A program made the translations under genes and the position numbers. This document shows, piece by piece, positions 1 to 64,000 of a DNA stretch of 64,000 nucleotides. The notes beneath the pieces were generated by a model that saw only the letters and a list, made by a program, of their open reading frames with translations, made no database searches and was not told the origin of the DNA. This DNA is from a virus (taxonomy: Duplodnaviria > Heunggongvirae > Uroviricota > Caudoviricetes). Numbering within the stretch: the stretch's first letter is position 1; each line of letters starts with the position of its first letter. The stretch lies in IMG/VR virus record IMGVR_UViG_647533160_000003; one strand, given 5' to 3'.

Positions 1-4
1 GGGA

Positions 5-3000
5 ATGTCACAAAACGTAGAGTTTATCCTGTCGCTGGAAGACAAACAGTTTACAGCGTCAATCGATCGTGCGGGGAAACTGCTTACTCGATTTGGTGAG
101 CAGGTAACAAAGCCTGCTCAAAAAATCCAAACCTTTGAACGCTCTTTGGGTTCGGTCGCCCGTATCATTGGCGTTCTGGAAAGCAAGCTCGATTCTACGG
201 CAGATAAACTACAGGATGTAGCTGCCGGTTTTGAGCTTGCTTCAGATGCTACGCGTAAAATGCGTGGTAACATCACCAGCCTCAATTCTGGTCTTAAAGC
301 CCTGATTGAGCGCGTCGATACGACAACTTCTTCAGTAGATAAACTCACCGCGTCATTACGTAAAGTGCAATCAGAGCTAAATGATTTCTCTGATTGGGCG
401 ACCTATGCAAGCAAAAGCGCAAGCCGCTTTGGTACGGAGGTCAAAGAAGCCTCTGCGTCCGTGAGTGGCATGAATACGCGCCTTAATACCACGACGAAGC
501 GACTCAGTAATTGGGGTGTCACAACGACTCAGGCTGCCGAGGGACTGAAAAAGGTTCGTGAGCAGATGGACGAAGTTATCGGGCGTCAGCAACTGATTAG
601 CAAGCCGGTACGTGTTCGTACATCTGGAAGTGGTGATGGTGGTAGCGGTAGCAGGCAGCGTAGCGGCGCTTCTGGCCATAGCGGTAAAAGTAACGAAGGA
701 GGTATGTTCTCTGGCCTTCGTGGCAACATTTTCCTGCTTGGCGAGATCGGAGATGCAGCCAGAACGGTTACTGACATCATGTTTGGGTGGCAGAAGCCTA
801 TTGTTGAAGCTGCGGCCGAAATGGAACGTATGCGGGTGATGCTTCGAGGGTTGAATAAGGAGAAGTCCAACCCTGGCCAGGCTGCCGCTGATGATATGAA
901 GTACATCGTAGACATGGCTCAAAATGCGCCGTTCGCGATGCAGGCGTTAACAGACTCCTTCGTGAAGTTTCGTTCTGCTGGCTTAGATCCAACCGATGGT
1001 TCTCTGAAGGCGCTGGTGGACTCCGTTGCTCGTTTTGGTGGTGATAGTGAGCTGTTGAAACGTGCGGCTGTGGCCGTTCAGCAGATGTCCGGTAAGGGCG
1101 TTGTGTCAATGGAAGAGCTACGTCAGCAATTAGGTGAAGCCGTTCCTAACGCGATGCAGGCAATGGCAGACGCCGCAGGCATCACTATGGGGGAACTAAC
1201 TAAAGCCGTTGCCAGCGGTACGGTTGAGGCAAAGCAGGCGTTGTCTCTGATGTTTGTTGGTCTGCGTGCGGAGAACGAGAACGCAGCGAAAGACATGATG
1301 CAAACCTACACAGGTGCGCTGGCGCAACTTCAGACGTCATTCACGTTATTTGCTGATCGAGTTGGTCAGGCTGGATATCTGGATTCTCTATCAAAGGGGA
1401 TGAAAGAACTGGCTTCAATCATGAATAGCGCCGAAGGGATTTCGTTTGCCAATTCTTTAGGTTCGGGGTTAACGACGGCAATCGATGGGTTGCGTCAGCT
1501 TGCTCAATGGTTAGCAAAGAACCAAGAGCTGGTAATTAATCTCGGTAAGGTCGTGGCCGCGATGGTTGCGTTCAAACTGATGCGAGCAGGGATCATGGGA
1601 GTAGTTGGCGCAGGCAGCCAGATGGTTAGCACCTTTGCCACGATGGCGACCGCCATACAGACTCCATTTAACCTCGGCGCTACAGCAGTAACTCGATTCA
1701 ATCGTGCGGCACGTATGGGGTTGGCTCCGATCCCCTCTCTTATTTTCGCCATCCGTGGGGCGATTACGGGGCTTAAAGGCGCTTTTGCAGGATTAACGGC
1801 GTTCATTGCAGCAAACCCTATAGGGGCAGCATTTACAGTTGCCACTGTAGCTGTTGCTGGCCTAATCACGTACATGACCATGCTCCGCAGCGAAACTTCA
1901 AAGGTCGTTGACGAGATTAGGAAAATACCAGAAGCGATGACAGCGGCCAAACGTGCACAGATGGCGGAGTATAAAGCGCGTCTTGAGCAACAAATCACGC
2001 AAAAGGAACAAGAGTTAAAATCTGGCGAAAAGGTGGTTTATGGGCCGGGTATGGCCGGAACTACAGTAAAGATTAATCAGGATGAACGTAAGCGTATAGA
2101 AAATGAGCTAAATGACCTTCGTAAGAAACGCGATAAAACTACTGGGGCAATTGAACGCGGAGACATTGCTGTAGCCAAACGTCTTGCAAAAGATGCGGCA
2201 GAATCACAGATAGAGAAAATACGGGAAGAGAATAGAGACTTTGCGGCAACATTCGCTAAAGCTCGTCAAGAGGCTCTGGAGAAGATCCAAAAAATCAATG
2301 ATGACGATTCACTTTCTGATGACGAAAAGAACAAACTATTGGCACCGTTACGTGAAACGGTAAACAAAAGCTATCTGGAGCCTGCGCAAAAACTGGTTGA
2401 TTCACTTTCTTCTCGTAAGAATGCTACCGAGAAGCAAATAGCGACTCTTAATGATCAGCTTGAAAAAGCGAAAAAGGAAGGAAACACCGAGCAGATCAAG
2501 AAACTGCAAGGCAGTATTCGTGGTTATCAGGAGAATTTGGAAGTCGTCGCTCAGGAACTGACTCAGGCAGAGTTCGAGAGAGATAACGCTGCCAAAACTG
2601 GTAAGGGCGTAATGTCAAACCAGGGGACTGTTCTTGGGTTAGGTACAACTGATAAAGCTGCTCAGAAGGCGTTGGCGCAATATATGCGAAACCAGATGGA
2701 TTCTGCGACTTATCAGCGTACTTTGCCTGACGGCACTCCGATGATGGACTTCGAAGGTAAGCCGATTATTGGGCCTAAACAACTCAAGACGCAGCTTAAT
2801 TTGCAGAAAGCATCCAGTGCCAGCTCTCTGGAGAAAATGAGCGATGAAGAGCGTGCCGCAGCCATTGCTGCACTGACTAAAGCTCGTGAACAGGATGCAG
2901 CAGCTGCCGAGAAAGCAGCCCAACGATCAGCTAACGCCTCGCAGCGTGCGGCCAAGAAGGAACAGGCAGCGCAACAGAAACTGGCAGCCGGATACCAGAA

Positions 3001-4570
3001 GGCTCTGGACAAAGCCGATCAGCTTATGGGGCAAATGGGTGAAAGCTCTAAGGCTACGGTATCGTTTGATCAGTCTCTTCGCGATACAACAAAATCGCTA
3101 ACTGATTTGGCTAATGCGGTTCCTAACGAGTTCATCACTCAAGAGATGATCGACAAGGCGAAAAAACGTCTTGAAGACCTCAAAAATGCGACACCTGAAT
3201 ATCGCGAGATGTTTAATCGCCGCAATGTTGAGCAGATGATCTCCACTTGGGCACCGGAGGCGGATTCCATTATTAGTGCTGGCTATACGCCGTCTCGTGA
3301 AGAGAAAGTTGCTGATTTCGAAGACACCTACAACCGCAATCTCAAAGCGTTGATAGAACTTCGTGATAAGGCGTCTGATCCTAAAGTCGTGGCGCTTTAT
3401 ACAAAGAAAATCAATCAACTTATTGCTGCTGGCAATACCGCGCTTATTAAAGAGACGGGGACTGCGACGCAGAAGTTGGCACTGGAATACGAAAACCTGG
3501 CAGAGCAGATCGAAAGCACCTGGACTGATTTGTTTAGTGGCTTAACTGATGTCCTGACTGATTTCGTTATTAACGGGAAGATGAGCTTCTCCAGCCTGTC
3601 TCAGTCCATTTTGAAAGATATCACCAATATGGTCGTGAAGTCGCAGATCACGCTGCCTCTAATGAACATGTTGGGGATGGGAACCACCGCAGCTGGTAGT
3701 TCACAGAGTGGTAATTTGCTGACCGGGGTTGCTTCCGCCGTTGCCAATCAAGGGGTACGAATGGGCAACACTGTTAACGGCGACAAGTCGGTAGGAGAAG
3801 CCACGAAGGAGACGTCCAGTTCGGTAACTGGATTGGGGCAAACGACACAGCAGACCACCAGCGCAATTGGCACAGCAACAAATGCGATTGGTAGCTGGGT
3901 ATCAGGGCTATTTGATAGCACCGAAGCCAAAGATGCTGAGACAAAAGCAGTGAAGGATTCCATCTTCTCGATGCAGAACCTCAGCTCTGTTACCGGTGCT
4001 CTGTCTGCCGCGTTTGCAATGCTTGGAGCTAATGCTTCCGGCTCTGGTAATAAGTGGTTGAATTTCGGCGCGACAGTTGCATCTGGGTTGGTTTCAGTAT
4101 GGGCAGGTGGTGGTTTCGACAGTGTGACATCAAGCTCTGCTAAAACCGCAACTAGCAGTGTGGCTGACGGAACTAAAGGCATTCCTGCAATCCCGAAGTT
4201 TGCAAATGGAGGAATATTCGGAAAAGACGGCGTGATCCCGCTCCGGGCATACCAGAAAGGCGGTATTGCTAACTCACCTCAATTAGCGTTGTTTGGGGAA
4301 GGTTCTATGAATGAGGCGTATGTTCCATTGCCTGATGGCCGAACAATCCCTGTAACGCTCAGTACCGATGGTATGAGTGGAGGCGGAAATGTTCTTTCTC
4401 CTGTATCAATTGAGATCAACGTCCATAGTGACGGTAGCACGACAGAATCCGGCGATACAGAAAGCATATGGAACAATGCTGCTAAACGGGTGAAAGCCGT
4501 CGTACTTGAGACTATCGCTCAAGAAAAACGCCCTGGCGGATCACTCAACCCAAACACTCAACGTAACTAA
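5..4570 (+). CDS. tail tape measure protein (1521 aa)
   Basis: Very long ORF directly upstream of lambda-type tail-tip genes; coiled-coil-rich composition with central hydrophobic segments and Gly/Ser-rich C-terminal part. ATG at 5 is at the window edge so upstream context is unseen. Confidence 0.8.
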   Translation: MSQNVEFILSLEDKQFTASIDRAGKLLTRFGEQVTKPAQKIQTFERSLGSVARIIGVLESKLDSTADKLQDVAAGFELASDATRKMRGNITSLNSGLKALIERVDTTTSSVDKLTASLRKVQSELNDFSDWATYASKSASRFGTEVKEASASVSGMNTRLNTTTKRLSNWGVTTTQAAEGLKKVREQMDEVIGRQQLISKPVRVRTSGSGDGGSGSRQRSGASGHSGKSNEGGMFSGLRGNIFLLGEIGDAARTVTDIMFGWQKPIVEAAAEMERMRVMLRGLNKEKSNPGQAAADDMKYIVDMAQNAPFAMQALTDSFVKFRSAGLDPTDGSLKALVDSVARFGGDSELLKRAAVAVQQMSGKGVVSMEELRQQLGEAVPNAMQAMADAAGITMGELTKAVASGTVEAKQALSLMFVGLRAENENAAKDMMQTYTGALAQLQTSFTLFADRVGQAGYLDSLSKGMKELASIMNSAEGISFANSLGSGLTTAIDGLRQLAQWLAKNQELVINLGKVVAAMVAFKLMRAGIMGVVGAGSQMVSTFATMATAIQTPFNLGATAVTRFNRAARMGLAPIPSLIFAIRGAITGLKGAFAGLTAFIAANPIGAAFTVATVAVAGLITYMTMLRSETSKVVDEIRKIPEAMTAAKRAQMAEYKARLEQQITQKEQELKSGEKVVYGPGMAGTTVKINQDERKRIENELNDLRKKRDKTTGAIERGDIAVAKRLAKDAAESQIEKIREENRDFAATFAKARQEALEKIQKINDDDSLSDDEKNKLLAPLRETVNKSYLEPAQKLVDSLSSRKNATEKQIATLNDQLEKAKKEGNTEQIKKLQGSIRGYQENLEVVAQELTQAEFERDNAAKTGKGVMSNQGTVLGLGTTDKAAQKALAQYMRNQMDSATYQRTLPDGTPMMDFEGKPIIGPKQLKTQLNLQKASSASSLEKMSDEERAAAIAALTKAREQDAAAAEKAAQRSANASQRAAKKEQAAQQKLAAGYQKALDKADQLMGQMGESSKATVSFDQSLRDTTKSLTDLANAVPNEFITQEMIDKAKKRLEDLKNATPEYREMFNRRNVEQMISTWAPEADSIISAGYTPSREEKVADFEDTYNRNLKALIELRDKASDPKVVALYTKKINQLIAAGNTALIKETGTATQKLALEYENLAEQIESTWTDLFSGLTDVLTDFVINGKMSFSSLSQSILKDITNMVVKSQITLPLMNMLGMGTTAAGSSQSGNLLTGVASAVANQGVRMGNTVNGDKSVGEATKETSSSVTGLGQTTQQTTSAIGTATNAIGSWVSGLFDSTEAKDAETKAVKDSIFSMQNLSSVTGALSAAFAMLGANASGSGNKWLNFGATVASGLVSVWAGGGFDSVTSSSAKTATSSVADGTKGIPAIPKFANGGIFGKDGVIPLRAYQKGGIANSPQLALFGEGSMNEAYVPLPDGRTIPVTLSTDGMSGGGNVLSPVSIEINVHSDGSTTESGDTESIWNNAAKRVKAVVLETIAQEKRPGGSLNPNTQRN

Positions 4571-4612
4571 CTATCGACTGCCCCGGTCGGGGCAGTCTTA
4601 CAAGGATGTGAG

Positions 4613-4948
4613 ATGGAAAGACAAACGTTTAATTGGTATCCAGATTACGAATCTGAAAAAAGCGTAAAACCGAATGTAACGGTACTTAATTTTGGTGATG
4701 ACTACGAGCAGCGACAGGCTCAAGGTCTTAATCGTATTAAAGAAGAATGGTCGTTAACCTTTACCAGATCATACAACGAAATTAATGCAATCGATGACTT
4801 CCTGACTGAGCGATCAGGCGTTGAATCGTTCTATTGGGTTAATCCAAGAGGCAAGCAGATTGTAGTTGTATGTGACAGTCATACGGTCAAGCGATATCAG
4901 GGGTACTGTGTCTTAACAGCTACATTCAGACAAGTATTTGAGGCTTAA
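4613..4948 (+). CDS. minor tail protein, lambda gpM-like (111 aa)
   Basis: Size and position after tape measure; FGDDYEQR motif recalls lambda M (FGDGYSQR). Confidence 0.6.
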   Translation: MERQTFNWYPDYESEKSVKPNVTVLNFGDDYEQRQAQGLNRIKEEWSLTFTRSYNEINAIDDFLTERSGVESFYWVNPRGKQIVVVCDSHTVKRYQGYCVLTATFRQVFEA

Positions 4949-5030
4949 GTATCTGGATAAGTAAGTACTAATTTACTATCATTGTGGCGCTGACAGGATG
5001 TTAGCGCCTACTTATTTCAAGGATGAAACA

Positions 5031-5729
5031 ATGGGAATTAAAGCTGATATTCAGAGCTTATCTCCCTCTGCACTCATTGAGTTGTTCGTACTGGATATGT
5101 CGAACACAACTTCAGGGGGGAAGCTATTCTTCCACGCCGGAACAAACGAACTGATGCAACCGGTCGTCTGGCAAGGAGTGACATACGAGCCGTGGCCAAT
5201 CAAAGCATCAGGCTTTGACAAAACTGGCCAGGGAACGTTGCCACGTCCAAAAATTCAGGTATCGAACTTTGCCGGAACCGTCTCTGCGGAAGTTCAAGCG
5301 AACGACGATCTTGTTGGCTGCCGCATTATTCGCAAGATGACGCTGGCTCGCTTCCTCGATGCCGTTAATTTTAAAGACGGCAACCCAACAGCAGATCCAA
5401 ACCAACATTTCCCGGATGAAATGTGGTTTATCGAACAGAAAACTCTCGAAACTCATCAGGTTGTCGAGTTTGAATTGTCCAGTGTGTTCGATTTGATGGG
5501 GGTGCAACTGCCGTATCGTCAGATCATTAAAAACACCTGCCCGTGGAAATACCGAGGGCCAGAATGCGGCTATACCGGTCCATATTTCGACAAAAATAAC
5601 CAGCAGACGTCTATGTCTGGTGCGGATTACTGCACAAAACGTTATGACGCCTGTAATGCGCGTCGGAATTATTTTGCCGACGGTGTGATCCATTTTGGCG
5701 GGTTTATTGGAGCTACGCGGTATGGGTAA
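5031..5729 (+). CDS. minor tail protein, lambda gpL-like (233 aa)
   Basis: VVWQGVTYEPWPIKASGF, ARFLDAVNF and CPWKYRGPECGYTGP blocks match lambda L as recalled; ATG at 5031 with AAGGA upstream preferred over the track start at 4998. Confidence 0.75.
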   Translation: MGIKADIQSLSPSALIELFVLDMSNTTSGGKLFFHAGTNELMQPVVWQGVTYEPWPIKASGFDKTGQGTLPRPKIQVSNFAGTVSAEVQANDDLVGCRIIRKMTLARFLDAVNFKDGNPTADPNQHFPDEMWFIEQKTLETHQVVEFELSSVFDLMGVQLPYRQIIKNTCPWKYRGPECGYTGPYFDKNNQQTSMSGADYCTKRYDACNARRNYFADGVIHFGGFIGATRYG

Positions 5730-6519
5730 TAAAGCAATCCCTGAGCTTGGCTCTGACGTTATGCAGCAAATCTATCTCTGCGCCATAAATCGCTACCCTA
5801 ATGAAGCGTGTGGCTTTCTGGTTAGAACTAATGGCGACAAATATCGCTTTATGGAAGCGCGGAATGTTTCGGAGAACCCGCAGAACACTTTTGTAATGCA
5901 CGTTGACGACATTATGGCGGCAGAGGATGCGGGTGATGTTATCGCAATCTGGCATTCACATACTGATGAATCAGTAGAAGCATCTGATGCCGATCGTGCA
6001 GGCTGCGAAGCGACGGAAGTTCCGTGGATGATTCTGGCTATTCGCAAGAATGTTGAGGGAGACGCCACTTTCCATTTTAGCGAGATGAATGTGATCACAC
6101 CTGATGGTTTCGAAATGCCATACCTGGGCAGACCGTATGTATTTGGCGTATTCGATTGCTGGATGTTGTGTCGGGACTATTTGAAGCGTGAGTTTAACGT
6201 CGAACTAAACCCGAACGCACATCTGCATATTCCATCGTGGTACACCGGCGATAAAGACATTCTCGACCAGAACTACCGAAATGAAGGATTGGTACGGCTT
6301 GCGCCCGGAACAGAGCCTCAACGTGGGGACATCTTCTTTATCCAATACGGGAAAATGCCTGACCACTGCGCTGTTTATATCGGCGATGGAATGATTCTTC
6401 ATCACCAGATCGACCGCCTAAGTTGTCGTGCTTATTACGGCGGAATGTATCAGAAACATACGACGCATCACTTGCGTCACAGAGACTTGCTCAAGGGAGA
6501 TGAGACGTGTCTGAGTTAG
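5722..6519 (+). CDS. tail assembly protein, lambda gpK-like (JAB/MPN plus NlpC/P60-like)
   Basis: HSHTDESVEASDADRAG (JAB/MPN-like metal site) followed by a Cys/His-containing C-terminal half; position between L and I. Start 5722 ATG chosen over in-frame TTG at 5695. Confidence 0.65.
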   Translation: MGNKAIPELGSDVMQQIYLCAINRYPNEACGFLVRTNGDKYRFMEARNVSENPQNTFVMHVDDIMAAEDAGDVIAIWHSHTDESVEASDADRAGCEATEVPWMILAIRKNVEGDATFHFSEMNVITPDGFEMPYLGRPYVFGVFDCWMLCRDYLKREFNVELNPNAHLHIPSWYTGDKDILDQNYRNEGLVRLAPGTEPQRGDIFFIQYGKMPDHCAVYIGDGMILHHQIDRLSCRAYYGGMYQKHTTHHLRHRDLLKGDETCLS

Positions 6520-7100
6520 TTCATGTGCAGCTTGGCGGCCCTATGGCCAAACATTTTGGCCGCCACTGGCATCTAAAGGTTCGTAATACAAAACAGGCTA
6601 TGGATTTAATTGAGGCCAACAAGCCTGGGTTTAAAGCATGGATGAAGCGCAATATCAAAACCTATGACAGATACCACATCCAGATCACCAATAAACAGGG
6701 CCACAAGTGGTCTGTGGACGAGAGTGAATATCAGATGATGGGGCAGTCTGAAAACATTGCCAAAATTCGCATTACCCCTGTTCCGCGAGGAAGCGGCGGA
6801 TCTGCTTTTGGGTGGTTTCAGACGGTTGTTGGAGCCACTTTATTGGTGGCATCTTTTTTTGGCTTGCCCGCTCTTGCCCCTCTCGGTTTGTCACTGATGA
6901 TGGGCGGTATAGCGCAAATCATATCTCCGCAAGCCACTAACGAAAGTGTGAGGCAGGCGGATAACTCGAACTCTTATTACTTCGATGGACCTCAAAACAC
7001 AACAAACCAGGGGAACCCTGTACAGCTTATCTATGGCGAGGAAATTTTAGTTGGCTCACAGGTCGTGAGTTCTTCTATCACCATCGACCAGCTTATGTAA
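6507..7100 (+). CDS. tail assembly protein, lambda gpI-like (197 aa)
   Basis: Position between K-like and J-like genes; hydrophobic C-terminal half; GTG start with AAGGGAGA upstream. Confidence 0.5.
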   Translation: MSELVHVQLGGPMAKHFGRHWHLKVRNTKQAMDLIEANKPGFKAWMKRNIKTYDRYHIQITNKQGHKWSVDESEYQMMGQSENIAKIRITPVPRGSGGSAFGWFQTVVGATLLVASFFGLPALAPLGLSLMMGGIAQIISPQATNESVRQADNSNSYYFDGPQNTTNQGNPVQLIYGEEILVGSQVVSSSITIDQLM

Positions 7101-7117
7101 TCAAGGATTTTTTGGAC

Positions 7118-10100
7118 ATGGAACAGTTCAAGAAGAAAAAATTACCGCTTCTTATTGCCGGTGCTGGTGGCAAGAAAAGTAAAAGCTCCAGCCGTACCCC
7201 GGTTGAAGCTGATGATACTGTCAATTCTCGTGCTATGGCAGCCATCCTCGACCTTCTTGGCGAGGGGGTTATCGGTGGCCTGGTAAATGGCGCAAAGTCG
7301 ATCTTCATCGACGATTTACCGATCTTGAATGAAGATGGCTCTTCCAACTTCAGCGGTATTACATGGGATTTTCGTGACGGCTCACAAGACCAGACGCCAA
7401 TGGCTGGTTTTGATTTTGTTGAAACGCCTAAGTCCGTAAATATTCAGCTCAAAAAAACACACGACGTTACGGTTTCAATCGATAACGATGAAGCTGATCG
7501 CGTTCGTGTCATCATGAAATTCCCCTCTTTACGTAGCGTTGATAAAAGCTCTGGCGATACAAATGGCACTACGGTGAAGTACAAATTCCAGATCGCCAAC
7601 GGAGACGCAACATTTTCTGATGTAGTGGCAGAAGGTGAGAAAAGCGTTGATATCACGCTAACGGCAAAGAAAACCGGCGTGTATTACCGTAGCTATGAGC
7701 TGAAACTGCCTAAGCCTGGTCGTGCATACAAGGTTAGGGTGATTCGTCTTACAGATGATAACAGTAGCCAGTACCTCTACAACGACACATGGGTTGATTC
7801 CATCGGTGAGATTGTAGATACACCCATGAACTACCCTAACTCTGCACTTGTTGGCTTAAAGGTCAATTCAGAGCAGTTTGGTAGCACAATGCCTTCTCGT
7901 TCGTATTTGGTACGCGGTATCAAAATTCGAGTGCCGTCAAACTACAACGAATACACCAATACTTATGTCGGCGTATGGGACGGTACTTTTAAGCTGTTGT
8001 CTTCTTCAAACCCTGCGTGGATTCTCTACGATTTGCTTACCAATACTCGGTATGGTCTTGGGCAATTTGTGTCGGAATCCATGATTGACCTCGGCCAGCT
8101 CTACCAGATTGGTCGATATTGTGACGAAGAGGTCGATGATGGCTTTGGGGGTAAAGAGAAACGCTTTGCAATCAATACGCAGATCACCAGTCGACAAGAC
8201 GCATACCGATTAATTCAGGATATTGCTGGTGCATTCCGCGGCATGGTGTTTTGGGCTGGTGGCATGGTTAACATCATGCAGGATAGCCCATCAGATCCGG
8301 TAATGATGTTTACCAACTCCAACGTCAAAGATGGACTGTTTACCTATAAAGGTTCTGCGCGTAAAGATCGCCCATCCGTTGCGCTCGTAACCTACAACAA
8401 CAAGGAGGACGGTTATAAGCAAAACATCGAGTACGTTGAAGATCAGGACGCAATGCGCCGTTATGGTGAGCGTAAAACAGAAGTCGTAGCATTTGGATGT
8501 ACAAGCCGAGGCCAGGCTCACCGAGTTGGTTTGTGGCTTTTGTATACCGCCAGAATGGAGTCGGATGTAATTACATTTACTGCCGGCTTAGACGCCTCAT
8601 TTCTGATGCCTGGTGAAACCGTTCTGATTCAGAACAAATATCGTGCAGGTAAACGTAACTCCGGTCGAATTGTGGAGTTTACCAAAAACAGCATCACTCT
8701 CGATGCGCCTGTGTCGTTAGCTAAAAGCGGCAGCTTTATTCGGATATTGAATCAGGAAGGCAAAATCGTTGAACGCGATGTTCTTGAAACTGGCGAAAAC
8801 ATAACAAAGGTTACGTTTTCAAAAGCCCTGTCGTCAGCGGAAACGCCTGTTTTGAACGGTGTCTGGACAATTACAGAACCAGATCTCGAACCTATGCGCG
8901 TTCGCATCGTTAACATCGCTCAGGGGGAAACGTCGGGTAGCTTTGACATCACCGCTGTTGAAAACAATCCGTCTAAATATGAGGCGATCGACAATGGTGC
9001 AACGCTTATCCCGCAGAATACGACGGTATTGGACCCGACTTACTCCAAGCCGTCTAATTTGCAAATCACTGAAGGGACTTACCTCTCAAGCCCGGGTAAC
9101 CTGTCAGTAAAACTGACTGCAACATGGGAAGGGAAATCTCCAGAGTATTGGATCAGTTGGCGACGTTCTGATGAAAACAATGTATCGAACTGGAAATCGG
9201 CGCGTGTAACCGAAGAGCAATACGAAATTGTTAATGTCGCGGAGAATGGACGCTACGACTTCCAACTGTATGCGGTTTCATTCAACGGTAAAAAAACAGA
9301 AATTATCAGTACCGTTTATCAGGTGCTGGGCACAATGACACCGCCGGATGCACCAACGTCATTAACGGCCGTTGGAGACTATCGTAATGTGATACTGAAT
9401 TGGGTTAATCCAGATTCGGTAGACCTTGATCACATTAATGTTTACGCATCCCAGACCAATAATCTGGATACGGCGAAACTGATCGCAGAGTCTGCAAGCA
9501 CCACCTTTACACATGCTGGTCTTGGGGATAGTGAAACGTGGTATTACTGGGTTCGAGCTTCGAACAAGCGCGGCATGTTAAGTCCTCCGAACTCAAACTT
9601 GGGTACAGAGGCGACAACTCGCGATGTACTGTCGTTCCTGGAAGGTAAGATTACATCGTCTGAGCTTGGTCAGGCTCTGCTTGAGGACCTCAACAGCAAA
9701 GCCTCTCAAGAAGCAGTTGACGAGTTAAATGAGCATATCAACCAGAGCGTCGAATCTTTGGAGGGGGCGGTAAACGACGTTAAGGAAGATATAGCTGAAT
9801 TAGATAAGCAGTTCAGCGATAACCTCGCGGATTTTGAAATAAAATTCAACGAGCGTAGCGATGCTTTGGAGAACGCACAAACCGAGCTTAAAGGTGAGGT
9901 TTCGGCAACGATCGACAAGGTCAATGAAGCGTTTGAAAAAATTGATGCTACTGATGCTGCAATTGTTGAAATCGAAAACACCGTATCTGAACACGATAAA
10001 GCTCTCGCTAATACAGTCGAGGCAATAAAGGCTGCAAGAGATGAAGCGGCGGCTCTTATTGCTAAGGAAAGCGAGGCTCGTGTTGAAGGCGATGCTGCAA

Positions 10101-11842
10101 ACGCTAAACAACTGGAAGTGTTGCAGTCAACGGTAGAGGAAAGCTCCGCTGCTGTTGAAGAAATGAAAAAGACGGTTGCAGAGGTCGATCGTGCCAGTGC
10201 AGAACTGACTACGAACATTGAGGCGTTAGCCAAAACAAATATTGACCTGGCTCTTCGTCAAGATGAAGACCAGCACAAGCAGATGGTCAATAACGCGAAG
10301 ATCGCAACAACACAGAAAACCTTTGCTGATGATATGTCTGCAATGGCCACGAAGGTTGAGGAAATTCGCGTAGAAATTGGCGAAGACATTAAGGCCAGTA
10401 TTCTGGAAGAGTCCACCGCTCGTGCCGATGGCGATGAAGCGTTGGCAAAGCGTGTCACTCAGCTGCAATCTAAGTTTGAAGGAGATATCAGCGCGGCGAT
10501 TAGTACAGAGCAGGAGGCTCGTACATCTGCCGATGAAGCTCTGACGACACAGATCACTCAGCTTGAGTCGAAAGTAAGCAACGATATCGTCGCAGCTATT
10601 AAGGAAGAGCAAGAAGCCCGAGCAACGGAAGATTCGGCTCTGGCAAGCCAGATCACCCAACTTCAGGCAAAGGTTGATGATGATATTTCTGCTGCAATAC
10701 GTAGTGAGCAGGAGGCTCGAGCAAGCGGGGACTCTGCGTTAGCCAAACAAATAAACCAGCTTCAGTCAAAGGTTGACGGTGATATATCCGCTGCCATCAC
10801 TCAGGAGCAGGAGGCCAGAGCAAGTGCTGACCAGGCGCTCTCACGAGAAATTAACAGCCTGCGAGCACAAACCGGAACTGATATTGCCGCAGCGGTTGCT
10901 GTAGAGACAAAGGCAAGGACTGATGCCGATAGTGCATTGTCCACTCAGATTTCGTCTCTTACAGCAAAAGCTAATGATCTCGAGGCATCTCTTGCCAGAG
11001 AAACAACGGCTCGTGCAGATGGCGATACCGCTTTAACAAAAGAGGTTTCAAGTTTAAAAGCACAGACTGCGAAAGATATTAGTGCGGCCGTTGCAGTGGA
11101 AACGCAGGCTCGAACTGATGCTGACTCGGCGTTGTCATCTCAGATCACCAAGCTGACCTCTCAATACAAAGAGGATATTAAAGCGGCTGTAGCAACCGAA
11201 ACGAAAACGCGTACAGAGCAAGATGCGGCATTGGCGACTCAAATCACAAAATTAGAGTCTCAAACAGCAGCCAACATTTCTGCGGCGGTCACAACTGAAA
11301 CGACAGCGAGAACGCAGGCAGATAATGCTCTAAGTGGGCGAATCGATACTCTGAAAGCAGAGGTGGATGGAAATACCGCGACAATTCAACAGCAGGCAAC
11401 AGCCATTGCTGATACCAACAAAAAAGTCTCAACCGCGTGGACGTTGAAAATGGAGACTTCAACGAGCGGAGGGCAGAAGTATGTTGCCGGTATTGCGCTT
11501 GGTATCGACACCACCGGTCTTTCTCAGTTTTTGGTGCAGGCGGACAGATTTGGTTTGGTCAACTCTGTTAACGGGAAGATCACCACGCCATTTGTTATCG
11601 AAAACAGTATCGCCTATATGAATGGTGCGTATATCAAGGATGGCACAATCACCAATGCAAAAGTAGGCGATCTGCAATCTACCAATTTTGTTAGCGGTAG
11701 ATCTGGATGGCGGTTCGGCAAAAATGGAACGCTTGAGATCAACGGTAATAGCGGCGGCAATGGGCGATTGGTTATAAATGGTCAGCGGATTGACGTTTAT
11801 GACGATAACAACGTCTTACGAGTAAGAATTGGCCTTCTGTGA
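7118..11842 (+). CDS. host specificity / central tail fibre protein, lambda gpJ-like with inserted coiled-coil repeat stalk
   Basis: Blocks YPNSALVGLKVNSEQFGS, RYCDEEVDDGFGG, AFGCTSRGQAHRVGLWL, FLEGKITSSELGQALLE and GGQKYVAGIALG match lambda J as recalled; about ten tandem ~33-aa helical repeats (approx 10440-11350) lie between the last two blocks. ATG 7118 preferred over TTG 7112. Confidence 0.8.
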   Translation: MEQFKKKKLPLLIAGAGGKKSKSSSRTPVEADDTVNSRAMAAILDLLGEGVIGGLVNGAKSIFIDDLPILNEDGSSNFSGITWDFRDGSQDQTPMAGFDFVETPKSVNIQLKKTHDVTVSIDNDEADRVRVIMKFPSLRSVDKSSGDTNGTTVKYKFQIANGDATFSDVVAEGEKSVDITLTAKKTGVYYRSYELKLPKPGRAYKVRVIRLTDDNSSQYLYNDTWVDSIGEIVDTPMNYPNSALVGLKVNSEQFGSTMPSRSYLVRGIKIRVPSNYNEYTNTYVGVWDGTFKLLSSSNPAWILYDLLTNTRYGLGQFVSESMIDLGQLYQIGRYCDEEVDDGFGGKEKRFAINTQITSRQDAYRLIQDIAGAFRGMVFWAGGMVNIMQDSPSDPVMMFTNSNVKDGLFTYKGSARKDRPSVALVTYNNKEDGYKQNIEYVEDQDAMRRYGERKTEVVAFGCTSRGQAHRVGLWLLYTARMESDVITFTAGLDASFLMPGETVLIQNKYRAGKRNSGRIVEFTKNSITLDAPVSLAKSGSFIRILNQEGKIVERDVLETGENITKVTFSKALSSAETPVLNGVWTITEPDLEPMRVRIVNIAQGETSGSFDITAVENNPSKYEAIDNGATLIPQNTTVLDPTYSKPSNLQITEGTYLSSPGNLSVKLTATWEGKSPEYWISWRRSDENNVSNWKSARVTEEQYEIVNVAENGRYDFQLYAVSFNGKKTEIISTVYQVLGTMTPPDAPTSLTAVGDYRNVILNWVNPDSVDLDHINVYASQTNNLDTAKLIAESASTTFTHAGLGDSETWYYWVRASNKRGMLSPPNSNLGTEATTRDVLSFLEGKITSSELGQALLEDLNSKASQEAVDELNEHINQSVESLEGAVNDVKEDIAELDKQFSDNLADFEIKFNERSDALENAQTELKGEVSATIDKVNEAFEKIDATDAAIVEIENTVSEHDKALANTVEAIKAARDEAAALIAKESEARVEGDAANAKQLEVLQSTVEESSAAVEEMKKTVAEVDRASAELTTNIEALAKTNIDLALRQDEDQHKQMVNNAKIATTQKTFADDMSAMATKVEEIRVEIGEDIKASILEESTARADGDEALAKRVTQLQSKFEGDISAAISTEQEARTSADEALTTQITQLESKVSNDIVAAIKEEQEARATEDSALASQITQLQAKVDDDISAAIRSEQEARASGDSALAKQINQLQSKVDGDISAAITQEQEARASADQALSREINSLRAQTGTDIAAAVAVETKARTDADSALSTQISSLTAKANDLEASLARETTARADGDTALTKEVSSLKAQTAKDISAAVAVETQARTDADSALSSQITKLTSQYKEDIKAAVATETKTRTEQDAALATQITKLESQTAANISAAVTTETTARTQADNALSGRIDTLKAEVDGNTATIQQQATAIADTNKKVSTAWTLKMETSTSGGQKYVAGIALGIDTTGLSQFLVQADRFGLVNSVNGKITTPFVIENSIAYMNGAYIKDGTITNAKVGDLQSTNFVSGRSGWRFGKNGTLEINGNSGGNGRLVINGQRIDVYDDNNVLRVRIGLL

Positions 11843-11935
11843 TGGTAGAAAAAAATATTTATATCGGTAAAAATAAGTAGGTACTTACTTAATGGTGGGC
11901 AAGGATAGCCCACCAAATCAAGGAGCATATTCAAC

Positions 11936-14900
11936 ATGTGGTACAGGGAAGGTACTATCACATTTACACAGGGTAGTAATACTCTGGTTGGGGTTGGGAC
12001 AGCCTGGAACGTAACAGCTAATGGTGTGTTGCCGGGGATGATCGTCATTGGCCCCGACAATAAGCTGTATGAGATCAAGCGCGTAACAAGCGATACGAAC
12101 ATTGTTCTCTCAGAACCTTATACCGGTGAAACTCAGTCTGAAGTTCCGTGCCGAATCATTACTACCTATGAAGGCGACTTAACACAGTTTAGCGCGCGCT
12201 TTACCGCGCTAATGTCGCGTATGTCGGCTGATTCCAAGTCCATGCGTAGTTGGTTGACTGCTCTGGATGAGGTGACAATCGAGCGTGAAGACGGTACAGA
12301 AGTGACCGTTAAGCCGCTGATGCAGATCGTCAACGAGCACAACGAAAACGTTGAGTGGTATAAAAATAACACTGACGCGATTGATGCCGCTGGTGACAAA
12401 GCTCGTGAGGCGGCGGCCAGTGCTGCCGCAGCAGCAGAAAGCGCCAATACCGCTGGAGAAAAAGCATCTCAAGCGTCTCAAAGTGCATCCGCTGCGGCAT
12501 CCTCACAAAGTGCCGCAAGTGCGAGTGCAACTGCTGCGAAAAAATCTGAAACGAACGCAGAATCAGCATATCTAGCGGCAGCAGAATCAGCGTCTGTAGC
12601 GTCGACCAAAGCATCGGAGGCAGCAACATCTGCGTCCAGTGCCTCTGCATCTAAGGATGCAGCCAAAGCATCAGAGACTAACGCTTCATCGAGTGCAAAC
12701 GCGGCTGCATCATTTGCAACAGAAGCTGAAAATTCGTCTAAGGCAGCAAAAGCGTCAGAGACAAACGCAAAAGCATCTGAAACGGCAGCCGGGCAGAGTG
12801 CATCGTCTGCAAACAGTTCGAAATCTGCGGCAGAAGCGTCAGCAAGCGCAGCCTCAGCAAGTGCGGATAGAGCTTCATCAAGTGCAACTGCGGCAGGAAA
12901 ATCTGCGGAAAGCGCGTCGTCGTCAGCGACAACAGCTACCGCAAAAGCGACTGAGGCGACGAATCAGGCTACAGCCGCTAAAAATTCAGCATCGGCAGCA
13001 AAATCCTCTGAAACAAATGCAAAGGCTTCTGAAGATAATGCCGCTTCCTCTAAAGAGGCAGCTGCTGAATCTGCAAGTTCTGCGTCTGCATCAGCCACCT
13101 CGGCATCCGCTTCAAAAGATGAGGCGACCAAGCAGGCATCAGCTGCGAAGGGGAGTGCTTCAACGGCATCCACGAAAGCAACAGAGGCGGCAGGCAGTGC
13201 GACGGCTGCATCTCAGAGCAAAGCTGCTGCTGAATCCGCTGCGACCCGTGCAGAAGCTGCCGCTGATCGTGCTGAAGAGATTGCCGGTGCCGTTGCGATG
13301 GAAGACGCAAGCCTTACCACCAAAGGTGTTGTGAAACTTAGCAGTGCTGTCGACAGCACCAGTGAATCGCTGGCCGCAACGCCAAAAGCAGTTAAAGCAG
13401 CCAATGACAATGCGAATAGCAGGGTGCCATCTAACCGAAAAGTTAACGGTAAAGCACTGACTGCGGATATCACATTAACGCCGAAAGATATTGGTACTTT
13501 AAATTCAGTAACGATGTCTTTCTCTGGCGGGGCTGGGTGGTTCAAACTGGCTACGGTTACCATGCCACAAGCGAGTTCCATCGTTTACATCGCATTGATT
13601 GGTGGCGCTGGTTACAACGTCGGCTCCCCACATCAGGCAGGCATTTCAGAACTGGTTCTACGAGCAGGCAATGGAAACCCCAAAGGGATTACCGGTGCTT
13701 TGTGGAAGCGGACAGCCGTCGGATTAACGAATTTCGCCTGGATCAACACATCCGGCGATACATATGATATTTACGTTGAGATTGGCAATTATGCGACTAG
13801 TGTAAATATCCATTGGGATTGTACTGCAAATGCGACAGTTTCTATTTATACATCGCCAACATATTCAGCGAGTAAGCCTTCCAGCGTTACCGATGGTGTT
13901 GTTTATACGATGTATAGCACACATCAGAAACCGACGCCGTTAGATATTGGAGCACTGCCAACAACCGGAGGAACAGTTTCAGGTCCGTTGTCTGTTACTG
14001 GTGGGATCACCGGAACATTAAATGGTAATGCAAGTACAGCAACGAAATTGCAGACGGCAAGATCTATCGGTGGAGTTGGTTTCGACGGTTCTGCAAATAT
14101 CAACCTTCCAGGTGTAAATACTACGGGTAATCAGAACACCACTGGTAATGCTGCAACTGCTACAAAACTTCAGACGGCAAGAACTATCGGCGGCGTGAGC
14201 TTTGATGGTACTGCGAATATTAATTTGCCAGGTGTTAATACGACTGGTAATCAGAATACAACGGGCAACGCGGCTACTGCTACGAAGTTGCAGACTGCAC
14301 GTACTATCAATGGGGTGTCGTTTGACGGCTCGGCAAATATTTCCTTGTCGCCAGCAAATATAGGTTGCCCGGCATCTCCTACTGGTTGGTTAACTACAGG
14401 AAGTAATGGCGGAGCAATAACAACAGCACAGTTAGTGACGTTATTGCAAAATAATGGAGCATTTAACACAAAGTCATGGATTGCTCGATGTGCGTGGGCC
14501 TATGCCAATAGTGCAACCATACCAAACAGTGAAACTGGTTGTGGCGTTATTCCATTGGCAGGAGCTGTTATAGAGGTATTTAATAACGGTAGTAGCTCAA
14601 ACAATTATACGATCCGTATAACAACGGCCACAACGACGAGTGTCTCTGGTGCTCTCACTAATGCGGAGTTTATCTATGTATTTAATGGCACAGATTATTC
14701 TCCGGGATGGCGAAGAGTATATAACACGAAAAACAAACCAACAGCCTCTGATGTCGGTGCATTACCTCTTACCGGTGGTACATTATCTGGAGGTTTGACA
14801 TCTTCTGGCGAGATCATTTCAAAATATGCAAATGGTTTCCGCATTGCTTACGGTAGCTTTGGGTTCTTTATCCGTAATGATGGATCGAACACATATTTCA

Positions 14901-16093
14901 TGCTAACAGCATCAGGAGACACATTAGGTTCATGGAACGGTTTGCGACCTATTACAATTAATAATACCAGCGGTGCGGTATCAATTGGTAATGGACTAAA
15001 TGTGACTGGTGGCGTAAATGGTAGTTTGAACGGTAATGCTTCAACAGCTACGAAGTTGCAAACAGCGAGAAACATCAATGGTGTTAAGTTTGATGGCTCA
15101 GGCGATATCAACATTAATACACTGGTATCTCGTGGCCGAGTTACGGCATTAAGCGGCTCTACTCAAGGCACTGCTGGCATTCAAATGTACGAGGCGTACA
15201 ACAATAGCTACCCGACCACGTATGGCAACGTATTGCACATGAAAGGTGCGAGTGCTGCTGGTGAGGGCGAGTTGCTTATTGGCTGGAGTGGTACGAGCGG
15301 TGCACATGCGCCAGTTTTCATTCGCTCACGAAGAGATACCACAGATGCGGCATGGTCAGCGTGGGCGCAGCTATATACTGCTAAGGATTCAATCCCTGGT
15401 GTGAATACAACCGGTAATCAGAATACTACTGGTAATGCCGCAACAGCCACAAAATTGCAGACAGCAAGGAAAATTGCTGGTGTGGCGTTTGATGGCTCTG
15501 CCGATATTACTTTGACTGCGGCTAACCTTAATGCTTATACGAAAACAGAGGTAACAAACCTTCTAAGTTCCTATGCAAGCAGATCATCACTGACAGGCTA
15601 TAGTGGCAACCTGGATATTATTGCTGAAACACTGGTTGTCAAATCAGGCGGTAGTGGAGGGTTTGCTATATGGGATATTGGCACAACTACTAGCGGTGCC
15701 AATATGTACATTGATCCAAACCCTGGTATCAATACAGTTTGGCGTTCAACATCTTCAAGGCGCTATAAAAAGGATATTGAAACATTACAAGATCGATATG
15801 CTGATGAACTTTTGTCATTAAGACCTGTTTGGTATCGTTCAATTTGTCGAGGTGACCGAAAGGATTGGGGGTATTACGGCCTTATTGCTGAAGAGGTTGG
15901 TGAGATTGCCCCGCAATATGTCCATTGGCGTGAACCAACAAATAATGATTCTCCAGAAGATATTTCCTCAAATGGTATGGTCGCTGAAGGGGTGATGTAT
16001 GAGCGTTTGGTTGTACCACTCATTCATCATATTCAGCAATTGACCAAAAGGGTTGAGGAGCTTGAAACGAAGTTAAATTCACCTAAAGAATAA
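11936..16093 (+). CDS. long tail fibre protein with Ala/Ser-rich low-complexity region, repeated NTTGNQNTTGNAATATKLQTAR units and C-terminal intramolecular chaperone-like domain
   Basis: Ala/Ser/Lys/Glu-rich region approx 12400-13300; at least five copies of a ~40-aa unit (approx 14020-14350, 15000-15110, 15400-15500); C-terminal segment resembles the autoproteolytic chaperone domain of tail fibres/endosialidases; hairpin 16103-16125 downstream. Confidence 0.75.
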   Translation: MWYREGTITFTQGSNTLVGVGTAWNVTANGVLPGMIVIGPDNKLYEIKRVTSDTNIVLSEPYTGETQSEVPCRIITTYEGDLTQFSARFTALMSRMSADSKSMRSWLTALDEVTIEREDGTEVTVKPLMQIVNEHNENVEWYKNNTDAIDAAGDKAREAAASAAAAAESANTAGEKASQASQSASAAASSQSAASASATAAKKSETNAESAYLAAAESASVASTKASEAATSASSASASKDAAKASETNASSSANAAASFATEAENSSKAAKASETNAKASETAAGQSASSANSSKSAAEASASAASASADRASSSATAAGKSAESASSSATTATAKATEATNQATAAKNSASAAKSSETNAKASEDNAASSKEAAAESASSASASATSASASKDEATKQASAAKGSASTASTKATEAAGSATAASQSKAAAESAATRAEAAADRAEEIAGAVAMEDASLTTKGVVKLSSAVDSTSESLAATPKAVKAANDNANSRVPSNRKVNGKALTADITLTPKDIGTLNSVTMSFSGGAGWFKLATVTMPQASSIVYIALIGGAGYNVGSPHQAGISELVLRAGNGNPKGITGALWKRTAVGLTNFAWINTSGDTYDIYVEIGNYATSVNIHWDCTANATVSIYTSPTYSASKPSSVTDGVVYTMYSTHQKPTPLDIGALPTTGGTVSGPLSVTGGITGTLNGNASTATKLQTARSIGGVGFDGSANINLPGVNTTGNQNTTGNAATATKLQTARTIGGVSFDGTANINLPGVNTTGNQNTTGNAATATKLQTARTINGVSFDGSANISLSPANIGCPASPTGWLTTGSNGGAITTAQLVTLLQNNGAFNTKSWIARCAWAYANSATIPNSETGCGVIPLAGAVIEVFNNGSSSNNYTIRITTATTTSVSGALTNAEFIYVFNGTDYSPGWRRVYNTKNKPTASDVGALPLTGGTLSGGLTSSGEIISKYANGFRIAYGSFGFFIRNDGSNTYFMLTASGDTLGSWNGLRPITINNTSGAVSIGNGLNVTGGVNGSLNGNASTATKLQTARNINGVKFDGSGDININTLVSRGRVTALSGSTQGTAGIQMYEAYNNSYPTTYGNVLHMKGASAAGEGELLIGWSGTSGAHAPVFIRSRRDTTDAAWSAWAQLYTAKDSIPGVNTTGNQNTTGNAATATKLQTARKIAGVAFDGSADITLTAANLNAYTKTEVTNLLSSYASRSSLTGYSGNLDIIAETLVVKSGGSGGFAIWDIGTTTSGANMYIDPNPGINTVWRSTSSRRYKKDIETLQDRYADELLSLRPVWYRSICRGDRKDWGYYGLIAEEVGEIAPQYVHWREPTNNDSPEDISSNGMVAEGVMYERLVVPLIHHIQQLTKRVEELETKLNSPKE

Positions 16094-16153
16094 ACAACTT
16101 CAATCGGGGCTGGAACTAAACCAGCCCCTGCTTAAAAGTATAAGGATATATTT

Positions 16154-16408
16154 ATGAGCTATGGTGCACAGGTATGGTCGCCATCAAGACAGGAGATGGT
16201 CGATGCGTTGGCCCCTGTTTATTACCTCGATTATTTTACTCCCTCTGGTTCTGGAAGTAGAACATATGAGGTTGAGGCGGGATTGGGAATCGACTATTAC
16301 ATAATGGACGTAACCAATGGGAAATACACAAGTCTTACGGTTTCTGGAAATACCATTTCATGGTCTGGAGCTAGTGGCAATTTAAACATATTGGTTTTTC
16401 AAAAATAA
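16154..16408 (+). CDS. hypothetical protein (84 aa)
   Basis: ORF with ATG start after tail-fibre hairpin; no recognisable motif. Confidence 0.4.
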   Translation: MSYGAQVWSPSRQEMVDALAPVYYLDYFTPSGSGSRTYEVEAGLGIDYYIMDVTNGKYTSLTVSGNTISWSGASGNLNILVFQK

Positions 16409-17016
16409 TGTACGGAAGCAAGATATATCGATCTGACGGGAAGGTCTGGATGTCTCCTTCTTTGTCTCCTATCGTTTTTCAGAGAAAGCAGGTTGTTTCT
16501 TTGTCTGGCGGGACAGAGTTTAACACCCAAATATCTCCAGATCGTTCACCGATGATTTTTGTTGCCTATTCGAAAGCTGTTTCATTAATAGCCAACAGAA
16601 TAGTGCGTAACAACCAGGTGATTTACAGTTTCGGAGGTCAGGGTAGCGATTCTAGTGCCACGATATACGTATTTTCGAAAGGTATAGCCAAAAAAGAAAC
16701 TTGGGGCATGAGTTTTTTCAATGCGCGAGGAGAGGAGATCTATAATACGGCAAATATCCCACTTTCATTTACCTTTCTTAATAATACGGAGTGGAACAGT
16801 TCTGGAGGGCATGTTTTTGATTACCCGCCAGCGATAATCCCAACATATGCAAATGTGTTCGCGGTTCCAGTACCGGGCGGGGCCATGACAATGGTTTATG
16901 GATATGCGGCATATGGAAATACTGTTAGCTCGATATTCGTAAACCAACTTAATGGCGGCCATAGTTTTAGCGTAAATGGCAGAGTACCGGTAATAAATAG
17001 AAATCTGTATAACTGA
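16408..17016 (+). CDS. hypothetical protein (202 aa), possibly tail-fibre associated
   Basis: Start overlaps preceding stop (ATAATG); lies between tail fibre and lysis genes; no motif recognised. Confidence 0.4.
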   Translation: MYGSKIYRSDGKVWMSPSLSPIVFQRKQVVSLSGGTEFNTQISPDRSPMIFVAYSKAVSLIANRIVRNNQVIYSFGGQGSDSSATIYVFSKGIAKKETWGMSFFNARGEEIYNTANIPLSFTFLNNTEWNSSGGHVFDYPPAIIPTYANVFAVPVPGGAMTMVYGYAAYGNTVSSIFVNQLNGGHSFSVNGRVPVINRNLYN

Positions 17017-17023
17017 TGAGTAA

Positions 17024-17257
17024 ATGATGAAAAGATTATTTCTAACAATAGCTGTTGTTCTCTCTCTTACTGGCTGCCAGAAATTGCCGACACCTATATG
17101 TTACGGTGAGGCTATCATTGGTGGACAGGAGACAGTCATACCCATATATGCTGTTAAAAAAGTGAACGACTATACCTTATACAAAGCGGGTAGCATCTAT
17201 AACTGGCGATGGGTAGGAGTAGGTGCTTTCTCATCAGTTCGTTGCAATGCTGAATGA
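17024..17257 (+). CDS. small lipoprotein (77 aa)
   Basis: Signal peptide with lipobox (LSLTGC) at the N-terminus. Confidence 0.5.
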   Translation: MMKRLFLTIAVVLSLTGCQKLPTPICYGEAIIGGQETVIPIYAVKKVNDYTLYKAGSIYNWRWVGVGAFSSVRCNAE

Positions 17258-17338
17258 TAGGTAAGTACACACCTACAACAATAGGGTGAAATGTGATATA
17301 AATCCGCCATCCCGATTTGACTTTTCATGGAGGAAAAC

Positions 17339-17662
17339 ATGTCGAACGAGATGGCGAGCGTTACAACAGAGCAAGTTGAGCGTATTGCCGCGATCGTTGC
17401 TCGGGAGGTTGTTGGCAAATTAGGTAAAGAGCTACGTGAAGAAATTGGCCAGGAGGTCAATGATCAGCTGAAAACCTACTTTGGTGATATGACCCCGGCG
17501 CAACATAGTATTCAACACTCCAATCTGGACAAACTCCTTAACCGGTTAGATTCCATCTCCAGTGGGTTCTTTGGCGGCATTGTTTCTAAAATAACGTCGT
17601 TCATTATTACTGCACTGCTTTTGGGGTTAGCCGCGTATGGCGTAAAAAATGGACTGCAATAA
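17339..17662 (+). CDS. putative holin-like membrane protein
   Basis: Single C-terminal TM helix (ITSFIITALLLGLAAYGV); first gene of lysis-like cluster; ATG 17339 with GGAGGA upstream. Role inferred from position only. Confidence 0.35.
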   Translation: MSNEMASVTTEQVERIAAIVAREVVGKLGKELREEIGQEVNDQLKTYFGDMTPAQHSIQHSNLDKLLNRLDSISSGFFGGIVSKITSFIITALLLGLAAYGVKNGLQ

Positions 17663-17675
17663 CAGGAGATCAAGG

Positions 17676-18368
17676 ATGAAGACTCCGAGAGGCATTCGTA
17701 ATAATAACCCCGGTAATCTTGATAAAGGATCACCGTGGCAAGGTCTGGTTGCGAATCCAGACGAACCGCGCTTTTGCACGTTTAAAGACCCTGTTTGGGG
17801 GATTCGTGCGCTGGCGGTGACTCTAATTACCTACCACGACAAACGTCGCGCAAAAGACGGCTCAAGTATCGATACCATTCGTGAAGTTATTGAACGTTGG
17901 GCACCGCCGAATGAAAACAACACTGACGCCTACATTAATGAGGTGTCTAAAGCCGTTGGTGTAACCGCAGACATGATCATCGATCTGCATGATTACGACA
18001 TTCTTCGACCTTTGGTTGAGGCAATCATTCGCCATGAGAATGGGCGAGGTCCGCTAAAAACGCTGAACACCTGGTATGCGGCAGAAGTTATTGAGGAAGG
18101 TCTGCGTCGAGCTGGCGTCGTTAAGCCGGTGAAAACCGTGAAGGCTGTTCCTGTAACTAAAGAAACAGCAGGCGCAACTGTTACAGCAGGTATTGGTCTG
18201 GCGCAGCTGGCCGATGTTATGCCGCAGGTTTCCGCTGCTATGGATAAAGCACAAGGTCATATCTCTAGTGGGGATACAGTACGCATCATCTTCGGTATTG
18301 CCACTATTGTTGTGGCTGGATTTATCGCCTGGTCGCAGGTAAGAAGACACCAGAAAGGGATGGTCTAA
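17676..18368 (+). CDS. putative cell-wall hydrolase / endolysin candidate with C-terminal membrane anchor
   Basis: Sits between holin candidate and Rz/Rz1-like pair; RGIRNNNPGN motif near N-terminus; C-terminal hydrophobic helix; AGGAG upstream of ATG 17676. Enzymatic class not established. Confidence 0.4.
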   Translation: MKTPRGIRNNNPGNLDKGSPWQGLVANPDEPRFCTFKDPVWGIRALAVTLITYHDKRRAKDGSSIDTIREVIERWAPPNENNTDAYINEVSKAVGVTADMIIDLHDYDILRPLVEAIIRHENGRGPLKTLNTWYAAEVIEEGLRRAGVVKPVKTVKAVPVTKETAGATVTAGIGLAQLADVMPQVSAAMDKAQGHISSGDTVRIIFGIATIVVAGFIAWSQVRRHQKGMV

Positions 18369-18369
18369 T

Positions 18370-18621
18370 ATGCTAGGCAGCCTGATGACAAAGCTAAAAG
18401 TTGCTTTGATTACGCTGGCTGCCGTTCTTTTCGTTCTGGTCGGCGCTTACACGATGGGCGGAAATGCGGCGCGACGAGCAATGGAAGAGAAGGCAAAACA
18501 GGAAGACAGGAAACGACTTCAAAGCACAGTGGATGTCAAAAATGAAACACTTGATGAGTTACGGCGCAAAGATGCTTCTACTGTTCATCATGAGTTGCAC
18601 AATAAGTGGTTGCGTGATTAA
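18370..18621 (+). CDS. Rz-like inner-membrane spanin
   Basis: N-terminal TM helix followed by charged helical periplasmic region; overlapping out-of-frame lipoprotein ORF. Confidence 0.5.
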   Translation: MLGSLMTKLKVALITLAAVLFVLVGAYTMGGNAARRAMEEKAKQEDRKRLQSTVDVKNETLDELRRKDASTVHHELHNKWLRD

Positions 18622-18772
18622 GCCTCAATCCTCTGGTGTGCTTTTCTGCGATGCGGCTACACCGCTATACATCAGCCGTGATGATCTCATGACCGAAGAG
18701 ACTGAAAGGGAAGTACTTTTTCACAATATGATAGGGGAGCGATTGTGTGGATGGGGCAGAAAAGTGCCATAA
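18533..18772 (+). CDS. Rz1-like outer-membrane lipoprotein spanin (overlapping frame)
   Basis: ORF in a different frame overlapping the Rz-like gene 3' end; lipoprotein signal with lipobox (ISGC); the overlapped architecture is typical of Rz/Rz1. Confidence 0.45.
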   Translation: MSKMKHLMSYGAKMLLLFIMSCTISGCVIKPQSSGVLFCDAATPLYISRDDLMTEETEREVLFHNMIGERLCGWGRKVP

Positions 18773-18946
18773 TAAAAGCGGAATTTTCTAACATAAAATT
18801 TGCATATTATTAGAGCACAAGGTAGATTTGAAGCATGGATGTCAAGTAAATCATACCTTGTTTTAATAAATCGACGCATACTCGTAGCCTCTAAACCGAC
18901 AAGGTCGCCGCTATGACATAAAGTTATTACCGGCTAAGGTGGAAAC

Positions 18947-19345
18947 ATGCATACTGCACTTAACGCATCTCGTTCTATTCAGACGATAAGAGACTGTACC
19001 AAGATGATCGCATCGGTTCCGTTGCGGCATTGGAATGACTCGCTCCAAATTCGTGAAATGAACAAACCGGGTATGCTTAAGGATCAGCGTTTCATCGTTA
19101 ACCTTAAAAGTGACGTTGAAGAAGGCAAGTTTACCATCAAATTGTTTGCAGAAATGATGGTGCTCAACAATCGGTTACGTTTTCTTGTTAAGCCAGAAAA
19201 ACAGTTTCCCGATGTTGTGCGTTGTGAACAGGATGCTTTCTATGAGATTGAAAGCAAAATAGCTAAATTTATCAAAGATAAATACCGCGTAGATGTTAAA
19301 ATAGCGAAACTGGATTCATCTACGGATATGCGGCTTGCGAACTAA
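18947..19345 (+). CDS. hypothetical protein (132 aa)
   Basis: ORF with AAGGTGGA upstream; no motif recognised. Confidence 0.4.
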   Translation: MHTALNASRSIQTIRDCTKMIASVPLRHWNDSLQIREMNKPGMLKDQRFIVNLKSDVEEGKFTIKLFAEMMVLNNRLRFLVKPEKQFPDVVRCEQDAFYEIESKIAKFIKDKYRVDVKIAKLDSSTDMRLAN

Positions 19346-29658: not shown

Positions 29659-30129
29659 GTGAAAGCTGATTTGTCAAAAATCCCTTCTATTTCAGGAAAT
29701 AACGGTTATTCACTTCGTTGTGAGGAAGTAAAGATAAACGGTGAGTCGGCATATTGCAGCTACTCCGTTTGCCAGCACACCATTCTTGCCTTCAAAGAAA
29801 ACCGTCTTCCTCGAACGTCTTTCCAGTCGTGCGCAACCGCTATTAAAGCAGGCAAATGCAAGGCGTTAAAAATGATGGTTGAAGAGATTCGTAAAGGAGA
29901 ATCTCTGTATTACGAAGATATGACCGCACTCATTAAGGAGGTTGAAGAACGGAATAAACAAGCCAGAACTATAAAACGAAAACGTGACAGTGTAACGATT
30001 AATAGCATGGTTAAGAAGAGCGCCACATCACAAACAGCGATCACTGACGTGTATGCGGCGTTGATTGAAGAAACAACAAAAGAAACACATGAGCAAATCG
30101 ATCAACATATGGAGGCAAAACAACAATGA
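29659..30129 (+). CDS. hypothetical protein (156 aa)
   Basis: ORF whose stop overlaps the ligase start; Cys-rich N-terminal part. Confidence 0.4.
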   Translation: MKADLSKIPSISGNNGYSLRCEEVKINGESAYCSYSVCQHTILAFKENRLPRTSFQSCATAIKAGKCKALKMMVEEIRKGESLYYEDMTALIKEVEERNKQARTIKRKRDSVTINSMVKKSATSQTAITDVYAALIEETTKETHEQIDQHMEAKQQ

Positions 30130-31448
30130 AAAAGTTGATCGCACTTAAGCATAAGCTGGACGAAATGAAAGCTATGGGAACCAATGCAAAAAAAGAGGCA
30201 TTGGCCAACATGGATGACTTTGAACAAAGCATGGTTTCATTGATGCTCAACCCTTTCATCCGTTTTGGGGTAAAGAAATACAAAGTGGCAGAGCCGCTTA
30301 GTGAGTCCGTCCCAAGTGACGAAAAAGCCATTGATGTACTGAATAAGCTGGCCTCTCGCGAGCTGACGGGGAACGCAGCAATAGCTGCTGTTGAGTCTAT
30401 CGTGGCGTCAATGTGCGCCGATGGGCAGGACGTCTTCCGTCGTTTCCTCTTAAAAGATCCGAAAGCTGGCGTTGGGATTAGCCTATGCAACAAGGTTTTT
30501 GAAAATCCCATTCCGAAATTCGAGGTGCAGCTGGCGTCACCGTATAAAGAAAAAGGCGACAAATACCCCTTCAAGCCAAACCCTAAAGCAAAATGGCCGA
30601 TGATTGGCAGCCTTAAGCTCGATGGTTTGCGAGTAATTTGCGAGGTTATTGTTGACGAAGAAGAGGTTAACTTCCTTTCTCGTACTGGTAATCCAATCAC
30701 GTCTCTCGATCACCTAAAGCCAGCCATGCTCGAATTAGGCAAACTTTCAGGCCACAAACACATCTTCTTCGATGGTGAAGGCACAGCCGGTTCATTTAAC
30801 CAGTCCGTATCTGCATTGCGCAAAAAGAACGTGCAGGCAATTGGCGCTATTTATCATGTTTTCGACTTCTTCCTACCGGAATGGCGAGCACAGGCTAAAT
30901 CCAAAGAGTATGCAAAGACAGGTATGAAGCTGAAAGAGCGCCTGGCTATGCTCGTGGCGTTGTTCAAAAACGATCGCAGTGAAGGCTACGCACAAGACAT
31001 TCACCTGCATCCGTTCTACATCATCCATAGCCACGAAGACTTCATCGAACGCTTCATGAAACGCCTGGACGATAACGAAGAAGGGGAGATGGGCAAAGAT
31101 CCGAACTCTGTTTACGAGTTTAAACGTACCCGCAGCTGGTGGAAGTTAAAAGACGAAGATTCAGAAGATGGTGAAATTATCGATTTTGAGCCGGGCGACC
31201 CGGACTCTGGTTTTGCCAACACGCTTGGGAAAATTGTTATTCGTCTTGAAAACGGCGTCATCGTTCGTGCGAGCGGCATTAAGCATAAATATCTGGACGA
31301 GATCTGGAACAACAAAGAGAAGTACCGTGGTCGTATTGTCGAGGTTCATTGTCACGAGAAAACACCTGATGGCAGCTTACGCCACCCACGACTGAAATGG
31401 CCGCGTTGCTTACGCGATACCGAAGATCGAATCGGAGATAAAGAATGA
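30126..31448 (+). CDS. ATP-dependent DNA ligase
   Basis: Adenylation motif I KxDG (SLKLDGLRV), motif III-like IFFDGEG, motif V-like WWKLKD. Confidence 0.75.
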   Translation: MKKLIALKHKLDEMKAMGTNAKKEALANMDDFEQSMVSLMLNPFIRFGVKKYKVAEPLSESVPSDEKAIDVLNKLASRELTGNAAIAAVESIVASMCADGQDVFRRFLLKDPKAGVGISLCNKVFENPIPKFEVQLASPYKEKGDKYPFKPNPKAKWPMIGSLKLDGLRVICEVIVDEEEVNFLSRTGNPITSLDHLKPAMLELGKLSGHKHIFFDGEGTAGSFNQSVSALRKKNVQAIGAIYHVFDFFLPEWRAQAKSKEYAKTGMKLKERLAMLVALFKNDRSEGYAQDIHLHPFYIIHSHEDFIERFMKRLDDNEEGEMGKDPNSVYEFKRTRSWWKLKDEDSEDGEIIDFEPGDPDSGFANTLGKIVIRLENGVIVRASGIKHKYLDEIWNNKEKYRGRIVEVHCHEKTPDGSLRHPRLKWPRCLRDTEDRIGDKE

Positions 31449-31660
31449 TCGTATTAAGTAAACGGGAGAAAGAAACGCTTCATGAAATAAGTAAGTGGCC
31501 GGAGTTCCCTGAGTACTGGAAGCCTAAAACGCGAGCTAAGTTAGAGCGTTTAGGGTTGGTTGCAAACGTTTCTGAAACGTGGCGCTCGGCCAACTACCAG
31601 TTAACTGATAAAGGGAAATTATTGCTACAGCAATTAGTAGAATCAGGAGCCTTTAAATGA
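31445..31660 (+). CDS. hypothetical small protein (71 aa)
   Basis: Start overlaps ligase stop; no motif recognised. Confidence 0.35.
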   Translation: MIVLSKREKETLHEISKWPEFPEYWKPKTRAKLERLGLVANVSETWRSANYQLTDKGKLLLQQLVESGAFK

Positions 31661-31805
31661 TTCCATACATCCCATTGGCTTTTATGGCTGGCTTCCTTAT
31701 CGGCTTCGGCATCTGTCATGATTTGATTAAGCAGGAACTTAAAACCAAAACACTGTGCATCGGAAAGCGCGTGTATCGAGTAGTTCATGAAACAAAGGTG
31801 AAAAA

Positions 31806-32096
31806 ATGAGCATGTTAACTTCTTGGGAATGGTGGTTGGTCACCTATTTCTTAGCGGCCGGAGTCGCATTCGCCTTTTACGTAGGTCAGTTAGTCGTAAA
31901 ACTGTTGCTGATTAAATTTGCTAGTCATAAACGTATCGATGATGGTCTGTGGCGTCTTGGCACCCTGGTGGAAACTCGCTACGGGCAACTTAAGGAGAAC
32001 GAAACCATTACTATCCAAGCGAAACAATTCACTGCCACCATCACAAGAACACCTAGTCGTAGAGTGGCCTTGATCAAAAAAGTCACAACCGAATAA
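31806..32096 (+). CDS. hypothetical membrane protein (96 aa)
   Basis: N-terminal hydrophobic helix; last + strand ORF before the noncoding/tRNA region. Confidence 0.35.
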   Translation: MSMLTSWEWWLVTYFLAAGVAFAFYVGQLVVKLLLIKFASHKRIDDGLWRLGTLVETRYGQLKENETITIQAKQFTATITRTPSRRVALIKKVTTE

Positions 32097-32106
32097 AAAT
32101 ACAATA

Positions 32107-32131
32107 ATAAGTATTTACTTACCTATCTTTT
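32107..32131 (+). promoter_or_regulatory. copy of recurrent intergenic dyad motif (ATAAGTA..TACTTACCTATC) upstream of noncoding/tRNA region
   Basis: ATAAGTATTTACTTACCTATC, same family as the motif found upstream of many genes in this window; here it precedes a region with no protein-coding gene. Confidence 0.3.
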
Positions 32132-32873
32132 ATGTATAAGATGACTTTGTTTTCGTTGAGACGCGACTGTTTGAACTTAAATACAAGTGCAAACGAAGAA
32201 GTCTATCTGGCAGTAGCCTAATAAGCCAAACACCAGCGAGGTCAGTTTCCAGCCTCGTTACCGAAATGGGACACACTGAGCGAGTGTGATTGCAGAACGC
32301 AGGAGGGAACATGAGAGTTCCCTCCGATGAAGTAACAGAATGGGCGGTCAGTATATTTTCAACTCATATACGACTCCCGGATTCTTAGCCAATGACCGCC
32401 CATCCTGTTACGTCATTTTGTTCAATTATGTCGTTTATACTGGGTTAAAAAGCGGCGACGTAGCCCGGCTGGTATGGTTAGCCAGCACACAACGTTGAGG
32501 CCATTATATTTTTATCAATTCTAAGGTTCTATTCACAGAGATACCGGCGAGCGTTGATATGTAACATGTTGGGCAAACATTCAATCGGAGTAGTGGCCTC
32601 AACGTTGTGAAGACAGGATTGTTGTATAGGTTTAACCACTGTTGCCATTAGTGCCTGTTTTCACAACAAATGATTCCATACATCACATTGTATAAATTAC
32701 AAAGTAGGTGCTGTCCTCAGAAACATCATCTACTTAAAGATTTTGCCTTCTATTGAGCGAAGTCGAAAACGTCTGGCACTAACGGAAAGTGCCAGTAGCG
32801 GTGTGTTTCCTGGCAGAAACTAACACCGCCGCGATTGGCACTGTTGAGTAATAAATACTGGCAGTGCTGAATT

Positions 32874-32948
32874 GATGGTGTAGCTCAGCGGTAGAGCAGT
32901 TGGCTGTTAACCAACTGGTCGGTGGTTCGAATCCACCCACCATCGCCA
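32874..32948 (+). tRNA. tRNA-Asn (anticodon GTT)
   Basis: Cloverleaf by hand: acceptor GATGGTG/CACCATC, D-arm GCTCAGCGGTAGAGC, anticodon stem GTTGG/CCAAC with loop CTGTTAA, T-arm GGTGG-TTCGAAT-CCACC, encoded 3' GCCA. Confidence 0.8.
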
Positions 32949-32953
32949 ATTTA

Positions 32954-33040
32954 GGGGAGTTAGTCCGTAGAGGTAGCGGGACAGACTGTAAATCTACTGT
33001 CATTGCGACTCGGGTGGTTCGACTCCATCACTCCCCACCA
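32954..33040 (+). tRNA. tRNA-Tyr-like (anticodon GTA), long variable arm, imperfect anticodon stem
   Basis: Acceptor GGGGAGT/ACTCCCC, loop CTGTAAA, long variable arm, T-loop TTCGACT, encoded CCA; anticodon stem has two non-Watson-Crick positions, so it may be atypical or a pseudo-tRNA. Confidence 0.55.
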
Positions 33041-33044
33041 AATT

Positions 33045-33120
33045 GCCGGTTTAGCTCAGTTGGTAGAGCGCCTGCCTTGTAAGCAGGATGTCAGCGGTTC
33101 GAGTCCGTTAACCGGCACCA
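33045..33120 (+). tRNA. tRNA-Thr (anticodon TGT)
   Basis: Acceptor GCCGGTT/AACCGGC, D-arm TAGCTCAGTTGGTAGAGC, anticodon stem CCTGC/GCAGG with loop CTTGTAA, T-arm AGCGG-TTCGAGT-CCGTT, encoded CCA. Confidence 0.8.
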
Positions 33121-33344
33121 ATACAACGATAAGATCATTACGGTTAATCGTCGTTCATGTGCACAATGACTGGTCGAAAGGTAGTGATCTTACCGTTGTG
33201 GTGGATTCGCAGACTGATGCGATAGCTTTCTTGGATGTTAGGGAAATGCGGCCGCAAATCTTCCCTTTCGCGAGCGGTGATCGTCCGTAGTCCTAATTGG
33301 CTGCACCGTATGCCGGAGATTCAGTACCGGCCACCACAACGGCC

Positions 33345-33431
33345 GGAGAGTAGGGAGCATGGTGCTCAAGCGGTCTTGAAAATCGTCCCATTGTGCAAAC
33401 GATGATGGTTCGATTCCATTACTCTCCGCCA
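33345..33431 (+). tRNA. tRNA-Ser (anticodon TGA), class II with long variable arm
   Basis: Perfect 7-bp acceptor GGAGAGT/ACTCTCC, anticodon stem GCGGT/ATCGT with loop CTTGAAA, long variable arm, T-arm GATGG-TTCGATT-CCATT, encoded GCCA. Confidence 0.75.
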
Positions 33432-33588
33432 GACACAGCGTTGAGCGGTTTGGCCTTTTAATCAACTCGATTAAGACTCCGCTAACATAAACCAGACCGC
33501 TCAACGCTGTGATTGACAATTACGGCAGACGTTCTTAACCATAGCTTGCTAACATCCTAGCAACACTTTTTTTCAGCGCAATATTCAA

Positions 33589-33608
33589 AGGGGCTTCGGC
33601 CCCTTTTC
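33589..33608. terminator. GC hairpin with TTCG loop, probable bidirectional terminator
   Basis: AAGGGGCTTCGGCCCCTTTTCTT; on + strand follows the tRNA cluster, on - strand lies right after the stop of the 403-aa gene (33610). Confidence 0.55.
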
Positions 33609-33609
33609 T

Positions 33610-34821
33610 TCAAAAAAGTTTTATAAATTCATAATTCTGGTCAATTAAGGATTCAATACACACCATGCAAAAATCTACATCGTTAAAATCAGGTGTGTAA
33701 TATTCATCCTCATAACATTCATTTAGACCTTCAATCAATTTTTCTTTAAAAACTCCCCACGTTTCAATATGAACCATTTCCATATAAGGCGCATGTGTAT
33801 GTACTTGCAATACATCCCAGGTGTCTATAACCTCGATCCGCGGCTTGCAATTAATTTTTTCTAAATATGCCCTCCCAGAATTGTAAATTTTCGACATTGA
33901 TGCCCCAAAACCTGATGGTTGGTAATGAGTGTAAATGTCATAAATTTTTTGTCCTATTCTAGGGAGTTGAGAAGCATTGGATATTTGTGGCGAATGAAAG
34001 TATCGCTCTATGGAAGAAAACGCAGAAACATTAACTAGAGTAATCGTATATGGTGCTAAAGTTCTCTCGTTCAAATTTCTACATAAAATAGCAAACCCAT
34101 GGCTATTAGTCTTTTCACCGTCTGAGGACATTTTTGCCATGCTGGCTTTAATAACATTCAATTTCGAATGTAAACGAGAAGTGGAAGTCGGTTGATTATA
34201 CATTTCATCATCATACAAACATATATGAAACCCGCCAAGATGACGAAATGAGAACTTGAGTGCTTCTTCCGCAATAACTAATTTATTAATATCTAAAGGA
34301 GTAAGTGATACGTTACCTTGTAAATCATAGCAAGGTTCTAAACATAGAAAGTTTTTCTTCTGCCACACGATCATATTAAAAATAAAGTGTCTAACCAAAG
34401 GTGGCCAGTCAGGTGATATAAGTACATTGGTAATATCTCCATCAGACAAGTATGACAAGTAACTTTTTAGTTCCGCAGCATATGCCACTAGCTCAGTTCC
34501 AGCTTCCCTTGTTGGTGTTGAAAAATTTTTTAACTCAATAAGAACTAAGGATTCATTCTCTGTTGAATAAGCAACGACATCAGGTCTTAATATCTCAGAT
34601 TTTGTTGCTGAGATATTCTCATCATCTGTCATTAAATGTAACAATGTTATGTTCTTTAAACAAAACTGATAACTCTCCTTAATTTTTTTCTCTTCGGGTC
34701 TTTTCGGATTAAATTCATTTAATTTATCAATATTGATGATTGAATTATATAATCCATCTTGATCAGATAATTTGTCAATTATCCAATTTTGCATTTCCTT
34801 TTCGCTTAAAAATATTGACAC
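33610..34821 (-). CDS. hypothetical protein with N-terminal PD-(D/E)xK-like nuclease motif (403 aa); second gene of AT-rich accessory operon
   Basis: Motif RPDVVAYSTENESLVLIELK (aa ~79-99) fits a restriction-endonuclease-like core; hand-counted sample lines are about one-third G+C versus about one-half in neighbouring core genes; 26-nt gap to upstream gene on same strand. Confidence 0.55.
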   Translation of the reverse strand: MSIFLSEKEMQNWIIDKLSDQDGLYNSIINIDKLNEFNPKRPEEKKIKESYQFCLKNITLLHLMTDDENISATKSEILRPDVVAYSTENESLVLIELKNFSTPTREAGTELVAYAAELKSYLSYLSDGDITNVLISPDWPPLVRHFIFNMIVWQKKNFLCLEPCYDLQGNVSLTPLDINKLVIAEEALKFSFRHLGGFHICLYDDEMYNQPTSTSRLHSKLNVIKASMAKMSSDGEKTNSHGFAILCRNLNERTLAPYTITLVNVSAFSSIERYFHSPQISNASQLPRIGQKIYDIYTHYQPSGFGASMSKIYNSGRAYLEKINCKPRIEVIDTWDVLQVHTHAPYMEMVHIETWGVFKEKLIEGLNECYEDEYYTPDFNDVDFCMVCIESLIDQNYEFIKLF

Positions 34822-34847
34822 TAATTAGGCTCCCGTTAAACCAAAAA

Positions 34848-35669
34848 TTAAAAATCTTGCTTTACTTTATCCATGGTCAGAATTTTGCTAATAATTGAAG
34901 ATTCAAATCCATCTAAACCTGAGAGAAAGTTAATTAGCTTTTGGATATGTTGTTCTTTAGGTATAAGTATATATTTTATATCATTGAACTCAAAATCAAT
35001 GCCAAACTTTGAAAATTTTGAGCTAATTTTTGCTTTGTCATCAGAAGTGATAACACGCTCCAAACTCAGACTAGGCCATAAATCACCAATAAAAGGAGCT
35101 GGCACATAACGCCACTCTTTCTCGTCTGCATATATATAATTCTCTATTGTTTTATTATCTTTTCGCTCTAGCTTGCCTCTGTAATTTTTCATATAACGCA
35201 GTAAATTATATAGATCAGAATATTCTGCTTTCAATTTCTCAAACTCTATTCTGTTTTTGGTATCTAAATTTCCTCTAGCCTTCCAAAGCGGCACCAACTT
35301 ATTTTTAATAAGTCGAATTCTGGCATTGTATTTAGAAAATATTTCACTACTCTTATTCATATATAGAACTGGGTGTAGACCTTTCTTTTCCGCCCAAGAC
35401 TTAGTTAGCCCAAGACCGAATTCTCCATATTTTCCGCTATGATCTCTGATTTGTGATAGTTTTATGTCACAAAACGATACCATTGGTACTGCAAACCTCC
35501 TGCGTCCCCCGACTCCTCTTATTTCCTCGCGAGCAAGAAATGGTTTAAAATATTTCTCAGCCAATATGCTATAGAAAGCATCTTCGTTTTTTGTAAAATG
35601 AAACAACGTGGTTGGATGAAGACTATAAACAGATTCAACATTCGCATCAGGATTTTCAAGGATAGTCAT
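34848..35669 (-). CDS. hypothetical protein (approx 273 aa); first gene of AT-rich accessory operon
   Basis: AT-rich ORF co-oriented with the nuclease-motif gene; probable start at Met16 of the track ORF (MTILENPD); no motif recognised. Confidence 0.5.
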   Translation of the reverse strand: MTILENPDANVESVYSLHPTTLFHFTKNEDAFYSILAEKYFKPFLAREEIRGVGGRRRFAVPMVSFCDIKLSQIRDHSGKYGEFGLGLTKSWAEKKGLHPVLYMNKSSEIFSKYNARIRLIKNKLVPLWKARGNLDTKNRIEFEKLKAEYSDLYNLLRYMKNYRGKLERKDNKTIENYIYADEKEWRYVPAPFIGDLWPSLSLERVITSDDKAKISSKFSKFGIDFEFNDIKYILIPKEQHIQKLINFLSGLDGFESSIISKILTMDKVKQDF

Positions 35670-35958
35670 TTTACACCTTGTGGAAAGCCAGTTTAGTTCT
35701 GTAAATAGTATCACACGACAGGCGGCTATTCTTCTATCAATAAATGATAGGTAAGCACTTACTTTTTACGCACGTTAACTGTATAGTTCTTTCGGATACT
35801 CACTTGAAAGGACTCAATATGGGAAATAAATGTAAACATGCGCGTCGCGCATCTCGTCAGGTGCAGAAGTCAAATCCATACATTCACGAGCACTACCACC
35901 TCAGCTCTTTCACTAACCGCTACACGTTCCCCAGCGAAGCGCATAACGAGGCAAAGCA

Positions 35959-36204
35959 ATGACGATCACTATCTATGGACGAGATAACTGCTCATACTGC
36001 AAACGTGCGGTCGAGCTGGCGAAGCAGCTTCACGGTCACGGTTTTGGCGATTACGAATACATCGATATTGTGTCTGCTGGGATAGACAAAGAGAAATTGA
36101 GCGCCCTGGTTGGCAAGCCGGTGGAGACCATACCGCAGGTGTTCGTAAATGGCGAATCTATCGGTGGCTATACGGAATTCGCCGCTCTGGTGAGTACATT
36201 ATAA
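35959..36204 (+). CDS. glutaredoxin-like protein (NrdH/Grx-like, 81 aa)
   Basis: CxxC active site (CSYCKRA) near N-terminus and GGY motif near C-terminus; thioredoxin-fold size; G+C like core phage genes. Confidence 0.75.
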   Translation: MTITIYGRDNCSYCKRAVELAKQLHGHGFGDYEYIDIVSAGIDKEKLSALVGKPVETIPQVFVNGESIGGYTEFAALVSTL

Positions 36205-36209
36205 TTAAG

Positions 36210-36229
36210 AGCCGCTTAGGCGGCTTTTT
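36210..36229. terminator. rho-independent terminator
   Basis: AGCCGCTTAGGCGGCTTTTT after the glutaredoxin-like gene. Confidence 0.65.
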
Positions 36230-36371
36230 ACATGAAAGTGTGCGCTCAAATCAACTATATCTATGAAAAGGACAGTTATAAATATTAAAAATATCTAAAA
36301 TCCCTTCCGATATATGAATTATCAGATTAAAATTTCACACAATGTGCTTTTAATGAGTTATTATTTCACCT

Positions 36372-36996
36372 NNNNNNNNNNNNNNNNNNNNNNNNNNNNN
36401 NNNNNNNNNNNNNNNNNNNNNNNNNNNNNNNNNNNNNNNNNNNNNNNNNNNNNNNNNNNNNNNNNNNNNNNNNNNNNNNNNNNNNNNNNNNNNNNNNNNN
36501 NNNNNNNNNNNNNNNNNNNNNNNNNNNNNNNNNNNNNNNNNNNNNNNNNNNNNNNNNNNNNNNNNNNNNNNNNNNNNNNNNNNNNNNNNNNNNNNNNNNN
36601 NNNNNNNNNNNNNNNNNNNNNNNNNNNNNNNNNNNNNNNNNNNNNNNNNNNNNNNNNNNNNNNNNNNNNNNNNNNNNNNNNNNNNNNNNNNNNNNNNNNN
36701 NNNNNNNNNNNNNNNNNNNNNNNNNNNNNNNNNNNNNNNNNNNNNNNNNNNNNNNNNNNNNNNNNNNNNNNNNNNNNNNNNNNNNNNNNNNNNNNNNNNN
36801 NNNNNNNNNNNNNNNNNNNNNNNNNNNNNNNNNNNNNNNNNNNNNNNNNNNNNNNNNNNNNNNNNNNNNNNNNNNNNNNNNNNNNNNNNNNNNNNNNNNN
36901 NNNNNNNNNNNNNNNNNNNNNNNNNNNNNNNNNNNNNNNNNNNNNNNNNNNNNNNNNNNNNNNNNNNNNNNNNNNNNNNNNNNNNNNNNNNNNNNN
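36372..36996. other. run of 625 N (assembly gap or masked sequence)
   Basis: Uninterrupted n characters; ORFs translated as X across it are artefacts. Confidence 0.99.
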
Positions 36997-37760
36997 GAAA
37001 TGTTTCTACCACGGTGATAATCCATTCCATAAACCGAATCAATTCCTGAGTTCACTATCTTCATCTGAATTTCAAAAAAATCATTATTTAAATCAAAGTA
37101 AACAATAGGGACCTCATATCTTCTGCTAGAAAAATCCATTGGTGATAGATAGTTAAGACCATTTGCACTGACCTTCACTTGAATTCCAGCCTGTATACCT
37201 GAATTCGACGTTGGAGCAGAAATAAGTAATTGAGAAAGTGGGTCTCGTTTGTCTATCCACACAATGTCCCGTTGAGTATCATTAGGTTGATATTTAGTAG
37301 GATAGTTAATTTTCGTATAGTTGAGTCCAGTCCCAACAGCTTTATAATTAGACAAACTATCTGTGAAAGGGGTATATCTCTTTGCTAATAATGCCCAGTT
37401 TTCATTTTGTTTCGCGTTTTTTTCACATTCTTCAACAATGAGTGCTTCCGCAATTTTACCTAATATTCTCATAGTTGTTTTATGGGGATCTAGTTCGATA
37501 ATGATGTTTGACTTGATCACTCCTTCTTCATTAATACCAACAAGACCTAACTCTTTATCCATGAGTTCAAATAAATTTTCCCCATGCTCAATTGCTAACA
37601 AAGCTGAAGGTCGTGATAATAATGAAGAGTTATTCCAATCTCCGAGGGAGATATCCAGACCTAAATCAATACCTTTAGTCGTCACTACTAGCTGAGGTTT
37701 GGGAGGCGTAGCCCCTAATAACTCAGATAGCGTGTTGACTTCCGGTGTCTCTTTTATCAT
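36997..37760 (-). CDS. hypothetical protein, 5' portion only (3' end lost in N run)
   Basis: AT-rich minus-strand ORF starting MIKETPEV at 37760 and running into the N run after at least 254 codons; no motif recognised. Confidence 0.45.
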
Positions 37761-38034
37761 TTTTCTTATCCTGTTGCAGCGATCGCATGACAATACTATA
37801 AAACCAGCCATTTTCAAGTAAATCAATTACCTTTTAGGTGATGAAGATAAAAGTGAAGCCAACCCCTCCGTTCGAAAAGATAGATTCAAAAAAATCGCCC
37901 CCCAATGATTCCATACCTACTATGTATGGAATCATTACTGAAAATGAGTTACTTTTACTCTTGATCCTATAAGAATCTATGCCTAATATACTGTTTACTT
38001 ATACAGTGCATCGGCGTAACTCGGTGATTGTCAT

Positions 38035-39138
38035 ATGAAAAATAGCTTTGACAGAGCACGCGCTGCGGAGAACACCTCAAAAGAGGCGATTGAGTATCTC
38101 GAAAGAGCATCTCAAATGCAGGCCGTTATGATCTCCCAGGTCAGCAATGACATGAGATTCTCGGACGCATTCATGTTATTCACTCGCTTATCTCTGCTGA
38201 TAACAAGACGTCGGCCAGAGATCGCTGTTCATTGTATTTTGATACATGTTTTGCCGCACATTGCCGATGTAAAAGTAAGTGATATTAATAGGTTCATGGT
38301 GAACCAACTGGTCAACCCACTAATACTGGATGGCAAAATTGTTATGGGTCGCCGCGTTTTCTCTCTGATGAAGCAGTTCCTCAGCTGGTGCGCCTTCCAG
38401 GGGATGATCGACGTGTCACCGTTAAACGATATGTCACTTAACAAAGTTGCCGGTGGCGCAAAGCCCACACCTCGCGAGCGGAAGCTGACCGACGCAGAGG
38501 TATGGGTGTTCTGGAATATATGGGACTACTTCAATGTGTGTGCTGGTACAAAATGGGCGGCCAGGCTATGTCTTGTATCCGCAAGACGACCTGACGAAGT
38601 ACTGCGGGCTAAAAAAAGTGAGTTCAATCTTAAGCGTGGGGTTTGGAATCAAGGCAAGAGGAACAAATCTGCCCGTGAGCATTCTCTGCCTTTAAGCTCA
38701 TTAATGCGCACATGTATTGAAGAGTTGTTCGAATATGGTAAAGACAGCCAGTGGCTCGTGCCTTCGAATAAAAAAATCGGGAAAGACCTTCCTATGTCTA
38801 AAGTGGCAATAGCCCAGGCATTACGTCGTATTCTGGAACGACCAGAACTGATGGAGCTTGAGCCATTTACACCCCGAGATTTGCGCCGTACTGCGCGTAG
38901 TTACTTCCCAGCATTAGGCATAAGCCAGGAGGTATCACGTAAAATCATGAACCACAGTCTTGAGGGGATAGATCGGGTCTACGACCGGCACGATTATATG
39001 GACGAGATGCGAGACGCCTTAGAAAGTTTCTCGACGTACATCGCATCAATCGTAGAGCAACCGGATTTAGACGAAATTGACCACAAATTTAAGGGAGATC
39101 GTCTATCAACAGAGCTTATTCGTGTAAATTTTTCATAG
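38035..39138 (+). CDS. int: tyrosine recombinase / integrase (P4-like family)
   Basis: C-terminal catalytic blocks: R in VSARRPDEV, FTPRDLRRTARS (box II-like), NHSLEGIDRVYDRHDY containing the likely Tyr nucleophile. Confidence 0.75.
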   Translation: MKNSFDRARAAENTSKEAIEYLERASQMQAVMISQVSNDMRFSDAFMLFTRLSLLITRRRPEIAVHCILIHVLPHIADVKVSDINRFMVNQLVNPLILDGKIVMGRRVFSLMKQFLSWCAFQGMIDVSPLNDMSLNKVAGGAKPTPRERKLTDAEVWVFWNIWDYFNVCAGTKWAARLCLVSARRPDEVLRAKKSEFNLKRGVWNQGKRNKSAREHSLPLSSLMRTCIEELFEYGKDSQWLVPSNKKIGKDLPMSKVAIAQALRRILERPELMELEPFTPRDLRRTARSYFPALGISQEVSRKIMNHSLEGIDRVYDRHDYMDEMRDALESFSTYIASIVEQPDLDEIDHKFKGDRLSTELIRVNFS

Positions 39139-39525
39139 AGACTTTATGGCCTCAACAACCTTTTGTGATGCGCCTTTCTCTTTACCGAATCGCTCGTTAT
39201 ATGCAGCAAGAACCTGTTTTTCGTCCTCGTTAAGAGGAGCAGTGCCTTCTTTGTATAAAAATGCTGCGAGTTCGGGTTGGCGTTCTTCCAGCACCATCAT
39301 CATAAGACGACTTGGCTCAATACCCAGTGCCAGCGCCAGCGGACGAACCTTATCGATAGGCAAAGGAATTTTGCCGCTTTTAATTAAAGAAAGGTTGTTG
39401 GCGTTTTTATACCCAATTGTTTTGGCTATCTGGGCCTGGCTCATAGGTGAGGATTCAATCAACCCTGCGATAAAAGCAGCGTAGCGACTTTCTATAAATT
39501 CAATCTTGTTATCAGACATGGTCAC
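39133..39525 (-). CDS. HTH (XRE/Cro-CI-like) transcriptional regulator
   Basis: Helix-turn-helix segment SQAQIAKTIGYKNANNLSLIKSGK; convergent with and overlapping the integrase 3' end by 6 nt. Confidence 0.6.
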   Translation of the reverse strand: MTMSDNKIEFIESRYAAFIAGLIESSPMSQAQIAKTIGYKNANNLSLIKSGKIPLPIDKVRPLALALGIEPSRLMMMVLEERQPELAAFLYKEGTAPLNEDEKQVLAAYNERFGKEKGASQKVVEAIKSL

Positions 39526-39770
39526 AACCTTTGCGCGTTCAATTCTCTCTGGTAAGTGCTTACCGATATTACATCAAAGGTTAGGGTTGTAAAGCTATTA
39601 TCATTTTTTTCGATAGGCACTTAAAAGACCGGTTAAAGGCCATTGCACGGAGAAAAATTAGCCCAAAATAGGTAAGAAAAGTAACTTGCATATGATATGA
39701 ATGTATTCAGTATTGATACAAATTTTAGTAGTATTCCTTACCATAGTATAAGTTAGAATGGATTGATTGA

Positions 39771-39983
39771 ATGAACACCACTATTTCCAGCCTAATCGCT
39801 CTTGAGATCGGACACGTACAAAAATTAGCTGTTGAGTGTGTAACAGACATCCTTACCGATCTACCGAATGAGCAGATTCAGGTTGGTGTGAATGACACCA
39901 CTGGCTTTATATTCGAACTTAACAACAAACGCTTCACGCTTCTCAATACCGGCTCCGGGTCTTTAGCCGTCAGAATCTGTTAA
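39771..39983 (+). CDS. hypothetical small protein (70 aa)
   Basis: ORF with ATG start; no motif recognised. Confidence 0.3.
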   Translation: MNTTISSLIALEIGHVQKLAVECVTDILTDLPNEQIQVGVNDTTGFIFELNNKRFTLLNTGSGSLAVRIC

Positions 39984-40081
39984 CCCCTCTTCTCCCTGCG
40001 CGAATGGCTTAGTTCCCTGTTCGCGCAGTGCTACATTAAACACACTAGTAAATAATTTGTTTTCATAACAAAGGATTAGCC

Positions 40082-42190
40082 ATGTCTAAAAAACGTTCCA
40101 TCAAAGAGGTTCAGGACTTCCGTGACAGTGTAAAACGAGTAGTCGCTCTCCTTTCAGGTAAAAACATCCCTGTTGCAGAACGAGGGGACGACGCTTATGT
40201 ACGCTATAACGATGATGGAGAGCCAATTCTCGTAAACATCCCATCAATCCCGGATAACGCAACACCGGCATTGATGAATGCTGTGCGCGGATTTCTCGAT
40301 CATGAGGTTGCTCACATTTTGTTTACCGATATTCGTGTGTCCAACAAAATGAGAGAAAAAGGACGCGTTCCTTCCTGGTCGCTATGGAATGCCTTAGAAG
40401 ACGTGTTCATCGAGCGAAAAATGGGTCAGGTCTTTAACGGAACAAGACGTAATCTGATGGCAACTCAGCGCCTTATAATCGAAAAAGTCTTTAAACCAAA
40501 GGCTTCAGAGGCTATTGCTTATTGTGGCAAAGATCAGCGCGCGCTTTTTCTAAACTTCTTTCTCTGTCCGGTTGTAAGAGCCTGGGATGGCCAAGCACCG
40601 TTCGTAGATTTCATGGATGAATACTGGCCTGTCATTGAGAAACCAATTTCATTATTAAAAGAACATGGTATCGATGTGGCCGTGCGTAACATGTCCTGCA
40701 CCGAGGATTGTGTAAAGGTGGCTGCGACCATAGCTAAGATCCTCAAAGACACTGAAAGTGAAAGCAAAGGTAAGGAGTCAGCTCCGGGAAAAACTCCCGA
40801 TCCTTCAGACGCTGACCAAGCGGATTCCTCTGGAGAAAGTAATGAAGACAATGAAGATCACAAGACACATGAGATGCTAGATAACCACATATCTATAGAT
40901 GATGACTCACAAGGTAAGTACATACATGATAATAACGATAGTGATGATTCAGATAATTCTGAATCATCAGAAACAATATTCGATGATACAAAAAATGATA
41001 AAGAGGTATTAGATTCTGATACTTCCAATAGCGCGACGACAGAAGCAACTACCTCGGATCACGAAAAAAGAAAAACGGCAGAAGACGGCTCTTCAGACAT
41101 TCCCACTCCGTCCAAAATGAGTCTGGAAGAGGCTTTAGAGGAGCTTGATAGCATGGAAGATGAAGTCGGAGGCATGACAGAAGATGCACTATCCGAAACG
41201 ATTAAAAGCGAGTTAACAGAAAGCTCGAAAAGCGAATACAGGCCATACAATCGCTCATACGACTTCATCGGTTCGATTGATCAGGCAGAAGCCCATATCA
41301 AACGGCTTATTAAAACATTCTCCGATATTGATTTAGGTGGATATCCAATCAGCCGTTATCGCATCGTTCCTGAAGGCAACCAACTCTTCGACAAATATAT
41401 TGAAAAGCATCTTTCGTCAGGTGTTTCGTCGACGCTGGCAAAAGACCTGGAGCGTGCAATTGCAAGCAGAAACAGAGTTCAGTTTATACCGGGCCAGCGT
41501 CGGGGGCGCATTCATGGTTCTAGTATCTACAGATTAGCAATGAATGATGATCGCGTGTTTCGTAAAAAAGAAGAATCTAAGGCCGTTAACGCCTGTGTTC
41601 AACAAGTGATTGATTTATCAGGTTCAATGAGCGGCGAAACGATTAAACTGGCTCTTGCAAGTGCATATACCATCGCCGATGCGCTTGATCGAATAAATGT
41701 TCCCAACATTATCACCGGCTTCACAACATTTGGTAGTCATATGGCAGCAGGAGAGCTTAAGGCAATCAAGTATGAGTTCTCTCGCTTTGAATCTTTAATG
41801 CTACCTATCATCAAAAATTGGAATGAAAAGGCCAATTCTCGCGAAGTTCGCTCACGTATGGGGTGCGTAGGCTACACATTCCCACTTCTTAATAACGTGG
41901 ATGGTGAAAGCATAGCCAGCCTTGCATCGTTATTTTCTGGTCGCATGGAGGACAAGAAGATCATGCTTGTTCTAAGCGATGGCGCGCCGTGGGCTGTTGG
42001 GAGAGGTTTTGACGCTCATTTGCGTTCGGTTGCGAAGCAAATTGAAACGCAGACTGACATTGATTTGATGGCAATTGGCATCATGACTGACGCACCGGAG
42101 AGATTTTACGCAAACCATGCCCTGGTAACGAGCGTTGATAGTCTTGGTTCATCTGTAGTTACTGAACTATCTCGTATCATTTTGAAGTGA
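40082..42190 (+). CDS. von Willebrand factor A domain protein with acidic disordered linker (CobT-like)
   Basis: C-terminal vWA MIDAS motif DLSGSMSG; long Asp/Glu/Ser-rich central region; followed by AAA+ ATPase gene. Confidence 0.65.
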   Translation: MSKKRSIKEVQDFRDSVKRVVALLSGKNIPVAERGDDAYVRYNDDGEPILVNIPSIPDNATPALMNAVRGFLDHEVAHILFTDIRVSNKMREKGRVPSWSLWNALEDVFIERKMGQVFNGTRRNLMATQRLIIEKVFKPKASEAIAYCGKDQRALFLNFFLCPVVRAWDGQAPFVDFMDEYWPVIEKPISLLKEHGIDVAVRNMSCTEDCVKVAATIAKILKDTESESKGKESAPGKTPDPSDADQADSSGESNEDNEDHKTHEMLDNHISIDDDSQGKYIHDNNDSDDSDNSESSETIFDDTKNDKEVLDSDTSNSATTEATTSDHEKRKTAEDGSSDIPTPSKMSLEEALEELDSMEDEVGGMTEDALSETIKSELTESSKSEYRPYNRSYDFIGSIDQAEAHIKRLIKTFSDIDLGGYPISRYRIVPEGNQLFDKYIEKHLSSGVSSTLAKDLERAIASRNRVQFIPGQRRGRIHGSSIYRLAMNDDRVFRKKEESKAVNACVQQVIDLSGSMSGETIKLALASAYTIADALDRINVPNIITGFTTFGSHMAAGELKAIKYEFSRFESLMLPIIKNWNEKANSREVRSRMGCVGYTFPLLNNVDGESIASLASLFSGRMEDKKIMLVLSDGAPWAVGRGFDAHLRSVAKQIETQTDIDLMAIGIMTDAPERFYANHALVTSVDSLGSSVVTELSRIILK

Positions 42191-42285
42191 TTAGAATAGC
42201 CTTAATGATAAGTAATCACTTACGATATTTGATGGTATATTTATATAAGAAGTTGAAAGCTCATTAGAAAACAAAGGAAAAACGC

Positions 42286-43521
42286 ATGACTACTACTGCA
42301 CTGCAAAATGAAAAAAATCCTTCTGATTACCTTGTTTGCAAGTGGTGCGGAAAATCATTTCACTATTTTAAGTCCCATGTAGCCAATGGTAATTGCGAGG
42401 GCATTCCTGAGTCAGTAAAAGATGCCGATCCTGACACCGTACTGAAAATGTACACAACGCAGTTTCCAGATGAGCCAACGCTATCGAAAAAGGCACTTGA
42501 TGCAATTCAAGCTAAACGTGCCGAGCAAAAAAGCGAAATGGCCAAATCATCTGGCGTGACCAATAGCCCAGGCTATACAGGCACAGTTGAGTACAAGACA
42601 GATCTGGTCGCAGCTCACGAACTGCTAAATGTAACGGTGAAAGAACTCGGAACAAAACGTGGGACGCCGCTCATGGTTAGCGTCAACGTCAATACGCCGT
42701 TTCCAGAGTTCGTTCCAGAAGTGAAGAAGGGATACGTATATGGCGACTTCGAACTAATCAAAGACATTTTCATGATGCTTGAACTTGGCATACCAGGCTA
42801 TTTGTGGGGTCATGCAGGAACAGGCAAATCTTCATTGCCTACACAACTATGTGCTTTGCTCAATCGTCCGTTAATCCGTGCCCAACATACAGCATCAATG
42901 GAAGAGGCTCATGTTACGGGACAAATTCTGGCGCGTGATGGCTCTACGTATTTCGAGCCTGGCTTGCTTGCGCTCGCAATGAAGCATGGCTGGGTTTACC
43001 TCGCGGATGAATACGACTTTGCGTTTCCACAGATTCTTGGCGTGTATCAGCCAGTGCTGGAAGGTGAAGCGTTGGTCATCAAAGAGGCGACTCAAGAATG
43101 GCGTCGCATTACTCCGCATGAACGGTTTGCTTTCATTGGCACTGGCAACACGAACGGATCTGGTGATGAAACCGGCTTGTACCAGGGTACAAACATCCAG
43201 AACGCCGCTAACTTTTCGCGTTTTGGCATCGTTTCGAATGTGAAATACATGAGCAAAGAGGCAGAGATCAACATGTTGATAAATGCTGGCATCGTGGATG
43301 AATACGCTGAAAAGATGGTTAAGTTTGCCGGTATCGTTCGCGATGGATACGAAGAACACCTGATCAGTCAGCCGATTGGCCCTCGTGAACTTTTGTTGTC
43401 GGCCAAGATTGGAATGATGCGAGGCGACTTTGTGACAGGTATTGAGCGTTCTTTCATTAACAAACTCCCTTCAGCTTCTGCGCAAGCGGCACGTGAAGTT
43501 GTTCAAAAAATATTTGGTTAA
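42286..43521 (+). CDS. AAA+ ATPase (MoxR/CobS-like)
   Basis: Walker A GHAGTGKSS and Walker B-like VYLADEYD; paired with the upstream vWA protein. Confidence 0.7.
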   Translation: MTTTALQNEKNPSDYLVCKWCGKSFHYFKSHVANGNCEGIPESVKDADPDTVLKMYTTQFPDEPTLSKKALDAIQAKRAEQKSEMAKSSGVTNSPGYTGTVEYKTDLVAAHELLNVTVKELGTKRGTPLMVSVNVNTPFPEFVPEVKKGYVYGDFELIKDIFMMLELGIPGYLWGHAGTGKSSLPTQLCALLNRPLIRAQHTASMEEAHVTGQILARDGSTYFEPGLLALAMKHGWVYLADEYDFAFPQILGVYQPVLEGEALVIKEATQEWRRITPHERFAFIGTGNTNGSGDETGLYQGTNIQNAANFSRFGIVSNVKYMSKEAEINMLINAGIVDEYAEKMVKFAGIVRDGYEEHLISQPIGPRELLLSAKIGMMRGDFVTGIERSFINKLPSASAQAAREVVQKIFG

Positions 43522-43701
43522 TCGTGCGTAAAGGATGTTTCGGCTCTCTTATCGCTGCTTCTGAAACTGGCAAGGCTTGTCTGGTGTGTCCAGACAAGCC
43601 CGATTGTCACCAATCAGCAAAAGAAGTTGCGATTTCGATGTATGGGAAGTTCGTAGGCTTCCCCAATGACAAAATCAAAAAAACCAGAAAGGTAAAAACA
43701 C

Positions 43702-46700
43702 ATGAAGGCTCTGATGGTTCGAACTGACTTCTCTCTTGGGGAGTCGGCTCTAAAAGCAGAAAACGCGGTGAAGATTGCCAGAGAAGCTGGCTACACCGCT
43801 GTAATTTCGGCAGATAGCATGAATATTGCGAGTGTTATTCCACTACAACGTGCCGCTGGTGACGACATGGCGGTTATTTGTGGTGTGAAACTAAACATTG
43901 TTGATGATCCCACATACGAGCACCGGGCTAAACTTGCTAAAGAGTCTATGGGATGTATGGAATCATTAGAGCGTGGGCGGAACTACTCCTTTACCGCTCT
44001 AATTAAAAATGAGCAGGGATATCGAGACATCTGCGAACTAATGACGGCGGCCAACACACGAGAACAGTTCTACTTTGTACCGCGTCTCTCGCTCGAACAG
44101 TTGGTTTCTACATATGCCAAAGGCAACATCATCCTGCTCACTGCCGACATCGGTAGCGTGTACCAACGCAACGATTTTGCAAAAATCATAAGCTCACTGA
44201 TTACAGCGGGTGGAAAAAACAACTTCTATAGTGTGGTTTATCCGCACCCTACCCCATTCTACGACCAGATTAACGTCCGGGCGATGAAAGTCGCCAGCGC
44301 ACTGAAAATAGAGCCAGTAGCGTTCTATCCCGCTTATTACGAATCGATCGACGATGCAGACATTAAAGACATTGCGCACATGGTTACGAACAACATCAAA
44401 ATCGACCAGCCGCATCGTCTGCGTATCCCCCACCAGCGAGATAACGCCGTCAATGGTCGCCGCCATCTCCTTGAGGCGCTGAAAGCCTTCTCCGTTCGCA
44501 TGGATGTGCCGGTAACAGCCGCAATGGCCTCAACAACGCAGGATACCATTATCGATGCCTGCACATGGCGCTGGCATGAATTGCCACCAGCACTGCCAAA
44601 GATGGCAGACGACGAGCCTGCAACGCTGATGAAACTGGCCGTTGCTGGGCTGCGTAAACGTCTTACCACAAAAGAGTTTGGCTACACACCACCGGCTTCT
44701 GAGAACAGGGTTTATGTTGAGCGACTTAAGTACGAAATGGACACGCTTACTCGCCTGGGATTTTGTGGTTACTTCCTGATGGTACGCGATCTGATGAATC
44801 ACAGCCGTGAAACTGGCATTCCTGTCGGGCCTGGTCGTGGTTCCTCCGCTGGCTCTTTGGTGGCATGGTGCATAGGCATAACCAACGTCGACCCTATCCG
44901 TCACGGTCTTCTGTTTGAACGTTTCATCAACCCTGAGCGTCTCGACTTGCCAGATGCGGACTTGGACTTCAGCCAGGCACGTCGCCATGAGGTGATCGAG
45001 TATCTGAATGAACGCTACGGCGAAGATTACGTTGCAGGCATTCCGAACTTCACCTACCTGGGCGCGGCCTCTGCACTACGTGACACCGCTCGTATTTATG
45101 GTGTGGAGTCCGCAGATATGGCGGTATCAAAAGAACTGAAGAACGTCGAGGATGATAGCCTTCCATTGGAAGAGCTGCGCGAACAACTGGCAAGCCTCGA
45201 CAAATACGCGACAAAATATCCTGATGCATTCAATGCAGCCTGCAAGTTACAAAGCCTTATGCGTGGCTATGGTAGACATGCGGCAGGGATGATCGTAGCA
45301 GGTGTTCCTCTGACAGAACGAACACCGGTTGAACGACGTGGTGACGCGCGTTGTATCGCATTTGACAAGCGTTACTGCGAGGCTATGGGCCTAATTAAGC
45401 TGGACGTACTTGGCCTGGCGACTCTCGATTTGCTCGATAGTGCAAAACGCTACATTAAAGAGAACACAGGTGAGGATATCAATCTTGATGCCATTTCTCT
45501 TGAAGATCGCAAGGTGCTGGATGGTTTTGCTGCTGGGTACACTCAAGGTGTTTTCCAGCTTGAATCAGGCCCAATGCGCAAGCTGCTTAAAGATTTAGGT
45601 GGTGGAATTGAGCCAATGAGCTTTAAAACGGTCGTTGCTACGACTGCGCTCTTCCGGCCGGGGCCAATTCAGTCAGGCATGTTGGATGATTATGTTTCTG
45701 TCGCCAAAGGCTTTATGACGCCGGAATCATTACACCCCGTTCTTGATGAACTTACCGCAGAAACAAATGGCGTGATTCTCTATCAGGAACAGACGATGAA
45801 CGCGACTCGATTGCTTGCCGGCTTCACAATGGCTGAAGCTGACGGCGTTCGTAAAGCGATCGGCAAAAAAGACATGGAGAAAATGAAGAGCATGGGTGAG
45901 AAGTTCATCGTTCAGGCTCAAGCTGGCTGGATCGACGTTGAGCTGGAAGATGGCACTACACAGCGCATTCACCGTGCGGAACATTTTAAATGCGAAGACG
46001 GAACTCTGAAAACTGTCGAAGAGGCACTTGAGTTCGGTGCAAAACTACCTATAAACGCAGTACGCGTTACAGCGTCACATCCAGGGCTATCAGAGATGAA
46101 AGCGAAGGAGATCTGGACCGCATTCGAAAAGAATGGTGCCTACCAGTTCAACAAATCACACTCTGTTGCTTACTCCTTAATCAGTTATCAATCTATGTGG
46201 TTGAAAACTCATTATCCCGCAGAGTTTTTCGCTGCTGCTCTCACTATTCTTGGCGAAGATAAACACCAGGGGCTGGTTAAAGATGCGCTGACCTATGGTA
46301 TTCGCGTATTGCCACCAGACGTTAACGTGTCATCTAACCGAATCGAGATCCGCACGCTTGAAGATGGCAGCCAGGTGCTGTATGCGCCCTTCTCTGCTGT
46401 GAAGGGGTGTTCTGAGAATGGCTGCCAGGCCATCATGAGAGCGCGAGAAAAGGTTGGCGGCAAATTCGAGTCACTTGCGCAATTCGAAGAAGCTGTCGAG
46501 AAACGTGCCTGTAATAGTCGAGTGCGCGAATCGCTGCAAAAAGTAGGGGCGTTTGCATCCATCGAGCCAGGTAGTCTGCCAGCAACTGATCCAGAGCGCC
46601 TCCGCGACCAGGCTGAATTGATGGGAAACCTTGTCATAGATGCAGTTAAAGCCTCACGTCCGTTTGAGATGAACCCCAAACGTTCGGCTGAGATTAACGT

Positions 46701-47220
46701 GCTCATGACACGGATGGCGGCTGAAATGGGCTTAGGTGATGAACTAATCCGCCCCAGCATTGGTATTAAGCCGAAAATCATGATCATTCTGGACAATGCG
46801 AACGGCAATGATGCTCGAACCGGTTACTTTATGGAGAACGGATACGACGATTTTAAGGCCAAGCTATTGACGGCTGGAGATTTACGCATGGGCGATCTCT
46901 ATGTCACAGGCGTTTGCAAGAAGGTTAAAGACAAAGAAAAAGACTACACCAAAGACGAGATCGGCCAGTTCACCGACTTTATGCGTGAAGAGATCAATCT
47001 GGTGCGTCCGACCTATGTGCTGACGTGTGGCAGCCGGGCAACGTCGCTCTTCAACAACAAGATCAAACCATCCGACCTGGTTGGACGCAAAGAGTATCTG
47101 CCGGAGCTGGATGTGACTGTTTTCTACGGATTTAACCCGAATATTTTGTACTTTCGCCCAGAGGAAGGCGAAAAGCTGGAAGCAATTCTGGCAGAGGTAG
47201 CGGAGACTATTAGCAAATGA
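43702..47220 (+). CDS. dnaE: DNA polymerase III alpha subunit-like replicative polymerase
   Basis: 1172-aa ORF with PHP-like N-terminus and the DnaE signature region GPGRGSSAGSLVAWCIGITNVDPI ... LLFERFINPER. Confidence 0.8.
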   Translation: MKALMVRTDFSLGESALKAENAVKIAREAGYTAVISADSMNIASVIPLQRAAGDDMAVICGVKLNIVDDPTYEHRAKLAKESMGCMESLERGRNYSFTALIKNEQGYRDICELMTAANTREQFYFVPRLSLEQLVSTYAKGNIILLTADIGSVYQRNDFAKIISSLITAGGKNNFYSVVYPHPTPFYDQINVRAMKVASALKIEPVAFYPAYYESIDDADIKDIAHMVTNNIKIDQPHRLRIPHQRDNAVNGRRHLLEALKAFSVRMDVPVTAAMASTTQDTIIDACTWRWHELPPALPKMADDEPATLMKLAVAGLRKRLTTKEFGYTPPASENRVYVERLKYEMDTLTRLGFCGYFLMVRDLMNHSRETGIPVGPGRGSSAGSLVAWCIGITNVDPIRHGLLFERFINPERLDLPDADLDFSQARRHEVIEYLNERYGEDYVAGIPNFTYLGAASALRDTARIYGVESADMAVSKELKNVEDDSLPLEELREQLASLDKYATKYPDAFNAACKLQSLMRGYGRHAAGMIVAGVPLTERTPVERRGDARCIAFDKRYCEAMGLIKLDVLGLATLDLLDSAKRYIKENTGEDINLDAISLEDRKVLDGFAAGYTQGVFQLESGPMRKLLKDLGGGIEPMSFKTVVATTALFRPGPIQSGMLDDYVSVAKGFMTPESLHPVLDELTAETNGVILYQEQTMNATRLLAGFTMAEADGVRKAIGKKDMEKMKSMGEKFIVQAQAGWIDVELEDGTTQRIHRAEHFKCEDGTLKTVEEALEFGAKLPINAVRVTASHPGLSEMKAKEIWTAFEKNGAYQFNKSHSVAYSLISYQSMWLKTHYPAEFFAAALTILGEDKHQGLVKDALTYGIRVLPPDVNVSSNRIEIRTLEDGSQVLYAPFSAVKGCSENGCQAIMRAREKVGGKFESLAQFEEAVEKRACNSRVRESLQKVGAFASIEPGSLPATDPERLRDQAELMGNLVIDAVKASRPFEMNPKRSAEINVLMTRMAAEMGLGDELIRPSIGIKPKIMIILDNANGNDARTGYFMENGYDDFKAKLLTAGDLRMGDLYVTGVCKKVKDKEKDYTKDEIGQFTDFMREEINLVRPTYVLTCGSRATSLFNNKIKPSDLVGRKEYLPELDVTVFYGFNPNILYFRPEEGEKLEAILAEVAETISK

Positions 47221-47344
47221 ATAAAGAAAACACCATAAAGGAGGCCAAAGAGTTTATGAAAGTAAACAAGATTGGCGATGTGAGATAGTACAGGCTGAAA
47301 CGCCAGACCAGAGTCACTCTATCCAACATCTTGGGTAAGAAAGT

Positions 47345-47370
47345 CGCATAAATAAAAAACCCGCCAATCG
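47345..47370. terminator. bidirectional rho-independent terminator
   Basis: AAAAACCCGCCAATCGCGGGTTTCATTT between convergent dnaE (+) and the 196-aa gene (-). Confidence 0.65.
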
Positions 47371-47438
47371 CGGGTTTCATTTATTAATTGCAGATTCCGT
47401 GTAGTGATAGTTATTAATTATCTTCCGCCAATAAGACA

Positions 47439-48029
47439 TCAACTTAACTCTTTTATCTGCTTCCAAGTTTCAATACCTATTTCAGTTAAAGCATTAAAGT
47501 AATCGTTTTTTATTTCCGCATACTTGGAATCATCAAAGTTCAGATTACCATTATTTTTTTCTTCGACGCATTCCATGAAAAATTTAAGTGCATCATTACA
47601 TTTATTAAAAATAGTTTGCTGATGAGTTTTTTTAGGATTAAGCAATACAATTATCTGATTGCATTGAATCATTACAATTTTCGCCAGTTCGTCCCCAGCT
47701 TGTTGATATGTCGGGATTGCCTGCGGATTTATCGGTCGTTTTAATAAGTTGTAATTCATATCGAGATTCGCATAAAACTCACTACTTCTTGACCTTAGCT
47801 CTTGAAGCCAACGAAGTCTTTCTGCGGTAATTATAGTTGCTTTTAATTTTTTATCTTCAATAGCAGCAGCAGAATTAATTTGTTCGTTTGTGCCTCGATA
47901 TAACAAATATGCACCAATAGCAGCGCCTGCAATAGCTGATATTGAAGATATTACAGCAATCCAAATAGCAGAATGGTCAGGTTTCGTGTTCTCTGCTATT
48001 TGCTTTAATAAATTATAAATATCAAACAT
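47439..48029 (-). CDS. hypothetical single-pass membrane protein (196 aa), AT-rich, isolated on minus strand
   Basis: N-terminal TM helix (IWIAVISSISAIAGAAIGAYLLY) then hydrophilic helical domain; visibly AT-rich versus flanks; bounded by a terminator on one side and a divergent promoter region on the other. Confidence 0.5.
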   Translation of the reverse strand: MFDIYNLLKQIAENTKPDHSAIWIAVISSISAIAGAAIGAYLLYRGTNEQINSAAAIEDKKLKATIITAERLRWLQELRSRSSEFYANLDMNYNLLKRPINPQAIPTYQQAGDELAKIVMIQCNQIIVLLNPKKTHQQTIFNKCNDALKFFMECVEEKNNGNLNFDDSKYAEIKNDYFNALTEIGIETWKQIKELS

Positions 48030-48273
48030 GAGGATAATATTTCCTTTTAATTTGAATAATTAATGATAAATGCTGTGCGGAAACATGAAGATTCTATCCT
48101 TTTCAAAACCCATATTTCTTTCGATTAAATCCACGAACACAATAGGAGAAACTCCTGCAATTAACAAGCCCTAAGAAATGGTTGTTCGAGCAGATAGCAT
48201 AACGGTCTATCTTGGATTAGCGTTAATTTAAGCTCTATAATCAATACATCATGATAAGTGAGAATCTATCAAA

Positions 48274-48705
48274 ATGAGCACCAATATATACGAAAAAATC
48301 ATGTCCGATCTCGAGTTTGACCGAGACAATCTGGAAGAAGTCTGGCGTAGACAACCCCGCCTGTTGATGGAATATGGCTCAAAACTCGCCCATGCAGAAA
48401 GAAGTGTCGCAGAAGCAAAACTTAACCTTGAAGCTGTTGAAGCAAAGCTATACGACACAGAGCGTAAGAACTTGAGTATGAATGGCATTAAGTTCAACGA
48501 ATCTGTACTGGACGCTAAGGTTAAAACAAACCCACAGTATCTGTCTAAACGGCAGAAGTTGGATGAAGCACGGCACATCGCAGACATATACAAACATGCT
48601 GTCGCCGCCTTTTCGCATCGCCGAGACATGATCGTTCAGGCGTCAAAGATGGCCATCGTTGAATTAGAGCGATTAGGCTCTGAACGCTTTATTACTCCCC
48701 GTTGA
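48274..48705 (+). CDS. hypothetical coiled-coil protein (143 aa)
   Basis: Charged helical composition; no motif recognised. Confidence 0.4.
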   Translation: MSTNIYEKIMSDLEFDRDNLEEVWRRQPRLLMEYGSKLAHAERSVAEAKLNLEAVEAKLYDTERKNLSMNGIKFNESVLDAKVKTNPQYLSKRQKLDEARHIADIYKHAVAAFSHRRDMIVQASKMAIVELERLGSERFITPR

Positions 48706-48822
48706 TTTTTGATAGATAATAAGTAAGTACTGATCTATCATTTAACAGCTCGAAAGAGCCACGAATGAACGAAAGCCCAACGCGCATAGCGCCATCGGCC
48801 AAATCACAACAAGGAGAAACAC

Positions 48823-49851
48823 ATGTCTAAGACATTACTTGATTTGCTTAACAAAACTCGTGAAGACATTGCCGCCAAACGTGGTAACAACGTTGATCTG
48901 ACTCGCTTAAAAGACGGCGTCAACTATATCCGCATCTTCCCGAATAAAGACGACCCAAACGGTAAGTTCTTCCAGACTTTCGGTATGCACTACGTTAAGT
49001 ATCAGAACGAGGAAGGTAAAGAAGCAACCAACGCTTATATTTGTGAGCAACATACTCACGGTCGCGCTTGTCAGCTATGCGAAATGGTGATGGAAGGTCG
49101 CGCTCGTCACAAGGGTAACAAAGCAATGGAAGAACGCATCGGTCAAATGCGTGCCACGCCTCGCTACCTGGTCAACGGCATTCTTTCAGCTCGTGAGGAT
49201 TTCGCCGATGCAGAGAAATGCCAGTTAATCGAACTGCCTTCCACTGTATTCGATGATATCTGCAAAGCAATCACCGAAGACATCGCTGATGATATCGGTA
49301 ATCCACTGAGCAAAGAGGAAGGCTACGCATTCCTGATTAAACGTACTGGTTCTGGTCGCGATACCAAATATGACGTCTCGCCTAAGCGTAAAGTCTACAA
49401 AGGCGATATCGAAGATAAATTCTGGAATACCCAGCATGACCTGATCGCATACGCAAATCAGGCTGATGAAACTCGTCTTCTCTCGACAGTTCGCACTATG
49501 GGTCGTCTGATTGGCATCGCAGCACCAACTGCCTCTGCATCTGCACCAGCAATTTCCTCTACCGCGAAAACATCGACCGCGGCACTGCCTGGATTTGGCT
49601 CTGTCACTGGTCATACGGAGGGTGCGACTGCTGTAGCAACCGCTCACACCCCAGCTTCTGAACCAACCAGTCTGGTTGATGAAGAAATCCTCCGAGCCGT
49701 TGAAACTGAATTTAAACCAGAGGCAAGTTCCGCTGCCGTTGCCGTATCAGTCAAAGAGTCTGAAGCAGTCGCAGCGACATCTGTAGCAGCCGCATCTGCG
49801 ACGGAAGATGAAGGTCTGGATGATCTACTGAGAGAGCTTGACTCTCTGTAA
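48823..49851 (+). CDS. putative ssDNA-binding protein (gp32-like zinc motif, acidic C-terminus)
   Basis: Cys/His cluster CEQHTHGRACQLC and acidic tail DEGLDDLLRELDSL; conserved AAGGAGAAACACATG initiation region. Confidence 0.4.
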   Translation: MSKTLLDLLNKTREDIAAKRGNNVDLTRLKDGVNYIRIFPNKDDPNGKFFQTFGMHYVKYQNEEGKEATNAYICEQHTHGRACQLCEMVMEGRARHKGNKAMEERIGQMRATPRYLVNGILSAREDFADAEKCQLIELPSTVFDDICKAITEDIADDIGNPLSKEEGYAFLIKRTGSGRDTKYDVSPKRKVYKGDIEDKFWNTQHDLIAYANQADETRLLSTVRTMGRLIGIAAPTASASAPAISSTAKTSTAALPGFGSVTGHTEGATAVATAHTPASEPTSLVDEEILRAVETEFKPEASSAAVAVSVKESEAVAATSVAAASATEDEGLDDLLRELDSL

Positions 49852-49868
49852 TCCCATTACGTGACCAG

Positions 49869-49897
49869 TAAGGCGTCTACGGACGCCTTACTTTTTT
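49869..49897 (+). terminator. rho-independent terminator
   Basis: TAAGGCGTCTACGGACGCCTTACTTTTTT. Confidence 0.7.
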
Positions 49898-49912
49898 GGA
49901 AGGAATGCACCG

Positions 49913-50857
49913 GTGAATTATCTCTTCGTAGATGGCAATAGCCTAGGTTATTACCACCAACAATCTGACAAATTGCACAACGGCGAAATGGAAGTTCAGG
50001 CTGCTTTCGGCTTTGTTAAGAACGTCCGTCGTTATGCCTCCATCCTCCATGCCCGACCTATGATTCTTTGGGATGGATTTAGTGACAAGCGTCGCGACTT
50101 TTACCCGGACTACAAAGCAAATCGCGACGACGATCCTGATATGAAAAAGATGAAGGAAGGCTTTGCTGTCCAGAAGCCATACATCCTCAAAATGATGACC
50201 GCGCTTGGTGTTAACCAAATCATTGCAAAAGATGCAGAAGCGGATGATCTGGCCGGGCTGCTGGTATCCCGCATGGCACCGCAGCCAACCGTTGAACACA
50301 TCTATCTGTTAACAGGCGATAGCGACTGGCTTCAGTTAGTTCGTGAAAACGTAAGCTGGGTAAGCCTGCGTGAAGACGCCAAAAACAAGCAGGTTAATTT
50401 TGAGCAATTTGCGGAGCTGACAGGATTCGCCACGCCTCGCGCATTTTTGGAAGCAAAAGCATTACAAGGCGATAACTCGGACAACATTAGCGGTGTTGGT
50501 GGCATTGGCGCTGGCGGTGCGAAAGAGCTGCTGCATGAATGGGGAAGCGTCGCAACGATGGTGCGCGGCATTAACGACGGCTCAATAGTGGTTGACAAAG
50601 GACGCCATAAAACCGCCTTCAACAAACTAGCGAAGAATGCCTTCAACGAGAAAACAGGCTGTCGAATGCTCGAAGCGTTCAAGAGAAACATCACGCTAAT
50701 GAACCTGATTGAGACGAAGTTTCCGCCTACCGAAATCGAAACAATCAAAGGCAATCGTGACGTGAAAGCATTCGAGCAACTGTGCTACGAGCTGAATTTC
50801 CGTTCGTTCCTTGAAGACCTTGAAGTGTTTGTTCTTCCATTCGAAAGGTATTGCTAA
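49913..50857 (+). CDS. 5'-3' exonuclease / flap endonuclease (FEN family)
   Basis: Acidic catalytic clusters (DAEADDLAG, LLTGDSDWLQL) and H3TH motif LQGDNSDNISGVGGIGAGGAKELL; GTG start with GGAAGGA upstream. Confidence 0.75.
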   Translation: MNYLFVDGNSLGYYHQQSDKLHNGEMEVQAAFGFVKNVRRYASILHARPMILWDGFSDKRRDFYPDYKANRDDDPDMKKMKEGFAVQKPYILKMMTALGVNQIIAKDAEADDLAGLLVSRMAPQPTVEHIYLLTGDSDWLQLVRENVSWVSLREDAKNKQVNFEQFAELTGFATPRAFLEAKALQGDNSDNISGVGGIGAGGAKELLHEWGSVATMVRGINDGSIVVDKGRHKTAFNKLAKNAFNEKTGCRMLEAFKRNITLMNLIETKFPPTEIETIKGNRDVKAFEQLCYELNFRSFLEDLEVFVLPFERYC

Positions 50858-51123
50858 TGCTTAAATCAATTATTAATGGCGCTACAACCACCCCTGCCCA
50901 ACTGGCAAAGGAGATTGTCTTTTATCACGGTGAGTACGCTGTCATCGCGCTGCCGTCAATTCTAGGCGCTGCCGGAATGAAAGCGACAGATCGCGAGTTT
51001 GGATTAGTCAGCGAGCAGGTCGTAAAAATCCTCGCTCGTGTATCCAGACTCCTTAACCACGATGCGATTGTATTCGACGAATCCGCCGCTTTAAAACGAA
51101 TCAACGAAACAAAAGGAGCCTGA
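50851..51123 (+). CDS. hypothetical protein (90 aa)
   Basis: Short ORF between exonuclease and recombinase genes. Confidence 0.35.
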   Translation: MLMLKSIINGATTTPAQLAKEIVFYHGEYAVIALPSILGAAGMKATDREFGLVSEQVVKILARVSRLLNHDAIVFDESAALKRINETKGA

Positions 51124-51125
51124 TC

Positions 51126-52199
51126 ATGGCAAAAGGAAAATCCGCACTGGCACTTGCTCTGAAAAAGAAAATCGGTAGCAACGACGAAATACAGAAAGTA
51201 ACTCATTGGATTGACACAGGCTTTCCTCCGTTAAACAAAGCGATTTCCGGTCGTTACGATGGCGGTTTCCCATGTGGTCGTATCGTAGAAGTATTCGGGC
51301 CGCCAAGCGCGGGGAAAACCTTTTTGGCAACGGCAGCAATGATCTCCGCTCAGAAACAAGATGGTCTGGCGGTATTCCTCGATCATGAGAACAGTTTTGA
51401 CGTTGGCCTGGCTGTCGCCAATGGTCTGAACGCAGATGAAGATGACGGCCAGTGGGTATACAAGCAGCCAGATACCTTCGAAGACTCTGTGGAGTTGATC
51501 GGCACAATACTTAAATTGGTACGTGATGAAGAGCTTATCCCTGAATCAGCACCTATCTGTATCGTGGCGGACTCACTTGCGTCTATGGTTCCGAACTCCA
51601 AAGCCGAGAAGTTCGAAAAGATGGCTGAAGGCACTGCCAAAGACAAAGATCAGCTAAACATGAATGACAATACGGCGCTGGCTCGTGCGACGAGTGCGAA
51701 CTTCCCCACTCTGGCTTTGTGGGCACGCAAATACAACGCCTGCATCATCTTCTTGAATCAGGTTCGCACAAAAATCGGTGTAATGTTTGGCGACCCTACG
51801 ACGTCACCAGGTGGCGATTCGCCGAAGTTTTACGCTTCTGTGCGCATCCGTCTCGGTGCATCGGTGATGAAGGATGGTAAAGAGAAGATCGGTCAGGACG
51901 TAGGCGCAGAGTGCATCAAAAACAAAGTTGCACCACCTTATGGCAAGTGCACCTGGAAATTCTACTTCGATCCTACTCGTGGCCTCGACGTTATCGAATC
52001 GCTCGTCGAGTACATGCTGGATGAAGGATACCTGCCAAAGAACGCAAGCGGTCGAGTAGAAATTGGCGACAAGAAATACACCAAATCACAGATCGTCGAG
52101 ATGTATCGGGAGAAGCCACTAGCTGAAATAATTGCGGCTTTGCAGGCAATCGACGACCGGAGAGCAAAAGACACCCCCACCGAGTCAGTAGAAGAGTAA
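51126..52199 (+). CDS. recA: RecA-like recombinase
   Basis: GRIVEVFGPPSAGKTFLA closely parallels the RecA Walker A region (GRIVEIYGPESSGKTTL); overall RecA-core length. Confidence 0.7.
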   Translation: MAKGKSALALALKKKIGSNDEIQKVTHWIDTGFPPLNKAISGRYDGGFPCGRIVEVFGPPSAGKTFLATAAMISAQKQDGLAVFLDHENSFDVGLAVANGLNADEDDGQWVYKQPDTFEDSVELIGTILKLVRDEELIPESAPICIVADSLASMVPNSKAEKFEKMAEGTAKDKDQLNMNDNTALARATSANFPTLALWARKYNACIIFLNQVRTKIGVMFGDPTTSPGGDSPKFYASVRIRLGASVMKDGKEKIGQDVGAECIKNKVAPPYGKCTWKFYFDPTRGLDVIESLVEYMLDEGYLPKNASGRVEIGDKKYTKSQIVEMYREKPLAEIIAALQAIDDRRAKDTPTESVEE

Positions 52200-52203
52200 A
52201 CAC

Positions 52204-52228
52204 AAGGCGTCCACAGGACGCCTTTTTT
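52204..52228 (+). terminator. rho-independent terminator
   Basis: AAGGCGTCCACAGGACGCCTTTTTT. Confidence 0.75.
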
Positions 52229-52291
52229 ATCTCTTGAAAATATATAAGTACTTACTTATTATTTTCGCATAACAACCACATAGGAAAACAC

Positions 52292-52492
52292 ATGATCAAA
52301 ATCTATCTATTGGCAGTAACCACAGGCCTTTCAGTGGCTCTCATCTACGGTTTACTGGTTCCGTCGCTGATTTCTACCAAGAGTGATTTAGCCGTCATGT
52401 TTGGAATTATCGTTGGTTTTGGTGCTCCTGTAATCGGTCTTATTGCTGGTCGTAAATTTATTAACTCATTAATCAAAGCAAAGGGGAAATAA
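52292..52492 (+). CDS. small two-helix membrane protein (66 aa)
   Basis: Two hydrophobic helices; immediately upstream of SPFH lipoprotein gene. Confidence 0.45.
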   Translation: MIKIYLLAVTTGLSVALIYGLLVPSLISTKSDLAVMFGIIVGFGAPVIGLIAGRKFINSLIKAKGK

Positions 52493-52495
52493 GTA

Positions 52496-53326
52496 ATGAA
52501 GAAAGGTTTACTTGCAGTTGCTCTGGCGGCTATTTGCACAATGGGTCTTACTGGCTGTGATCGCGTGGAGCCTGGATACGTTGGCATCAAAGTAAACAAA
52601 TTAGGTGAAGACAAAGGGATTGGTGAAGTAGTTGGCGTTGGTCGCCAATGGACAGGTCTTAACACCGAACTTTACGTATTTCCGACCTTCAAACAAATGA
52701 AGACCTACGACGAGCCGTTCACATTCCAGATGAGTGACGGTACTGCTATTGGTCACAAAATTGGCGTTGCGTATCTGGTTAATCGTGACAAGGTAACGAC
52801 GGTGTTCCAGACCTATCGCAAAGGCGTAGACGATATCACCGAATCAGATCTGCGTCAGAAAATTGCCGACTCTCTAAACCGTTTGGCCAGCCGTATGACC
52901 ACTGACTCATTTATCGACGGTGGTAAGGCACAATTGCTGGACAACGCACTGAAAGATATTCAGAAAGAGATGTCTCCGGTTGGTATTGAGGTACTGAGCC
53001 TGTCATGGGTTGGAAAGCCTGATTACCCAAAAACCGTCATTGAATCGATCAACGCCAAAGTAACGGCTAACCAGCGTACTCTGCAACGTCAGCAGGAAGT
53101 TGAACAACGTAAAGCTGAGGCGAATATGCTACGTGAACAGGCTAATGGTGAAGCTGATGCTATCCGTGCTCGTGCGCAAGCAGAAGCAGACGCCATTCGT
53201 CTGCGCGGTGAAGCTCTGCGTCAAAACCCGAACGTTATGGAACTGGAAGCCATCAATAAATGGAATGGCCAGTTACCGCAGTACATGACTCAAGGGGCTA
53301 ACACTCCTTTCATTACAGTGAAATAA
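52496..53326 (+). CDS. SPFH/band-7 (prohibitin/HflC-like) lipoprotein
   Basis: Lipoprotein signal (LTGC) then SPFH-like core and Ala/Glu/Arg-rich coiled-coil tail. Confidence 0.65.
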   Translation: MKKGLLAVALAAICTMGLTGCDRVEPGYVGIKVNKLGEDKGIGEVVGVGRQWTGLNTELYVFPTFKQMKTYDEPFTFQMSDGTAIGHKIGVAYLVNRDKVTTVFQTYRKGVDDITESDLRQKIADSLNRLASRMTTDSFIDGGKAQLLDNALKDIQKEMSPVGIEVLSLSWVGKPDYPKTVIESINAKVTANQRTLQRQQEVEQRKAEANMLREQANGEADAIRARAQAEADAIRLRGEALRQNPNVMELEAINKWNGQLPQYMTQGANTPFITVK

Positions 53327-53342
53327 CTCCCCTAAAAAGTTC

Positions 53343-53368
53343 AGGCGTCCAGTTGGACGCCTTTTTTA
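53343..53368 (+). terminator. rho-independent terminator
   Basis: AGGCGTCCAGTTGGACGCCTTTTTTA. Confidence 0.75.
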
Positions 53369-53417
53369 TCGCAATTATCTTATTAAGAAAACAATTTGTT
53401 TGAAAGGATAAGAAAAC

Positions 53418-53843
53418 ATGACAGCTATTAAGAAACTCTACGATGCTGCAAACGTGGCTCTGGATGTTATTGATGATGAAGTAGCAAAAGGCTTTCCTGA
53501 ACCTGATTGGGCGCATCAGCTACGAAACGCTATCGCAGAAATGACCCCACCAGATCCAACCCCCGACGAGACAGACTGGCAGCGATTCATCCGTATGTAC
53601 GCTCAGGAAATAGGTCCAACGCCAACGGCAGAGCAGGCAATGCTGCTGAAATACTTCAAAGAGGCGGGAGAGGATTTACCAATTGATGACTCAGCATATT
53701 GGTTCCACTGCGCATGGCGTAAGTATGACGTGATATTCACACAAGGCATGGGAAGCAAAGATATGGTTGTGTGGCATCTACTCCATATAGACACAGCCGT
53801 TGACAGAGTTATTGAACAGTTTTTCCCTAAACAAGAAGATTGA
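53418..53843 (+). CDS. hypothetical protein (141 aa)
   Basis: Preceded by GAAAACAATTTGTTT element and conserved RBS context; no motif recognised. Confidence 0.45.
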   Translation: MTAIKKLYDAANVALDVIDDEVAKGFPEPDWAHQLRNAIAEMTPPDPTPDETDWQRFIRMYAQEIGPTPTAEQAMLLKYFKEAGEDLPIDDSAYWFHCAWRKYDVIFTQGMGSKDMVVWHLLHIDTAVDRVIEQFFPKQED

Positions 53844-53898
53844 TCGCCTATTCATAACTAACAAAATAAGTAAACACTAACCACAAAAGGAAAAACAC

Positions 53899-54174
53899 AT
53901 GAGAGTTTTAGTTCGAATCGTTACCAGCACTGTCTATGACGTGTTTCCGCTTTTTATGGTCAAAGCCGATGGCCTTAACGACGAAGAAACTGACGCGCTG
54001 ATCCAGCGTATTCTCGTTGAATATACAGGTCATGACGCTGATTCAGTGATGATTGATGATGATGGTGTTTGTTGGCATAACGGCAACTGTTGGTACGTAG
54101 AAGAGACTCAACAAATCAGTGATGAAGATGCCGCACATCTTGAGCGTATTTTAAGCATCAGCACTTTTGAGTGA
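53899..54174 (+). CDS. hypothetical acidic protein (91 aa)
   Basis: Preceded by conserved CACAAAAGGAAAAACACATG initiation context. Confidence 0.4.
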   Translation: MRVLVRIVTSTVYDVFPLFMVKADGLNDEETDALIQRILVEYTGHDADSVMIDDDGVCWHNGNCWYVEETQQISDEDAAHLERILSISTFE

Positions 54175-54389
54175 GTTTACAGTAAAATTTATATAAGTTA
54201 GTATCTACCTATCATGAAGATTTTTATTGAATACTTGTTACTCATCGTGTCAATAGCTTTTGTCATCGACTGCATTTTCACTGGTGTCATTCGTAAAGTC
54301 TTTTCCCCGGTGAACGACGTAGTCATAAACGCTTTGGCTATCGTGCTCGTATTTAATTCAGCATTTGATGTAATCAAAGAGGTGGCAGC

Positions 54390-54725
54390 ATGAAGGCCAT
54401 CCCATTCGCGCTGTTGTTCCTTTCTTCGATCGTTGTGGCCGACACCACTGTTTATCAGTGTGAAATGTCTGTAGCCGACGTTAAGAATGGCGCTCTTACC
54501 GACGTCATAAAAGCACCATATGGCGCGATGGTCGTAGACAGCGGCGACCAGTTCTATGTTGTGCGAGACGATCGAGTATTGTCATCCCCATATCTCACAA
54601 ACCGTAATGGCAAATTAACCGGCGTCGGAGAAGACCACTTCGTATACAACAAATACAAGGGCTTCTATGGCGTTCACGCTTCTCAGCAAAGCTACCTTTT
54701 CGATGACTGCAAGGAGGTTGGATAA
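54390..54725 (+). CDS. secreted hypothetical protein (111 aa)
   Basis: N-terminal signal peptide MKAIPFALLFLSSIVVA. Confidence 0.45.
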   Translation: MKAIPFALLFLSSIVVADTTVYQCEMSVADVKNGALTDVIKAPYGAMVVDSGDQFYVVRDDRVLSSPYLTNRNGKLTGVGEDHFVYNKYKGFYGVHASQQSYLFDDCKEVG

Positions 54726-54937
54726 TGGCATTAACACTGGCAGGTCTGGAAATCGAGAAAACAAGCGGATACTGGCGTGCTAAGGGTTTCAAGCAGCCTG
54801 GCATTCTTGAGCGTCTGGAACGTGAAGATGGGTATATCGTCCACCAGCGGCGTGAATGGCGTATGTACGATCCAGAAACAGGAAAACTGACTACAAAAGC
54901 CGGAACACTTTGGGGTCTGTTGAAGAAAATACACTAA
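54725..54937 (+). CDS. hypothetical small protein (70 aa)
   Basis: Start overlaps preceding stop; followed by 22-bp perfect palindrome at 54946-54967. Confidence 0.35.
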   Translation: MALTLAGLEIEKTSGYWRAKGFKQPGILERLEREDGYIVHQRREWRMYDPETGKLTTKAGTLWGLLKKIH

Positions 54938-54983
54938 ATGCAAACTGACTGCGGCACGTGCCGCAGTCATATTTCATAGTCGT

Positions 54984-55518
54984 CACCGCTGACAGCATAC
55001 ACAATCAACTGCCGCTGATAGCATATCGAGAGTCTATCTCACCGCTCACAGCATACTTTACTCGATTTTTTACCGCTGACAGCATACTTAAGACATTGCA
55101 TGAATAATATGTCCCGGTATGGGTATAACCAGAACAAAATTACCGCTGGCAGCATACGAAGGTCTGACATATACCATTAATTACCGCTGATAGCATATCC
55201 AAACAAAAATTCCTCAATAAAACACCGCTGACAGCATACGTTCTATCAGAGAGCAGCAGGCAATAAATGCCTTTCACTACAAGCAATCAGCGCAATGGCA
55301 ATAGAATGTTAGTGAGCGCAAACCTTTATGGAATGCACTCTTCGAGGTTAGTAACCACTGGGGAGGTATGACAGAGCATTGAGTGGTGATAGATGATTAA
55401 CCGCTCACAGCATACGTTTATCTCACTATACCGCTGGTAGCATATCTTTTAACCGTTCACAGCATACTTTTCAGGAAAATAGCCGCTGATAGCATACATT
55501 TCACCGCTGACAGCATAT
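54984..55518. repeat. iteron array downstream of repA (12 direct repeats, core ACCGCTGACAGCATAC)
   Basis: Copies start at 54985, 55012, 55041, 55072, 55142, 55183, 55224, 55400, 55430, 55452, 55482 and 55503 with irregular spacing and single-base variants (GAC/GAT/CAC/GGC/GGT); last copy abuts the repA stop. Confidence 0.8.
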
Positions 55519-56612
55519 CAAAGCAGTTTGAGACTATTGGAAAGGATCTCAATCATCTTGATATTTTCAGGCGTCAAATTCTGCGAAAGTTCAGTTATCT
55601 TGTTGATAATGTTCTGTTTAGCATCAATTTCCCCGGCTTTCTCATCTGGTTTTTTGGGTTCGATGTCTTCAGGTTTTGGCGGTGCGACTTTGAGTTTTGG
55701 ATTGCGGCTGTGAATCTGGATATAGATCGACCGCCCCCGCTTAATCTCGCTATATTCGAGATAGCCCAAATCTTGGAGAGCTTTTAAGCCGTTACGTATA
55801 GTCTGATTCTGCGAGCTGACATTCCTGCTACTCAAATTGAGTCGCGCACGCAATCGAGCAAGCGATACCGGCGCAGGCTTGGTTGGAAGACTTTCGATGA
55901 AGGTGTACAGAGCCTGTGCTGTTTCTTTGCGTGGTAGCTTATTGATAACCTTTAACTGCAAAAGAACCTTATGGTCAAAGCGATATAGTTCGGCCAGCTT
56001 CGGTTCTGCATAGAACACCACCGTATCTTTCTGCTCGTTGTAGTCCACGCTATTGATGAGGTGCACCATCAGAAGCGAGATCTTGTTAGAGCCGTCGACG
56101 TTCTTTTCTTCATACGTTCTCTGGAAAGACAGAGTTGTACGCATGATCTTCAAAAGACTGTTTGTAAGCCGGTCGCGGAGTGTTTTGCGGATCTGTGACG
56201 ATGGATAGCCACAAAACTTCGCAAATTTCGTGATGCTTAACTCGACACGACCGTTAGGTTCGCCGTATTCTGCCAGCGAACGCACAACGCCCACCCACGT
56301 TTTGAAATCATGATCCATGTCGAGACGAGGACCGGTTATCTTGATATCGGAATAGCCTTCAGAACGGGCTACTTCGAGCTGAACAAGCTCCTTTGAAGCA
56401 TCGATCTCATTTGGCTTGTTACGCTTGCTGTATTTTGTCCCCTTGAGCGTGGGCACGAACAACCCCAGCCGCATCAACGCAATTGGTTGGACTGTATTGT
56501 TGCTATTAGGGACAAGTTCCCCTGTGTACAATTCAAGGGAACCTTCTTCAAAGTTGTCGAGATTATCTTCTACTTCTTTGTTATTTTTACCTTTTTTATT
56601 TTTTGTGGACAT
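55518..56612 (-). CDS. repA: iteron-type plasmid replication initiator (RepA-like)
   Basis: Minus-strand gene flanked on both sides by the same direct repeats and by a GATC/DnaA-box region; start set at Met41 of the track ORF (MSTKNKKGK) because the upstream 40 codons read through the iterons. Confidence 0.6.
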   Translation of the reverse strand: MSTKNKKGKNNKEVEDNLDNFEEGSLELYTGELVPNSNNTVQPIALMRLGLFVPTLKGTKYSKRNKPNEIDASKELVQLEVARSEGYSDIKITGPRLDMDHDFKTWVGVVRSLAEYGEPNGRVELSITKFAKFCGYPSSQIRKTLRDRLTNSLLKIMRTTLSFQRTYEEKNVDGSNKISLLMVHLINSVDYNEQKDTVVFYAEPKLAELYRFDHKVLLQLKVINKLPRKETAQALYTFIESLPTKPAPVSLARLRARLNLSSRNVSSQNQTIRNGLKALQDLGYLEYSEIKRGRSIYIQIHSRNPKLKVAPPKPEDIEPKKPDEKAGEIDAKQNIINKITELSQNLTPENIKMIEILSNSLKLL

Positions 56613-56632
56613 GTGGACACCTTTGTCATTCA

Positions 56633-56734
56633 ACCGCTGACAGCATACTTGATTTGCCGCTGGCAGCATACCAAAAACAGTTGGCAGCATACGGCGAACC
56701 GTTGACAGACTATCAATTACCGCTGGCAGCATAC
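56633..56734. repeat. iterons upstream of repA (3 good plus 2 degenerate copies)
   Basis: ACCGCTGACAGCATAC 56633-56648, GCCGCTGGCAGCATAC 56655-56670, ACCGCTGGCAGCATAC 56719-56734, plus degenerate copies near 56681 and 56698. Confidence 0.75.
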
Positions 56735-56774
56735 ATGAACATGGCTTCAGACCAGTCGTGGCGCGGCTTACAGC

Positions 56775-56847
56775 GATCGGGGATCTTATTTGATCTATAC
56801 AAGGATCTATCTATGGATCTCTTTATTAGGATCTATCCTGTGGATAT
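56775..56847. promoter_or_regulatory. origin-like region: six GATC sites in GGATCT-type short repeats plus DnaA-box-like sequence
   Basis: GATC at 56775, 56782, 56792, 56804, 56816 and 56830; complement of 56838-56846 is ATATCCACA (8/9 to TTATCCACA); adjacent to upstream iterons. Confidence 0.55.
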
Positions 56848-56933
56848 GTGAATAATTAAAACAGGCATTTACTACCTTCGGCGCACCTGGTGAGTTATCG
56901 TTGCCTCGGCTAACAATCACAGAAAAATGACAT

Positions 56934-57578
56934 ATGGATCTAAAACGCACGCGCTGGGTTCGTCGTCTTGAAAACGGCTCCTACACTATCGAATCAAATT
57001 CCAACCTGAATAAGCAGAAGTTGCTTTGTGACATCTGCGGTATAGCGGCGAAGTGCCCGATCTACGAAACCAGAATTAAACTTGATAAGGCTGGTGTGAA
57101 CTTTCATTTAAACAGTTGCATCAGGTACGTTCCATTGCTCGCATTTCGTAAACCGATCATCGGATTGGATGCACCCTACTTCAACACACTCCGTTCAGGT
57201 GTGACGTGGCGAGATCGTTTATCACCAGACAAGCTGATTTGCCTTGTATCCGCAGACACAGGGAAAATCATCCGTTTTGGGAAAGTAGACAAGATTTACT
57301 CAGGCCCAGTAGACGAAATGTTGCGGAAACACAGCCGGTTTAATCATCTCTGTATGGGGGGTGAGAAAATCGAGAAGGTAGAAGAAGTGATCCGCAAATC
57401 CTACGGACACTTCCTGACCAAAGATAGCCTGCTCACCGCAATCTACATCAGACATGTAAAACGTGAGTTCGACCTCGAATACCACAGTGAAGAAGAGCTT
57501 AACCTTGTTGATCCACGTCCAAAAGCTGGCGTCATAAGCATAAACGCAGCGCGTAAAAAGCCCACTGACGCGCTGTAA
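56934..57578 (+). CDS. hypothetical protein (214 aa)
   Basis: ORF next to the origin; several Cys residues (CDICGIAAKC); no motif recognised. Confidence 0.4.
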   Translation: MDLKRTRWVRRLENGSYTIESNSNLNKQKLLCDICGIAAKCPIYETRIKLDKAGVNFHLNSCIRYVPLLAFRKPIIGLDAPYFNTLRSGVTWRDRLSPDKLICLVSADTGKIIRFGKVDKIYSGPVDEMLRKHSRFNHLCMGGEKIEKVEEVIRKSYGHFLTKDSLLTAIYIRHVKREFDLEYHSEEELNLVDPRPKAGVISINAARKKPTDAL

Positions 57579-57832
57579 CCCTCCAGATCGTATATTGGCG
57601 TAGATAGAATCTACGCCTCCTCAAAATAGCTCTCATAGCGTTCTACAGTGATTCTGTCTTATTTTTAGTCATACAGACAAGCAAACTTGCGCCACAATAA
57701 ATAGGTATATACTTACTTATAAATTTTGTATATTAAGGTGCTAGTTTCATTCCTAACATACCGTTATGCATAGTTGTTTACCTTCTCATTGCTCTTAGAA
57801 TTTGTATCAAAATAACCACAAAGGAAAAACAC

Positions 57833-58918
57833 ATGACTTTGCCATACGGCGTCATTTCTGACTGCCACTACCACAAATGGGATGCGTTCTCCACGACGAA
57901 CGCTGAGGGGCTTAACTCCAGACTTGAAATACAGTTGGAGGCAACGAAAGAAGCAGCCATCGCCATGAAGAAGGCCGGTTGTAAGTACATGTTGGTTGCC
58001 GGTGATACATTTCACGTCCGAGGAACTGTGTCCCCTTCTGTTTTGCATTACGTAACTGAAACGTACAAGTGGATTATCAACGAGCTTGATCTGACAGTAG
58101 TAATGCTGGCCGGTAATCACGATCTTGAAACCAACGATTCAGTATATAGCGCCAACGCAGCAGCATCGCTGAGTTCTATCGGCGTGGTAATCGTATGTGG
58201 CAAACGCCCACACTCAATAAAAATTGGTGATGTGACTGTCCACCTGATTAGCTGGCGTAACAATCATGCGGAGCTTATCAGCGATCTGAAAGCATTACGT
58301 AAGAGCGTAGAAGGTGATAATCATGACGTTGTTATCCATACATCCATTAACAAAGCCATACCAACAATGCCTGACGTCGGTATCGATGCGCAGGAGTTAA
58401 AGGATATCGGCTTTCGTCTCGTGCTTAGTGGGCATTACCACAACCACAAAGAGGTCATTCCTGGAGTTATCAGTGTCGGTGCACTGACTCACCAAAATTG
58501 GGGAGATGTTGGATCTCTGGCTGGCTACATGATCGTAAACCCGGACGGCAGTTTCAGTCACTACGAAACCAGTGCGCCTAAATTCATTAACCTGGAAGAT
58601 GATGTTGCTGATGACCAAATTCGCGGCAACTACGTGCGTTTCCGCGCCGTAATTGAGAACGATGAAGAAGGCATTAAGTACCAGAACATCCTCAAAACAA
58701 TGGGTGCAAAAGGTGTCGTGTGCAACTTCATCCGTAAGTCATCAATGATGGAAGGGACAGCCAGCACAACTGAAACCAGCAAAATCGATAGCCTGGGAGA
58801 GTCGGTATCTGCTTATTGCAAGATTGTCCACGATACTGACGGCGGATTTGATTTGAGCAAGTTGGATATTTTGTGTCAGGAAATCCTCACCGAAGCGGAG
58901 AGTTCGGAGGCTGTGTGA
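57833..58918 (+). CDS. sbcD: SbcD/Mre11-like nuclease (calcineurin-like phosphoesterase)
   Basis: Motifs in order: DCHYH, VAGDTFH, LAGNHD, GHYHNH; conserved AAAGGAAAAACACATG initiation region; SbcC-like gene follows. Confidence 0.75.
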   Translation: MTLPYGVISDCHYHKWDAFSTTNAEGLNSRLEIQLEATKEAAIAMKKAGCKYMLVAGDTFHVRGTVSPSVLHYVTETYKWIINELDLTVVMLAGNHDLETNDSVYSANAAASLSSIGVVIVCGKRPHSIKIGDVTVHLISWRNNHAELISDLKALRKSVEGDNHDVVIHTSINKAIPTMPDVGIDAQELKDIGFRLVLSGHYHNHKEVIPGVISVGALTHQNWGDVGSLAGYMIVNPDGSFSHYETSAPKFINLEDDVADDQIRGNYVRFRAVIENDEEGIKYQNILKTMGAKGVVCNFIRKSSMMEGTASTTETSKIDSLGESVSAYCKIVHDTDGGFDLSKLDILCQEILTEAESSEAV

Positions 58919-59147
58919 AGCAAAGTCGTTATGGGAGCTTTCGAGACTTTGCCATCACGATGAAAAGACTTGAACGAGGCCAGACGGTGATGTTTCACAA
59001 GCCCTACCCGCCACAAGGAAATCCCGTAGCGTTTTATCTTGGAAGGTTAACAAGAAAAGGCGTATTGAGGCGCAGATCCTTCCCGGCGCATACGGAGTTC
59101 AGATTGAAAGAAGGCCAAAAGCTAACACACGGTATCAGAGGTGTTAT

Positions 59148-64000: not shown

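Follow-up and report, generated by a model that had tools for sequence, protein, structure and literature searches.

Is the long repetitive stalk of the J-like tail-tip protein a new device of this phage, or a version of something known? The gene lies in the 64,000-nucleotide stretch of DNA analysed here (the window), whose source element is an SSU5-like phage-plasmid of E. coli, 94-95% identical to Escherichia phage Cyrano. We placed the gene at 7118..11842 (+ strand) from the ORF list and its matches to Cyrano and lambda J. The mechanical ORF opens with the TTG codon at position 7112; counted from the ATG at 7118, the start annotated in Cyrano, the protein has 1574 aa. Residues are numbered here from the TTG, and subtracting 2 gives the ATG numbering. 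Full-length comparison with the Cyrano gene for 'tail host specificity protein J' yielded 94-95% DNA identity, and lambda J aligned at 32% identity over 873 columns.

The protein starts with a lambda-J-like hub and fibronectin-III (FNIII) domains (aa 1-840), continues as a helical shaft and ends in a Phage_Tail_Tip beta domain. In the first part (7418..9586, + strand), Pfam detected FNIII-A_GpJ (aa 103-237, E 1.1e-29), Phage-tail_3 (aa 359-522, E 7.5e-34) and fn3 (aa 746-825, E 2.6e-05). The Phage_Tail_Tip domain (PF09327, formerly DUF1983; 11381..11785, + strand, aa 1424-1558) covers profile positions 1-138 of 139 with an E value of 1.3e-41, and the protein ends 18 residues past it. Identity among E. 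coli SSU5-like lineages is 94-96% in the hub and FNIII part, and the tip domain is 92-96% conserved in E. coli and Salmonella lineages of this group.

An earlier note on this DNA had described an insertion of several hundred residues between two blocks that match lambda J. Both blocks were found as placed: FLEGKITSSELGQALLE (9635..9685, + strand, aa 842-858, aligned to lambda J 817-835) opens the helical shaft and corresponds to the upper helix of the lambda AHS helix bundle, and GGQKYVAGIALG (11468..11503, + strand, aa 1453-1464) lies inside the Phage_Tail_Tip domain. BLASTP (E 6e-119) aligned window residues 20-858 with lambda J 3-835 and residues 1419-1507 with lambda 841-931, so that about 560 residues here stand in for about 5 in lambda. 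The resulting shaft of about 570 residues, with no proline in 562 of them, occupies the site of lambda's 53-residue AHS bundle. The AHS of lambda spans residues 809-861, and LamB binding converts 841-861 from helix to beta strands (PMC11101478); it is with this converted stretch that window residues 1419-1439 align.

Lambda gpJ (PDB 8IYK, 8XCJ) is homologous to the J-like protein in its hub, FNIII domains, AHS helix start and central straight fibre. However, its AHS has only about 53 residues, and at its C-terminus it has a LamB-binding domain of some 200 residues that is missing here. From 'YVAGI' onwards, 120 residues compare with 257 in lambda, and BLASTP against lambda J confirmed that the lambda receptor-binding domain is absent; a short C-terminus of this kind is that of T1 and the pyocins. 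The protein scored 533 with the NCBIfam lambda_TipJ model (cut-off 1950), and the HMM of the 33-residue unit described below found no unit in lambda J. The J-like protein is a central tail fibre (tail-tip) protein on the T1/N15/F-pyocin plan, not the lambda plan.

The insertion consists of two parts. The first is a proximal shaft of 233 residues (9686..10384, + strand, aa 859-1091), characterised by hydropathy spectrum, charge profile and a match to phrog_496 'tail fiber protein' (1.7e-34). It is proline-free and strongly acidic, with a net charge of about -22 across aa 841-960, and its hydropathy spectrum has a lone peak at 3.55 residues, a heptad-type periodicity. One or two degenerate units (about 946-1010) can be discerned in it, with a weak unit HMM match at 981-1009. 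The second part (10385..11371, + strand, aa 1092-1420), identified by the unit HMM and supported by AF2 and alignment to pyocin fibres, comprises ten consecutive tandem units of 33 residues, one of which has 32, with the consensus DISAAIxxEQEARAxADxALxxQIxQLxAKVxx. Self-identity is 0.31 at lag 33, 0.25 at lag 66 and 0.20 at lag 99, against at most 0.14 away from multiples of 33. The array accounts for 329 of the approximately 560-595 inserted residues (55-59%). The reported periodicity is therefore real, whereas the statement that repeats make up most of the insertion was slightly generous, given the different heptad-type segment in its first 233 residues.

The units share 48% identity in protein and 52% on average in DNA (range 39-65%). 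Tandem Repeats Finder detected no array in the DNA, and the longest exact direct matches in the repeat region measure about 14-20 nt, in keeping with the divergence that had been described. We counted 10 units in the window and in Cyrano, 9-10 in PhiR41_1, 7 in Salmonella and Yersinia relatives, 6 and 2 in other E. coli lineages, and five strong and one weak in SSU5 itself. Among SSU5-like lineages the shaft is 58-69% identical, versus 92-96% for the ends. SSU5 (SSU5_020), Cyrano, CMS-2020a and PhiR41_1 share gene order and unit with the window and are nearly identical in hub and tip. Cyrano J is 96-99% identical in amino acids to the J-like protein throughout, and lengths reach from the common E. 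coli form with 2 units (1229 aa) through SSU5 (1385 aa) to PhiR41_1 (1535 aa).

Differences of this kind, together with the many database J copies that end at contig ends, could point to a contingency locus in which slippage or unequal recombination frequently changes copy number and so varies fibre length within a population. We consider this extremely improbable. The units differ too much in DNA for slippage to act on them, the truncated N-terminal fragments stop at aa 950-1090, upstream of the array, and the region was found with at least 80% coverage and 95-99% identity in 165 of the 176 complete E. coli plasmids, aligned as a single piece in nearly all matches listed. Judged from these comparisons, unit number varies between lineages and is stable within the lineage of this element. 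The suggestion of a spacer with variable copy number consequently holds between lineages (2, 6, 7 and 10 units) but not within one.

The closest relatives of the array are the shafts of other central fibres. In PDB searches it matched the F2-pyocin fibre 25vf_A within its coiled coil (E 5.5e-25, query 402-707, chain 884-1193), and the shaft also matched T1 gp33 (9l9p_S, 3.1e-29), 9ze4_N and 23gd_D. These similarities show homology of the units with the coiled-coil shafts of T1 gp33 and the central fibres of F-type pyocins, which hold about four and about five copies, respectively. Overall, shaft matches fell into 3,284 protein clusters; the unit occurs in thousands of database proteins in up to 26 copies, and 55 of the best 150 matches have at least ten.

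The F-type pyocin central fibre (PyoF10 / PA0641; PDB 25vf; F7 pyocin) shares the lambda-like hub, the FNIII domains, a trimeric alpha-helical shaft and a distal beta-prism domain, likewise lacks the lambda receptor-binding domain, and is accompanied by small PyoF11/F12-type genes and a separate fibre gene. Its shaft has 163 residues, about five units, and the SxSxxMxxLxS motif is common to both. In contrast, the array of the J-like protein has twice that length (10 units, 329 aa), is preceded by 233 extra helical residues and belongs to an infectious phage-plasmid with a cor gene rather than to a tailocin. T1 gp33 (PDB 9l9p; PMC11945409) and its N15/HK022 relatives are alike at the C-terminal end, the T1 alignment reaching residue 1167 of 1172. 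The 33-residue unit recurs in gp33, with two near-identical copies of DDIQASLTDIREVIATETEALSREIDQLKAQIG; the C-terminal 352 residues of this 1172-aa protein are not resolved experimentally. The stalk is the usual alpha-helical shaft of central fibres of the T1/N15/F-pyocin type, whose length varies; it belongs to a known family, among its large members, and is no novel sort of device. The idea of a remodelled receptor-binding apparatus stands for the insertion relative to lambda, the lost domain and the separate fibre, but this shaft type is not peculiar to the phage.

What such a shaft may do is suggested by the pyocin. According to a 2026 cryo-EM preprint, residues 921-1083 of the F7 pyocin central fibre start as a trimeric coiled coil and convert into a beta-prism, which drives puncture, and Gln at the 'S' positions of SxSxxMxxLxS blocks the transition and abolishes killing (PMC12874032). 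The same work predicted this switch with AlphaFold-based methods in 21 of 24 phage central fibres; its remark that lambda and T5 lack an extensive switch counts against a switch here. An independent structure shows a coiled coil over residues 907-1084 of PA0641 (bioRxiv 10.64898/2026.02.24.707460). By homology with the pyocin segment, the array of this phage may switch fold as well, and a fold-switching shaft is the explanation that we favour with moderate confidence.

Several features of the units bear on it. Each of the ten matches SxSxxMxxLxS perfectly twice, in reverse orientation from position 4 and in forward orientation from position 19. The array has 27 perfect matches, against 5.7 ± 2.3 expected (1,000 shuffles, maximum 14), in a comparison where the ten units are not independent and Ala/Ser/Thr-rich helices readily satisfy the 'small' positions. 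The hydropathy profile of the unit is dominated by a beta-like harmonic of 2.06 residues (permutation p ~0.013) and also has helical harmonics of 3.67 and 4.1 residues; the helical harmonic alone is not significant (p = 0.23). Residues A4, E9, R13, D17, A19, L20 and L27 are invariant and small-residue positions are conserved, too. The four-residue spacing of E9, R13 and D17 fits the Arg/acid spacing described for the pyocin (PMC12874032).

The strong two-residue alternation could also mean that the array is an extended, lambda-like central straight fibre in the virion already and never a coiled coil. AF3 predicts a beta-prism outright in 30% of related phage fibres (PMC12874032), and the pyocin coil is not maintained without bound side fibres. 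Nevertheless, we regard a permanent beta-prism as very improbable: two independent structures show a helix in the homologous pyocin segment prior to ejection, the E9-R13-D17 spacing suits helical salt bridges, and the AF2 prediction is helical with pLDDT above 94. That monomer model, built from a shallow alignment, comprised one unbroken helix over aa 1258-1409 (pLDDT 88-98) followed by three low-confidence strands, in agreement with the helical repeats that had been proposed.

The modelled helix would be equally compatible with a permanent coiled coil. On that reading the stalk is a passive spacer, a rigid trimer that never refolds and holds the tip domain and its receptor-binding partners away from the tail, so that the tip could reach through O-antigen or capsule. 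AF2 gives a helix alone with very high confidence, the 233-residue proximal part is a simple heptad coil, whole-unit length differences separate the lineages, and a shaft that diverges faster than hub and tip is expected if only the coiled-coil pattern is constrained. However, a heptad or hendecad pattern would then suffice, yet seven positions of the unit are invariant. In addition, the small positions are kept, although He et al. (PMC12874032) describe them as exposed to solvent in the coil, a pure coiled coil has no need of the 2.06-residue harmonic, and the units are homologous to a segment that refolds in experiment. We therefore think a purely passive role rather unlikely; the stalk is probably more than a spacer.

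If the shaft does switch fold, three J chains would form a metastable trimeric coiled coil in the virion. Fully straight, the array alone would measure about 49 nm and the whole shaft about 84 nm, both upper bounds, since kinks or back-folding may shorten the shaft. Contact with the receptor would make the array refold into a triangular, compact beta-prism, for which the beta strands after it would act as seed, with one beta-hairpin per 33-residue unit; two strands per unit are suggested by the motif rather than by a published structure. Ten units would thereby shorten from about 49 nm to about 10 nm, and the collapse would pull the tail tip onto the outer membrane, open the tip and free the tape-measure protein. 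Reach and stroke length would depend on how many units there are, and this would account for whole-unit differences between lineages with conserved hub and tip. A point against this reading is that structures offer no precedent for an array of ten units, twice that of the pyocin, behind another 233 helical residues.

The separate long fibre gene that the earlier note had seen after J (11936..16093, + strand) encodes 1385 aa. Pfam, PDB and PHROG matches define an N-terminal attachment module that is conserved, a low-complexity stretch rich in Ala and Ser, a trimerisation domain like those of Mu S and T4 gp34 (Gp34_trimer, 5.9e-29; PDB 8ju3 and 5yvq, Mu tail fibre S) and a C-terminal S74 intramolecular chaperone (Peptidase_S74, 4.6e-06), unlike the PyoF13-like fibre of pyocins. 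The N-terminus matches PHROG tail-fibre families. Under the fold-switch reading, this protein would be a side fibre for primary adsorption.

Carrying three trimers of this fibre could be the main task of the extra shaft, chiefly of its acidic proximal 233 residues, an arrangement compatible with fold switching. In F-type pyocins, the coiled coil has a kinked, acidic part that takes up basic stem helices of the side fibre; here aa 841-960 are acidic, and a model of the fibre N-terminus shows a small beta-barrel and then the basic helix FSARFTALMSRMSADSKSMRSWL. But that model has low confidence (pLDDT 64), its best PDB match, phi92 endosialidase, is weak (E 0.017), and no pyocin side fibre appeared in its PDB match list. 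The fibre has no sequence similarity to pyocin side fibres, and side fibres of the lambda and T5 types attach elsewhere. We hold such a docking platform to be improbable.

Distal specificity probably resides in two small ORFs and cor past the fibre gene, not in the fibre alone; the earlier note had missed these genes. The first, an 84-aa ORF (16154..16408, + strand), is a candidate PyoF11-like distal tip protein and matches phrog_557 (1.3e-24), as do T1 ST32 (1.9e-31) and SSU5_023 (7.6e-22). The second, of 202 aa (16408..17016, + strand), is a candidate PyoF12-like protein and matches phrog_425 (5.5e-49; T1 ST31 9.3e-68; SSU5_024 7.5e-44). The legend of supplementary figure S2 in a preprint names T1 and N15 proteins among the aligned PyoF11/PyoF12 homologues (bioRxiv 10.1101/2021.02.16.431561); from its place directly 3' of the central fibre gene, ST32 would be the T1 protein meant. 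In T1, gp33 is followed by the same pair of small genes and cor with no fibre gene in between. Here the fibre gene separates J from the PyoF11/12-like genes, which are not directly 3' of J as is reported for that family, a point against the tip-protein reading.

The two small proteins would probably provide distal receptor binding. Adjacent to their genes lies cor, which would make FhuA the likely target; SSU5, however, is reported to use LPS core, not FhuA (PMC4138488), which counts against it. The cor homologue (17024..17257, + strand) encodes a 77-aa lipoprotein with a signal peptide and the lipobox LTGC and matches phrog_1119 'Cor superinfection exclusion protein' (2.3e-30). Cor follows the same two small genes in T1 and SSU5, in T1 on the opposite strand.

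The J-like central fibre gene of the window spans 4.7 kb on the + strand (7112-11842) when the ORF is called mechanically from a TTG. Residues are counted here from this TTG; the true start is likely the ATG at 7118, two codons further on, which is used by the near-identical gene of Escherichia phage Cyrano. The genes upstream of J are homologues of the lambda L and K/I-type tail-tip proteins. Pfam placed FNIII-A_GpJ at aa 103-237 (1.1e-29), Phage-tail_3 at aa 359-522 (7.5e-34), fn3 at aa 746-825 (2.6e-05) and Phage_Tail_Tip (PF09327, DUF1983) at aa 1424-1558. The latter match covered profile positions 1-138 of 139 with 142.1 bits against a gathering cut-off of 22, which makes the protein a member of this family.

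BLASTP aligned lambda J residues 3-835 with window residues 20-858 (32% identity, E 6e-119) and lambda residues 841-931 with window residues 1419-1507. Since both blocks flank a gap, about 560 window residues occupy the place of five in lambda. This is the insertion between two lambda-J-like blocks that the earlier note had described, and we located its two matching motifs at nt 9635-9685 and nt 11468-11503. The N-terminal hub and FNIII domains of a lambda-type TipJ were found by Pfam as well as by BLASTP. Lambda residues 932-1132, with the LamB-type receptor-binding domain, had no aligning sequence in the window J, and the protein stops 18 aa past Phage_Tail_Tip. From 'YVAGI' to the end it comprises 120 residues versus 257 in lambda, so that the short C-terminus noticed before is real. 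Full-length equivalence to lambda J was not found with the NCBIfam model lambda_TipJ either (533 bits versus a cut-off of 1950), and to annotate this gene as 'Host specificity protein J' is misleading.

The 562 inserted residues, which we call the shaft, contain no proline and consist of two types of helix. Self-comparison of aa 841-1440 gave its top peak at lag 33 (31% identity), followed by lags 66 and 99. The underlying array comprises ten units (aa 1092-1420, nt 10385-11371, + strand), one of 32 and the others of 33 residues, with the consensus DISAAIxxEQEARAxADxALxxQIxQLxAKVxx. An HMM made from the units recovered 10 of 10, plus a degenerate copy at aa 981-1009. The first 233 inserted residues (aa 859-1091) form a distinct proximal coil, strongly acidic near its start (aa 841-960 carry a net charge of about -22), with a lone hydropathy peak at 3.55 residues. 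Thus, the tandem periodicity of about 33 residues was upheld and the feature as a whole is real and was well described, although repeats account for only a little over half of the inserted residues and not for most of them.

At the nucleotide level the units are diverged, as had been proposed: between units, identity is 48% in protein and 52% in DNA, and exact DNA matches reach only about 14-20 nt. Tandem Repeats Finder did not detect an array in the DNA of the unit region, and a DNA repeat search returned 99-nt-spaced fragments of 60-74% identity and nothing closer. On these two grounds we rejected slippage-type variability of the copy number.

The energy source that lets non-contractile phage tails pierce the outer membrane has long been sought. 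A leading answer is the conversion of a coiled coil into a beta-prism in the central fibres of F-type pyocins, published in 2026. These fibres carry, at a position equivalent to the window shaft, a trimeric coiled coil of 163 residues, or about five 33-residue units. Cryo-EM and cryo-ET showed that upon target contact the whole segment becomes a triangular beta-prism (2026 preprint, PMC12874032). The conversion opens the tip, and the tape-measure protein is lost from the tube alongside; Gln at the small-residue positions stops the switch and abolishes killing, and for 21 of 24 related phage fibres the same switch was predicted by AlphaFold-based methods (PMC12874032). Another group determined the structure of the coiled-coil state and likewise considered it metastable (bioRxiv 10.64898/2026.02.24.707460). 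In lambda, a smaller rearrangement is known. Its AHS, a three-helix bundle of residues 809-861, lies below the FNIII domains, and upon LamB binding residues 841-861 go from helix to beta strands atop the central straight fibre (PMC11101478). The window shaft is inserted at the AHS position, and by BLASTP the homologue of the switching lambda segment 841-861 is window residues 1419-1439.

Searching the PDB sequence set, we obtained as best matches 9l9p_S (T1 gp33, 3.1e-29) and 25vf_A (tail fibre of the F2 pyocin, 5.5e-25), followed by two other central-fibre entries and then by lambda gpJ, matched in the tip only. Shaft and tip are homologous to the last ~400 residues of the F-pyocin central fibre: phmmer aligned query residues 402-707 with 25vf_A 884-1193 (E 5.5e-25), a match that spans the last five or six window units plus the tip. 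Among central fibre shafts of the T1/N15/F-pyocin class, the window stalk is a long one, and a mechanism for this class was published in 2026.

The published signature of the switching segment is SxSxxMxxLxS per strand, in alternating orientation, with an acidic residue at M paired with an Arg four residues away (PMC12874032). All ten units of the window contain a perfect reverse-oriented match from unit position 4 (A4, I6, E9, A12, A14) and a perfect forward match from unit position 19 (A19, S21, I24, L27, S29). That is, 20 of the 20 expected positions are matched in alternating orientation, and the array holds 27 perfect matches versus 5.7 +/- 2.3 in composition-matched shuffles. E9, R13 and D17 are invariant across the units. 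A 2.06-residue harmonic is the strongest component of the unit's mean hydropathy profile (permutation p ~0.013), with helical periods of 3.67 and 4.1 present too, whereas the proximal coil displays the helical period only.

The same shaft is helical by prediction. An AF2 monomer model built from 31 sequences gave one helix over aa 1258-1409 (pLDDT 88-98), which bears out the helical character proposed for the repeats, and, after it, three strands that might seed a prism (aa 1412-1450; residues 156-162, 165-178 and 182-194 of the model), with a pLDDT of only about 50-56. The helix, the lack of proline and the helical hydropathy period place a segment of high helical propensity directly upstream of the beta domain. 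Within an E-value limit of 0.001, Foldseek with the monomer model of shaft plus tip returned a single PDB structure, that of the SU10 tip fibre (3e-06); the open-state lambda fibre was runner-up (about 5e-03). TM-scores were poor because the trimer is intertwined, which left the search little informative.

If the switch takes place in this phage, each 33-residue unit would correspond to one beta-hairpin of the post-trigger prism, and ten units would convert a coil of ~49 nm into a prism of ~10 nm. A serious rival is a permanent coiled-coil spacer, with a shaft that never switches; the predicted helix and the single helical period of the proximal coil sit well with such a spacer, while the alternating motif in every unit and the 2.06-residue harmonic point to a switching segment. 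Should the shaft switch, the units could be read as modular hairpins whose gain or loss tunes the reach, the contraction distance and perhaps the stored energy of a spring-loaded fibre, the stroke of ~40 nm, about twice that of the pyocin, being matched to the thickness of the host surface layer. We put this reading forward tentatively and consider it rather unlikely; the units on which it builds number 2 to 10 in this single phage-plasmid family, and in other proteins as many as 26. The word 'repeat' is absent from the fold-switch preprint (PMC12874032), which mentions neither the repeat structure nor a copy-number series. Explicit 33-residue modularity of the shaft may thus be new, as may a natural copy-number series in one abundant phage-plasmid family.

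The J DNA is 94-95% identical, from end to end, to that of Escherichia phage Cyrano and of the plasmid record 'phage CMS-2020a', both of ~108 kb and related to Salmonella phage SSU5. A literature search on Cyrano returned one unrelated virome paper, in which no more than the name occurs. Of 5426 complete E. coli genomes, 176 contain the shaft-plus-tip DNA, without exception on plasmids (roughly 100-155 kb) and in no case on a chromosome. In 165 of the 176, 80% or more of it was present, at 95-99% identity and, for nearly all rows listed, as a single aligned piece. Given this identity and plasmid distribution, the window belongs to a common SSU5-like phage-plasmid, of a family that is common in E. 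coli.

Within this family, unit counts differ between lineages: 10 in the window and Cyrano, 9-10 in PhiR41_1, 7 in Salmonella and Yersinia relatives, and 6 and 2 in other E. coli elements; in the J of SSU5 we scored five strong units and one weak. Between the E. coli and Salmonella SSU5-like lineages, hub and tip are 92-96% identical and the shaft 58-69%, with length differences of whole units. Flanked by conserved ends, the shaft thus is a module that evolves fast and varies in length, and its divergence could reflect relaxed constraint or a recombination boundary. As a side observation, Megablast similarity to PhiR41_1 ends at nt 2651 of the J gene, almost exactly at block 1. The suggestion that the spacer could vary in copy number holds among the SSU5-like lineages, but the array is not hypervariable, and shaft length is constant within the window's own lineage. 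The family offers a natural series in which near-identical hubs and tips enclose 2, 6, 7 and 10 copies of a putative switching unit. With it, the effect of shaft length on reach, stroke or host range can be tested in an infectious phage besides the tailocin, and the series might be of use for engineering the length of such fibres.

From sequence comparison, the stalk is not peculiar to this element, and many other J-like proteins carry the unit. While the unit HMM found none in lambda J, T1 gp33 contains about four. Two consecutive T1 units at aa ~915-985 (record L006, 1544-5062) are near-identical (DDIQASLTDIREVIATETEALSREIDQLKAQIG) and look recently duplicated, in contrast to the window units, which are old and diverged. 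A full scan with HMMER, covering 1.84 billion representative proteins, returned 3284 clusters (E <= 1e-3); of the top 150 of these, 55 hold at least ten units and the highest count is 26. Two metagenomic relatives stood out, one of 2138 aa (P0121) with an unbroken run of 21 units and one of 2850 aa (P0133) with 26 units in all, and some array-matching proteins measure 3000-4200 residues. Long arrays are rarer among sequenced phages, where the array by itself matches 60 records (E <= 1e-8), 17 of which span 80% or more of its length.

The type of C-terminal end is shared with T1 gp33, since the alignment of the window J reaches within five residues of the T1 C-terminus, and pyocin fibres likewise do without a lambda-type receptor-binding domain. 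In pyocins, PyoF11 and PyoF12 are small, essential, detected in particles and predicted to attach at the central fibre's end; T1 and N15 proteins are aligned as their homologues (bioRxiv 10.1101/2021.02.16.431561). The window encodes a comparable pair on the + strand within 16154-17016, an 84-aa ORF (phrog_557, 1.3e-24; the family of T1 ST32 and SSU5_023) and a 202-aa ORF (phrog_425, 5.5e-49; the family of T1 ST31 and SSU5_024). Hence candidates for both small genes of 'Specificity Module 1' are present, through PHROG families shared with T1 ST32 and ST31. Family membership rests on the PHROG profiles because direct BLASTP was weak (2e-04 for the 84-aa ORF versus ST32, 0.016 for the 202-aa ORF versus ST31), and searches of PDB, Pfam and NCBIfam gave no matches for either ORF. 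The pair adjoins a Cor-family lipoprotein gene at 17024-17257 (+, 77 aa, signal peptide, lipobox LTGC, phrog_1119 2.3e-30).

The small genes do not follow J directly, as a 4.2-kb fibre gene (11936-16093) intervenes. SSU5 likewise has a fibre gene between J and the small pair, unlike T1 and the pyocins, where none separates the central fibre gene from the pair. T1 and SSU5 share the set of small pair plus cor with the window, with the T1 cor on the opposite strand. The Cyrano annotation lists no genes between the fibre gene and the holin. Together, the J C-terminus, the 84-aa and 202-aa ORFs and Cor look like a distal specificity module, in which the two small ORFs, functionally unannotated, are probably the specificity genes. 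Cor of phi80, N15 and HK022 blocks FhuA-dependent phages, so that the neighbouring cor hints at FhuA, a reasonable guess for the tip receptor. SSU5 has been reported to require the LPS core (PMC4138488).

The long, separate fibre gene after J (11936-16093, +) was found as the earlier note had stated. It encodes 1385 aa, versus about 1341 aa in Cyrano, with a trimerisation domain of the Mu-S/T4-gp34 type and, at the C-terminus, an S74 chaperone, and probably represents a side fibre. An Ala/Ser-rich low-complexity stretch of roughly 320 residues extends over aa ~150-470, and several copies of a motif like NTTGNQNTTGNAATATKLQTARxIxGVxFDG are present. Pyocin side fibres dock on the acidic proximal part of the shaft, and the window fibre may do likewise. 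The model of the fibre N-terminus was weak (pLDDT 64, from a shallow alignment of 24 close homologues); its best PDB match, the phi92 endosialidase, was not significant (E 0.017), and no pyocin side fibre was listed for this weak model.

Many public copies of J and the fibre are 'partial', with contigs that end within the gene (records P0077-P0118 and P0266-P0285; L004, L005). Partial N-terminal fragments of J break off upstream of the array (aa 950-1090), and those of the fibre at aa 160-265. Two inspected contigs of 109 and 107 kb, about full plasmid length, start or end inside J. Assembler behaviour on repetitive or low-complexity sequence may account for the partial copies, or IS insertions may; a chromosomal shaft copy as a source of assembler confusion was absent from the complete E. 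coli genomes. On the complete E. coli plasmid NZ_CP020118.1 (41344-44276), an IS1 transposase splits J in the shaft region, which suggests that some such phage-plasmids would be defective as phages. Two antisense ORFs over the window shaft (9706-10233, -, 175 aa; 10226-10660, -, 144 aa) are probably by-products of its biased, repetitive codon content.

Follow-up and report, generated by a model that had tools for sequence, protein, structure and literature searches.

The window, the full 64,000-nt stretch analyzed here, is an SSU5-like phage-plasmid. It shares 97% identity with Escherichia phages CMS-2020a and Cyrano, and an E. coli plasmid is 99.9% identical to it. On the + strand, positions 32114–33610 look like a single RNA operon of ~1.45 kb (Table 1), running 5′ to 3′ from a candidate promoter through a structured RNA of ~340 nt and long CACAAC/GTTGTG stems to tRNA-Asn, -Tyr and -Thr, followed by a hairpin and a tRNA-shaped element, tRNA-Ser, a further hairpin and terminators. 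In the tRNA cluster that a preliminary description had reported, ARAGORN finds tRNA-Asn, -Tyr, -Thr and -Ser, and the 770-bp “noncoding” stretch of that description is the front part of the operon. As it had stated, there is no convincing ORF at 32100–32870: none exceeds 60 aa, and indels among relatives have lengths that are not multiples of three. Short hypothetical CDSs are annotated within the homologous region in a few database records. The region has matches in 773 plasmid records and 317 phage records, the distance from the RNA start to tRNA-Asn is 625–738 nt (44 distinct relatives), and length, sequence and pairing are kept across Escherichia, Salmonella, Klebsiella, Enterobacter, Citrobacter and Yersinia plasmids. 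The putative promoter was not listed by a consensus scan because just 8/12 positions match; its block AAGTATTTACTTA...TATAAGAT is kept in 10 SSU5-like relatives, and Felix O1-like copies have TTGACA-17-TAAGAT at an equal distance from GTTTTCG. At the other end, one terminator-like hairpin reads TTGCTA...TAGCAA before a T7 tract and the other GGGGC-TTCG-GCCCC before TTTTCTTC. The RNA operon, which converges with the AbiGi cassette, probably ends at these hairpins; they went unlisted by the scan tool probably because A-T pairs lengthen the second stem into the T run.

Table 1. Features of the putative RNA operon, in window positions.
Feature	Position	Strand	Basis or score
Candidate sigma-70 promoter, TTTACT-17 nt-TAAGAT	32114–32142	+	predicted; predicted start ~32149
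tmRNA-like core, 155 nt	32148–32302	+	covariance model and alignments
Start-less 10-codon tag frame, ANEEVYLAVA and two stops	32189–32224	+	read from sequence; ARAGORN
Post-frame hairpin (32236–42/32252–58) and pseudoknots a, b	32236–32300	+	pairing/covariation
Hairpin P6, perfect 9 bp, 32302–32310/32317–32325	32302–32325	+	fold z = -4.63
Hairpin I1, 24-bp interrupted stem 32327–32350/32393–32416, variable loop	32327–32416	+	z = -6.67
3′ domain of conserved RNA	32426–32486	+	pairing in 22 sequences
Hairpin I4, CACAAC-GTTGAGGCC...GGCCTCAAC-GTTGTG, 19-bp stem, 84-nt loop	32488–32609	+	z = -6.01
Hairpin I8, GTTGTGAAGACAGG...CCTGTTTTCACAAC, 32604–32617/32654–32667	32604–32667	+	z = -5.25
Hairpin 5′ of tRNA-Asn, GCGGTGTG...CACCGC	32798–32829	+	RNAalifold
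tRNA-Asn(GTT)	32874–32948	+	ARAGORN; Rfam tRNA 75.5 bits
tRNA-Tyr(GTA)	32954–33040	+	ARAGORN; Rfam tRNA 32.9 bits
tRNA-Thr(TGT)	33045–33120	+	ARAGORN; Rfam tRNA 74.9 bits
Hairpin I2, ACAAC-GATAAGATCA...TGATCTTACC-GTTGTG, 33118–33141/33181–33204	33118–33204	+	z = -4.79
Element B, tRNA-shaped unit	33193–33342	+	covarying stems; fold z = -2.43
tRNA-Ser(TGA)	33345–33431	+	ARAGORN
Hairpin I3, CACAGC-GTTGAGCGGTTTGG...CCAGACCGCTCAAC-GCTGTG, 20-bp stem, 33434–33453/33492–33511	33434–33511	+	z = -9.89
Two terminator-like hairpins	33546–33610	+	predicted, read from sequence

The predicted first product of the operon is a conserved structured RNA at about 32148–32486, whose 5′ 155 nt (the core) share the layout of the tmRNA messenger half. 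An invariant 5′ motif, (U)GUUUUCGUUG at 32148–32158, is followed by a stem, an AUA-type resume context (ACAAGU, 32183–32188), the tag frame, a hairpin and two pseudoknots. In pseudoknot a, the hairpin loop (32247–51) pairs with 32267–71; pseudoknot b comprises the stem 32272–77/32283–88 plus 32280–82/32298–300. These helices are 98.5–100% paired in 22 SSU5-like sequences. Pairing in 39 lambdoid and Felix O1-like cores is 92.8%, versus 36–46% with slid partners, with compensatory changes in 3/5 pairs of the post-frame hairpin and in both pseudoknots (2/4 pairs of a, which is 100% paired, and 2/6 pairs of stem 1 of b). A covariance model trained only on the lambdoid and Felix O1-like copies, without SSU5-like sequences, has its sole significant match within the window at 32148–32300 (72.5 bits, E = 1.3e-14), and also matches phages P7 (E = 8.4e-15) and Michonne (E = 1.8e-29). 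The core is present in unrelated phage families and in numerous phages of enterobacteria (SSU5-like, P7 of the P1 family, Felix O1-like, HK620-like), and the SSU5-like, lambdoid, Felix O1-like and P7 cores appear to form one family. The element was found only on phages, prophages and phage-plasmids; it is covered by no Rfam family, nor by any paper in the literature library searched, and we found no earlier description of it.

The tag frame of the window reads GCA AAC GAA GAA GTC TAT CTG GCA GTA GCC, then TAA TAA, and with relaxed thresholds ARAGORN calls a tmRNA resume consensus and tag here. This reading frame, the key feature of the RNA, had gone unseen in the preliminary description. Family-wide, 26 nucleotide variants of the frame encode 15 peptides of the pattern AN[DE][DENT]x[YF]LAVA or ANDDLMMAAA, although most members were gathered with a pattern fixing 18/33 tag positions, where invariance is by construction. 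All 26 have 10 codons and then a stop (TAA in 23, TAG in 2, TGA in 1), without indels, behind a hexamer AUAAAU, AUAACU or ACAAGU. Variation is found at the third position of 8/10 codons and at the first and second positions of 4 each, 11 variants are purely synonymous, and the divergent P7 copy encodes an Ala-rich AAA ending via three different Ala codons (GCA GCG GCC). Codons 7–10 sit within conserved helices. Judged from these sequences, the frame looks translated. Of the roles previously offered for the region (RNA processing structures, a small RNA, or recombination or binding sites), the small RNA is strongly supported, in a larger and more specific form: ~340 nt with a candidate promoter and a tag template.

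Downstream of the core, P6 (a perfect hairpin, described earlier as a 9-bp stem at 32303–32325) has 5/9 pairs altered on both sides among SSU5-like relatives, for example GGAGGGAA/TTCCCTCC versus ATAGGGCATG/CATGCCCTAT. I1 is 93% paired, with two compensatory pairs and five G-C/G-U pairs in the 22 SSU5-like sequences, and is retained in the divergent relative L021; a 9-bp stem described at 32342–32401 is present, but as only the inner part of I1. The 3′ domain consists of a helix (32426–35/32454–63) and a hairpin (32468–73/32481–86) with the 7-nt loop AUGGUUA, both 100% paired in the 22 sequences, with one compensatory pair (GCTGA/TCAGC, L012). In the divergent relatives L021, L056 and L104, conservation extends no further than this, which puts the 3′ boundary of the unit near 32486.

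The long hairpins are conserved + strand stems with a CACAAC...GTTGTG base, located at the joints between the structured RNA, the tRNAs and the tRNA-shaped element. Stem z-scores are -4.6 to -9.9, with 0/200 dinucleotide shuffles folding equally well; the exception is the 150-nt element at 33193–33342 (z = -2.4). In the 22 SSU5-like sequences, 95.4% of cells are paired (35–46% with slid partners), 13 pairs are altered on both sides, and 0/500 shuffles match the covariation score. One-sided changes are mostly G-C/G-U or A-U/G-U; as these would be A-C mismatches on the other strand, selection acts on the + strand. Every stem of the preliminary description is present, above chance and with compensatory changes in relatives, where the region is conserved. 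Its perfect 16-bp inverted repeat (32488–32503/32594–32609) extends to the 19 bp of I4 (32488–32506/32591–32609), its 20-bp stem after tRNA-Ser is I3 (95% complementary), and CGTTGAG does occur in both long hairpins; missing from it were a third such hairpin (I2), I8 and the helix 33193–33204/33331–33342. I4 is 98.8% paired, with three compensatory pairs (G-C to A-U in 10/21 sequences), and in the relative L111 it is precisely missing between the two CAACGTTG copies. I8 has GTTGTG in common with I4, and the two pairings are therefore alternative or mutually stacking; its arms vary by lineage (AAGACAGG/CCTGTTTT versus GTCACGG/CCGTGGC), and just 68% of cells are paired in the MAFFT alignment. 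For the hairpin preceding tRNA-Asn, RNAalifold pairs GCGG/CCGC, one pair changing from G-C to A-U in six sequences. I2 begins within the CCA of tRNA-Thr and has the arm type of the lambdoid module CACAAC-AGGTAAGAGCA...TGCTCTTTCC-GTTGTG; in phage Cyrano, which lacks I2 and Element B, tRNA-Thr leads via CCA-ACACAAT directly to tRNA-Ser. The I3 arms are identical in Klebsiella phage pJN2-26 with a largely different loop, and in lambdoid phages the loops of equivalent hairpins are exchanged wholesale. Whole modules occur in some relatives and not in others, with breakpoints at short CACAAC or CAACGTTG repeats.

Element B is closed by a perfect 12-bp helix (CCGTTGTGGTGG/CCACCACAACGG) and contains a 5′ hairpin (TCGCA-GACTGA-TGCGA), a variable centre and, immediately 5′ of the closing strand, a 3′ hairpin (GCCGG-AGATTCAGTA-CCGGC). 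Its ends are conserved and its interior is variable (16 distinct versions); the stems covary (GCGCA/TGCGC, GCGTA/TACGT, TCGCA/TGCGA; CCGG/CCGG, CAGG/CCTG), as do its two complementary loops (GCTGA/TCAGC, GCTGA/TCAGT, ACTGA/TCAGT). The candidate gammaproteobacterial sRNA STnc100 (RF02076) has this architecture, with UGGTG...CACCA as the closing helix and, inside it, one hairpin on the 5′ side and another on the 3′ side abutting the closing strand. In P7, the unit that follows tRNA-Ser reaches 43 bits where the STnc100 threshold is 47; Element B of the window has no match to STnc100 even at E ≤ 10. We know of no function for STnc100.

The core resembles tmRNA (ssrA; RF00023, clan CL00001) in its GCA resume codon after an A/U-rich AUA-type hexamer (AUAGUC in E. 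coli), its short start-less frame for an AND-type tag equal in length to that of E. coli (ANDENYALAA), its first 8 nt of template (GCAAACGA, identical to E. coli), its stop codons in or beside a small helix, and its pseudoknots after the frame; the best sub-threshold Rfam matches at the core, at three loci, are all to tmRNA families. However, neither ARAGORN nor Rfam finds a tRNA-like domain at the core. We therefore rejected it as a tmRNA, and since it has no acceptor stem, T-arm or CCA end, it cannot be charged. It also has a plain stem upstream of the frame, where no pseudoknot was found, is 155–185 nt long (363 nt for E. coli tmRNA), specifies tags ending LAVA, LAAA or MAAA instead of ALAA, and has Rfam scores of 11–22 bits against a threshold of 47. 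Outside the tag, similarity to E. coli tmRNA is not significant (local alignment 41 versus 29.7 ± 5.3 for shuffles), and the family covariance model scores 9.7 bits on E. coli ssrA. In the two-piece (permuted) tmRNAs of alpha-proteobacteria and cyanobacteria (RF04321 and relatives), a single gene gives rise to the two pieces, which base-pair to restore the tRNA-like domain. The phage core is similar in that the messenger piece is apart from the 3′ acceptor end, and weak Rfam matches at the P7 and L112 cores are to RF04321, but no conserved partner piece was found. Structured RNAs co-transcribed or co-located with phage tRNA genes also include T4 species 1 and 2 (RNA C and D), stable non-tRNA RNAs inside the tRNA cluster, and GOLLD and ROOL, large phage-associated RNAs often beside tRNAs. 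To our knowledge none of these carries a tmRNA-type tag frame, and the tmRNA-like RNA has no match to GOLLD, ROOL or another Rfam family. Like RNase III stems (rRNA operon, rRNA intervening sequences, T7 early RNA), the 19–24 bp phage stems bracket a variable, possibly discarded insert and lie between functional RNAs of one transcript, where they may be cleaved; unlike those, several also behave as DNA rearrangement units.

The 5′ motif includes an invariant seed, GUUUUCG, complementary to host tmRNA tag codons 3–5; for E. coli, the complement of GUUUUCGU(U/C) is the tmRNA tag stretch GAC GAA AAC U. The seed is unpaired in minimum-energy and centroid folds and lies at the transcript's predicted +1 in both classes that have a promoter of their own. 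With E. coli ssrA it pairs best at nt 95–106 (-12.8 to -15.8 kcal/mol); for a given 9-mer, the chance of a perfect site in 363 nt is p ~0.0014, for a complementarity noticed post hoc with E. coli ssrA as the only target compared. Because the seed is identical among phages of different host genera, it offers no covariation test of pairing with tmRNA. The best explanation, to which we give a probability of roughly 0.45, would be docking on host tmRNA with delivery of an alternative tag, the hairpins serving as processing or protecting stems.

Rather than a template, the RNA could be a decoy that mimics the messenger part of tmRNA and soaks up a host factor (the SmpB tail, protein S1, RNase R or the empty mRNA channel), or an antisense RNA whose 5′ end simply blocks or destabilises host tmRNA, the tag going untranslated in either case. 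This would agree with the absence from every class of a conserved tRNA-like domain, with the complementarity of the 5′ motif to host tag codons, and with the helices over codons 7–10, which could make frame conservation partly structural. We consider it rather unlikely in view of the 11 purely synonymous variants, the third-position bias, the constant length, the three stop types at one position, and the Ala-rich end that the divergent P7 copy retains with three different Ala codons. Quite unlikely, in our estimation, is a tRNA-like half supplied by the phage. The tag module would then resemble a two-piece or rearranged tmRNA, its partner being a nearby tRNA or tRNA-like unit that shares its transcript and is left unprocessed or kept in place by the long stems. 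The surroundings of the core always include tRNAs or tRNA-like units: tRNA-Arg(TCT) is directly 3′ in Felix O1-like phages, tRNA-Asn follows in SSU5-like phages and P7, T-arms (GGGTTCGAATCCC) occur in some hairpin loops, Element B is tRNA-shaped, and in the L112/L097 class the core is directly followed by a unit of ~150 nt that combines an acceptor-like stem of 7 bp with a P2-like helix, a T-arm and an encoded U-CCA end. However, no partner is conserved across classes, the HK620 leader is without any tRNA, the divergent SSU5-like relatives L021, L056 and L104 have none within 1.3 kb, the core of the window lies 570 nt upstream of its nearest tRNA, Element B lacks a conserved CCA, and no candidate has the G3:U70 pair needed for alanine charging.

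The hairpins, for their part, might act mainly as DNA, as recombination sites or small, palindromic, attC- or MITE-like mobile cassettes shuffling RNA genes among phages, with RNA structure incidental. A DNA-level role is hinted at by module breakpoints in short repeats (including the I4 deletion between CAACGTTG copies), by the 212-nt block (I2 and Element B) missing from Cyrano and bounded by ACAAC in the window, by the Y. pestis caf locus starting just past the I4 3′ arm, by lambdoid module loops that are wholly different between otherwise near-identical cores, and by CACAAC/GTTGTG, a perfect palindrome whose AAC/GTT triplet is also in integron attC sites. That this role predominates is unlikely, as G-U intermediates are tolerated only in the + strand reading, the stems have neither the unpaired spacer nor the extrahelical bases of attC, CACAAC/GTTGTG does not match RYYYAAC/GTTRRRY, no dedicated recombinase is conserved beside the arrays (Felix O1-like, lambdoid and P1-like genomes), and the stems adjoin tRNA 3′ ends exactly, where transcript processing occurs. 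The compensatory changes and many G-U intermediates would fit RNA processing or stabilising stems, and the DNA and RNA roles are not exclusive. The CACAAC motifs could also titrate host GcvB, like AgvB, in a regulatory array unrelated to ribosome rescue, since the consensus target published for the R1 seed of GcvB, which AgvB uses, is CACAACA (Tree et al, 2014; PMC4104026), a motif present at 32662–32668 and in most of the lambdoid modules. AgvB and AsxR are likewise phage-borne anti-sRNAs that base-pair with host RNA. In lambdoid prophages AgvB is situated 3′ of PR′ (PMC4104026), and the lambdoid copies of our family occupy that same slot between Q and the lysis genes. We hold this very improbable: AgvB-type RNAs are 51–60 nt with a variable 5′ end and their own conserved terminator, without tag frame or pseudoknots (PMC4104026), the motif here is paired with GTTGTG in stable stems and so not obviously free, and the tag frame and pseudoknots would be left unexplained. 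A decayed gene or neutral spacer with chance palindromes, for which the few annotated CDSs might speak and which had been named as an alternative at the outset, has a negligible probability. It is refuted by covariation in the SSU5-like and the lambdoid and Felix O1-like sets and by covariance-model matches in unrelated phage families, together with the conservation across genera and fold z-scores to -9.9.

The hairpins are real but not the main point, which is the tag-bearing RNA. A 10-bp duplex would not obviously halt a ribosome or switch its template, and we know of no mechanism for short-duplex template switching on the ribosome. Under docking on host tmRNA, the RNA, having no acceptor end of its own, would have to borrow one, most economically from host tmRNA-SmpB; the source of the acceptor function may differ among phages, because some classes have tRNA-like units beside the core. 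The hairpins would most probably work at the level of the transcript, releasing the RNA and the tRNAs as RNase III-type processing sites or 3′-end protectors, and their short repeats would also allow module swapping by recombination. Docking could occur through the 5′ seed, given its complementarity and the first 8 nt of template in common; the tag frame would then be translated, and stalled ribosomes would be handed a phage-specified tag, ...YLAVA, in place of ...YALAA.

Escherichia phages CMS-2020a and Cyrano match the window at 96-97.5% identity over 32000-33700. For 32097-32873, one E. coli plasmid reaches 99.9% identity, and ~78% is seen with Salmonella phage SSU5 and with plasmids of Enterobacter, Citrobacter, Salmonella, Klebsiella and Yersinia pestis (pMT1). 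Based on these identities, the window was therefore classified as an SSU5-like phage-plasmid. SSU5, Cyrano and Klebsiella phage pJN2-26 have a common gene order: DNA ligase, small ORFs, a gene-free stretch of ~750 nt and tRNA-Asn. ARAGORN confirmed the tRNA cluster of the preliminary description, identifying tRNA-Asn, Tyr, Thr and Ser, and Rfam returned nothing beyond tRNAs for the region, even at E<=10. The tRNA-Tyr is absent from the otherwise 96% identical Cyrano (Asn, Thr and Ser there), which again points to array units coming and going one at a time. Two minus-strand ORFs lie directly past the terminators, convergent with the RNA operon: one of the AbiGi family (Pfam PF10899, E=4.8e-25; PADLOC AbiGi, E=5e-47) and a 403-aa partner with only a weak HSDR_N-like match. 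Together they look like an abortive-infection cassette, and an AbiGi gene is also found downstream of the tRNAs in a Klebsiella oxytoca relative.

The gene-free stretch encodes an RNA whose 5' part (the core) resembles the messenger part of tmRNA. A covariance model (R1) built from 39 lambdoid and Felix O1-like cores, with no SSU5-like sequence in it, matches window 32148-32300 at 72.5 bits (E=1.3e-14), its sole significant match in the 64 kb, and all helices of the family model pair in the window. It also picked out a copy in P7, a phage of the P1 family; this copy encodes the tag ANDDLMMAAA and lies in the interval from the C1 operator Op(ban) to tRNA-Asn. In every class the order is an invariant (A/U)GUUUUCG, a variable small hairpin, a stem, and a hexamer (AUAAAU, AUAACU or ACAAGU); next comes the 10-codon frame, whose stop falls within or adjacent to a small helix, then a hairpin that forms pseudoknot a through pairing of its loop with downstream sequence, and finally a second pseudoknot. 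Across the 39 cores, 92.8% of cells are paired, compared with 36-46% when partners are slid, and compensatory changes are seen in 3/5 pairs of the hairpin, 2/4 of pseudoknot a (with 100% pairing) and 2/6 of stem 1 of pseudoknot b. The two pseudoknots downstream of the frame are supported by covariation; on the upstream side none was seen, the lambdoid class having a plain stem in that position, and the total is two versus four in E. coli tmRNA.

The extent of the RNA was taken from three divergent SSU5-like loci (L021, L056 and L104), which retain the promoter block, the core, hairpins 32302-32325 and I1, and a 3' domain ending with the hairpin GGCTGG-YATGGTTAG-CCAGC. Past this point they diverge and have neither another hairpin nor a tRNA, which sets the length of the conserved unit at ~339 nt. 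Both the minimum-energy and the centroid structure leave its first 11 nt unpaired. When the window sequence alone is folded for minimum energy, the last four tag codons (CTGGCAGTAGCC) are predicted to pair with the 3'-terminal GGTTAGCCAG, which would close the whole RNA into a ring; as the two strands of this pairing hardly vary, covariation gives no information on it. Candidate internal partners for the 5' GUUUUCG (CGAAA at 32263, or the RNA's own tag codons 2-3) were rejected, as they are not conserved between classes, and a tRNA-like reading of the 3' hairpin was rejected for lack of a T-loop, G3:U70 and a conserved CCA.

The tag frame reads GCA AAC GAA GAA GTC TAT CTG GCA GTA GCC TAA TAA (ANEEVYLAVA and two stops) and lacks a start codon; the E. 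coli tmRNA tag is ANDENYALAA. The resume codon GCA follows ACAAGU in the window and AUAAAU or AUAACU elsewhere, and ARAGORN, at relaxed thresholds, labels the window sequence as a tmRNA 'Resume consensus sequence' with its tag. In tmRNA, a determinant precedes the resume codon, and a short frame without a start codon encodes a degradation tag whose last residues are hydrophobic or Ala, followed by a stop; the core shares these features. Among the collected loci, 26 nucleotide versions encode 15 peptides, 11 differences being purely synonymous, and every version has 10 codons with a stop as the next triplet (TAA 23, TAG 2, TGA 1). By codon position, variable sites number 8 at the third, 4 at the first and 4 at the second; as the collection pattern fixed 18/33 positions, only the free ones inform on frame constraint. 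The divergent P7 copy keeps the Ala-rich end with three different Ala codons. Judging from the sequences, the frame is likely translated. An alternative frame (ATG/GTG CAA ACG ...) was discarded, since neither its start (CTG or CAG in some copies) nor its peptide is conserved.

By BLAST, the surrounding 100-110 nt recur at ~77% identity, never annotated, in four other settings: Felix O1-like phages, inside the tRNA array (in Michonne, for instance, tRNA-Ile and tRNA-Arg flank it and a perfect TTGACA-17-TAAGAT promoter precedes it); phage HK620, in the leader of the late operon, with qut on one side and the terminator tQ on the other; Klebsiella phage Carvaje, upstream of tRNA-Ser; and E. coli prophages (135/5426 complete genomes), where the inspected copies lie between Q and the holin gene. 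Scanning IMG/VR with the tag pattern gave >120 loci in ~60 sequence classes. The 185,579 species-representative genomes yielded only 3 real copies (Buttiauxella, Kluyvera and Pseudocitrobacter), all on these types of mobile element, and 18 chance matches. A second collection scan, using the pseudoknot motif CGGTRTGATTAATAA, returned mostly chance matches and gained one LAAA tag and one AKDD tag.

tmRNAs are defined by tRNA-like and messenger parts joined in one molecule or one paired complex, and their tRNA-like domain comprises a 7-bp acceptor stem with G3:U70, a T-arm and a 3' (N)CCA. The window RNA, in contrast, has no acceptor stem, T-arm or CCA end, and no class has them as a conserved feature. 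A complete or permuted tmRNA was sought: with default settings ARAGORN reported no tmRNA in the window or 8 related loci, relaxed settings recovered the tag with meaningless tRNA domains that fall in the upstream CDS, amid 7 other spurious calls, and reading through 32148-32486 we found no T-loop or acceptor-like pairing. Rfam gave no tmRNA match in the window even at E<=10 and none at threshold in 13 further loci; the best matches at the core in P7, HK620 and L112 (an IMG/VR contig) are all to tmRNA families, at a sub-threshold 11-22 bits (threshold 47). Recent capture of host ssrA was also considered; sequence similarity to E. coli ssrA is limited to the tag: local alignment is not significant outside it, and the family model scores ssrA at 9.7 bits. 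We therefore rejected both explanations; in likeness the core corresponds to the messenger part of tmRNA, yet it falls outside the tmRNA family, as the defining half is absent. In L112 and a second IMG/VR contig, L097, a tRNA-like unit of ~150 nt directly follows the core, ~10-170 nt downstream, with GCCGTTA, a P2-like helix (ATCTGACT/AGTCAGAT), GGATGTAAGG (E. coli tmRNA: GGATGTAGGA), a T-arm (TGGGTTCGACTCCCT), AAAACGGC and T-CCA. This unit encodes its CCA, lacks G3:U70 and is not called by ARAGORN; it could be a separated tRNA-like half in that class.

Coordinates of the features discussed (window positions unless another record is named; for the hairpins with a folding z, 0/200 shuffles folded as well)
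Feature	Coordinates	Strand	Folding z	Remarks
RNA operon	32114-33610	+		
tmRNA-like core	32148-32302	+		
Conserved RNA unit	~32148-32486	+	-5.24	339 nt
Tag frame	32189-32224	+		
Predicted ring closure	32207-32218 / 32476-32486	+		
3' hairpin of unit	32468-32486	+		
Hairpin	32302-32325	+	-4.63	
Hairpin I1	32327-32416	+	-6.67	
Hairpin I4	32488-32609	+	-6.01	19-bp stem; after RNA
Hairpin I8	32604-32667	+	-5.25	GTTGTG in common with I4
CACAAC(A)	32488-32493, 32662-32668, 33337-33342	+		
tRNA-Tyr	32954-33040	+		
Hairpin I2	33118-33204	+	-4.79	begins in CCA of tRNA-Thr
Element B	33193-33342	+	-2.43	weaker folding; between tRNA-Thr and tRNA-Ser
Hairpin I3	33434-33511	+	-9.89	begins two bases past tRNA-Ser
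Hairpins followed by T runs	33546-33575, 33590-33610	+		
403-aa partner ORF	33610-34821	-		cassette 33610-35714
AbiGi-family ORF	34848-35714	-		
P7 (L244) features	988-1159, 2051-2137, 2247-2362			
Carvaje (L006) T-arm hairpin	2625-2700			
Y. pestis pMT1 (L007)	1201-1720			RNA and first long hairpin

All of the stems in the preliminary description are present, and three further ones of like kind had been overlooked. The comparison with related phages also bore it out, with the stems kept and compensatory changes in SSU5-like relatives. In an alignment of 22 non-redundant SSU5-like sequences, running from the predicted RNA start to tRNA-Asn, the proposed structure (10 helices, 97 pairs) pairs in 95.4% of cells, compared with 35-46% when partners are slid 1-3 columns; 13 pairs changed on both sides, compared with 1-5 in slid controls, and 0/500 column shuffles reached the observed covariation score. 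For instance, 5/9 pairs of hairpin 32302-32325 changed across these relatives, and the I4 stem has A-U in place of G-C in 10 sequences. Where only one side of a pair changed, the exchange is nearly always G-C/G-U or A-U/G-U, which is tolerable only if the folded molecule is the plus strand; this is also the strand of the tRNAs, which argues for a structure at the RNA level. The hairpins are selected structures. Where a small RNA or processing structures had been guessed, there is a widespread phage RNA with a tag template together with plus-strand stems, so that the guess pointed the right way and fell short of the real content.

The long hairpins are all built on the base CACAAC...GTTGTG, whose two halves together form a perfect palindrome, and they sit at transcript joints; in pJN2-26 and P7 a like hairpin starts in or beside the CCA of tRNA-Asn or tRNA-Thr. 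The arms of the lambdoid hairpin are conserved (CACAAC-AGGTAAGAGCA...TGCTCTTTCC-GTTGTG) and covary between classes, and its loops (40-110 nt) are wholly different among otherwise near-identical cores. Some loops carry T-arms (GGGTTCGAGTCCC / GGGTTCGAATCCC / GGCGGTTCGACTCCGC; Carvaje and the lambdoid contigs L016, L121 and L022) and, with the enclosing stem, look like mini-tRNAs lacking a D-arm; at the Carvaje hairpin, the only such example scanned, ARAGORN reported no tRNA. Modules also differ between relatives: I2 and the adjoining Element B are absent in Cyrano, and I4 is precisely absent in the Klebsiella-type locus L111 compared with L003, another of that type (equivalent of window 32494-32601). 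The L111 deletion runs exactly between two copies of the palindromic 8-mer CAACGTTG, leaving the junction CGCAAC|GTTGTG. In pMT1, the RNA and the first long hairpin are kept and homology stops just past the 3' arm GCTGTGAAATCC, followed by caf1R of the F1 capsule locus; from this arrangement, the capsule locus seems to have entered at the hairpin joint, displacing the tRNA part.

Most likely, the long hairpins serve as plus-strand stems that guide processing or protect ends in a polycistronic RNA, and their short repeats would make the modules exchangeable. RNase III substrates consist of about two helical turns of duplex RNA, which the window stems (19-24 bp) fit in length, making them putative cleavage sites. 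Recombination sites had also been proposed, and integron attC sites were considered and rejected. CACAAC/GTTGTG keeps the AAC/GTT of attC, but each core has one position off the RYYYAAC / GTTRRRY consensus; the I4 and I3 stems pair throughout, without an unpaired central spacer or extrahelical bases, and the Felix O1-like, lambdoid and P1-like genomes have no integrase conserved beside the arrays. Intrinsic termination, which takes a G+C-rich hairpin with a T run directly behind it, was likewise assessed: no T run follows I1, I4, I8, I2 or I3, and T runs follow only the last two hairpins of the operon. The conserved promoter candidate and the end terminators were both absent from the output of a promoter/terminator scan. 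The sequence GTTGTGATG in P7 and pJN2-26, complementary to CACAAC(A), matches the start of the R1 seed of the host sRNA GcvB. CACAAC(A) recurs in the window and equals the published GcvB target consensus; AgvB uses this GcvB target motif, CACAACA, to which the base of the present hairpins is identical (Tree et al. 2014, PMC4104026). The likeness could be fortuitous or could reflect an additional layer of function.

Element B is closed by a 12-bp helix, which encloses a 5' hairpin, a variable centre and, abutting the closing strand, a 3' hairpin. Among 16 distinct versions the stems covary, and the loops are mutually complementary and covary as well (GCTGA/TCAGC, GCTGA/TCAGT, ACTGA/TCAGT). Although tRNA-shaped, it was rejected as tRNA-like, having no T-loop, G3:U70 or conserved CCA. 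STnc100 (RF02076) has the same layout: a sister unit in P7 scores 43 bits against it (threshold 47), and window 33110-33350 has no STnc100 match at E<=10. In P7, the core lies upstream of tRNA-Asn and tRNA-Thr, and a tRNA-Ser(TGA) is missing from the record annotation.

The invariant 5' motif is complementary to nt 95-106 of E. coli tmRNA, i.e., tag codons 3-5 (GAC GAA AAC U), with predicted duplexes of 8-10 bp and -12.8 to -15.8 kcal/mol against E. coli ssrA, the one ssrA compared. The complementarity was noticed post hoc, with p ~0.0014 for a given 9-mer. The motif stands at the predicted +1 in both classes with their own promoter and elsewhere is preceded by a strong hairpin. Phage and host templates share GCAAACGA and diverge exactly where the complementarity starts; the host E-N codons, which would let the RNA pair with itself, occur in 0/15 phage tags. 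Because the motif is complementary to host tag codons, docking is our preferred, unproven mechanism. The phage RNA 5' end would anneal to tag codons 3-5 of host tmRNA, placing the phage resume codon, with its shared GCAAACGA, beside that of the host. After rescue by host tmRNA-SmpB, a ribosome would complete translation on the phage template, and the ClpXP degradation tag would give way to one set by the phage (...YLAVA or ...MAAA). We infer both the ribosome's route to the tag and the role of the stems. That the RNA is a messenger-only tmRNA relative which reprograms host ribosome rescue, as three-RNA trans-translation in P7, SSU5/pHCM2/pMT1-type plasmids, Felix O1-like phages and lambdoid prophages, is a tentative reading, to which we give a probability of roughly 0.2.

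The identity and structure of the family are well supported: it is a widespread phage RNA, undescribed in the sources searched, which carries the tag template of tmRNA and lacks the tRNA-like half, and it sits among tRNAs and stem-bracketed RNA cassettes that make up a modular array. No description of the core was found in the literature searched, which took in few subscription journals, such that an earlier report is possible; the closest published work (Tree et al. 2014, PMC4104026) describes AgvB and AsxR, anti-sRNAs of 51-60 nt that lie 3' of PR', the position also taken by the lambdoid copies. The finding provides a testable function for long-unexplained stretches, namely the P7 ban-region leader upstream of tRNA genes, the HK620-like Q-to-S late leader, the gap in the Felix O1-type tRNA array and the region upstream of caf1R on Y. 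pestis pMT1. The placement with tRNA genes and beside an abortive-infection cassette suggests a link to defence systems that cut tRNAs or mRNAs and strand ribosomes. A conserved, messenger-only phage version of tmRNA would be new whether translated or not: if translated, it would represent a new entry into the stalled ribosome and phage control over the fate of rescued proteins, and if not, a mimic with which phages target the main ribosome-rescue system of the host.

What the first reader, a model, noticed from the sequence alone, without database searches (positions are those of the whole stretch)
33610..35714. AT-rich two-gene operon with a PD-(D/E)xK-like nuclease motif between the tRNA cluster and the integrase: candidate undescribed accessory or defence system
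Two co-oriented minus-strand genes (about 273 aa and 403 aa, 26-nt spacer) end in a GC hairpin at 33589-33608. Lines sampled by hand are about one-third G+C against about one-half in adjacent core genes, which suggests separate acquisition. The 403-aa protein carries RPDVVAYSTENESLVLIELK near its N-terminus, consistent with a restriction-endonuclease-fold core; I recognise no family for the rest of it or for the upstream protein. The divergent promoter region (35739-35770) carries a copy of the recurrent dyad motif, so the operon may be under phage regulatory control. Nuclease-containing operons in tRNA/integrase-adjacent hotspots of phages and plasmids are frequently anti-phage or abortive-infection modules.
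Basis: partly seen in the sequence, partly recalled or inferred. Interest (0 to 1): 0.8.

Follow-up and report, generated by a model that had tools for sequence, protein, structure and literature searches.

The report
AbiGi gene plus orphan nuclease gene
This AT-rich insert in an E. coli phage-plasmid carries a known AbiGi-family gene and an uncharacterised nuclease gene; each usually occurs alone in other mobile elements, so they look like two stacked candidate anti-phage genes rather than one new two-gene system.

Summary
Two co-oriented minus-strand genes of 273 and 403 aa sit 26 nt apart. Their G+C is 0.336, the lowest of 593 windows, and the PD...ExK motif is invariant across the family.

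The upstream gene is not unknown. It is an AbiGi-family protein (PADLOC 5e-47), already annotated as such in RefSeq. Its model has an ADP-ribosyltransferase (DarT-like) fold and intact HxT / SxC / ExE motifs.

The two genes have independent histories:
- 62 of 65 loci carrying the nuclease family lack AbiGi. Many are the last gene after the integrase of P2-like prophages.
- Close AbiGi relatives are solo in IncF plasmids, in prophages and at the same site of Klebsiella phage-plasmids.
- The site has three states: empty, abiGi only, and abiGi plus nuclease.

The best reading is two stacked, co-transcribed single-gene defence-type cargo genes. A coupled AbiGi–nuclease system remains possible, because other AbiGi genes have nucleases fused or adjacent. 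Interest is moderate.

The parts
34848..35669 (-). abiGi-family gene, 273 aa from the ATG at 35669. The upstream in-frame GTG at 35714 is probably not used.
35592..35600 (-). AbiGi motif I, H24-F25-T26 (HxT), on strand beta1 of the model.
   Evidence: H24 is invariant and T26 at least 90% conserved in 43 homologues. Strand 21-26 in the model. Assignment to ART motif I is inferred from the published signature (PMC12522546).
35469..35477 (-). AbiGi motif II, S65-F66-C67, part of PMVSFCD.
   Evidence: F66 and D68 invariant; S65 and C67 at least 90% conserved.
35115..35123 (-). AbiGi motif III, E183-K184-E185 (ExE), followed by W186-R187.
   Evidence: E183, E185, W186 and R187 are invariant, including in lactococcal AbiGI. 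A strand starts at residue 185 in the model.
34822..34847 (-). 26-nt intergenic spacer with a GGGAG ribosome-binding site.
   Evidence: Read from the sequence.
33610..34821 (-). 403-aa gene of an unannotated family (PHROG 30092). Architecture: N-terminal helices, a PD-(D/E)xK nuclease domain (about residues 58-165), and a C-terminal alpha/beta region of unknown function.
34528..34587 (-). Nuclease core motif RPDVVAYSTENESLVLIELK, residues 79-98 (D81, E96, K98).
   Evidence: P80, D81, E96 and K98 invariant. R105, G108, T109 and E110 are also invariant just downstream. D81 precedes strand 82-86, and E96/K98 end strand 91-97.
33587..33606 (.). GC hairpin AAAGGGGC-TTCG-GCCCCTTT belonging to the backbone. 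It closes the operon but is oriented better as a + strand terminator.
   Evidence: It is retained in the Cyrano (empty) and Klebsiella (abiGi-only) alleles, where homology resumes at 33613 and 33618.
35747..35766 (.). Copy of the recurrent 20-bp dyad, in the divergent region between abiGi and the phoH-remnant/grx operon.
   Evidence: A dyad occupies the same relative place upstream of abiGi in the Klebsiella allele.
35707..35715 (-). Possible extended -10 element TGTGATACT for the operon. This is an inference.
   Evidence: Read from the sequence. It is conserved as TGTGGTACT in Klebsiella L057. The promoter scan did not flag it.

Best explanation
The region is an accessory, horizontally acquired cargo cassette in a variable site of an SSU5-like E. 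coli phage-plasmid, between tRNA-Ser and the phoH-remnant/grx operon. It holds two defence-type genes that are probably co-transcribed but work independently.

Gene 1 is an AbiGi-family protein. Its fold and conserved HxT / SxC / ExE residues indicate a DarT-like ADP-ribosyltransferase, so it is probably an enzyme and effector rather than the 'antitoxin' of its database name. By analogy with lactococcal AbiG and with DarT, I infer that it is silent until a phage cue appears. It would then ADP-ribosylate a nucleic acid or protein target and stop phage development.

Gene 2 is a member of an unannotated family of stand-alone PD-(D/E)xK nucleases. These carry a C-terminal domain of unknown function, presumably for sensing or regulation. 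I infer that it cuts invading or replicating DNA.

Shown: family membership, folds, conserved catalytic residues, the gene-sized indel structure of the site, and the independent distribution of the two families.
Inferred: enzymatic activities, the anti-phage role, independence of action, and co-transcription.
For: Acquisition:
- Lowest G+C in the window, and low GC3.
- The operon is on about 111-kb plasmids in 19 of 5426 complete E. coli genomes. The backbone ligase is in 246.

Three allelic states of the site:
- Phage Cyrano has neither gene.
- Klebsiella phage-plasmids have abiGi only (65% aa identity). Homology resumes 15 bp after its stop, at window 33618, so the 403-aa gene is a clean gene-sized indel.
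- The E. coli lineage has both.

Independence of the nuclease family:
- A profile HMM built from 115 AbiGi homologues detects lactococcal AbiGI at 1.7e-36. It finds AbiGi in only 3 of 65 loci holding the nuclease family, all from this plasmid lineage.
- At least 16 loci place the nuclease gene 2-13 nt after a P2-like integrase at the prophage edge. That region is a published minor P2 defence hotspot (PMC13586616).
- One homologue is ICE cargo.
- No neighbouring family recurs across the 34 species loci.

Independence of AbiGi:
- 71% homologues are solo in IncF plasmids beside Avs4, and solo beside transposase and caspase/NLR-like genes.
- A 60% homologue is solo in a Serratia prophage.
- Of 84 AbiGi loci with enough downstream sequence, 60 have no close co-oriented partner.

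Defence context of the nuclease family: neighbours include Avs3a, type I and IIG R-M, Cas1/Cas7, AbiEii, RmrA, BovA, PDC-S05, AriA, AAA_15, CHAT, a reverse transcriptase and Cas4.

Folds and motifs. AbiGi is listed as a known ART family in PMC12522546.
Against: - The 26-nt spacing and the insertion of the nuclease gene exactly between the abiGi stop and the terminator keep the two genes in one transcript, as expected for a system.
- Other AbiGi homologues have a nuclease immediately downstream: Mrr, Mrr_cat, RusA, and one with a PD..ExK motif seen only by eye. One is fused to an HNH domain (P0090).
- Canonical AbiG is a two-gene system with a partner of about 400 aa.
- No phenotype data exist for either gene.
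- A solo ART-type toxin would need a means of staying silent, and I have not identified one.
Confidence: 0.55

Rival explanations
1. The two genes form one coupled system, a non-canonical AbiG-like module. The ART-fold AbiGi works with a swappable nuclease partner, here the PD-(D/E)xK protein in place of AbiGii. One component senses or marks and the other executes.
For: - Tight operon: 26-nt spacer and a shared terminator.
- The pair is kept intact at 99% identity or more in all 19 E. coli genomes that have it.
- An HNH-AbiGi fusion protein exists (P0090).
- Nuclease genes lie directly downstream of other AbiGi homologues: Mrr in L128, Mrr_cat in L139, RusA in L142, and a PD..ExK motif seen by eye in L111.
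- Lactococcal AbiG is a two-gene system with a 397-aa partner.
Against: - The families co-occur only in one near-clonal plasmid lineage: 3 of 65 nuclease-family loci and 4 of 104 AbiGi loci.
- abiGi persists without the nuclease at the same site in Klebsiella.
- The nuclease persists without AbiGi in P2-like prophages, an ICE and 34 species.
- 71% of AbiGi loci have no close downstream partner.
- Nucleases are common in defence islands, so adjacency may be background. No control was run.
Confidence: 0.28
2. The cassette is not anti-phage. It could be a plasmid-addiction or toxin-type module, an anti-defence or host-takeover function of the phage-plasmid (an ART modifying host targets, a nuclease degrading host or competitor DNA), or inert cargo.
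For: - RefSeq names AbiGi an 'antitoxin'.
- A 71% AbiGi homologue lies near psiB and a ParB-family gene in IncF plasmids.
- Phages use ARTs and nucleases for host takeover (general knowledge).
- No phenotype is known.
Against: - No cognate partner is co-inherited with either gene.
- Lactococcal AbiGi and AbiGii were not toxic when expressed in E. coli (PMC3985639).
- The genomic contexts are typical for defence: prophage edge, ICE cargo, next to Avs, R-M, CRISPR and PARIS components.
- Catalytic residues are invariant over wide divergence, which argues against inert cargo.
Confidence: 0.13
3. It is a canonical AbiG (AbiGi + AbiGii) abortive-infection system.
For: AbiGi family hit. The partner is similar in size to AbiGii: 403 against 397 aa.
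Against: - The 403-aa protein has no hit to Pfam AbiGii_2 or to any PADLOC model, whereas lactococcal AbiGII hits PF16873 at 2e-157.
- hhalign of the family profile against AbiGII gives probability 0.05%.
- The NCBIfam AbiGI equivalog scores 52 bits against a cutoff of 300.
Confidence: 0.02

Closest known systems
Lactococcal AbiG (AbiGi + AbiGii, plasmid pCI750 type)
   Same: The upstream protein is in the same Pfam and PADLOC family as AbiGI, and the ExE-W-R motif is shared. Both are two co-oriented genes with a downstream partner of about 400 aa, carried on a mobile element.
   Different: - The partner is unrelated to AbiGii.
- The AbiGi here is only about 25-30% identical to lactococcal AbiGI and fails the NCBIfam equivalog cutoff.
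- Lactococcal AbiGI has N in place of the motif I histidine.
- This clade of AbiGi is mostly solo.
- The AbiG mechanism is itself unknown (PMC13064643).
DarT (DarTG) ssDNA ADP-ribosyltransferase and the wider ART superfamily
   Same: Best structural matches of the AbiGi model. The tripartite [R/H]x[D/T] - [S/Y]xx - [Q/E]x[Q/E/D] signature is present as HFT / SFC / EKE. AbiGi is already listed as an ART family (PMC12522546).
   Different: - No sequence-level match to DarT.
- No DarG-like macrodomain antitoxin lies next to it.
- AbiGi has a long helical insert (residues 110-157) and a C-terminal extension.
- Substrate and activity are untested.
Stand-alone PD-(D/E)xK defence or repair nucleases (NucS, Mrr/type IV enzymes, McrC, Shedu SduA, Can2/Card1 nuclease domains)
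   Same: The same nuclease core fold and the D...ExK catalytic triad. A single-gene architecture of nuclease plus an extra domain, found in defence islands and prophages.
   Different: - No significant Pfam, PADLOC or NCBIfam membership in any of these. Only a sub-threshold HSDR_N hit.
- The C-terminal half (about residues 190-403) has conserved CLYD, HGF and WG motifs but no informative fold match.
- Some relatives carry a further unknown domain of about 350 aa.
Defence cargo hotspots of temperate elements (P2 integrase-att hotspot; phage-plasmid accessory sites)
   Same: Gene-sized presence/absence variation at a fixed site, low G+C, and defence-type content. The integrase-att region is a described minor P2 hotspot (PMC13586616).
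   Different: The site here, between the tRNA cluster and phoH/grx in SSU5-like phage-plasmids, was not described as a hotspot in the papers I read. A DefenseFinder survey of SSU5 elements does not mention AbiG.

Membership tests
AbiG system (AbiGi + AbiGii) | AbiGi-family protein present | tested here: met
   PADLOC AbiGi 5.3e-47 over residues 27-288 of 288. Pfam PF10899 scores 89 bits against a cutoff of 22.4. It is not an NCBIfam AbiGI equivalog: 52 bits against a cutoff of 300.
AbiG system (AbiGi + AbiGii) | AbiGii-family (PF16873) protein encoded directly downstream | tested here: not met
   No PF16873 hit and no PADLOC hit for the 403-aa protein. hhalign against lactococcal AbiGII gives probability 0.05%. 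The positive control, AbiGII, hits PF16873 at 2.3e-157.
AbiG system (AbiGi + AbiGii) | Abortive-infection phenotype; activation by the phage major tail protein | not testable with these tools
   Known only for the lactococcal system (PMC12184496; PMC13064643).
PD-(D/E)xK nuclease superfamily (403-aa protein) | Conserved D ... (D/E)xK catalytic motif | tested here: met
   P80, D81, E96 and K98 are invariant in 35 sequences sharing 32-52% identity with the window protein.
PD-(D/E)xK nuclease superfamily (403-aa protein) | alpha-beta-beta-beta-alpha-beta core fold | tested here: met
PD-(D/E)xK nuclease superfamily (403-aa protein) | Metal-dependent nuclease activity | not testable with these tools
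   Needs biochemistry.
ADP-ribosyltransferase superfamily, DarT-like (AbiGi) | ART fold | tested here: met
ADP-ribosyltransferase superfamily, DarT-like (AbiGi) | [quoted passage not shown] | tested here: inconclusive
   H24-F-T26, S65-F-C67 and E183-K-E185 are conserved and lie on the expected strands. I could not obtain a residue-level structural superposition on DarT, so the equivalence is inferred.
ADP-ribosyltransferase superfamily, DarT-like (AbiGi) | NAD+-dependent ADP-ribosylation | not testable with these tools
   Needs biochemistry.
Toxin-antitoxin pair (as implied by the name 'AbiGi antitoxin') | Cognate partner co-inherited and adjacent across relatives | tested here: not met
   AbiGi is solo in most loci and its partners are heterogeneous. 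The nuclease family lacks AbiGi in 62 of 65 loci.
Shedu (SduA, DUF4263) | DUF4263 / PADLOC SduA profile match | tested here: not met
Restriction-modification | Cognate methyltransferase in the locus | tested here: not met
   Only the two genes lie between tRNA-Ser and the grx operon. Neither has a methyltransferase domain.
Type III TA / RNA-antitoxin Abi (ToxIN, AbiQ type) | Tandem repeat or known RNA next to the protein gene | tested here: not met
   No Rfam family other than the tRNA, and no tandem repeats within the operon.

The most novel reading that the evidence does not exclude
AbiGi-family ADP-ribosyltransferases and neighbouring or fused nucleases form a modular 'mark-and-cut' immunity. 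The partners seen are the PD-(D/E)xK protein here, Mrr and RusA elsewhere, and a fused HNH domain. On sensing infection, the ART would ADP-ribosylate phage nucleic acid, and the nuclease, acting like a modification-dependent enzyme, would recognise and cleave the marked molecule. The nuclease partner would be freely exchangeable.
Probability: 0.07. Interest if true: 0.85.

Novelty: new variant of a known kind. Interest (0 to 1): 0.42.

Why it matters
- It gives a cheap, testable candidate for a new single-gene anti-phage nuclease. The family has about 457 clusters, is absent from Pfam, NCBIfam and PADLOC 2.0, and recurs at the integrase-att edge of P2-like prophages, in an ICE and in phage-plasmids of clinical and livestock E. 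coli.
- The widely propagated label 'AbiGi antitoxin' is probably wrong. The protein has a DarT-like ADP-ribosyltransferase fold with intact catalytic motifs and is mostly solo. That offers a concrete biochemical hypothesis for AbiG, whose mechanism has been open since 1996. A 2026 review still describes it as having no recognisable fold.
- It documents a three-state cargo hotspot in SSU5-like phage-plasmids.

None of this is categorically new biology unless the coupled ART–nuclease reading turns out to be true.

Tried and rejected
- **Canonical AbiG:** rejected, because the partner is not AbiGii.
- **Conserved partner for the 403-aa family:** all-against-all BLAST of the neighbours in 34 species found no recurring family. 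The AbiGi HMM found nothing in those loci.
- **Conserved partner for AbiGi:** the only recurrent neighbour is a holin-like membrane protein of about 100 aa, upstream in 8 prophage loci. That marks a position next to the lysis cassette, not a partner.
- **Phage database tblastn with the 403-aa protein:** no match, although PHROG 30092 matches strongly.
- **Profile search of AbiGi against PDB sequences:** nothing.
- **The afdb50 fold library:** not available.
- **Pfam and PADLOC on the roughly 720-aa relatives:** nothing for the extra C-terminal domain.
- **O'Connor 1999 paper (PMC91026):** not held, so I could not check whether both lactococcal genes are required.
- **RefSeq accessions of both proteins:** appear in no searchable paper.
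- **Rfam and tandem-repeat scans of the operon:** nothing relevant.
- **Second nuclease site in the C-terminal half:** I considered one (CLYDD ... FLWK) but dropped it, because the lysine is not conserved in the window protein.
Full report
**What the element is.** The window is part of an SSU5-like E. coli phage-plasmid of about 111 kb with an IncFIB replicon. The region is 99-100% identical to plasmids such as pLH09-a-C and pEC16-2. The backbone resembles Escherichia phage Cyrano and Klebsiella phage-plasmids. The local gene order is:
- ATP-dependent DNA ligase and three small genes;
- tRNA-Asn, -Tyr, -Thr and -Ser on the + strand;
- the two genes of the finding on the minus strand;
- a divergent small ORF plus grxA;
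- a hypothetical gene that contains a masked N-run;
- a tyrosine integrase and an HTH regulator.

**Check of the observation.**
- The ORFs lie at 33610-34821(-) (403 aa) and 34848-35714(-).
- RefSeq starts the second gene at the ATG at 35669, giving 273 aa, with an AAGGTG ribosome-binding site.
- The in-frame GTG at 35714 lies inside a possible extended -10 element, TGTGATACT. This element is conserved in the Klebsiella allele, so I prefer the 273-aa form (inference).
- The spacer is 26 nt.
- The hairpin is at 33587-33606 and folds at -13.2 kcal/mol. Its T-rich tail is on the + strand side, and it is retained in relatives that lack the operon. It therefore belongs to the backbone and probably also terminates the tRNA cluster.
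- G+C is 0.336 against 0.454 for the window. That is the lowest of 593 windows of 2.1 kb and about 4 sd below the mean. GC3 is 0.28 against 0.50-0.52.
- The motif RPDVVAYSTENESLVLIELK is residues 79-98.
- The dyad is real. Its consensus is ATAGGTAAGTRCTTACCTAT. The 15-mer core gives 15 matches against 1.25 expected. All 13 copies with 5 or fewer mismatches to the 20-mer are intergenic.

**The upstream gene.**
- It is an AbiGi-family protein: PADLOC AbiGi 5.3e-47 over its full length and Pfam PF10899 4.8e-25. RefSeq already annotates it as 'abortive infection system antitoxin AbiGi family protein'.
- It is a distant relative of lactococcal AbiGI, at about 25-30% identity, and fails the NCBIfam equivalog cutoff.
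- An AF2 model built from 43 homologues has pLDDT 90.7.
- The best Foldseek hit is also DarT, but it is not significant alone (E 0.08).
- A 2025 survey lists AbiGi among known but poorly studied ART families (PMC12522546). A 2026 review of lactococcal Abi systems reports no fold similarity for AbiGi or AbiGii and an unknown mechanism (PMC13064643).
- The family keeps H24-F-T26, S65-F-C67-D68 and E183-K-E185-W-R. These lie on the expected strands and fit the published tripartite ART signature. I infer an active enzyme rather than an antitoxin.

**The downstream gene.**
- It has no PADLOC or NCBIfam match. Pfam gives only a sub-threshold HSDR_N_2 match over residues 64-129.
- It matches PHROG 30092, of unknown function.
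- Homologues are all 'hypothetical' with no Pfam domain. An exhaustive profile search finds 457 clusters at 50% identity, 323 of them at E <= 1e-10. These include relatives of about 700-750 aa with an extra, unrecognised C-terminal half.
- P80, D81, E96 and K98 are invariant, as are R105 and G108-T109-E110.
- The AF2 model (pLDDT 91.8) shows the alpha-beta-beta-beta-alpha-beta core, with D81 before strand 2 and E96/K98 on strand 3.
- The C-terminal half has conserved motifs (CLYD, HGF, PY, WG) but only weak, uninformative fold matches.
- It is not AbiGii. hhalign gives probability 0.05%, and lactococcal AbiGII hits PF16873 at 2e-157 while this protein does not.

**One system or two genes?** I tested co-occurrence in both directions.

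*Starting from the nuclease family.*
- I collected 65 loci: 34 species genomes, viral contigs, plasmids and encoding contigs.
- A profile HMM built from 115 AbiGi homologues detects lactococcal AbiGI at 1.7e-36. It finds AbiGi in only 3 of the 65 loci, all from this E. coli plasmid lineage.
- No neighbouring family recurs across the 34 species loci.
- In at least 16 loci the gene follows a P2-like integrase by 2-13 nt, as the last prophage gene, with different host flanks. The integrase-att interval is a described minor defence hotspot of P2-like phages (PMC13586616).
- Another homologue is cargo of an ICE.
- Neighbours across species include Avs3a, type I and IIG R-M, Cas1/Cas7, AbiEii, RmrA, BovA, PDC-S05, AriA, AAA_15 ATPase, CHAT, a reverse transcriptase, Cas4, integrases and IS110. 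This is a defence-island and MGE context, but I had no background control.

*Starting from AbiGi.*
- Homologues at 71% identity are solo in IncF plasmids beside Avs4, and solo beside transposase and caspase/NLR-like genes.
- A 60% homologue is solo in a Serratia prophage.
- A 65% homologue is solo at the syntenic site of Klebsiella phage-plasmids.
- Of 84 AbiGi loci with at least 600 bp of downstream sequence, 24 have a close co-oriented gene of 140 aa or more and 60 do not.

**The site itself shows three states.**
- Phage Cyrano lacks both genes. Homology runs to window 33613 and resumes at 35948.
- Klebsiella plasmids have abiGi only. Homology resumes at window 33618, just 15 bp after their abiGi stop.
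- The E. coli lineage has both. The 403-aa gene is therefore a clean, gene-sized indel placed between the abiGi stop and the backbone hairpin.

In complete E. coli genomes the backbone ligase is present in 246 of 5426. The operon is present in 19, always on plasmids of about 111 kb and always with both genes.

**Evidence that keeps the coupled-system idea alive.**
- The insertion preserves a single transcription unit.
- One AbiGi homologue is fused to a PtuB-like HNH nuclease domain (P0090).
- Several other AbiGi homologues have a nuclease gene directly downstream: full-length Mrr (L128), Mrr_cat (L139), RusA (L142), and a protein with an RPD...EAK motif seen only by eye (L111).
- I could not test whether this exceeds the nuclease density expected in defence islands.

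**Mechanism, as best supported.**
- These are two stacked defence-type cargo genes, confidence 0.55.
- AbiGi would be a DarT-like ADP-ribosyltransferase that is silent until a phage cue. For lactococcal AbiG the trigger is the major tail protein (PMC12184496). It would then modify a nucleic acid or protein target and block phage development.
- The 403-aa protein would be a stand-alone PD-(D/E)xK nuclease whose C-terminal domain gates or targets cleavage.
- Shown: families, folds, conserved residues, indel structure and distribution.
- Inferred: activities, triggers, the anti-phage role and independence.
- Rivals: a coupled AbiGi–nuclease system (0.28), a non-defence role (0.13) and canonical AbiG (0.02).

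**The dyad.**
- The copy at 35747-35766 lies 78 bp upstream of the abiGi ATG and about 50 bp upstream of the divergent small ORF that precedes grxA.
- An equivalent dyad occupies the same place in the Klebsiella abiGi-only allele. None is found in the corresponding Cyrano interval.
- A near-consensus copy precedes the HTH regulator gene next to the integrase (39548-39567).
- Control of the region by the phage regulator is plausible but untested. The dyad may serve the divergent operon instead.

**Verdict.**
- The 'undescribed two-gene system' is better described as a known-family gene (AbiGi) plus an uncharacterised stand-alone nuclease family, sharing a cargo hotspot.
- Novelty is that of a new variant of known kinds.
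- The most useful outputs are the candidate nuclease defence family and the enzyme hypothesis for AbiGi.

Noticed in passing
window 36372-36996 (N-run), inside ORF 36366-37826(-): A 625-base masked stretch lies in the 3' part of a low-G+C (0.365) hypothetical gene between grxA and the integrase. The readable 244 aa are identical to WP_052322692 (307 aa) of pLH09-a-C, with no Pfam or PADLOC hit. In pEC16-2 and Klebsiella plasmids this interval instead holds a YafO-family toxin gene plus other genes, so it is a second variable cargo site. The grxA-to-integrase interval is 1831 bp here against 1391 bp in pLH09-a-C.
   Followed up: partly
window, e.g. 11873-11892, 17257-17276, 23480-23499, 32107-32126, 35747-35766, 39548-39567, 48719-48738, 52240-52259, 54193-54212, 57701-57720, 62385-62404: A recurrent 20-bp dyad, ATAGGTAAGTRCTTACCTAT. 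All 13 copies with 5 or fewer mismatches are intergenic and most precede + strand genes. One precedes the HTH regulator beside the integrase. It is a candidate operator or promoter element of the phage-plasmid.
   Followed up: partly
P0090 (411 aa, metagenome assembly): A fusion protein with an N-terminal HNH (PtuB-like) nuclease domain and a C-terminal full AbiGi domain.
   Followed up: partly
P0221-P0318: Many relatives of the 403-aa family are about 700-750 aa. Their first 360 residues or so match the family, and they carry an extra C-terminal half with no Pfam or PADLOC match.
   Followed up: partly
L056 (Salmonella pSD_88), and 40 plasmid records whose abiGi match is 60-80% identical: In pSD_88 a solo AbiGi gene, 71% identical to the window's, sits between the psiB / ParB-family / DUF905 block and an Avs4 gene. 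Only this record was inspected.
   Followed up: partly
L080, L081, L083, L087, L088, L103, L122, L134: In eight prophage-like contigs, AbiGi lies just downstream of a holin-like membrane protein of about 100 aa. That places it beside the lysis cassette.
   Followed up: no
window about 35819-35962(+), against Klebsiella L057 4051-4827: The small ORF upstream of grxA (47 aa, MGNKCKHARR...) seems to share its 5' end with phoH of the Klebsiella plasmids. This suggests a phoH deletion remnant in the E. coli lineage.
   Followed up: no
window 32874-33431: The tRNA cluster is Asn-Tyr-Thr-Ser. Phage Cyrano has Asn-Thr-Ser only, so tRNA content also varies at this site.
   Followed up: no
A2 alignment, lactococcal AbiGI (L055:2785-3666): Lactococcal AbiGI keeps the ExE-W-R motif but has Asn in place of the motif I histidine, which is invariant in the 43 Gram-negative-type homologues.
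   Followed up: partly

Follow-up and report, generated by a model that had tools for sequence, protein, structure and literature searches.

Analysis of positions 38,035–39,525 and their surroundings in the window (the whole 64,000-nt stretch of DNA that was analysed) indicates that the locus probably serves recombination and immunity in an SSU5-like phage-plasmid, pairing a resolving, SOS-controlled tyrosine recombinase (Int) with a helix-turn-helix (HTH) repressor. Int, descended from P4-type ancestors and without an arm-binding domain, would act on a 33-bp site (13-7-13) that precedes its gene by about 100 bp, and would convert multimers of the plasmid-prophage to monomers, as Cre/loxP does for P1, with no chromosomal insertion. 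With a LexA box on its promoter, Int would be made mainly in the SOS response, the signal that induces this phage. The HTH repressor would be expressed in the lysogen, probably autoregulated via a GGTAAGTGCTTACC operator on its own promoter, and would probably also occupy related operators before several early operons. Comparison of related elements shows that the site is linked to int, that the element does not integrate and that the LexA box, gene overlap and half-sites are conserved; Int catalysis, its role in resolution, LexA binding and binding of the HTH protein to its operator are predicted. The site upstream of int, the LexA box and the half-sites are additions to what the earlier note had described.

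At this locus the window is 100% identical to the E. coli plasmid pLH09-a-C and 98.5% identical to phage Cyrano/pLF82, which bears out the earlier description of a plasmid-type element. On sequence grounds, it is an SSU5-like phage-plasmid, of the widespread SSU5/pHCM2/pMT1 type. The int module was found in 252 of 5,426 complete E. coli genomes, at 254 places, all on plasmids, and on 940 plasmids in PLSDB (906 of them non-mobilizable), as well as on single-replicon megaplasmids of 250–700 kb. Pantoea and Rahnella megaplasmids carry a separate int clade (45–52% identity), mostly without the HTH gene. The gene pair persists in the core of one of the largest groups of phage-plasmids, the members of which include Y. 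pestis pMT1, S. Typhi pHCM2 and plasmids in ~5% of complete E. coli genomes. A search of the openly accessible literature found no paper describing a role for the int/HTH pair and no SSU5-specific resolution or LexA data, and the sequence of the site upstream of int was found in no relevant paper. An Rfam scan of 31–45 kb returned tRNAs as the sole matches.

The recombinase gene and its orientation were as previously assigned.

38035..39138, plus strand: int, tyrosine recombinase of 367 aa (ORF list, Pfam, PHROG and AlphaFold model)

The protein matched Phage_integrase (PF00589, E = 2.9e-10, 40.6 bits against a cut-off of 27.1) and phrog_1 integrase (E = 5e-47), with conserved catalytic residues R185, K211, R284, H307 and Y316. 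Where the HxxR motif would have its first His, every member of the family has Arg (Arg281 here, RDLRRT), against HDLRRT in most P4-type outgroups. Arg at this position is compatible with catalytic activity, which is assumed here for the family. A search of the PDB by sequence gave no match. The AF2 model (pLDDT 85), all-helical in its N-terminal half, gave 30 Foldseek matches at E ≤ 0.001 (best about 7e-7); lambda Int core, Tn1549 Int, Xer (XerA/H), IntI and Cre were matched, Cre more weakly (E about 0.01–0.05).

The nearest outgroup comprises the P4-type integrases (P4, CP4-57 and SXT Int; PF13356 + PF22022 + PF00589), at 25–34% identity, and to this extent the earlier label 'P4-like' stands. 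The defining arm-binding domain (PF13356/DUF4102), however, is present in the outgroup (P0114-P0120) and absent from all members of the Int family, which are about 360–380 aa long. Residues 1–72 of Int had no Pfam match even at E up to 1, and the model shows only helices there; the PF22022 core-binding domain scored 22.8 bits, below the cut-off of 27, and was recorded for many relatives. Int and the P4-type proteins probably have a central Phage_int_M domain in common and share the C-terminal motifs (H/R)DLRRT ... NHS ... VYDRHDY, but the Int family lacks the arm-binding domain, a tRNA attB, arm-type sites and Xis, and is always plasmid-borne. Int is best described as a 'simple' tyrosine recombinase, with a putative P4-derived core-binding domain, a catalytic domain and the arm-binding domain lost. 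No other site-specific recombinase was annotated in the 99 kb of plasmid examined.

Upstream of int, a 33-bp dyad, AATGATTCCATAC-N7-GTATGGAATCATT, ends 98 bp from the gene.

37880..37903, no strand: semi-conserved flank (AGAwTT and an A-tract) left of the dyad, found in both specificity classes
37904..37936, no strand: putative core recombination site, with 13-nt perfect inverted arms AATGATTCCATAC / GTATGGAATCATT and a 7-nt spacer, CTACTAT

Int lay 46–102 nt to the right of the dyad in 114/114 IMG/VR contigs with a long enough locus, and 41–149 nt to the right in 57/58 species in a GTDB scan. Across elements of E. coli, Y. pestis (pMT1), S. Typhi (pHCM2), Klebsiella and Enterobacter, the arms were invariant, while the spacer varied and the left flank was unrelated. 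The arms co-varied with the recombinase clade: TGATTCCATAC accompanied int at 56–100% identity, and TGACTCCAGAC accompanied int at 45–52% identity, with both arms altered symmetrically and the HTH gene mostly missing nearby. Since the arms change symmetrically with the int clade where the HTH gene is mostly missing, the dyad is putatively the core site of Int itself. The flank at 37880–37903 may be an accessory element of the dyad. Among close relatives, the orientation of the site flips relative to int. A cognate 33-bp site would make Int a directly testable, possibly orthogonal lox-like system, with natural diversity at hand in two specificity classes and >13 spacers.

It is very improbable that Int is a classical integrase, which would insert the element into a chromosomal attB (e.g. 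a tRNA gene) with the HTH protein as a regulator or excisionase-like partner. Such a role would agree with the annotation 'site-specific integrase' given everywhere, with the P4-type nearest outgroup and with the element's tRNA genes 4.5 kb away. However, none of the 254 E. coli occurrences of the module in 5,426 complete genomes was chromosomal, nor did the 41-nt site have any chromosomal match in the complete E. coli genomes, which goes against the integration role raised earlier. The absence of the arm-binding domain, the symmetry of a dyad that differs between lineages in its spacer only, and the failure to find an Xis-like gene or tRNA-derived repeats all point the same way. Att-like repeats and identity to host tRNA 3' ends, which the earlier note had suggested at the island borders, were looked for and not found: the sole repeat spanning the island is the motif of the dyad and half-sites, and the boundary of the AbiG island is a terminator hairpin rather than a tRNA end or dyad-type site. 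Int appears from these comparisons to be a non-integrating recombinase. There is similarly little to recommend the dyad as something other than a recombination site, either an RNA hairpin (a terminator or stabiliser of the cargo transcript) or the operator of another protein. A perfect 13-bp stem with a 7-nt loop could form, near an A/T-tract and beside the start of a highly expressed cargo gene, but the stem is not adjoined by a T-tract, and the arm sequence is invariant while int falls to 56% identity, with no compensatory variation within class I. The spacing is fixed at 7 nt, identical lone arms that are incapable of forming hairpins are conserved elsewhere, and the dyad accompanies int whatever the orientation or identity of the neighbouring genes.

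Among the three roles proposed earlier (integration, multimer resolution and cassette exchange), resolution was the best supported, and multimer resolution of the Cre/lox kind is the most likely job of Int from what the sequences indicate. Int possibly also circularises or tidies replicated genomes. The single-replicon megaplasmid carriers of 250–700 kb fit a resolution role. A scan of 113 kb for a XerCD dif/cer-like site (arms 6–8 nt apart) gave only one match, with five mismatches, inside a CDS. LexA control, positionally conserved half-sites and flips in site orientation are left unexplained by resolution alone.

Cre/loxP (P1), Dre/rox, Vika/vox and Panto/pox resemble the present system in that each comprises a phage-plasmid tyrosine recombinase without an arm-binding domain. 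Their sites, as here, are single, with two 13-nt inverted arms and a short asymmetric spacer that varies between lineages, and the 13-7-13 dyad falls within the range used to define Cre/lox-type sites (11–15-nt arms and a 6–8-nt spacer near a recombinase gene). Their role in multimer resolution or cyclisation is the one expected for Int too. Nevertheless, Int has no detectable sequence relationship to Cre, and Foldseek places lambda Int, Tn1549 Int and Xer above it. The spacer is 7 nt, not 8, so that the site would have been missed by the published discovery pipeline for Cre-type systems, and the Int system further departs from Cre in having a LexA box, additional conserved half-sites and Arg in place of His in HxxR.

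Single arms of the site (12–15 nt, ATGATTCCATACATC) occur at fixed positions on both sides of the dyad, all directed toward it.

31656..31670, plus strand: half-site 1, AATGATTCCATACAT, overlapping the start codon of a 50-aa ORF (MIPYI...)
32669..32683, plus strand: half-site 2, intergenic, upstream of the tRNA cluster
38641..38651, minus strand: degenerate half-site remnant within int, TGATTCCAAAC
43953..43967, minus strand: half-site within the dnaE coding sequence, at about codons 84–88

Because there are only four positional classes, the chance probability of this polarity is about 0.125. Half-site 2 and the dyad bracket a 5.2-kb variable region. The half-site within int is exact in pMT1, pHCM2 and the Klebsiella, Enterobacter and K. 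oxytoca elements, and that within dnaE is the only fully invariant 12-nt run of its stretch among 28 distinct sequences. No further half-sites were found in the other 49 kb of the plasmid with one mismatch allowed, and none in class-II loci of 5.6–17 kb. No cryptic second arm was detected; matches to a second arm were distributed as in background, and the half-sites are thus true single arms.

Polar half-sites embedded in coding sequence are predicted by no standard model of tyrosine recombinase function. TnpI/IRS of Tn4430 and Tn5401 offers a partial parallel, having a recombinase without an arm-binding domain, a core dyad upstream of its own gene and extra single motifs. The TnpI binding motif is reportedly 12 bp, with extra single copies elsewhere. 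In Tn5401, single TnpI motifs lie in the distant inverted ends, where binding is regulatory and unrelated to recombination. In contrast, the single copies here lie 0.7–7 kb from the dyad, some of them within essential coding sequences, and neither a transposase nor element ends are present. The dif site with KOPS or Ter is likewise a dimer-resolution site at which polar motifs are aimed from both sides, and in B. subtilis, where rtp adjoins the inverted pair TerI/TerII, the innermost pair is also an inverted repeat beside the gene of the binding protein. Here, however, the polar motif is the recombinase's own half-site, and arrest of forks or guidance of a translocase is an analogy only. No inflection of GC skew, sought as a terminus signal, was seen at the dyad; the skew tracks gene orientation. 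That Int bound at half-sites forms a polar system centred on the resolution site, licensed by SOS and tied to repressor silencing by way of convergent transcription, is an improbable extension of the resolution model. Such a system might be a fork trap of the Ter/dif kind, or a directional or regulatory device on the replication genes of the element.

Regulation of int was assessed from its upstream region.

37961..37989, plus strand: putative int promoter (–35 TTGATC at 37961–66, 17-nt spacer, –10 TAATAT at 37984–89)
37989..38008, no strand: predicted LexA (SOS) box, TACTGTTTACTTATACAGTG, beginning at the last base of the int –10

The promoter hexamers were invariant in six lineages and matched consensus at 8/12 positions; the promoter therefore lies outside the output of a scan with a threshold of 9/12. 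The LexA box, TACTGT-N8-ACAGT, overlaps this promoter, and no other CTGT-N8-ACAG occurs in the 64-kb window. Chance alone would produce the extended pattern about once in the window if one mismatch is tolerated, and so the argument for LexA is one of position and conservation. Among distinct upstream regions, the box was present in 42/46 from the clade whose int is ≥80% identical and, despite diverged surroundings, in 8/15 from the 55–59% clade. It was absent from the CP102-like clade, from K. oxytoca and from all class-II elements. Published data on Cyrano show that int RNA rises about 19-fold in macrophages (log2 6.07 to 10.3), an environment that the authors of that study call SOS-inducing, although the RNA-seq was possibly not strand-specific and many Cyrano genes are up in macrophages. 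Ciprofloxacin induced Cyrano virions 39-fold. On sequence evidence, int is probably under SOS control through the LexA box, which is the first concrete lead on how SSU5-type elements sense DNA damage.

The second gene, read from the opposite strand, encodes an XRE-fold protein, and a candidate operator lies on its promoter.

39133..39519, minus strand: HTH gene, XRE-fold, 128 aa from ATG 39519 (130 aa if from GTG 39525)
39551..39564, no strand: putative autoregulatory operator, the palindrome GGTAAG-TG-CTTACC, directly downstream of the HTH –10
39566..39593, minus strand: HTH promoter (TTTACA at 39593–88, 16-nt spacer, TAATAT at 39571–66)
35750..35763, no strand: second operator-like copy, GGTAAGCACTTACT, upstream of the small-ORF/grxA operon
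17260–17273 and 62388–62401, no strand: further operator-like copies, in promoter regions
39771..39983, plus strand: 70-aa ORF (phrog_2627), divergent from the HTH gene and first of the rightward cobT/AAA/dnaE block

ATG 39519 is the RefSeq start in the identical plasmid and is preceded by a ribosome-binding site, AAGG, 7 nt upstream. The protein had only a sub-threshold Pfam match (HTH_19, E = 8e-4), a match to phrog_8 (E = 1e-11) and no match in a PDB sequence search. Its AlphaFold model (pLDDT 77) matched the XRE/Cro-type proteins C.BclI, C.AhdI, HigA, SinR, 434 Cro and P22 c2 with TM 0.7–0.8 over 60–77 residues, as expected for a five-helix HTH domain and in keeping with the XRE type proposed earlier. 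An S24 peptidase (autocleavage) domain is absent from the all-helical protein of 128 aa. The family is confined to contigs of about 100–116 kb. In the lysogen, the gene is expressed 10-fold over prophage background, and the divergent 70-aa ORF is strongly induced in Cyrano under SOS-inducing conditions. The HTH protein is likely the lysogeny repressor. It resembles CI/Cro-type repressors without a cleavage domain, a setting in which SOS input comes through LexA (N15 antirepressor, GIL01) or operators are dispersed (P1 C1), in its small XRE fold, its expression in the lysogen and its position divergent from an early operon. For repressors of this kind, a review holds that SOS input must be indirect. 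An operator on its own promoter, with related sites dispersed before several operons, would be a layout like that of P1 C1. The HTH family differs from CI/Cro-type proteins in being limited to SSU5-like elements and in reaching threshold with no Pfam model, and its gene converges on, and overlaps, a recombinase gene that has a LexA box.

The earlier note had taken the HTH protein as a candidate binder of a recurrent dyad motif. This does not hold for ATGATTCCATAC, which goes with the recombinase gene and not with the HTH gene; GGTAAGYRCTTACC, however, is located at the promoter of the HTH gene itself, shows intergenic enrichment and is lost where the recognition helix differs. The promoter palindrome, which falls at +1, was conserved in five lineages. 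The operator-like motif had 19 matches against 5.4 expected, about 12–13 of the 19 in annotated intergenic DNA, and was absent or nearly absent in two lineages with a different recognition helix. Inspection of the GGTAAG copies gave no consistent register with a sigma-70 promoter. Since the GGTAAGTGCTTACC dyad overlaps the HTH promoter and recurs intergenically, it is a plausible operator for the HTH protein, by position and co-occurrence.

The two genes meet tail to tail, as had been noted.

39133..39138, no strand: int/HTH overlap of 6 nt, leaving no room for a shared terminator

Int ends TCA-TAG at 39133–39138, and on the other strand these six bases form the CTA-TGA end of the HTH gene. 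The overlap occurs in 80/80 distinct class-I sequences with both genes (by 6 nt in 48 of them, by 9 nt in 18, by 11 nt in 9 and by 32 nt in the other 5). No conserved terminator was found between or after the convergent genes; a single weak hairpin at 39359–39375 is not conserved in structure.

This arrangement could act as an SOS switch, in which cleavage of LexA allows transcription from the int promoter to cross the repressor gene antisense, lowering the repressor by transcriptional interference or an RNA duplex and leading to lytic growth, with Int partly a by-product or a coupled function. We regard this as unlikely, although it is compatible with the resolving, SOS-controlled Int favoured above. 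The overlap is universal in class I at 6–32 nt, even with a shorter Int C-terminus, and no conserved terminator follows int. Ciprofloxacin induces Cyrano although the repressor has no S24 autocleavage domain, and the one other convincing LexA box in the plasmid DNA scanned (AT-rich and promoter-proximal) lies ahead of a gene for a umuD-like S24 peptidase. The rise of the repressor in macrophages is only about 5-fold, compared with about 19-fold for int and about 26-fold for the divergent early gene; but repressor RNA goes up, not down, and no Cyrano virions are made there. Moreover, the overlap is kept without the LexA box in the CP102-like clade, and overlapping genes are common in compact phage genomes. 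A platform for capture or exchange of cargo, in which Int would join the dyad to dyads on other elements or excised circles, swapping or inserting the accessory genes that are always found directly left of the site, is doubtful to much the same degree. The layout of LexA-controlled promoter, site and then cargo parallels intI-attI. Integron intI is under LexA control, reportedly as part of just such a layout. IntI/attI also has its site directly upstream and variable genes adjoining; in contrast, there are neither attC-like elements, cassettes nor repeated cassette boundaries here, the site is a double-stranded symmetric dyad, and Int falls in a P4-derived clade, the IntI structure 2a3v matching it in general fold only. 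The whole variable region is flanked by direct repeats, half-site 2 and the left arm, but the 111-kb plasmid has just the one full dyad, matches to a second arm at the half-sites do not exceed background, and the AbiG island is bounded by a terminator hairpin rather than a site. At least six different left flanks occur among E. coli elements with int ≥99% identical, and in a spread E. coli sample homology breaks off precisely at the outer edge of the left arm (37904) in about 80% of matches. Sharp boundaries are, however, also predicted by a conserved essential site abutting a tolerant insertion zone, and the many identical breakpoints are not phylogenetically independent.

The AT-rich island described beside these genes is indeed present, with a GC content of 0.32–0.38 at 34–38 kb against about 0.45 elsewhere; positions 36372–36996 within it are a run of N. 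Homology to other elements stops within 37880–37903 or at 37904. Exchange of cargo at the island is possible, with a variable slot adjoining the site. The content of this slot, which lies between grxA and the dyad, is unrelated from lineage to lineage, with examples such as a YafO toxin, a colicin-immunity gene, RelE/Phd, hypothetical proteins and, in Y. pestis pMT1, the caf1 F1-capsule operon, which sits directly beside the site.

The interval 37800-39800 was 100% identical to several E. coli plasmids of ~111-113 kb, such as pLH09-a-C (111 kb), and 98.5% identical to pLF82, the SSU5-like phage-plasmid that is also phage Cyrano; 612 PLSDB plasmids matched it at the DNA level. The gene order grxA, variable cargo, int, HTH gene, small ORF, cobT-like gene, AAA gene and dnaE was common to pMT1, pHCM2, Klebsiella, Enterobacter and more distant elements. 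Start and stop positions confirmed that int, encoding a tyrosine recombinase, and the convergent HTH gene overlap tail to tail by 6 nt, as the earlier note had observed correctly, though its interpretation was only partly right. The overlap is 6 nt because each gene's stop codon is the complement of the other's last sense codon. All 80 distinct sequences with both genes and the class I version of the dyad described below showed such an overlap, of 6, 9, 11 or 32 nt. Neither gene is unusual in itself: both belong to the core set of a known group of phage-plasmids and have long been annotated.

Features of the int-HTH locus
37904-37936, perfect dyad AATGATTCCATAC-CTACTAT-GTATGGAATCATT, 98 nt upstream of the int ATG
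37961-37989, predicted int promoter TTGATC-17-TAATAT, between dyad and ATG, hexamers invariant in six lineages
37989-38008, putative LexA box TACTGTTTACTTATACAGTG, beginning at the final base of the -10
38035-39138, + strand, int, ORF of 367 aa
39133-39519 (ATG) or 39525 (GTG), - strand, HTH gene ORF; the ATG at 39519 has an AAGG ribosome-binding site and is the more likely start, also picked by RefSeq
Preceding the HTH gene, - strand, predicted HTH promoter TTTACA-16-TAATAT
39551-39564, GGTAAG-YR-CTTACC, only perfect copy, just downstream of the HTH promoter -10

The dyad has the features of a putative lox-like core recombination site for Int. Across six lineages its arms were identical while the 7-nt spacer varied (at least 13 spacer variants are known), and beyond ~25 nt to the left the sequence was unrelated cargo. 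Even Pantoea elements shared the semi-conserved AGAwTT/A-tract that lies 10-30 nt to the left of the arm. The exact pattern occurred in 114 IMG/VR contigs, with int 46-102 nt to the right wherever the fetched DNA reached. A degenerate pattern, scanned in a single genome for each species, was found in 58 species, with int 41-149 nt to the right in 57. Two arm classes tracked the recombinase phylogeny: class I (TGATTCCATAC) paired with int 56-100% identical to the window protein, and class II (TGACTCCAGAC) with int at 45-52% identity. Both changes between the classes were mirrored in either arm, with spacing constant at 7 nt. Class II occurred mostly on Pantoea, Rahnella and Erwinia megaplasmids of 250-700 kb with no HTH neighbour, and therefore the dyad goes with int and not with the HTH gene. 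Close relatives carried the site in both orientations relative to int (e.g. CTATTAA/TTAATAG, CTATAGA/TCTATAG), with the whole 31-nt site flipped between L062 and L007 and between L068/L093/L115 and L027/L064/L127; a flipped site and spacer were also found in class II (L152 vs L176). Just right of the right arm (37937-37940), 2-3 nt differed between E. coli elements that otherwise had the same sequence (ACTG, GCTG, AGTG, CGTG, AGTA).

Int was assigned to the tyrosine recombinases by Pfam (E=2.9e-10), and R185, K211, R284, H307 and Y316 were conserved in its family, with the first His of HxxR replaced by Arg family-wide. The predicted model (pLDDT 85) resembled the lambda Int core, Tn1549 Int, Xer proteins, IntI and Cre. 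Residues 1-72 were helical in the model and gave no Pfam match with the E cut-off relaxed to 1. The description 'P4-like integrase' was apt insofar as P4-type integrases were the next-best matches by sequence (≤34% identity, 400-464 aa). These, however, have the arm-binding domain PF13356 that defines the type, whereas Int homologues of 360-380 aa across Enterobacterales carried PF22022 and PF00589 and never PF13356.

The earlier note had offered integration, multimer resolution or cassette exchange as roles for Int. Integration was not borne out: among 5,426 complete E. coli genomes the module was present in 252, at 254 places, every one on a plasmid, and a 41-nt query spanning the site matched nothing besides those plasmids. 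No XerCD-type site was present in the element, no other site-specific recombinase was annotated in the examined 99 kb of pLH09-a-C, and 906 of 940 PLSDB carriers were typed as non-mobilizable. The simple-recombinase architecture and these points against integration, together with the presence on large single-replicon megaplasmids, point to multimer resolution, which by analogy with Cre/loxP would be the most economical role.

Exchange at the dyad bears on the cargo slot, the segment from grxA to the dyad. This differed in every lineage: pMT1 has the caf1 operon there, others have toxin-antitoxin genes, a gene for colicin immunity or hypothetical genes. Among E. coli elements with near-identical int there were at least six left flanks, and in a spread sample homology ended exactly at 37904 in ~80% of E. 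coli matches. Int-mediated exchange between elements would account for this pattern, and so, just as well, would an insertion-tolerant zone beside an essential site. In pMT1 of Y. pestis CO92 (L003), the caf1M-caf1A-caf1 F1-capsule operon lies at 1-3241 in the same slot, directly left of the dyad (3871-3902). In Cyrano the cargo gene adjoining the dyad, CYRAN_43, has the top lysogen expression, 723-fold over background (PMC9928086, Table 1); at that position (~36366-37826) the window has a different, unannotated gene. A run of 625 N (36372-36996) lies within the cargo ORF left of the dyad, where the otherwise identical pLH09-a-C has 185 nt (L001 7013-7197), reflecting either an arbitrary gap length or a longer cargo gene in the window's source (up to ~486 aa vs 307 aa). 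At 33610-35714 (- strand), AbiGi (PADLOC E=5e-47) is paired not with AbiGii but with a 403-aa protein that had no PADLOC match and a weak HSDR_N nuclease-like Pfam match (E=0.008); relative to Cyrano, the pair is inserted past a terminator hairpin at ~33590-33610.

The int promoter box was the sole CTGT-N8-ACAG in the 64-kb window. Since the pattern alone is statistically weak (~0.9 chance matches expected with one mismatch), the case for a LexA box rests on position and conservation. The clade with int ≥80% identity had the box in 42/46 distinct upstream regions and a 55-59% clade in 8/15, where it was near consensus (TACTGTATATACATACAGTT) despite diverged surroundings; the CP102-like clade (0/5) and class II (0/51) had none. 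The remainder of the plasmid held one convincing LexA box, preceding an umuD-like S24 peptidase gene (TACTGTTTATCCATACAGTA, pLH09-a-C (L013) 28870-28885, outside the window; 129 aa, adjoining metG and apbC). SOS control of int is consistent with published data on Cyrano: at 6 h in macrophages, an environment that the authors state provokes the SOS response, int RNA had risen from log2 6.07 to 10.3, and ciprofloxacin raised virions 39-fold.

The HTH protein fell below Pfam thresholds, but its AlphaFold model (pLDDT 77) matched XRE/Cro-type HTH proteins. In the Cyrano lysogen it is expressed 10-fold over the prophage background, and the authors label it a putative repressor. The family was restricted to contigs of ~100-116 kb. 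The protein has no S24 domain, and any SOS input must therefore be indirect. The 'recurrent dyad' proposed as its target resolved into two separate motifs, the int-linked dyad, which follows int, and GGTAAG-YR-CTTACC, which does lie on the HTH promoter and is kept there in E. coli, Y. pestis, S. Typhi, Enterobacter and Klebsiella elements. With ≤3 mismatches it had 19 matches vs 5.4 expected, ~12-13 of them intergenic by RefSeq annotation, upstream of operons such as the parA-like gene, the ligase block, grxA, nrdA and cobS. The motif was absent in CP102-type and almost absent in K. oxytoca-type elements, whose recognition helix differs (NNLSNIKTGR and NTLSIIKAGK vs NNLSLIKSGK). A motif related to this one, AATAAGTAAGTACT, in some cases with GATAG...CTATC around it, recurs in intergenic DNA at 4957, 23479, 48716 and 52247; it may represent another class of operator, or else a promoter element belonging to this regulon.

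Lone copies of one dyad arm (half-sites) were also found. With ≤2 mismatches, the arm 13-mer occurred 9 times in the window vs 1.9 expected; five were exact, namely the two dyad arms and three single copies.

Half-sites
31656, + strand, exact, on the start codon of a 50-aa ORF
32669, + strand, exact, preceding the tRNA cluster
43955, - strand, exact, dnaE codons ~84-88
~+0.73 kb, - strand, int-internal, exact in pMT1, pHCM2, Klebsiella, Enterobacter and K. oxytoca elements, degenerate in the window

None occurred in the other 49 kb of the plasmid, and class II loci (spans of 5.6-17 kb) showed none. The consensus was ATGATTCCATACATC, with no second arm detectable above background. Across >100 loci, ~75/75 copies left of the dyad lay on the + strand and ~90/90 to the right on the - strand, without exception; as the copies fall into only four positional classes, independent n is 4, and such polarity would arise by chance with a probability of ~0.125. 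The half-site 12-mer was the sole fully invariant run in dnaE (28 distinct sequences) and int (24), indicating constraint at the DNA level. Candidate precedents are the TnpI motifs in Tn5401 ends (regulatory binding), the Ter/KOPS sites converging around dif, and the rtp-TerI/II arrangement.

As read from sequence, four points are new and testable, namely the putative cognate site, whose two specificity classes co-vary with int, the case against integration, the predicted LexA box and the polar half-sites; no description of the site, non-integration, box or half-sites was found in the searchable literature, which covers subscription journals incompletely. Elsewhere on the element, four tRNA genes (Asn, Tyr, Thr, Ser) lie at 32874-33431, where Cyrano has three, without Tyr. 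Iteron (ACCGCTGACAGCATAC) clusters at 54983-55517 and 56633-56734 flank the repA region, presumed to be the plasmid origin, ~17-19 kb right of the dyad.

Follow-up and report, generated by a model that had tools for sequence, protein, structure and literature searches.

A membrane-anchored accessory protein in the dnaE/uvsY slot of an SSU5/pHCM2-type phage-plasmid, a candidate one-gene phage-defence or exclusion factor

Comparison with described membrane and defence proteins

Csx28 is a defence protein, an accessory membrane pore of type VI-B2 CRISPR systems that assembles as an octamer and depolarises the membrane. It is 177 aa long and consists of a single N-terminal transmembrane (TM) helix and a cytoplasmic four-helix bundle. 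P22 SieA, T4 Imm and Sp, and HK97 gp15 are small inner-membrane proteins encoded by phage accessory genes, which the resident element is expected to express. The four-helix-bundle (4HB) sensor domains of chemoreceptors and histidine kinases (Tar, PcaY, TorS and NarX/NarQ; 4HB_MCP type) contain a bundle that is continuous with a TM helix. They are located in the periplasm between a pair of TM helices, and their output goes to HAMP, kinase or signalling domains. The TIR-like domain DUF4062, present in the defence proteins Evangelion, Swarozyc and NIR, is reported to be an anti-phage NADase.

The protein described here is 196 aa long and is encoded by an E. coli phage-plasmid of the SSU5/pHCM2 type, in a 64,000-nucleotide stretch of DNA that was analysed as a whole (the window). 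Its predicted layout of one N-terminal TM helix and a cytoplasmic four-helix bundle is the same as that of Csx28. Csx28 has a divergent HEPN motif (Rx4-6H), whereas the 196-aa protein has the signature E-R-L-R-W-L-Q..R and no conserved His. Csx28 is also encoded with Cas13b and depends on it, whereas the 196-aa gene stands alone, and none of its neighbours is conserved. Among the matches listed, including those from PDB, none links the protein to Csx28 by sequence, HMM or fold. By analogy, Csx28 offers the best model of a possible mode of action of the 196-aa protein.

As in the 4HB sensors, the bundle of the 196-aa protein is predicted to be continuous with the TM helix, but it is probably cytoplasmic, is accompanied by one TM helix and has no output domain. 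Identity to the chemoreceptor and histidine-kinase bundles is 5–10%. No 4HB_MCP-type Pfam match is present at E<=10 for the protein, and none is included in the list of 25 families that 48 homologues match at E<=0.05. In PHROGs and PADLOC, the protein is not a member by sequence of SieA/SieB, Imm, Sp, gp15 or Cor/Llp. Unlike P22 SieA, T4 Imm/Sp and HK97 gp15, it has a conserved domain that is predicted to face the cytoplasm, and its family also occurs outside phages.

The DUF4062 domain is absent from the 196-aa protein. It is present in a metagenomic fusion (P0040), 65% identical to the protein, in which DUF4062 is joined to the TM segment and helices 1–2 of the family. The N-terminal position of DUF4062 relative to the TM segment implies that the bundle is outside, which contradicts the topology inferred from the other homologues. 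The fusion is given little weight because it is a single 1.3-kb contig that ends at the recombination joint near codon 126 and goes against the topology evidence, and it was rejected as a route to function. The protein accessions, the PHROG and DUF7740 are not mentioned in any paper found, and the 196-aa protein is not described in the literature found on phage-plasmids or on DUF4062 defence.

The AT-rich cassette and its slot

The 196-aa gene is a minus-strand ORF with an ATG start, located within the span 47345–48060 of the window (Table 1). A first-pass annotation had described it as the gene of a membrane protein with one N-terminal TM helix, and the ORF list and the hydropathy profile agree with that description. 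The cassette that contains the gene is flanked by dnaE (43702–47220) and a uvsY-like gene (48274–48705). Both flanking genes and nearly all of the backbone are on the plus strand. The gene had been called alone on the minus strand, which is true of its neighbours but not of the phage-plasmid as a whole. A second AT-rich minus-strand island is present at 33.6–35.8 kb, with a GC content of 0.28, and carries AbiGi.

Table 1. Coordinates of the features of the cassette and of the 196-aa protein in the window
Feature	Position	Strand	Remarks
Whole AT-rich cassette, 1,023 bp	47213..48235	.	BLAST break points 47212/48236 against PhiR41_1
Decayed DUF7740 gene remnant	47217..47349	+	tblastn with pHCM2 DUF7740 protein
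Bidirectional intrinsic-terminator hairpin, G+C-rich, T-run	47356..47378	.	Scored on both strands
CDS, 196-aa single-pass membrane protein	47439..48029	-	Orphan family, PHROG 24982
Predicted four-helix bundle, codons 60-196	47439..47852	-	Helices 60-97, 106-128, 135-159, 167-195
Family signature E-R-L-R-W-L-Q, codons 70-76	47802..47822	-	Helix 1 of bundle; R79 follows
TM helix, codons 22-44	47898..47966	-	Hydrophobic segment aa 21-44; Kyte-Doolittle 19-residue maximum 1.99
AT-rich upstream region of 196-aa gene	48030..48235	-	Sequence
Shine-Dalgarno-like site AAGGAA	48041-48046	-	Upstream of 196-aa gene; retained in pHCM2
Inverted repeat AGGAGTTTCTCCT	48144-48156		Within upstream region of 196-aa gene

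The GC content of the ORF is 0.33 and its GC3 is 0.25, compared with 0.50 and 0.515 for dnaE. The entire 1,023-bp cassette has a GC content of 0.344 (z = -2.9) and falls in the lowest 2% of N-free windows of that length. The higher AT content of the gene relative to its neighbours, also claimed in the first-pass annotation, is therefore confirmed.

The gene had further been placed right after the dnaE terminator. A hairpin does exist there, but it is the terminator common to the converging plus- and minus-strand transcripts and not simply that of dnaE, because the plus-strand DUF7740 remnant separates the dnaE stop (47220) from the hairpin. In this remnant, the first ~7–12 codons are fused to codons ~110–147 and an internal stop is present. 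The pHCM2 sequence is ~300 bp longer at this position and has a hairpin at the equivalent place with a different stem sequence.

The region upstream of the gene is ~95% identical to pHCM2 and is better conserved than the gene's 3' third. A consensus scan of this region (48030–48235) found no consensus sigma-70 promoter. Candidate -10 boxes chosen by eye are unconvincing or not conserved in pHCM2. AT-rich genes are frequently silenced.

In the phage PhiR41_1, 95 bp are present in place of the cassette (BLAST). With tblastn, the 196-aa gene is found in 46 plasmids, all of which are typed as non-mobilizable, and not in any of 50,697 phage records. In other elements, the slot has different cargo. 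In SSU5, Cyrano, pMT1 and pCTX, it contains a HicAB-like pair, the PADLOC candidate PDC-M06. In other relatives, it contains CspG, a lipoprotein or further genes. The HicAB-like pair shares the slot and the minus-strand orientation against a plus-strand backbone with the 196-aa gene, but the two are unrelated: the pair is a toxin-antitoxin-like module of two genes with cytoplasmic products, whereas the 196-aa protein is a membrane protein. Because CspG or a lipoprotein occupies the slot in some relatives, its cargo is not always related to defence.

There is strong support for the 196-aa gene as a moron, a self-contained accessory gene acquired horizontally and located in the dnaE/uvsY variable slot. 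The moron reading was already part of the first-pass annotation and is upheld by variable presence in close relatives, differing cargo in the slot, foreign composition and the gene's own terminator. A comparison with related elements gives 46 carriers among the 779 plasmids with this dnaE, in addition to the absence of the cassette from PhiR41_1. The gene is not conserved as a core gene. As 733 of the 779 elements are without it, the phage-plasmid does not need it.

Family, topology and fold

Copies of the 196-aa protein with 100% identity occur in 16 E. coli phage-plasmids. The pHCM2 homologue is 84% identical with a dN/dS of 0.20, which indicates purifying selection. The gene is mosaic, with a recombination joint near codon 128. 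The protein belongs to an uncharacterised family, a small orphan group with 254 cluster representatives at E<=1e-3. This family is found in Gamma- and Betaproteobacteria and Verrucomicrobia, and it also occurs in non-phage islands. A length of ~195 aa is kept across the family, with full-length homologues down to ~20% identity. The signature E-R-L-R-W-L-Q is invariant in 22 sequences. In a set of 48 diverse sequences, R71 is invariant and W74 and R79 are conserved in more than 90%. The near-invariant residues of the family are R71, W74, R79, L130 and W189, none of which is a His.

The protein matches PHROG 24982 with an E value of 6e-139, and the function of this PHROG is unannotated. It is the only strong match in PHROGs at E<=10; three weak matches (E 0.002–0.08) are not to exclusion families. 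Scans of Pfam, NCBIfam and PADLOC return sub-threshold noise only (YfbR-like, DUF5820 and Gins23), and no defence family in the PADLOC-DB v2.0 HMMs is matched at E<=10. The 48 diverse homologues have no consistent Pfam or PADLOC family, and their PADLOC matches are scattered over unrelated models (E>=3e-4). Sequence profile searches of PDB give nothing below E 0.46, and Foldseek searches of BFVD and PDB give nothing below E 0.04. No enzymatic or recognised effector domain is found in the protein with Pfam, PADLOC, PHROGs or NCBIfam.

There is no second hydrophobic segment, with every other Kyte-Doolittle window at 1.6 or lower. The AF2 model has a pLDDT of 80, and a helix at residues 19–97 spans the TM segment. 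The folds nearest to the model are four-helix bundles. This similarity is generic because de novo designed bundles score equal to natural ones. A stripe of small residues is conserved along the TM helix at positions 25, 28/29, 32, 35/36 and 40, with G, A or S in 88–96% of the 48 homologues at positions 25, 35 and 40. This stripe hints at helix-helix packing or oligomerisation.

The mean number of K and R residues is 1.06 in the N-terminal flank of the TM helix and 3.4 in the C-terminal flank, and the C-terminal flank is richer in 94% of the 48 sequences. The N-terminal segment is the variable part of the family and may be a short helix, a signal peptide with a Cys domain, as in the Enterobacter or Proteus homologues, or extra TM helices. 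In homologues with a signal peptide and a two-Cys segment, with one extra TM helix or with three extra TM helices, the bundle is placed inside. The four-helix bundle is thus probably cytoplasmic, because the homologue topologies and the positive-inside rule put the N-terminus outside. The 196-aa protein is predicted to be a bitopic inner-membrane protein, in which ~20 conserved outside residues form an amphipathic helix and are followed by the TM helix and the cytoplasmic bundle.

Several other identities were considered and rejected. An i-spanin (Rz-like) has an N-in/C-out topology, and the charge bias and the signal-peptide homologues give N-out/C-in. In addition, there is no adjacent or embedded o-spanin partner, the family also occurs in non-phage islands, and the 196-aa gene is among replication and recombination genes instead of in a lysis cassette. 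A holin-like reading fails on topology, partner, position and HMM matches. LemA (PF04011) is not reported at E<=10, nor does it appear in the list of 25 families matched by the 48 homologues. In the literature, HCM2.0015c is the polymerase gene.

Genomic neighbourhoods and possible functions

The homologues are solo genes in varied mobile elements, including conjugative elements and chromosomal islands. In 11 of ~18 independent contexts, defence or toxin genes are present within 8 kb of the homologue (a raw count). These neighbours are ApeA; an EcoRI methylase with a restriction enzyme; RelA_SpoT; AAA_13; a DpnII-MboI nuclease; MmeI_TRD; GmrSD with HEPN; SLFN with DUF3223 (HamC); HicAB; HipA_2 with AAA_15; and ToxN. 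toxSAS is also among the kinds of defence or toxin gene near homologues. Strong PADLOC matches among 111 neighbours are to PDC-S06, restriction-modification, HamC, DrmMI, NsnA, LmuB and PD-T4-2. Defence genes are abundant around mobile elements in any case, and this makes the association less telling than it seems.

An all-against-all comparison of neighbours in 19 contexts found no conserved partner outside shared backbones. For example, the 206-aa product of the gene upstream of the Vibrio homologue is unrelated to the 217-aa product of the upstream gene in a prophage. The idea of a two-gene system was rejected on the basis of this comparison.

As a new single-gene factor for phage defence or exclusion, the 196-aa gene is a credible candidate. 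The specific role in superinfection exclusion or abortive infection put forward in the first-pass annotation is plausible by association with defence islands. A defence or exclusion role of any kind is slightly favoured over none. Two observations on the phage-plasmids point in the same direction: AbiGi is present in a similar AT-rich minus-strand island of the same phage-plasmid, and the equivalent slot of SSU5 holds a PADLOC candidate defence pair. The best explanation overall combines a moron, a bitopic membrane protein and a one-protein system in conflict with phages or other mobile elements, and we give this combination a little less than an even chance of being correct.

This system would detect infection at the envelope through its variable outside segment or through the part embedded in the membrane. 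Oligomerisation of the conserved TM helix and bundle would follow and would disturb the membrane, leading to depolarisation like that of abortive infection. Such an action would resemble that of Csx28, with its octameric pore as the analogue, but without a partner. This membrane-effector mechanism is, taken by itself, doubtful. Against the explanation as a whole count the absence of known defence, Abi or exclusion homology in PHROGs, PADLOC, Pfam and NCBIfam, the generic fold of the bundle, and the lack of a recognised effector domain and of a consensus promoter; a solo pore-former would also need its own trigger. Tentatively, the family as a whole may be a stand-alone immunity protein against phages or other mobile elements, with sensor and effector in fewer than 200 residues and a swappable periplasmic N-terminal module. 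This module would detect the envelope events of genome injection, and the TM helix and the E-R-L-R-W-L-Q bundle would form a Csx28-like pore or the entering genome would be otherwise intercepted.

With the conserved domain predicted on the cytoplasmic side, an effector or sensor that acts from the inside fits better than a classical periplasm-facing exclusion protein. Classical superinfection exclusion, in which incoming genomes (including those of phage-plasmid relatives) are stopped at the inner membrane and the cell survives, as with SieA, Imm and gp15, is an unlikely explanation. It is consistent with a single-pass inner-membrane protein encoded by a moron of a temperate element, and the variable part of the family would face the periplasm, where it would encounter an entering tail tip or tape-measure protein. 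The homologue is also the first ORF at the end of two prophage contigs, which is a typical moron position. However, the taxonomic breadth of the family and its presence in non-phage islands are unusual for receptor- or phage-specific exclusion proteins, and no superinfection-exclusion PHROG is matched at E<=10.

A non-defence accessory role is unlikely to the same degree. The gene would then act in lysogenic conversion, as an envelope or stress helper, or in the phage-plasmid life cycle (membrane tethering or lysis timing). The presence of CspG or a lipoprotein in the equivalent slot and the absence of a recognisable effector domain are consistent with this role, as are homologue contexts without defence neighbours, such as those beside umuDC or after glmS. 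On the other hand, defence or toxin genes are nearby in most of the independent contexts, conjugative elements and chromosomal islands have no phage life cycle to serve, and most SSU5-like elements are without the gene.

It is improbable that the gene is a selfish or competitive module against other mobile elements, either entry-exclusion-like or a membrane toxin-like addiction factor. In Vibrio fluvialis, a block of relaxase and coupling-protein genes lies ~1.6 kb from the homologue in a conjugative element, the slot elsewhere contains toxin-antitoxin-like pairs, and the gene is mosaic, all of which would fit such a module. However, it has no antitoxin-like partner or conserved neighbour, conjugation genes are absent in most contexts, and SSU5/pHCM2-type phage-plasmids are non-conjugative, with every carrier typed as non-mobilizable. 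A chance ORF or decaying remnant in AT-rich junk DNA, for which the decayed DUF7740 gene in the same cassette and the lack of a consensus promoter could be cited, is effectively refuted by conservation: 196 codons open at 33% GC are very improbable, the dN/dS is low, full-length homologues extend to ~20% identity, and the Shine-Dalgarno-like site and terminator are retained in pHCM2.

Phage-plasmids of the SSU5/pHCM2 type are frequently found in clinical E. coli, Salmonella Typhi, Klebsiella and Yersinia pestis, and their accessory slots determine the resistance of their hosts to other phages. The Salmonella Typhi plasmid pHCM2 has long been called cryptic. If the 196-aa protein has no anti-phage effect, its gene stays an ordinary moron with no assigned role. 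If it is a defence or exclusion factor, part of the cryptic pHCM2 would gain a function, the first to be assigned to the 196-aa gene there, and the result would be relevant to phage therapy and to the phage typing of carriers. The proposed system, if true, would be a new minimal immunity architecture, a four-helix bundle anchored in the membrane that lacks both an enzymatic domain and a partner. The family is tractable for such work: it is small, sharply conserved (R71, W74 and R79) and has natural swaps of the N-terminal sensor.

The AT-rich cassette and its surroundings

The first-pass annotation described an isolated, AT-rich minus-strand gene for a 196-aa protein with one transmembrane (TM) helix, directly after the dnaE terminator, and read it as a moron. 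The observation itself is correct. The orphan gene lies within the annotated interval, and its product has a single hydrophobic segment at residues 21-44 (Kyte-Doolittle 19-residue maximum 1.99), with no other 19-residue window above 1.6. The ORF has a GC of 0.33 and a GC3 of 0.25, compared with 0.50 and 0.515 for dnaE. For the block that holds it (47213-48235), GC is 0.344 (z = -2.9), a value that falls among the lowest 2% when every 1,023-bp window free of N is ranked.

Two details of the description hold in part. The gene is isolated in that both neighbours and nearly the entire backbone are on the plus strand, but another minus-strand island, also AT-rich (GC 0.28), is present at 33.6-35.8 kb. 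Its two genes probably form an abortive-infection system of the two-gene AbiG type, carried by the same phage-plasmid. The hairpin after dnaE is present, but is better described as a shared convergent terminator because a decayed DUF7740 gene separates it from the dnaE stop. In this remnant, codons 1-7 (up to 12) are fused to codons ~110-147, and the reading frame contains an internal stop; ~300 bp are deleted and ~38 C-terminal codons are kept. The DUF7740 gene follows dnaE in pHCM2, SSU5 and pMT1. pHCM2 also has a terminator hairpin at this place, but its stem sequence differs.

The 250-nt region upstream of the orphan gene is ~95% identical to pHCM2. A consensus scan found no consensus sigma-70 promoter in the upstream region. 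The inverted repeat in the intergenic region common to the orphan gene and the uvsY-like gene could be an operator or attenuator; both arms are kept in pHCM2, where the loop has a single change.

Features of the phage-plasmid sequence, in window coordinates
Feature	Position	Strand	Remarks
Sel1-repeat protein gene	26891-28036	minus	381 aa
403-aa partner of AbiGi	33610-34821	minus	no family match
AbiGi	34848-35714	minus	PADLOC 5e-47; Pfam PF10899 5e-25
Masked sequence	36372-36996		625 N
AT-rich ORF entering the N run	36997-37826	minus	readable part; no Pfam or PADLOC match for this part
dnaE	43702-47220	plus	neighbour of orphan gene
DUF7740 pseudogene remnant	47217-47349	plus	between dnaE stop and hairpin
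Terminator hairpin	47356-47378	both strands scored	G+C-rich with T-runs
Orphan gene CDS	47439..48029	minus	ATG start, 196 aa
Shine-Dalgarno-like AAGGAA	48041-48046	minus	precedes orphan gene; also present in pHCM2
Inverted repeat AGGAGTTTCTCCT	48144-48156
uvsY-like gene	48274-48705	plus	neighbour, divergent from orphan gene
gp32-like SSB gene	48823-49851	plus	neighbourhood of orphan gene
Rep3-type replication initiator gene	55518-56732	minus	404 aa

The variable slot between dnaE and the uvsY-like gene

The window belongs to the SSU5/pHCM2 type of phage-plasmid. Among 5,426 complete E. coli genomes, 16 carry the cassette and its flanks (1,081 bases) at 99.9-100% identity, in every case on a plasmid and never on the chromosome; in Salmonella Typhi pHCM2 the identity is ~86%. 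Homology to phage PhiR41_1 stops at 47212 and restarts at 48236, so the 1,023-bp cassette stands in for 95 bp of PhiR41_1, where the slot is empty. The orphan protein is encoded by 46 of 72,556 plasmids (tblastn; 32 Salmonella, 11 E. coli, and one each from Klebsiella, Citrobacter and Enterobacter), all 46 typed non-mobilizable, and by none of 50,697 phage records. The SSU5-type dnaE 3' end, by comparison, is present in 779 plasmids.

Other relatives carry different cargo. In SSU5, in pMT1 of Y. pestis and in an Enterobacter plasmid, the slot holds DUF7740 together with a pair of minus-strand genes or with only one of the two; the SSU5 pair matches the PADLOC candidate PDC-M06A/B. Phage Cyrano has a similar-sized pair annotated HicA/HicB, and E. 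coli pCTX has CspG with the same type of minus-strand pair as SSU5. A cold-shock gene occupies the slot in Klebsiella pJN2-26, and another Klebsiella plasmid has two plus-strand genes, one of which encodes a lipoprotein. This site is truly variable and behaves as expected of a moron hotspot, and the orphan gene is an accessory, mobile gene within it. Its identification as a moron is well supported.

In the SSU5 pair, genes 054/055 (locus L019, 3390-4257), the gene annotated as an AlpA-like regulator matches PDC-M06B (PADLOC 5.7e-31) and its small neighbour PDC-M06A (1.2e-21). The AlpA-like annotation is probably misleading.

Protein family, predicted topology and mosaicism

The family is small. 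A word-indexed search recovers 45 relatives with 37-99% identity, nearly all of 193-207 aa, and HMMER, run in full over 1.84 billion cluster representatives, gives 254 matches at E<=1e-3. The orphan protein belongs to the unannotated PHROG 24982, and neither it nor 48 diverse members have a consistent Pfam, NCBIfam or PADLOC family. The signature E70-R-L-R-W-L-Q76..R79..Y86 is invariant among closer relatives. In the broad set of 48 sequences R71 is invariant, and I11, W74, R79, L130 and W189 are each above 90%.

In the AlphaFold2 model from the family alignment (mean pLDDT 80, and 80-96 across most of the bundle), a short N-terminal helix (residues 3-14) precedes a long helix (19-97). This helix spans the membrane segment and continues as the first helix of a four-helix bundle, which residues 106-128, 135-159 and 167-195 complete. 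Three natural variants place the bundle in the cytoplasm. Homologues of ~260 aa have a classic signal peptide (MNLKL...VWA|EE) and ~60 residues with two conserved Cys before the TM and bundle; in one homologue, a domain of cytoplasmic appearance and an additional TM precede the conserved module; a further homologue has three additional TMs and, at the expected position, a loop rich in K/R. The mean K+R count in the 15 residues flanking the TM is 1.06 before and 3.4 after, and the C-flank is the richer in 94% of the 48 sequences. From these variants and the charge bias, a putative N-out/C-in orientation is assigned, and the protein is predicted to be a bitopic inner-membrane protein with a cytoplasmic four-helix bundle. 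Small residues line the TM at positions 25, 28/29, 32, 35/36 and 40 (88-96% at 25, 35 and 40 in the 48 sequences). Such a stripe is typical of tight helix-helix packing, and the helix is predicted to be suited to oligomerisation.

In the ~260-aa version, a signal peptide and two-Cys periplasmic segment replace the short N-terminal helix. This version is found at five loci (L027, L028, L029, L038 and L039; Proteus, Enterobacter, Trabulsiella and two prophage contigs), near a UmuC-type polymerase gene at L028 and L038 and between a DUF927 primase gene and an integrase at L027.

One homologue, P0040, conflicts with this orientation. It lies on a single 1.3-kb metagenomic contig and has a DUF4062 domain fused N-terminal to the TM; a cytoplasmic location of that domain would put the bundle outside. 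P0040 is homologous to the orphan protein only as far as residue ~126, and it is treated as a recombinant of uncertain function. The orphan gene is itself mosaic. Between the window and pHCM2, dS is 0.1-0.2 in codons 1-128 and saturated in codons 129-196, which points to an intragenic recombination joint around codon 126-128 (about 47646-47654), the point at which the P0040 fusion (locus L050) loses homology. This suggests that the joint between helices 2 and 3 is a recurrent recombination site.

Genomic company and candidate function

The immediate neighbours of the homologues differ in every independent context, and an all-against-all comparison of neighbours found no conserved partner gene; the family gene moves alone. 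It is found in mobile elements and defence islands. ToxN is nearby in a Vibrio fluvialis conjugative element, and HipA_2/DUF3037 and an AAA_15 ATPase in a prophage. In Pseudidiomarina the homologue is in an island directly after glmS, in an integrative island it adjoins MmeI_TRD, and in Proteus it is ~1.2 kb or less from an integrase, beside a DUF927 primase gene. On metagenome contigs it lies between GmrSD_N+HEPN and SNF2+DUF1156, within ~2.5 kb of HicAB (with an IS transposase on a related contig), or near SLFN_AlbA_2/EC042_2821 and DUF3223 (HamC). At genome loci it directly adjoins ApeA, an EcoRI-type methylase with a type II restriction enzyme, a RelA_SpoT toxSAS-like gene, or an AAA_13 ATPase. 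On three contigs (L041-L043), a 204-aa distant homologue is followed in a conserved run by a gene for a 281-aa protein with a DpnII-MboI nuclease domain and one for a 190-aa protein. Only this subclade hints at a conserved multi-gene arrangement.

Among 111 flanking proteins, strong PADLOC matches include PDC-S06 (4e-281), type IIG and type II restriction-modification, HamC, DrmMI, NsnA, LmuB and PD-T4-2_A. By our count, a recognisable defence or toxin gene is within 8 kb in 11 of ~18 independent contexts. This is a clear enrichment over the ~1.5% of bacterial genes that a review cites as anti-phage, a figure for bacterial genes at large; mobile-element regions are generally defence-rich. The family keeps company with defence genes.

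The first-pass annotation suggested superinfection exclusion or abortive infection. Some defence or exclusion role is slightly favoured overall, as a reasonable, context-backed candidate function. Across the family architectures the outside segment is swapped (short helix, signal peptide with Cys domain, or extra TMs) and the TM and juxtamembrane bundle are constant. Sensing usually lies with the variable part of an immune protein, and the effector function with its constant part. Given this split and the model of Csx28, a one-protein system is proposed: an envelope-level trigger would be sensed by the outside segment, the TM and bundle would oligomerise, and the resulting membrane perturbation would abort infection. 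This mechanism is tentative. Csx28, the closest working model, is a 177-aa protein whose TM helix is N-terminal and whose four-helix bundle is cytoplasmic; it forms an octameric pore that depolarises the membrane in phage defence. The likeness is in layout only; unlike Csx28, the orphan protein has neither a HEPN motif nor a Cas13b partner.

Superinfection exclusion by blocking entry would suit a membrane protein on a phage-plasmid but is unlikely. A non-defence accessory role is similarly unlikely. Sensor kinases and chemoreceptors have a second TM and an output domain, which the orphan protein lacks, and HMM searches link it neither to 4HB_MCP or LemA nor to Sie, Abi or any other defence family. 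Its predicted topology and its genomic context do not suit an i-spanin. The protein falls outside every family that could be tested. Competition with other mobile elements, or addiction, is a weaker candidate still for this mobile gene. That the ORF has no function is scarcely credible; the gene is under purifying selection (dN/dS = 0.20, window vs pHCM2).

Single-gene defence candidates are often newly found, so a further one would be only moderately surprising. The value of this one is that it represents a compact orphan family that is easy to test and is also carried by S. Typhi pHCM2.
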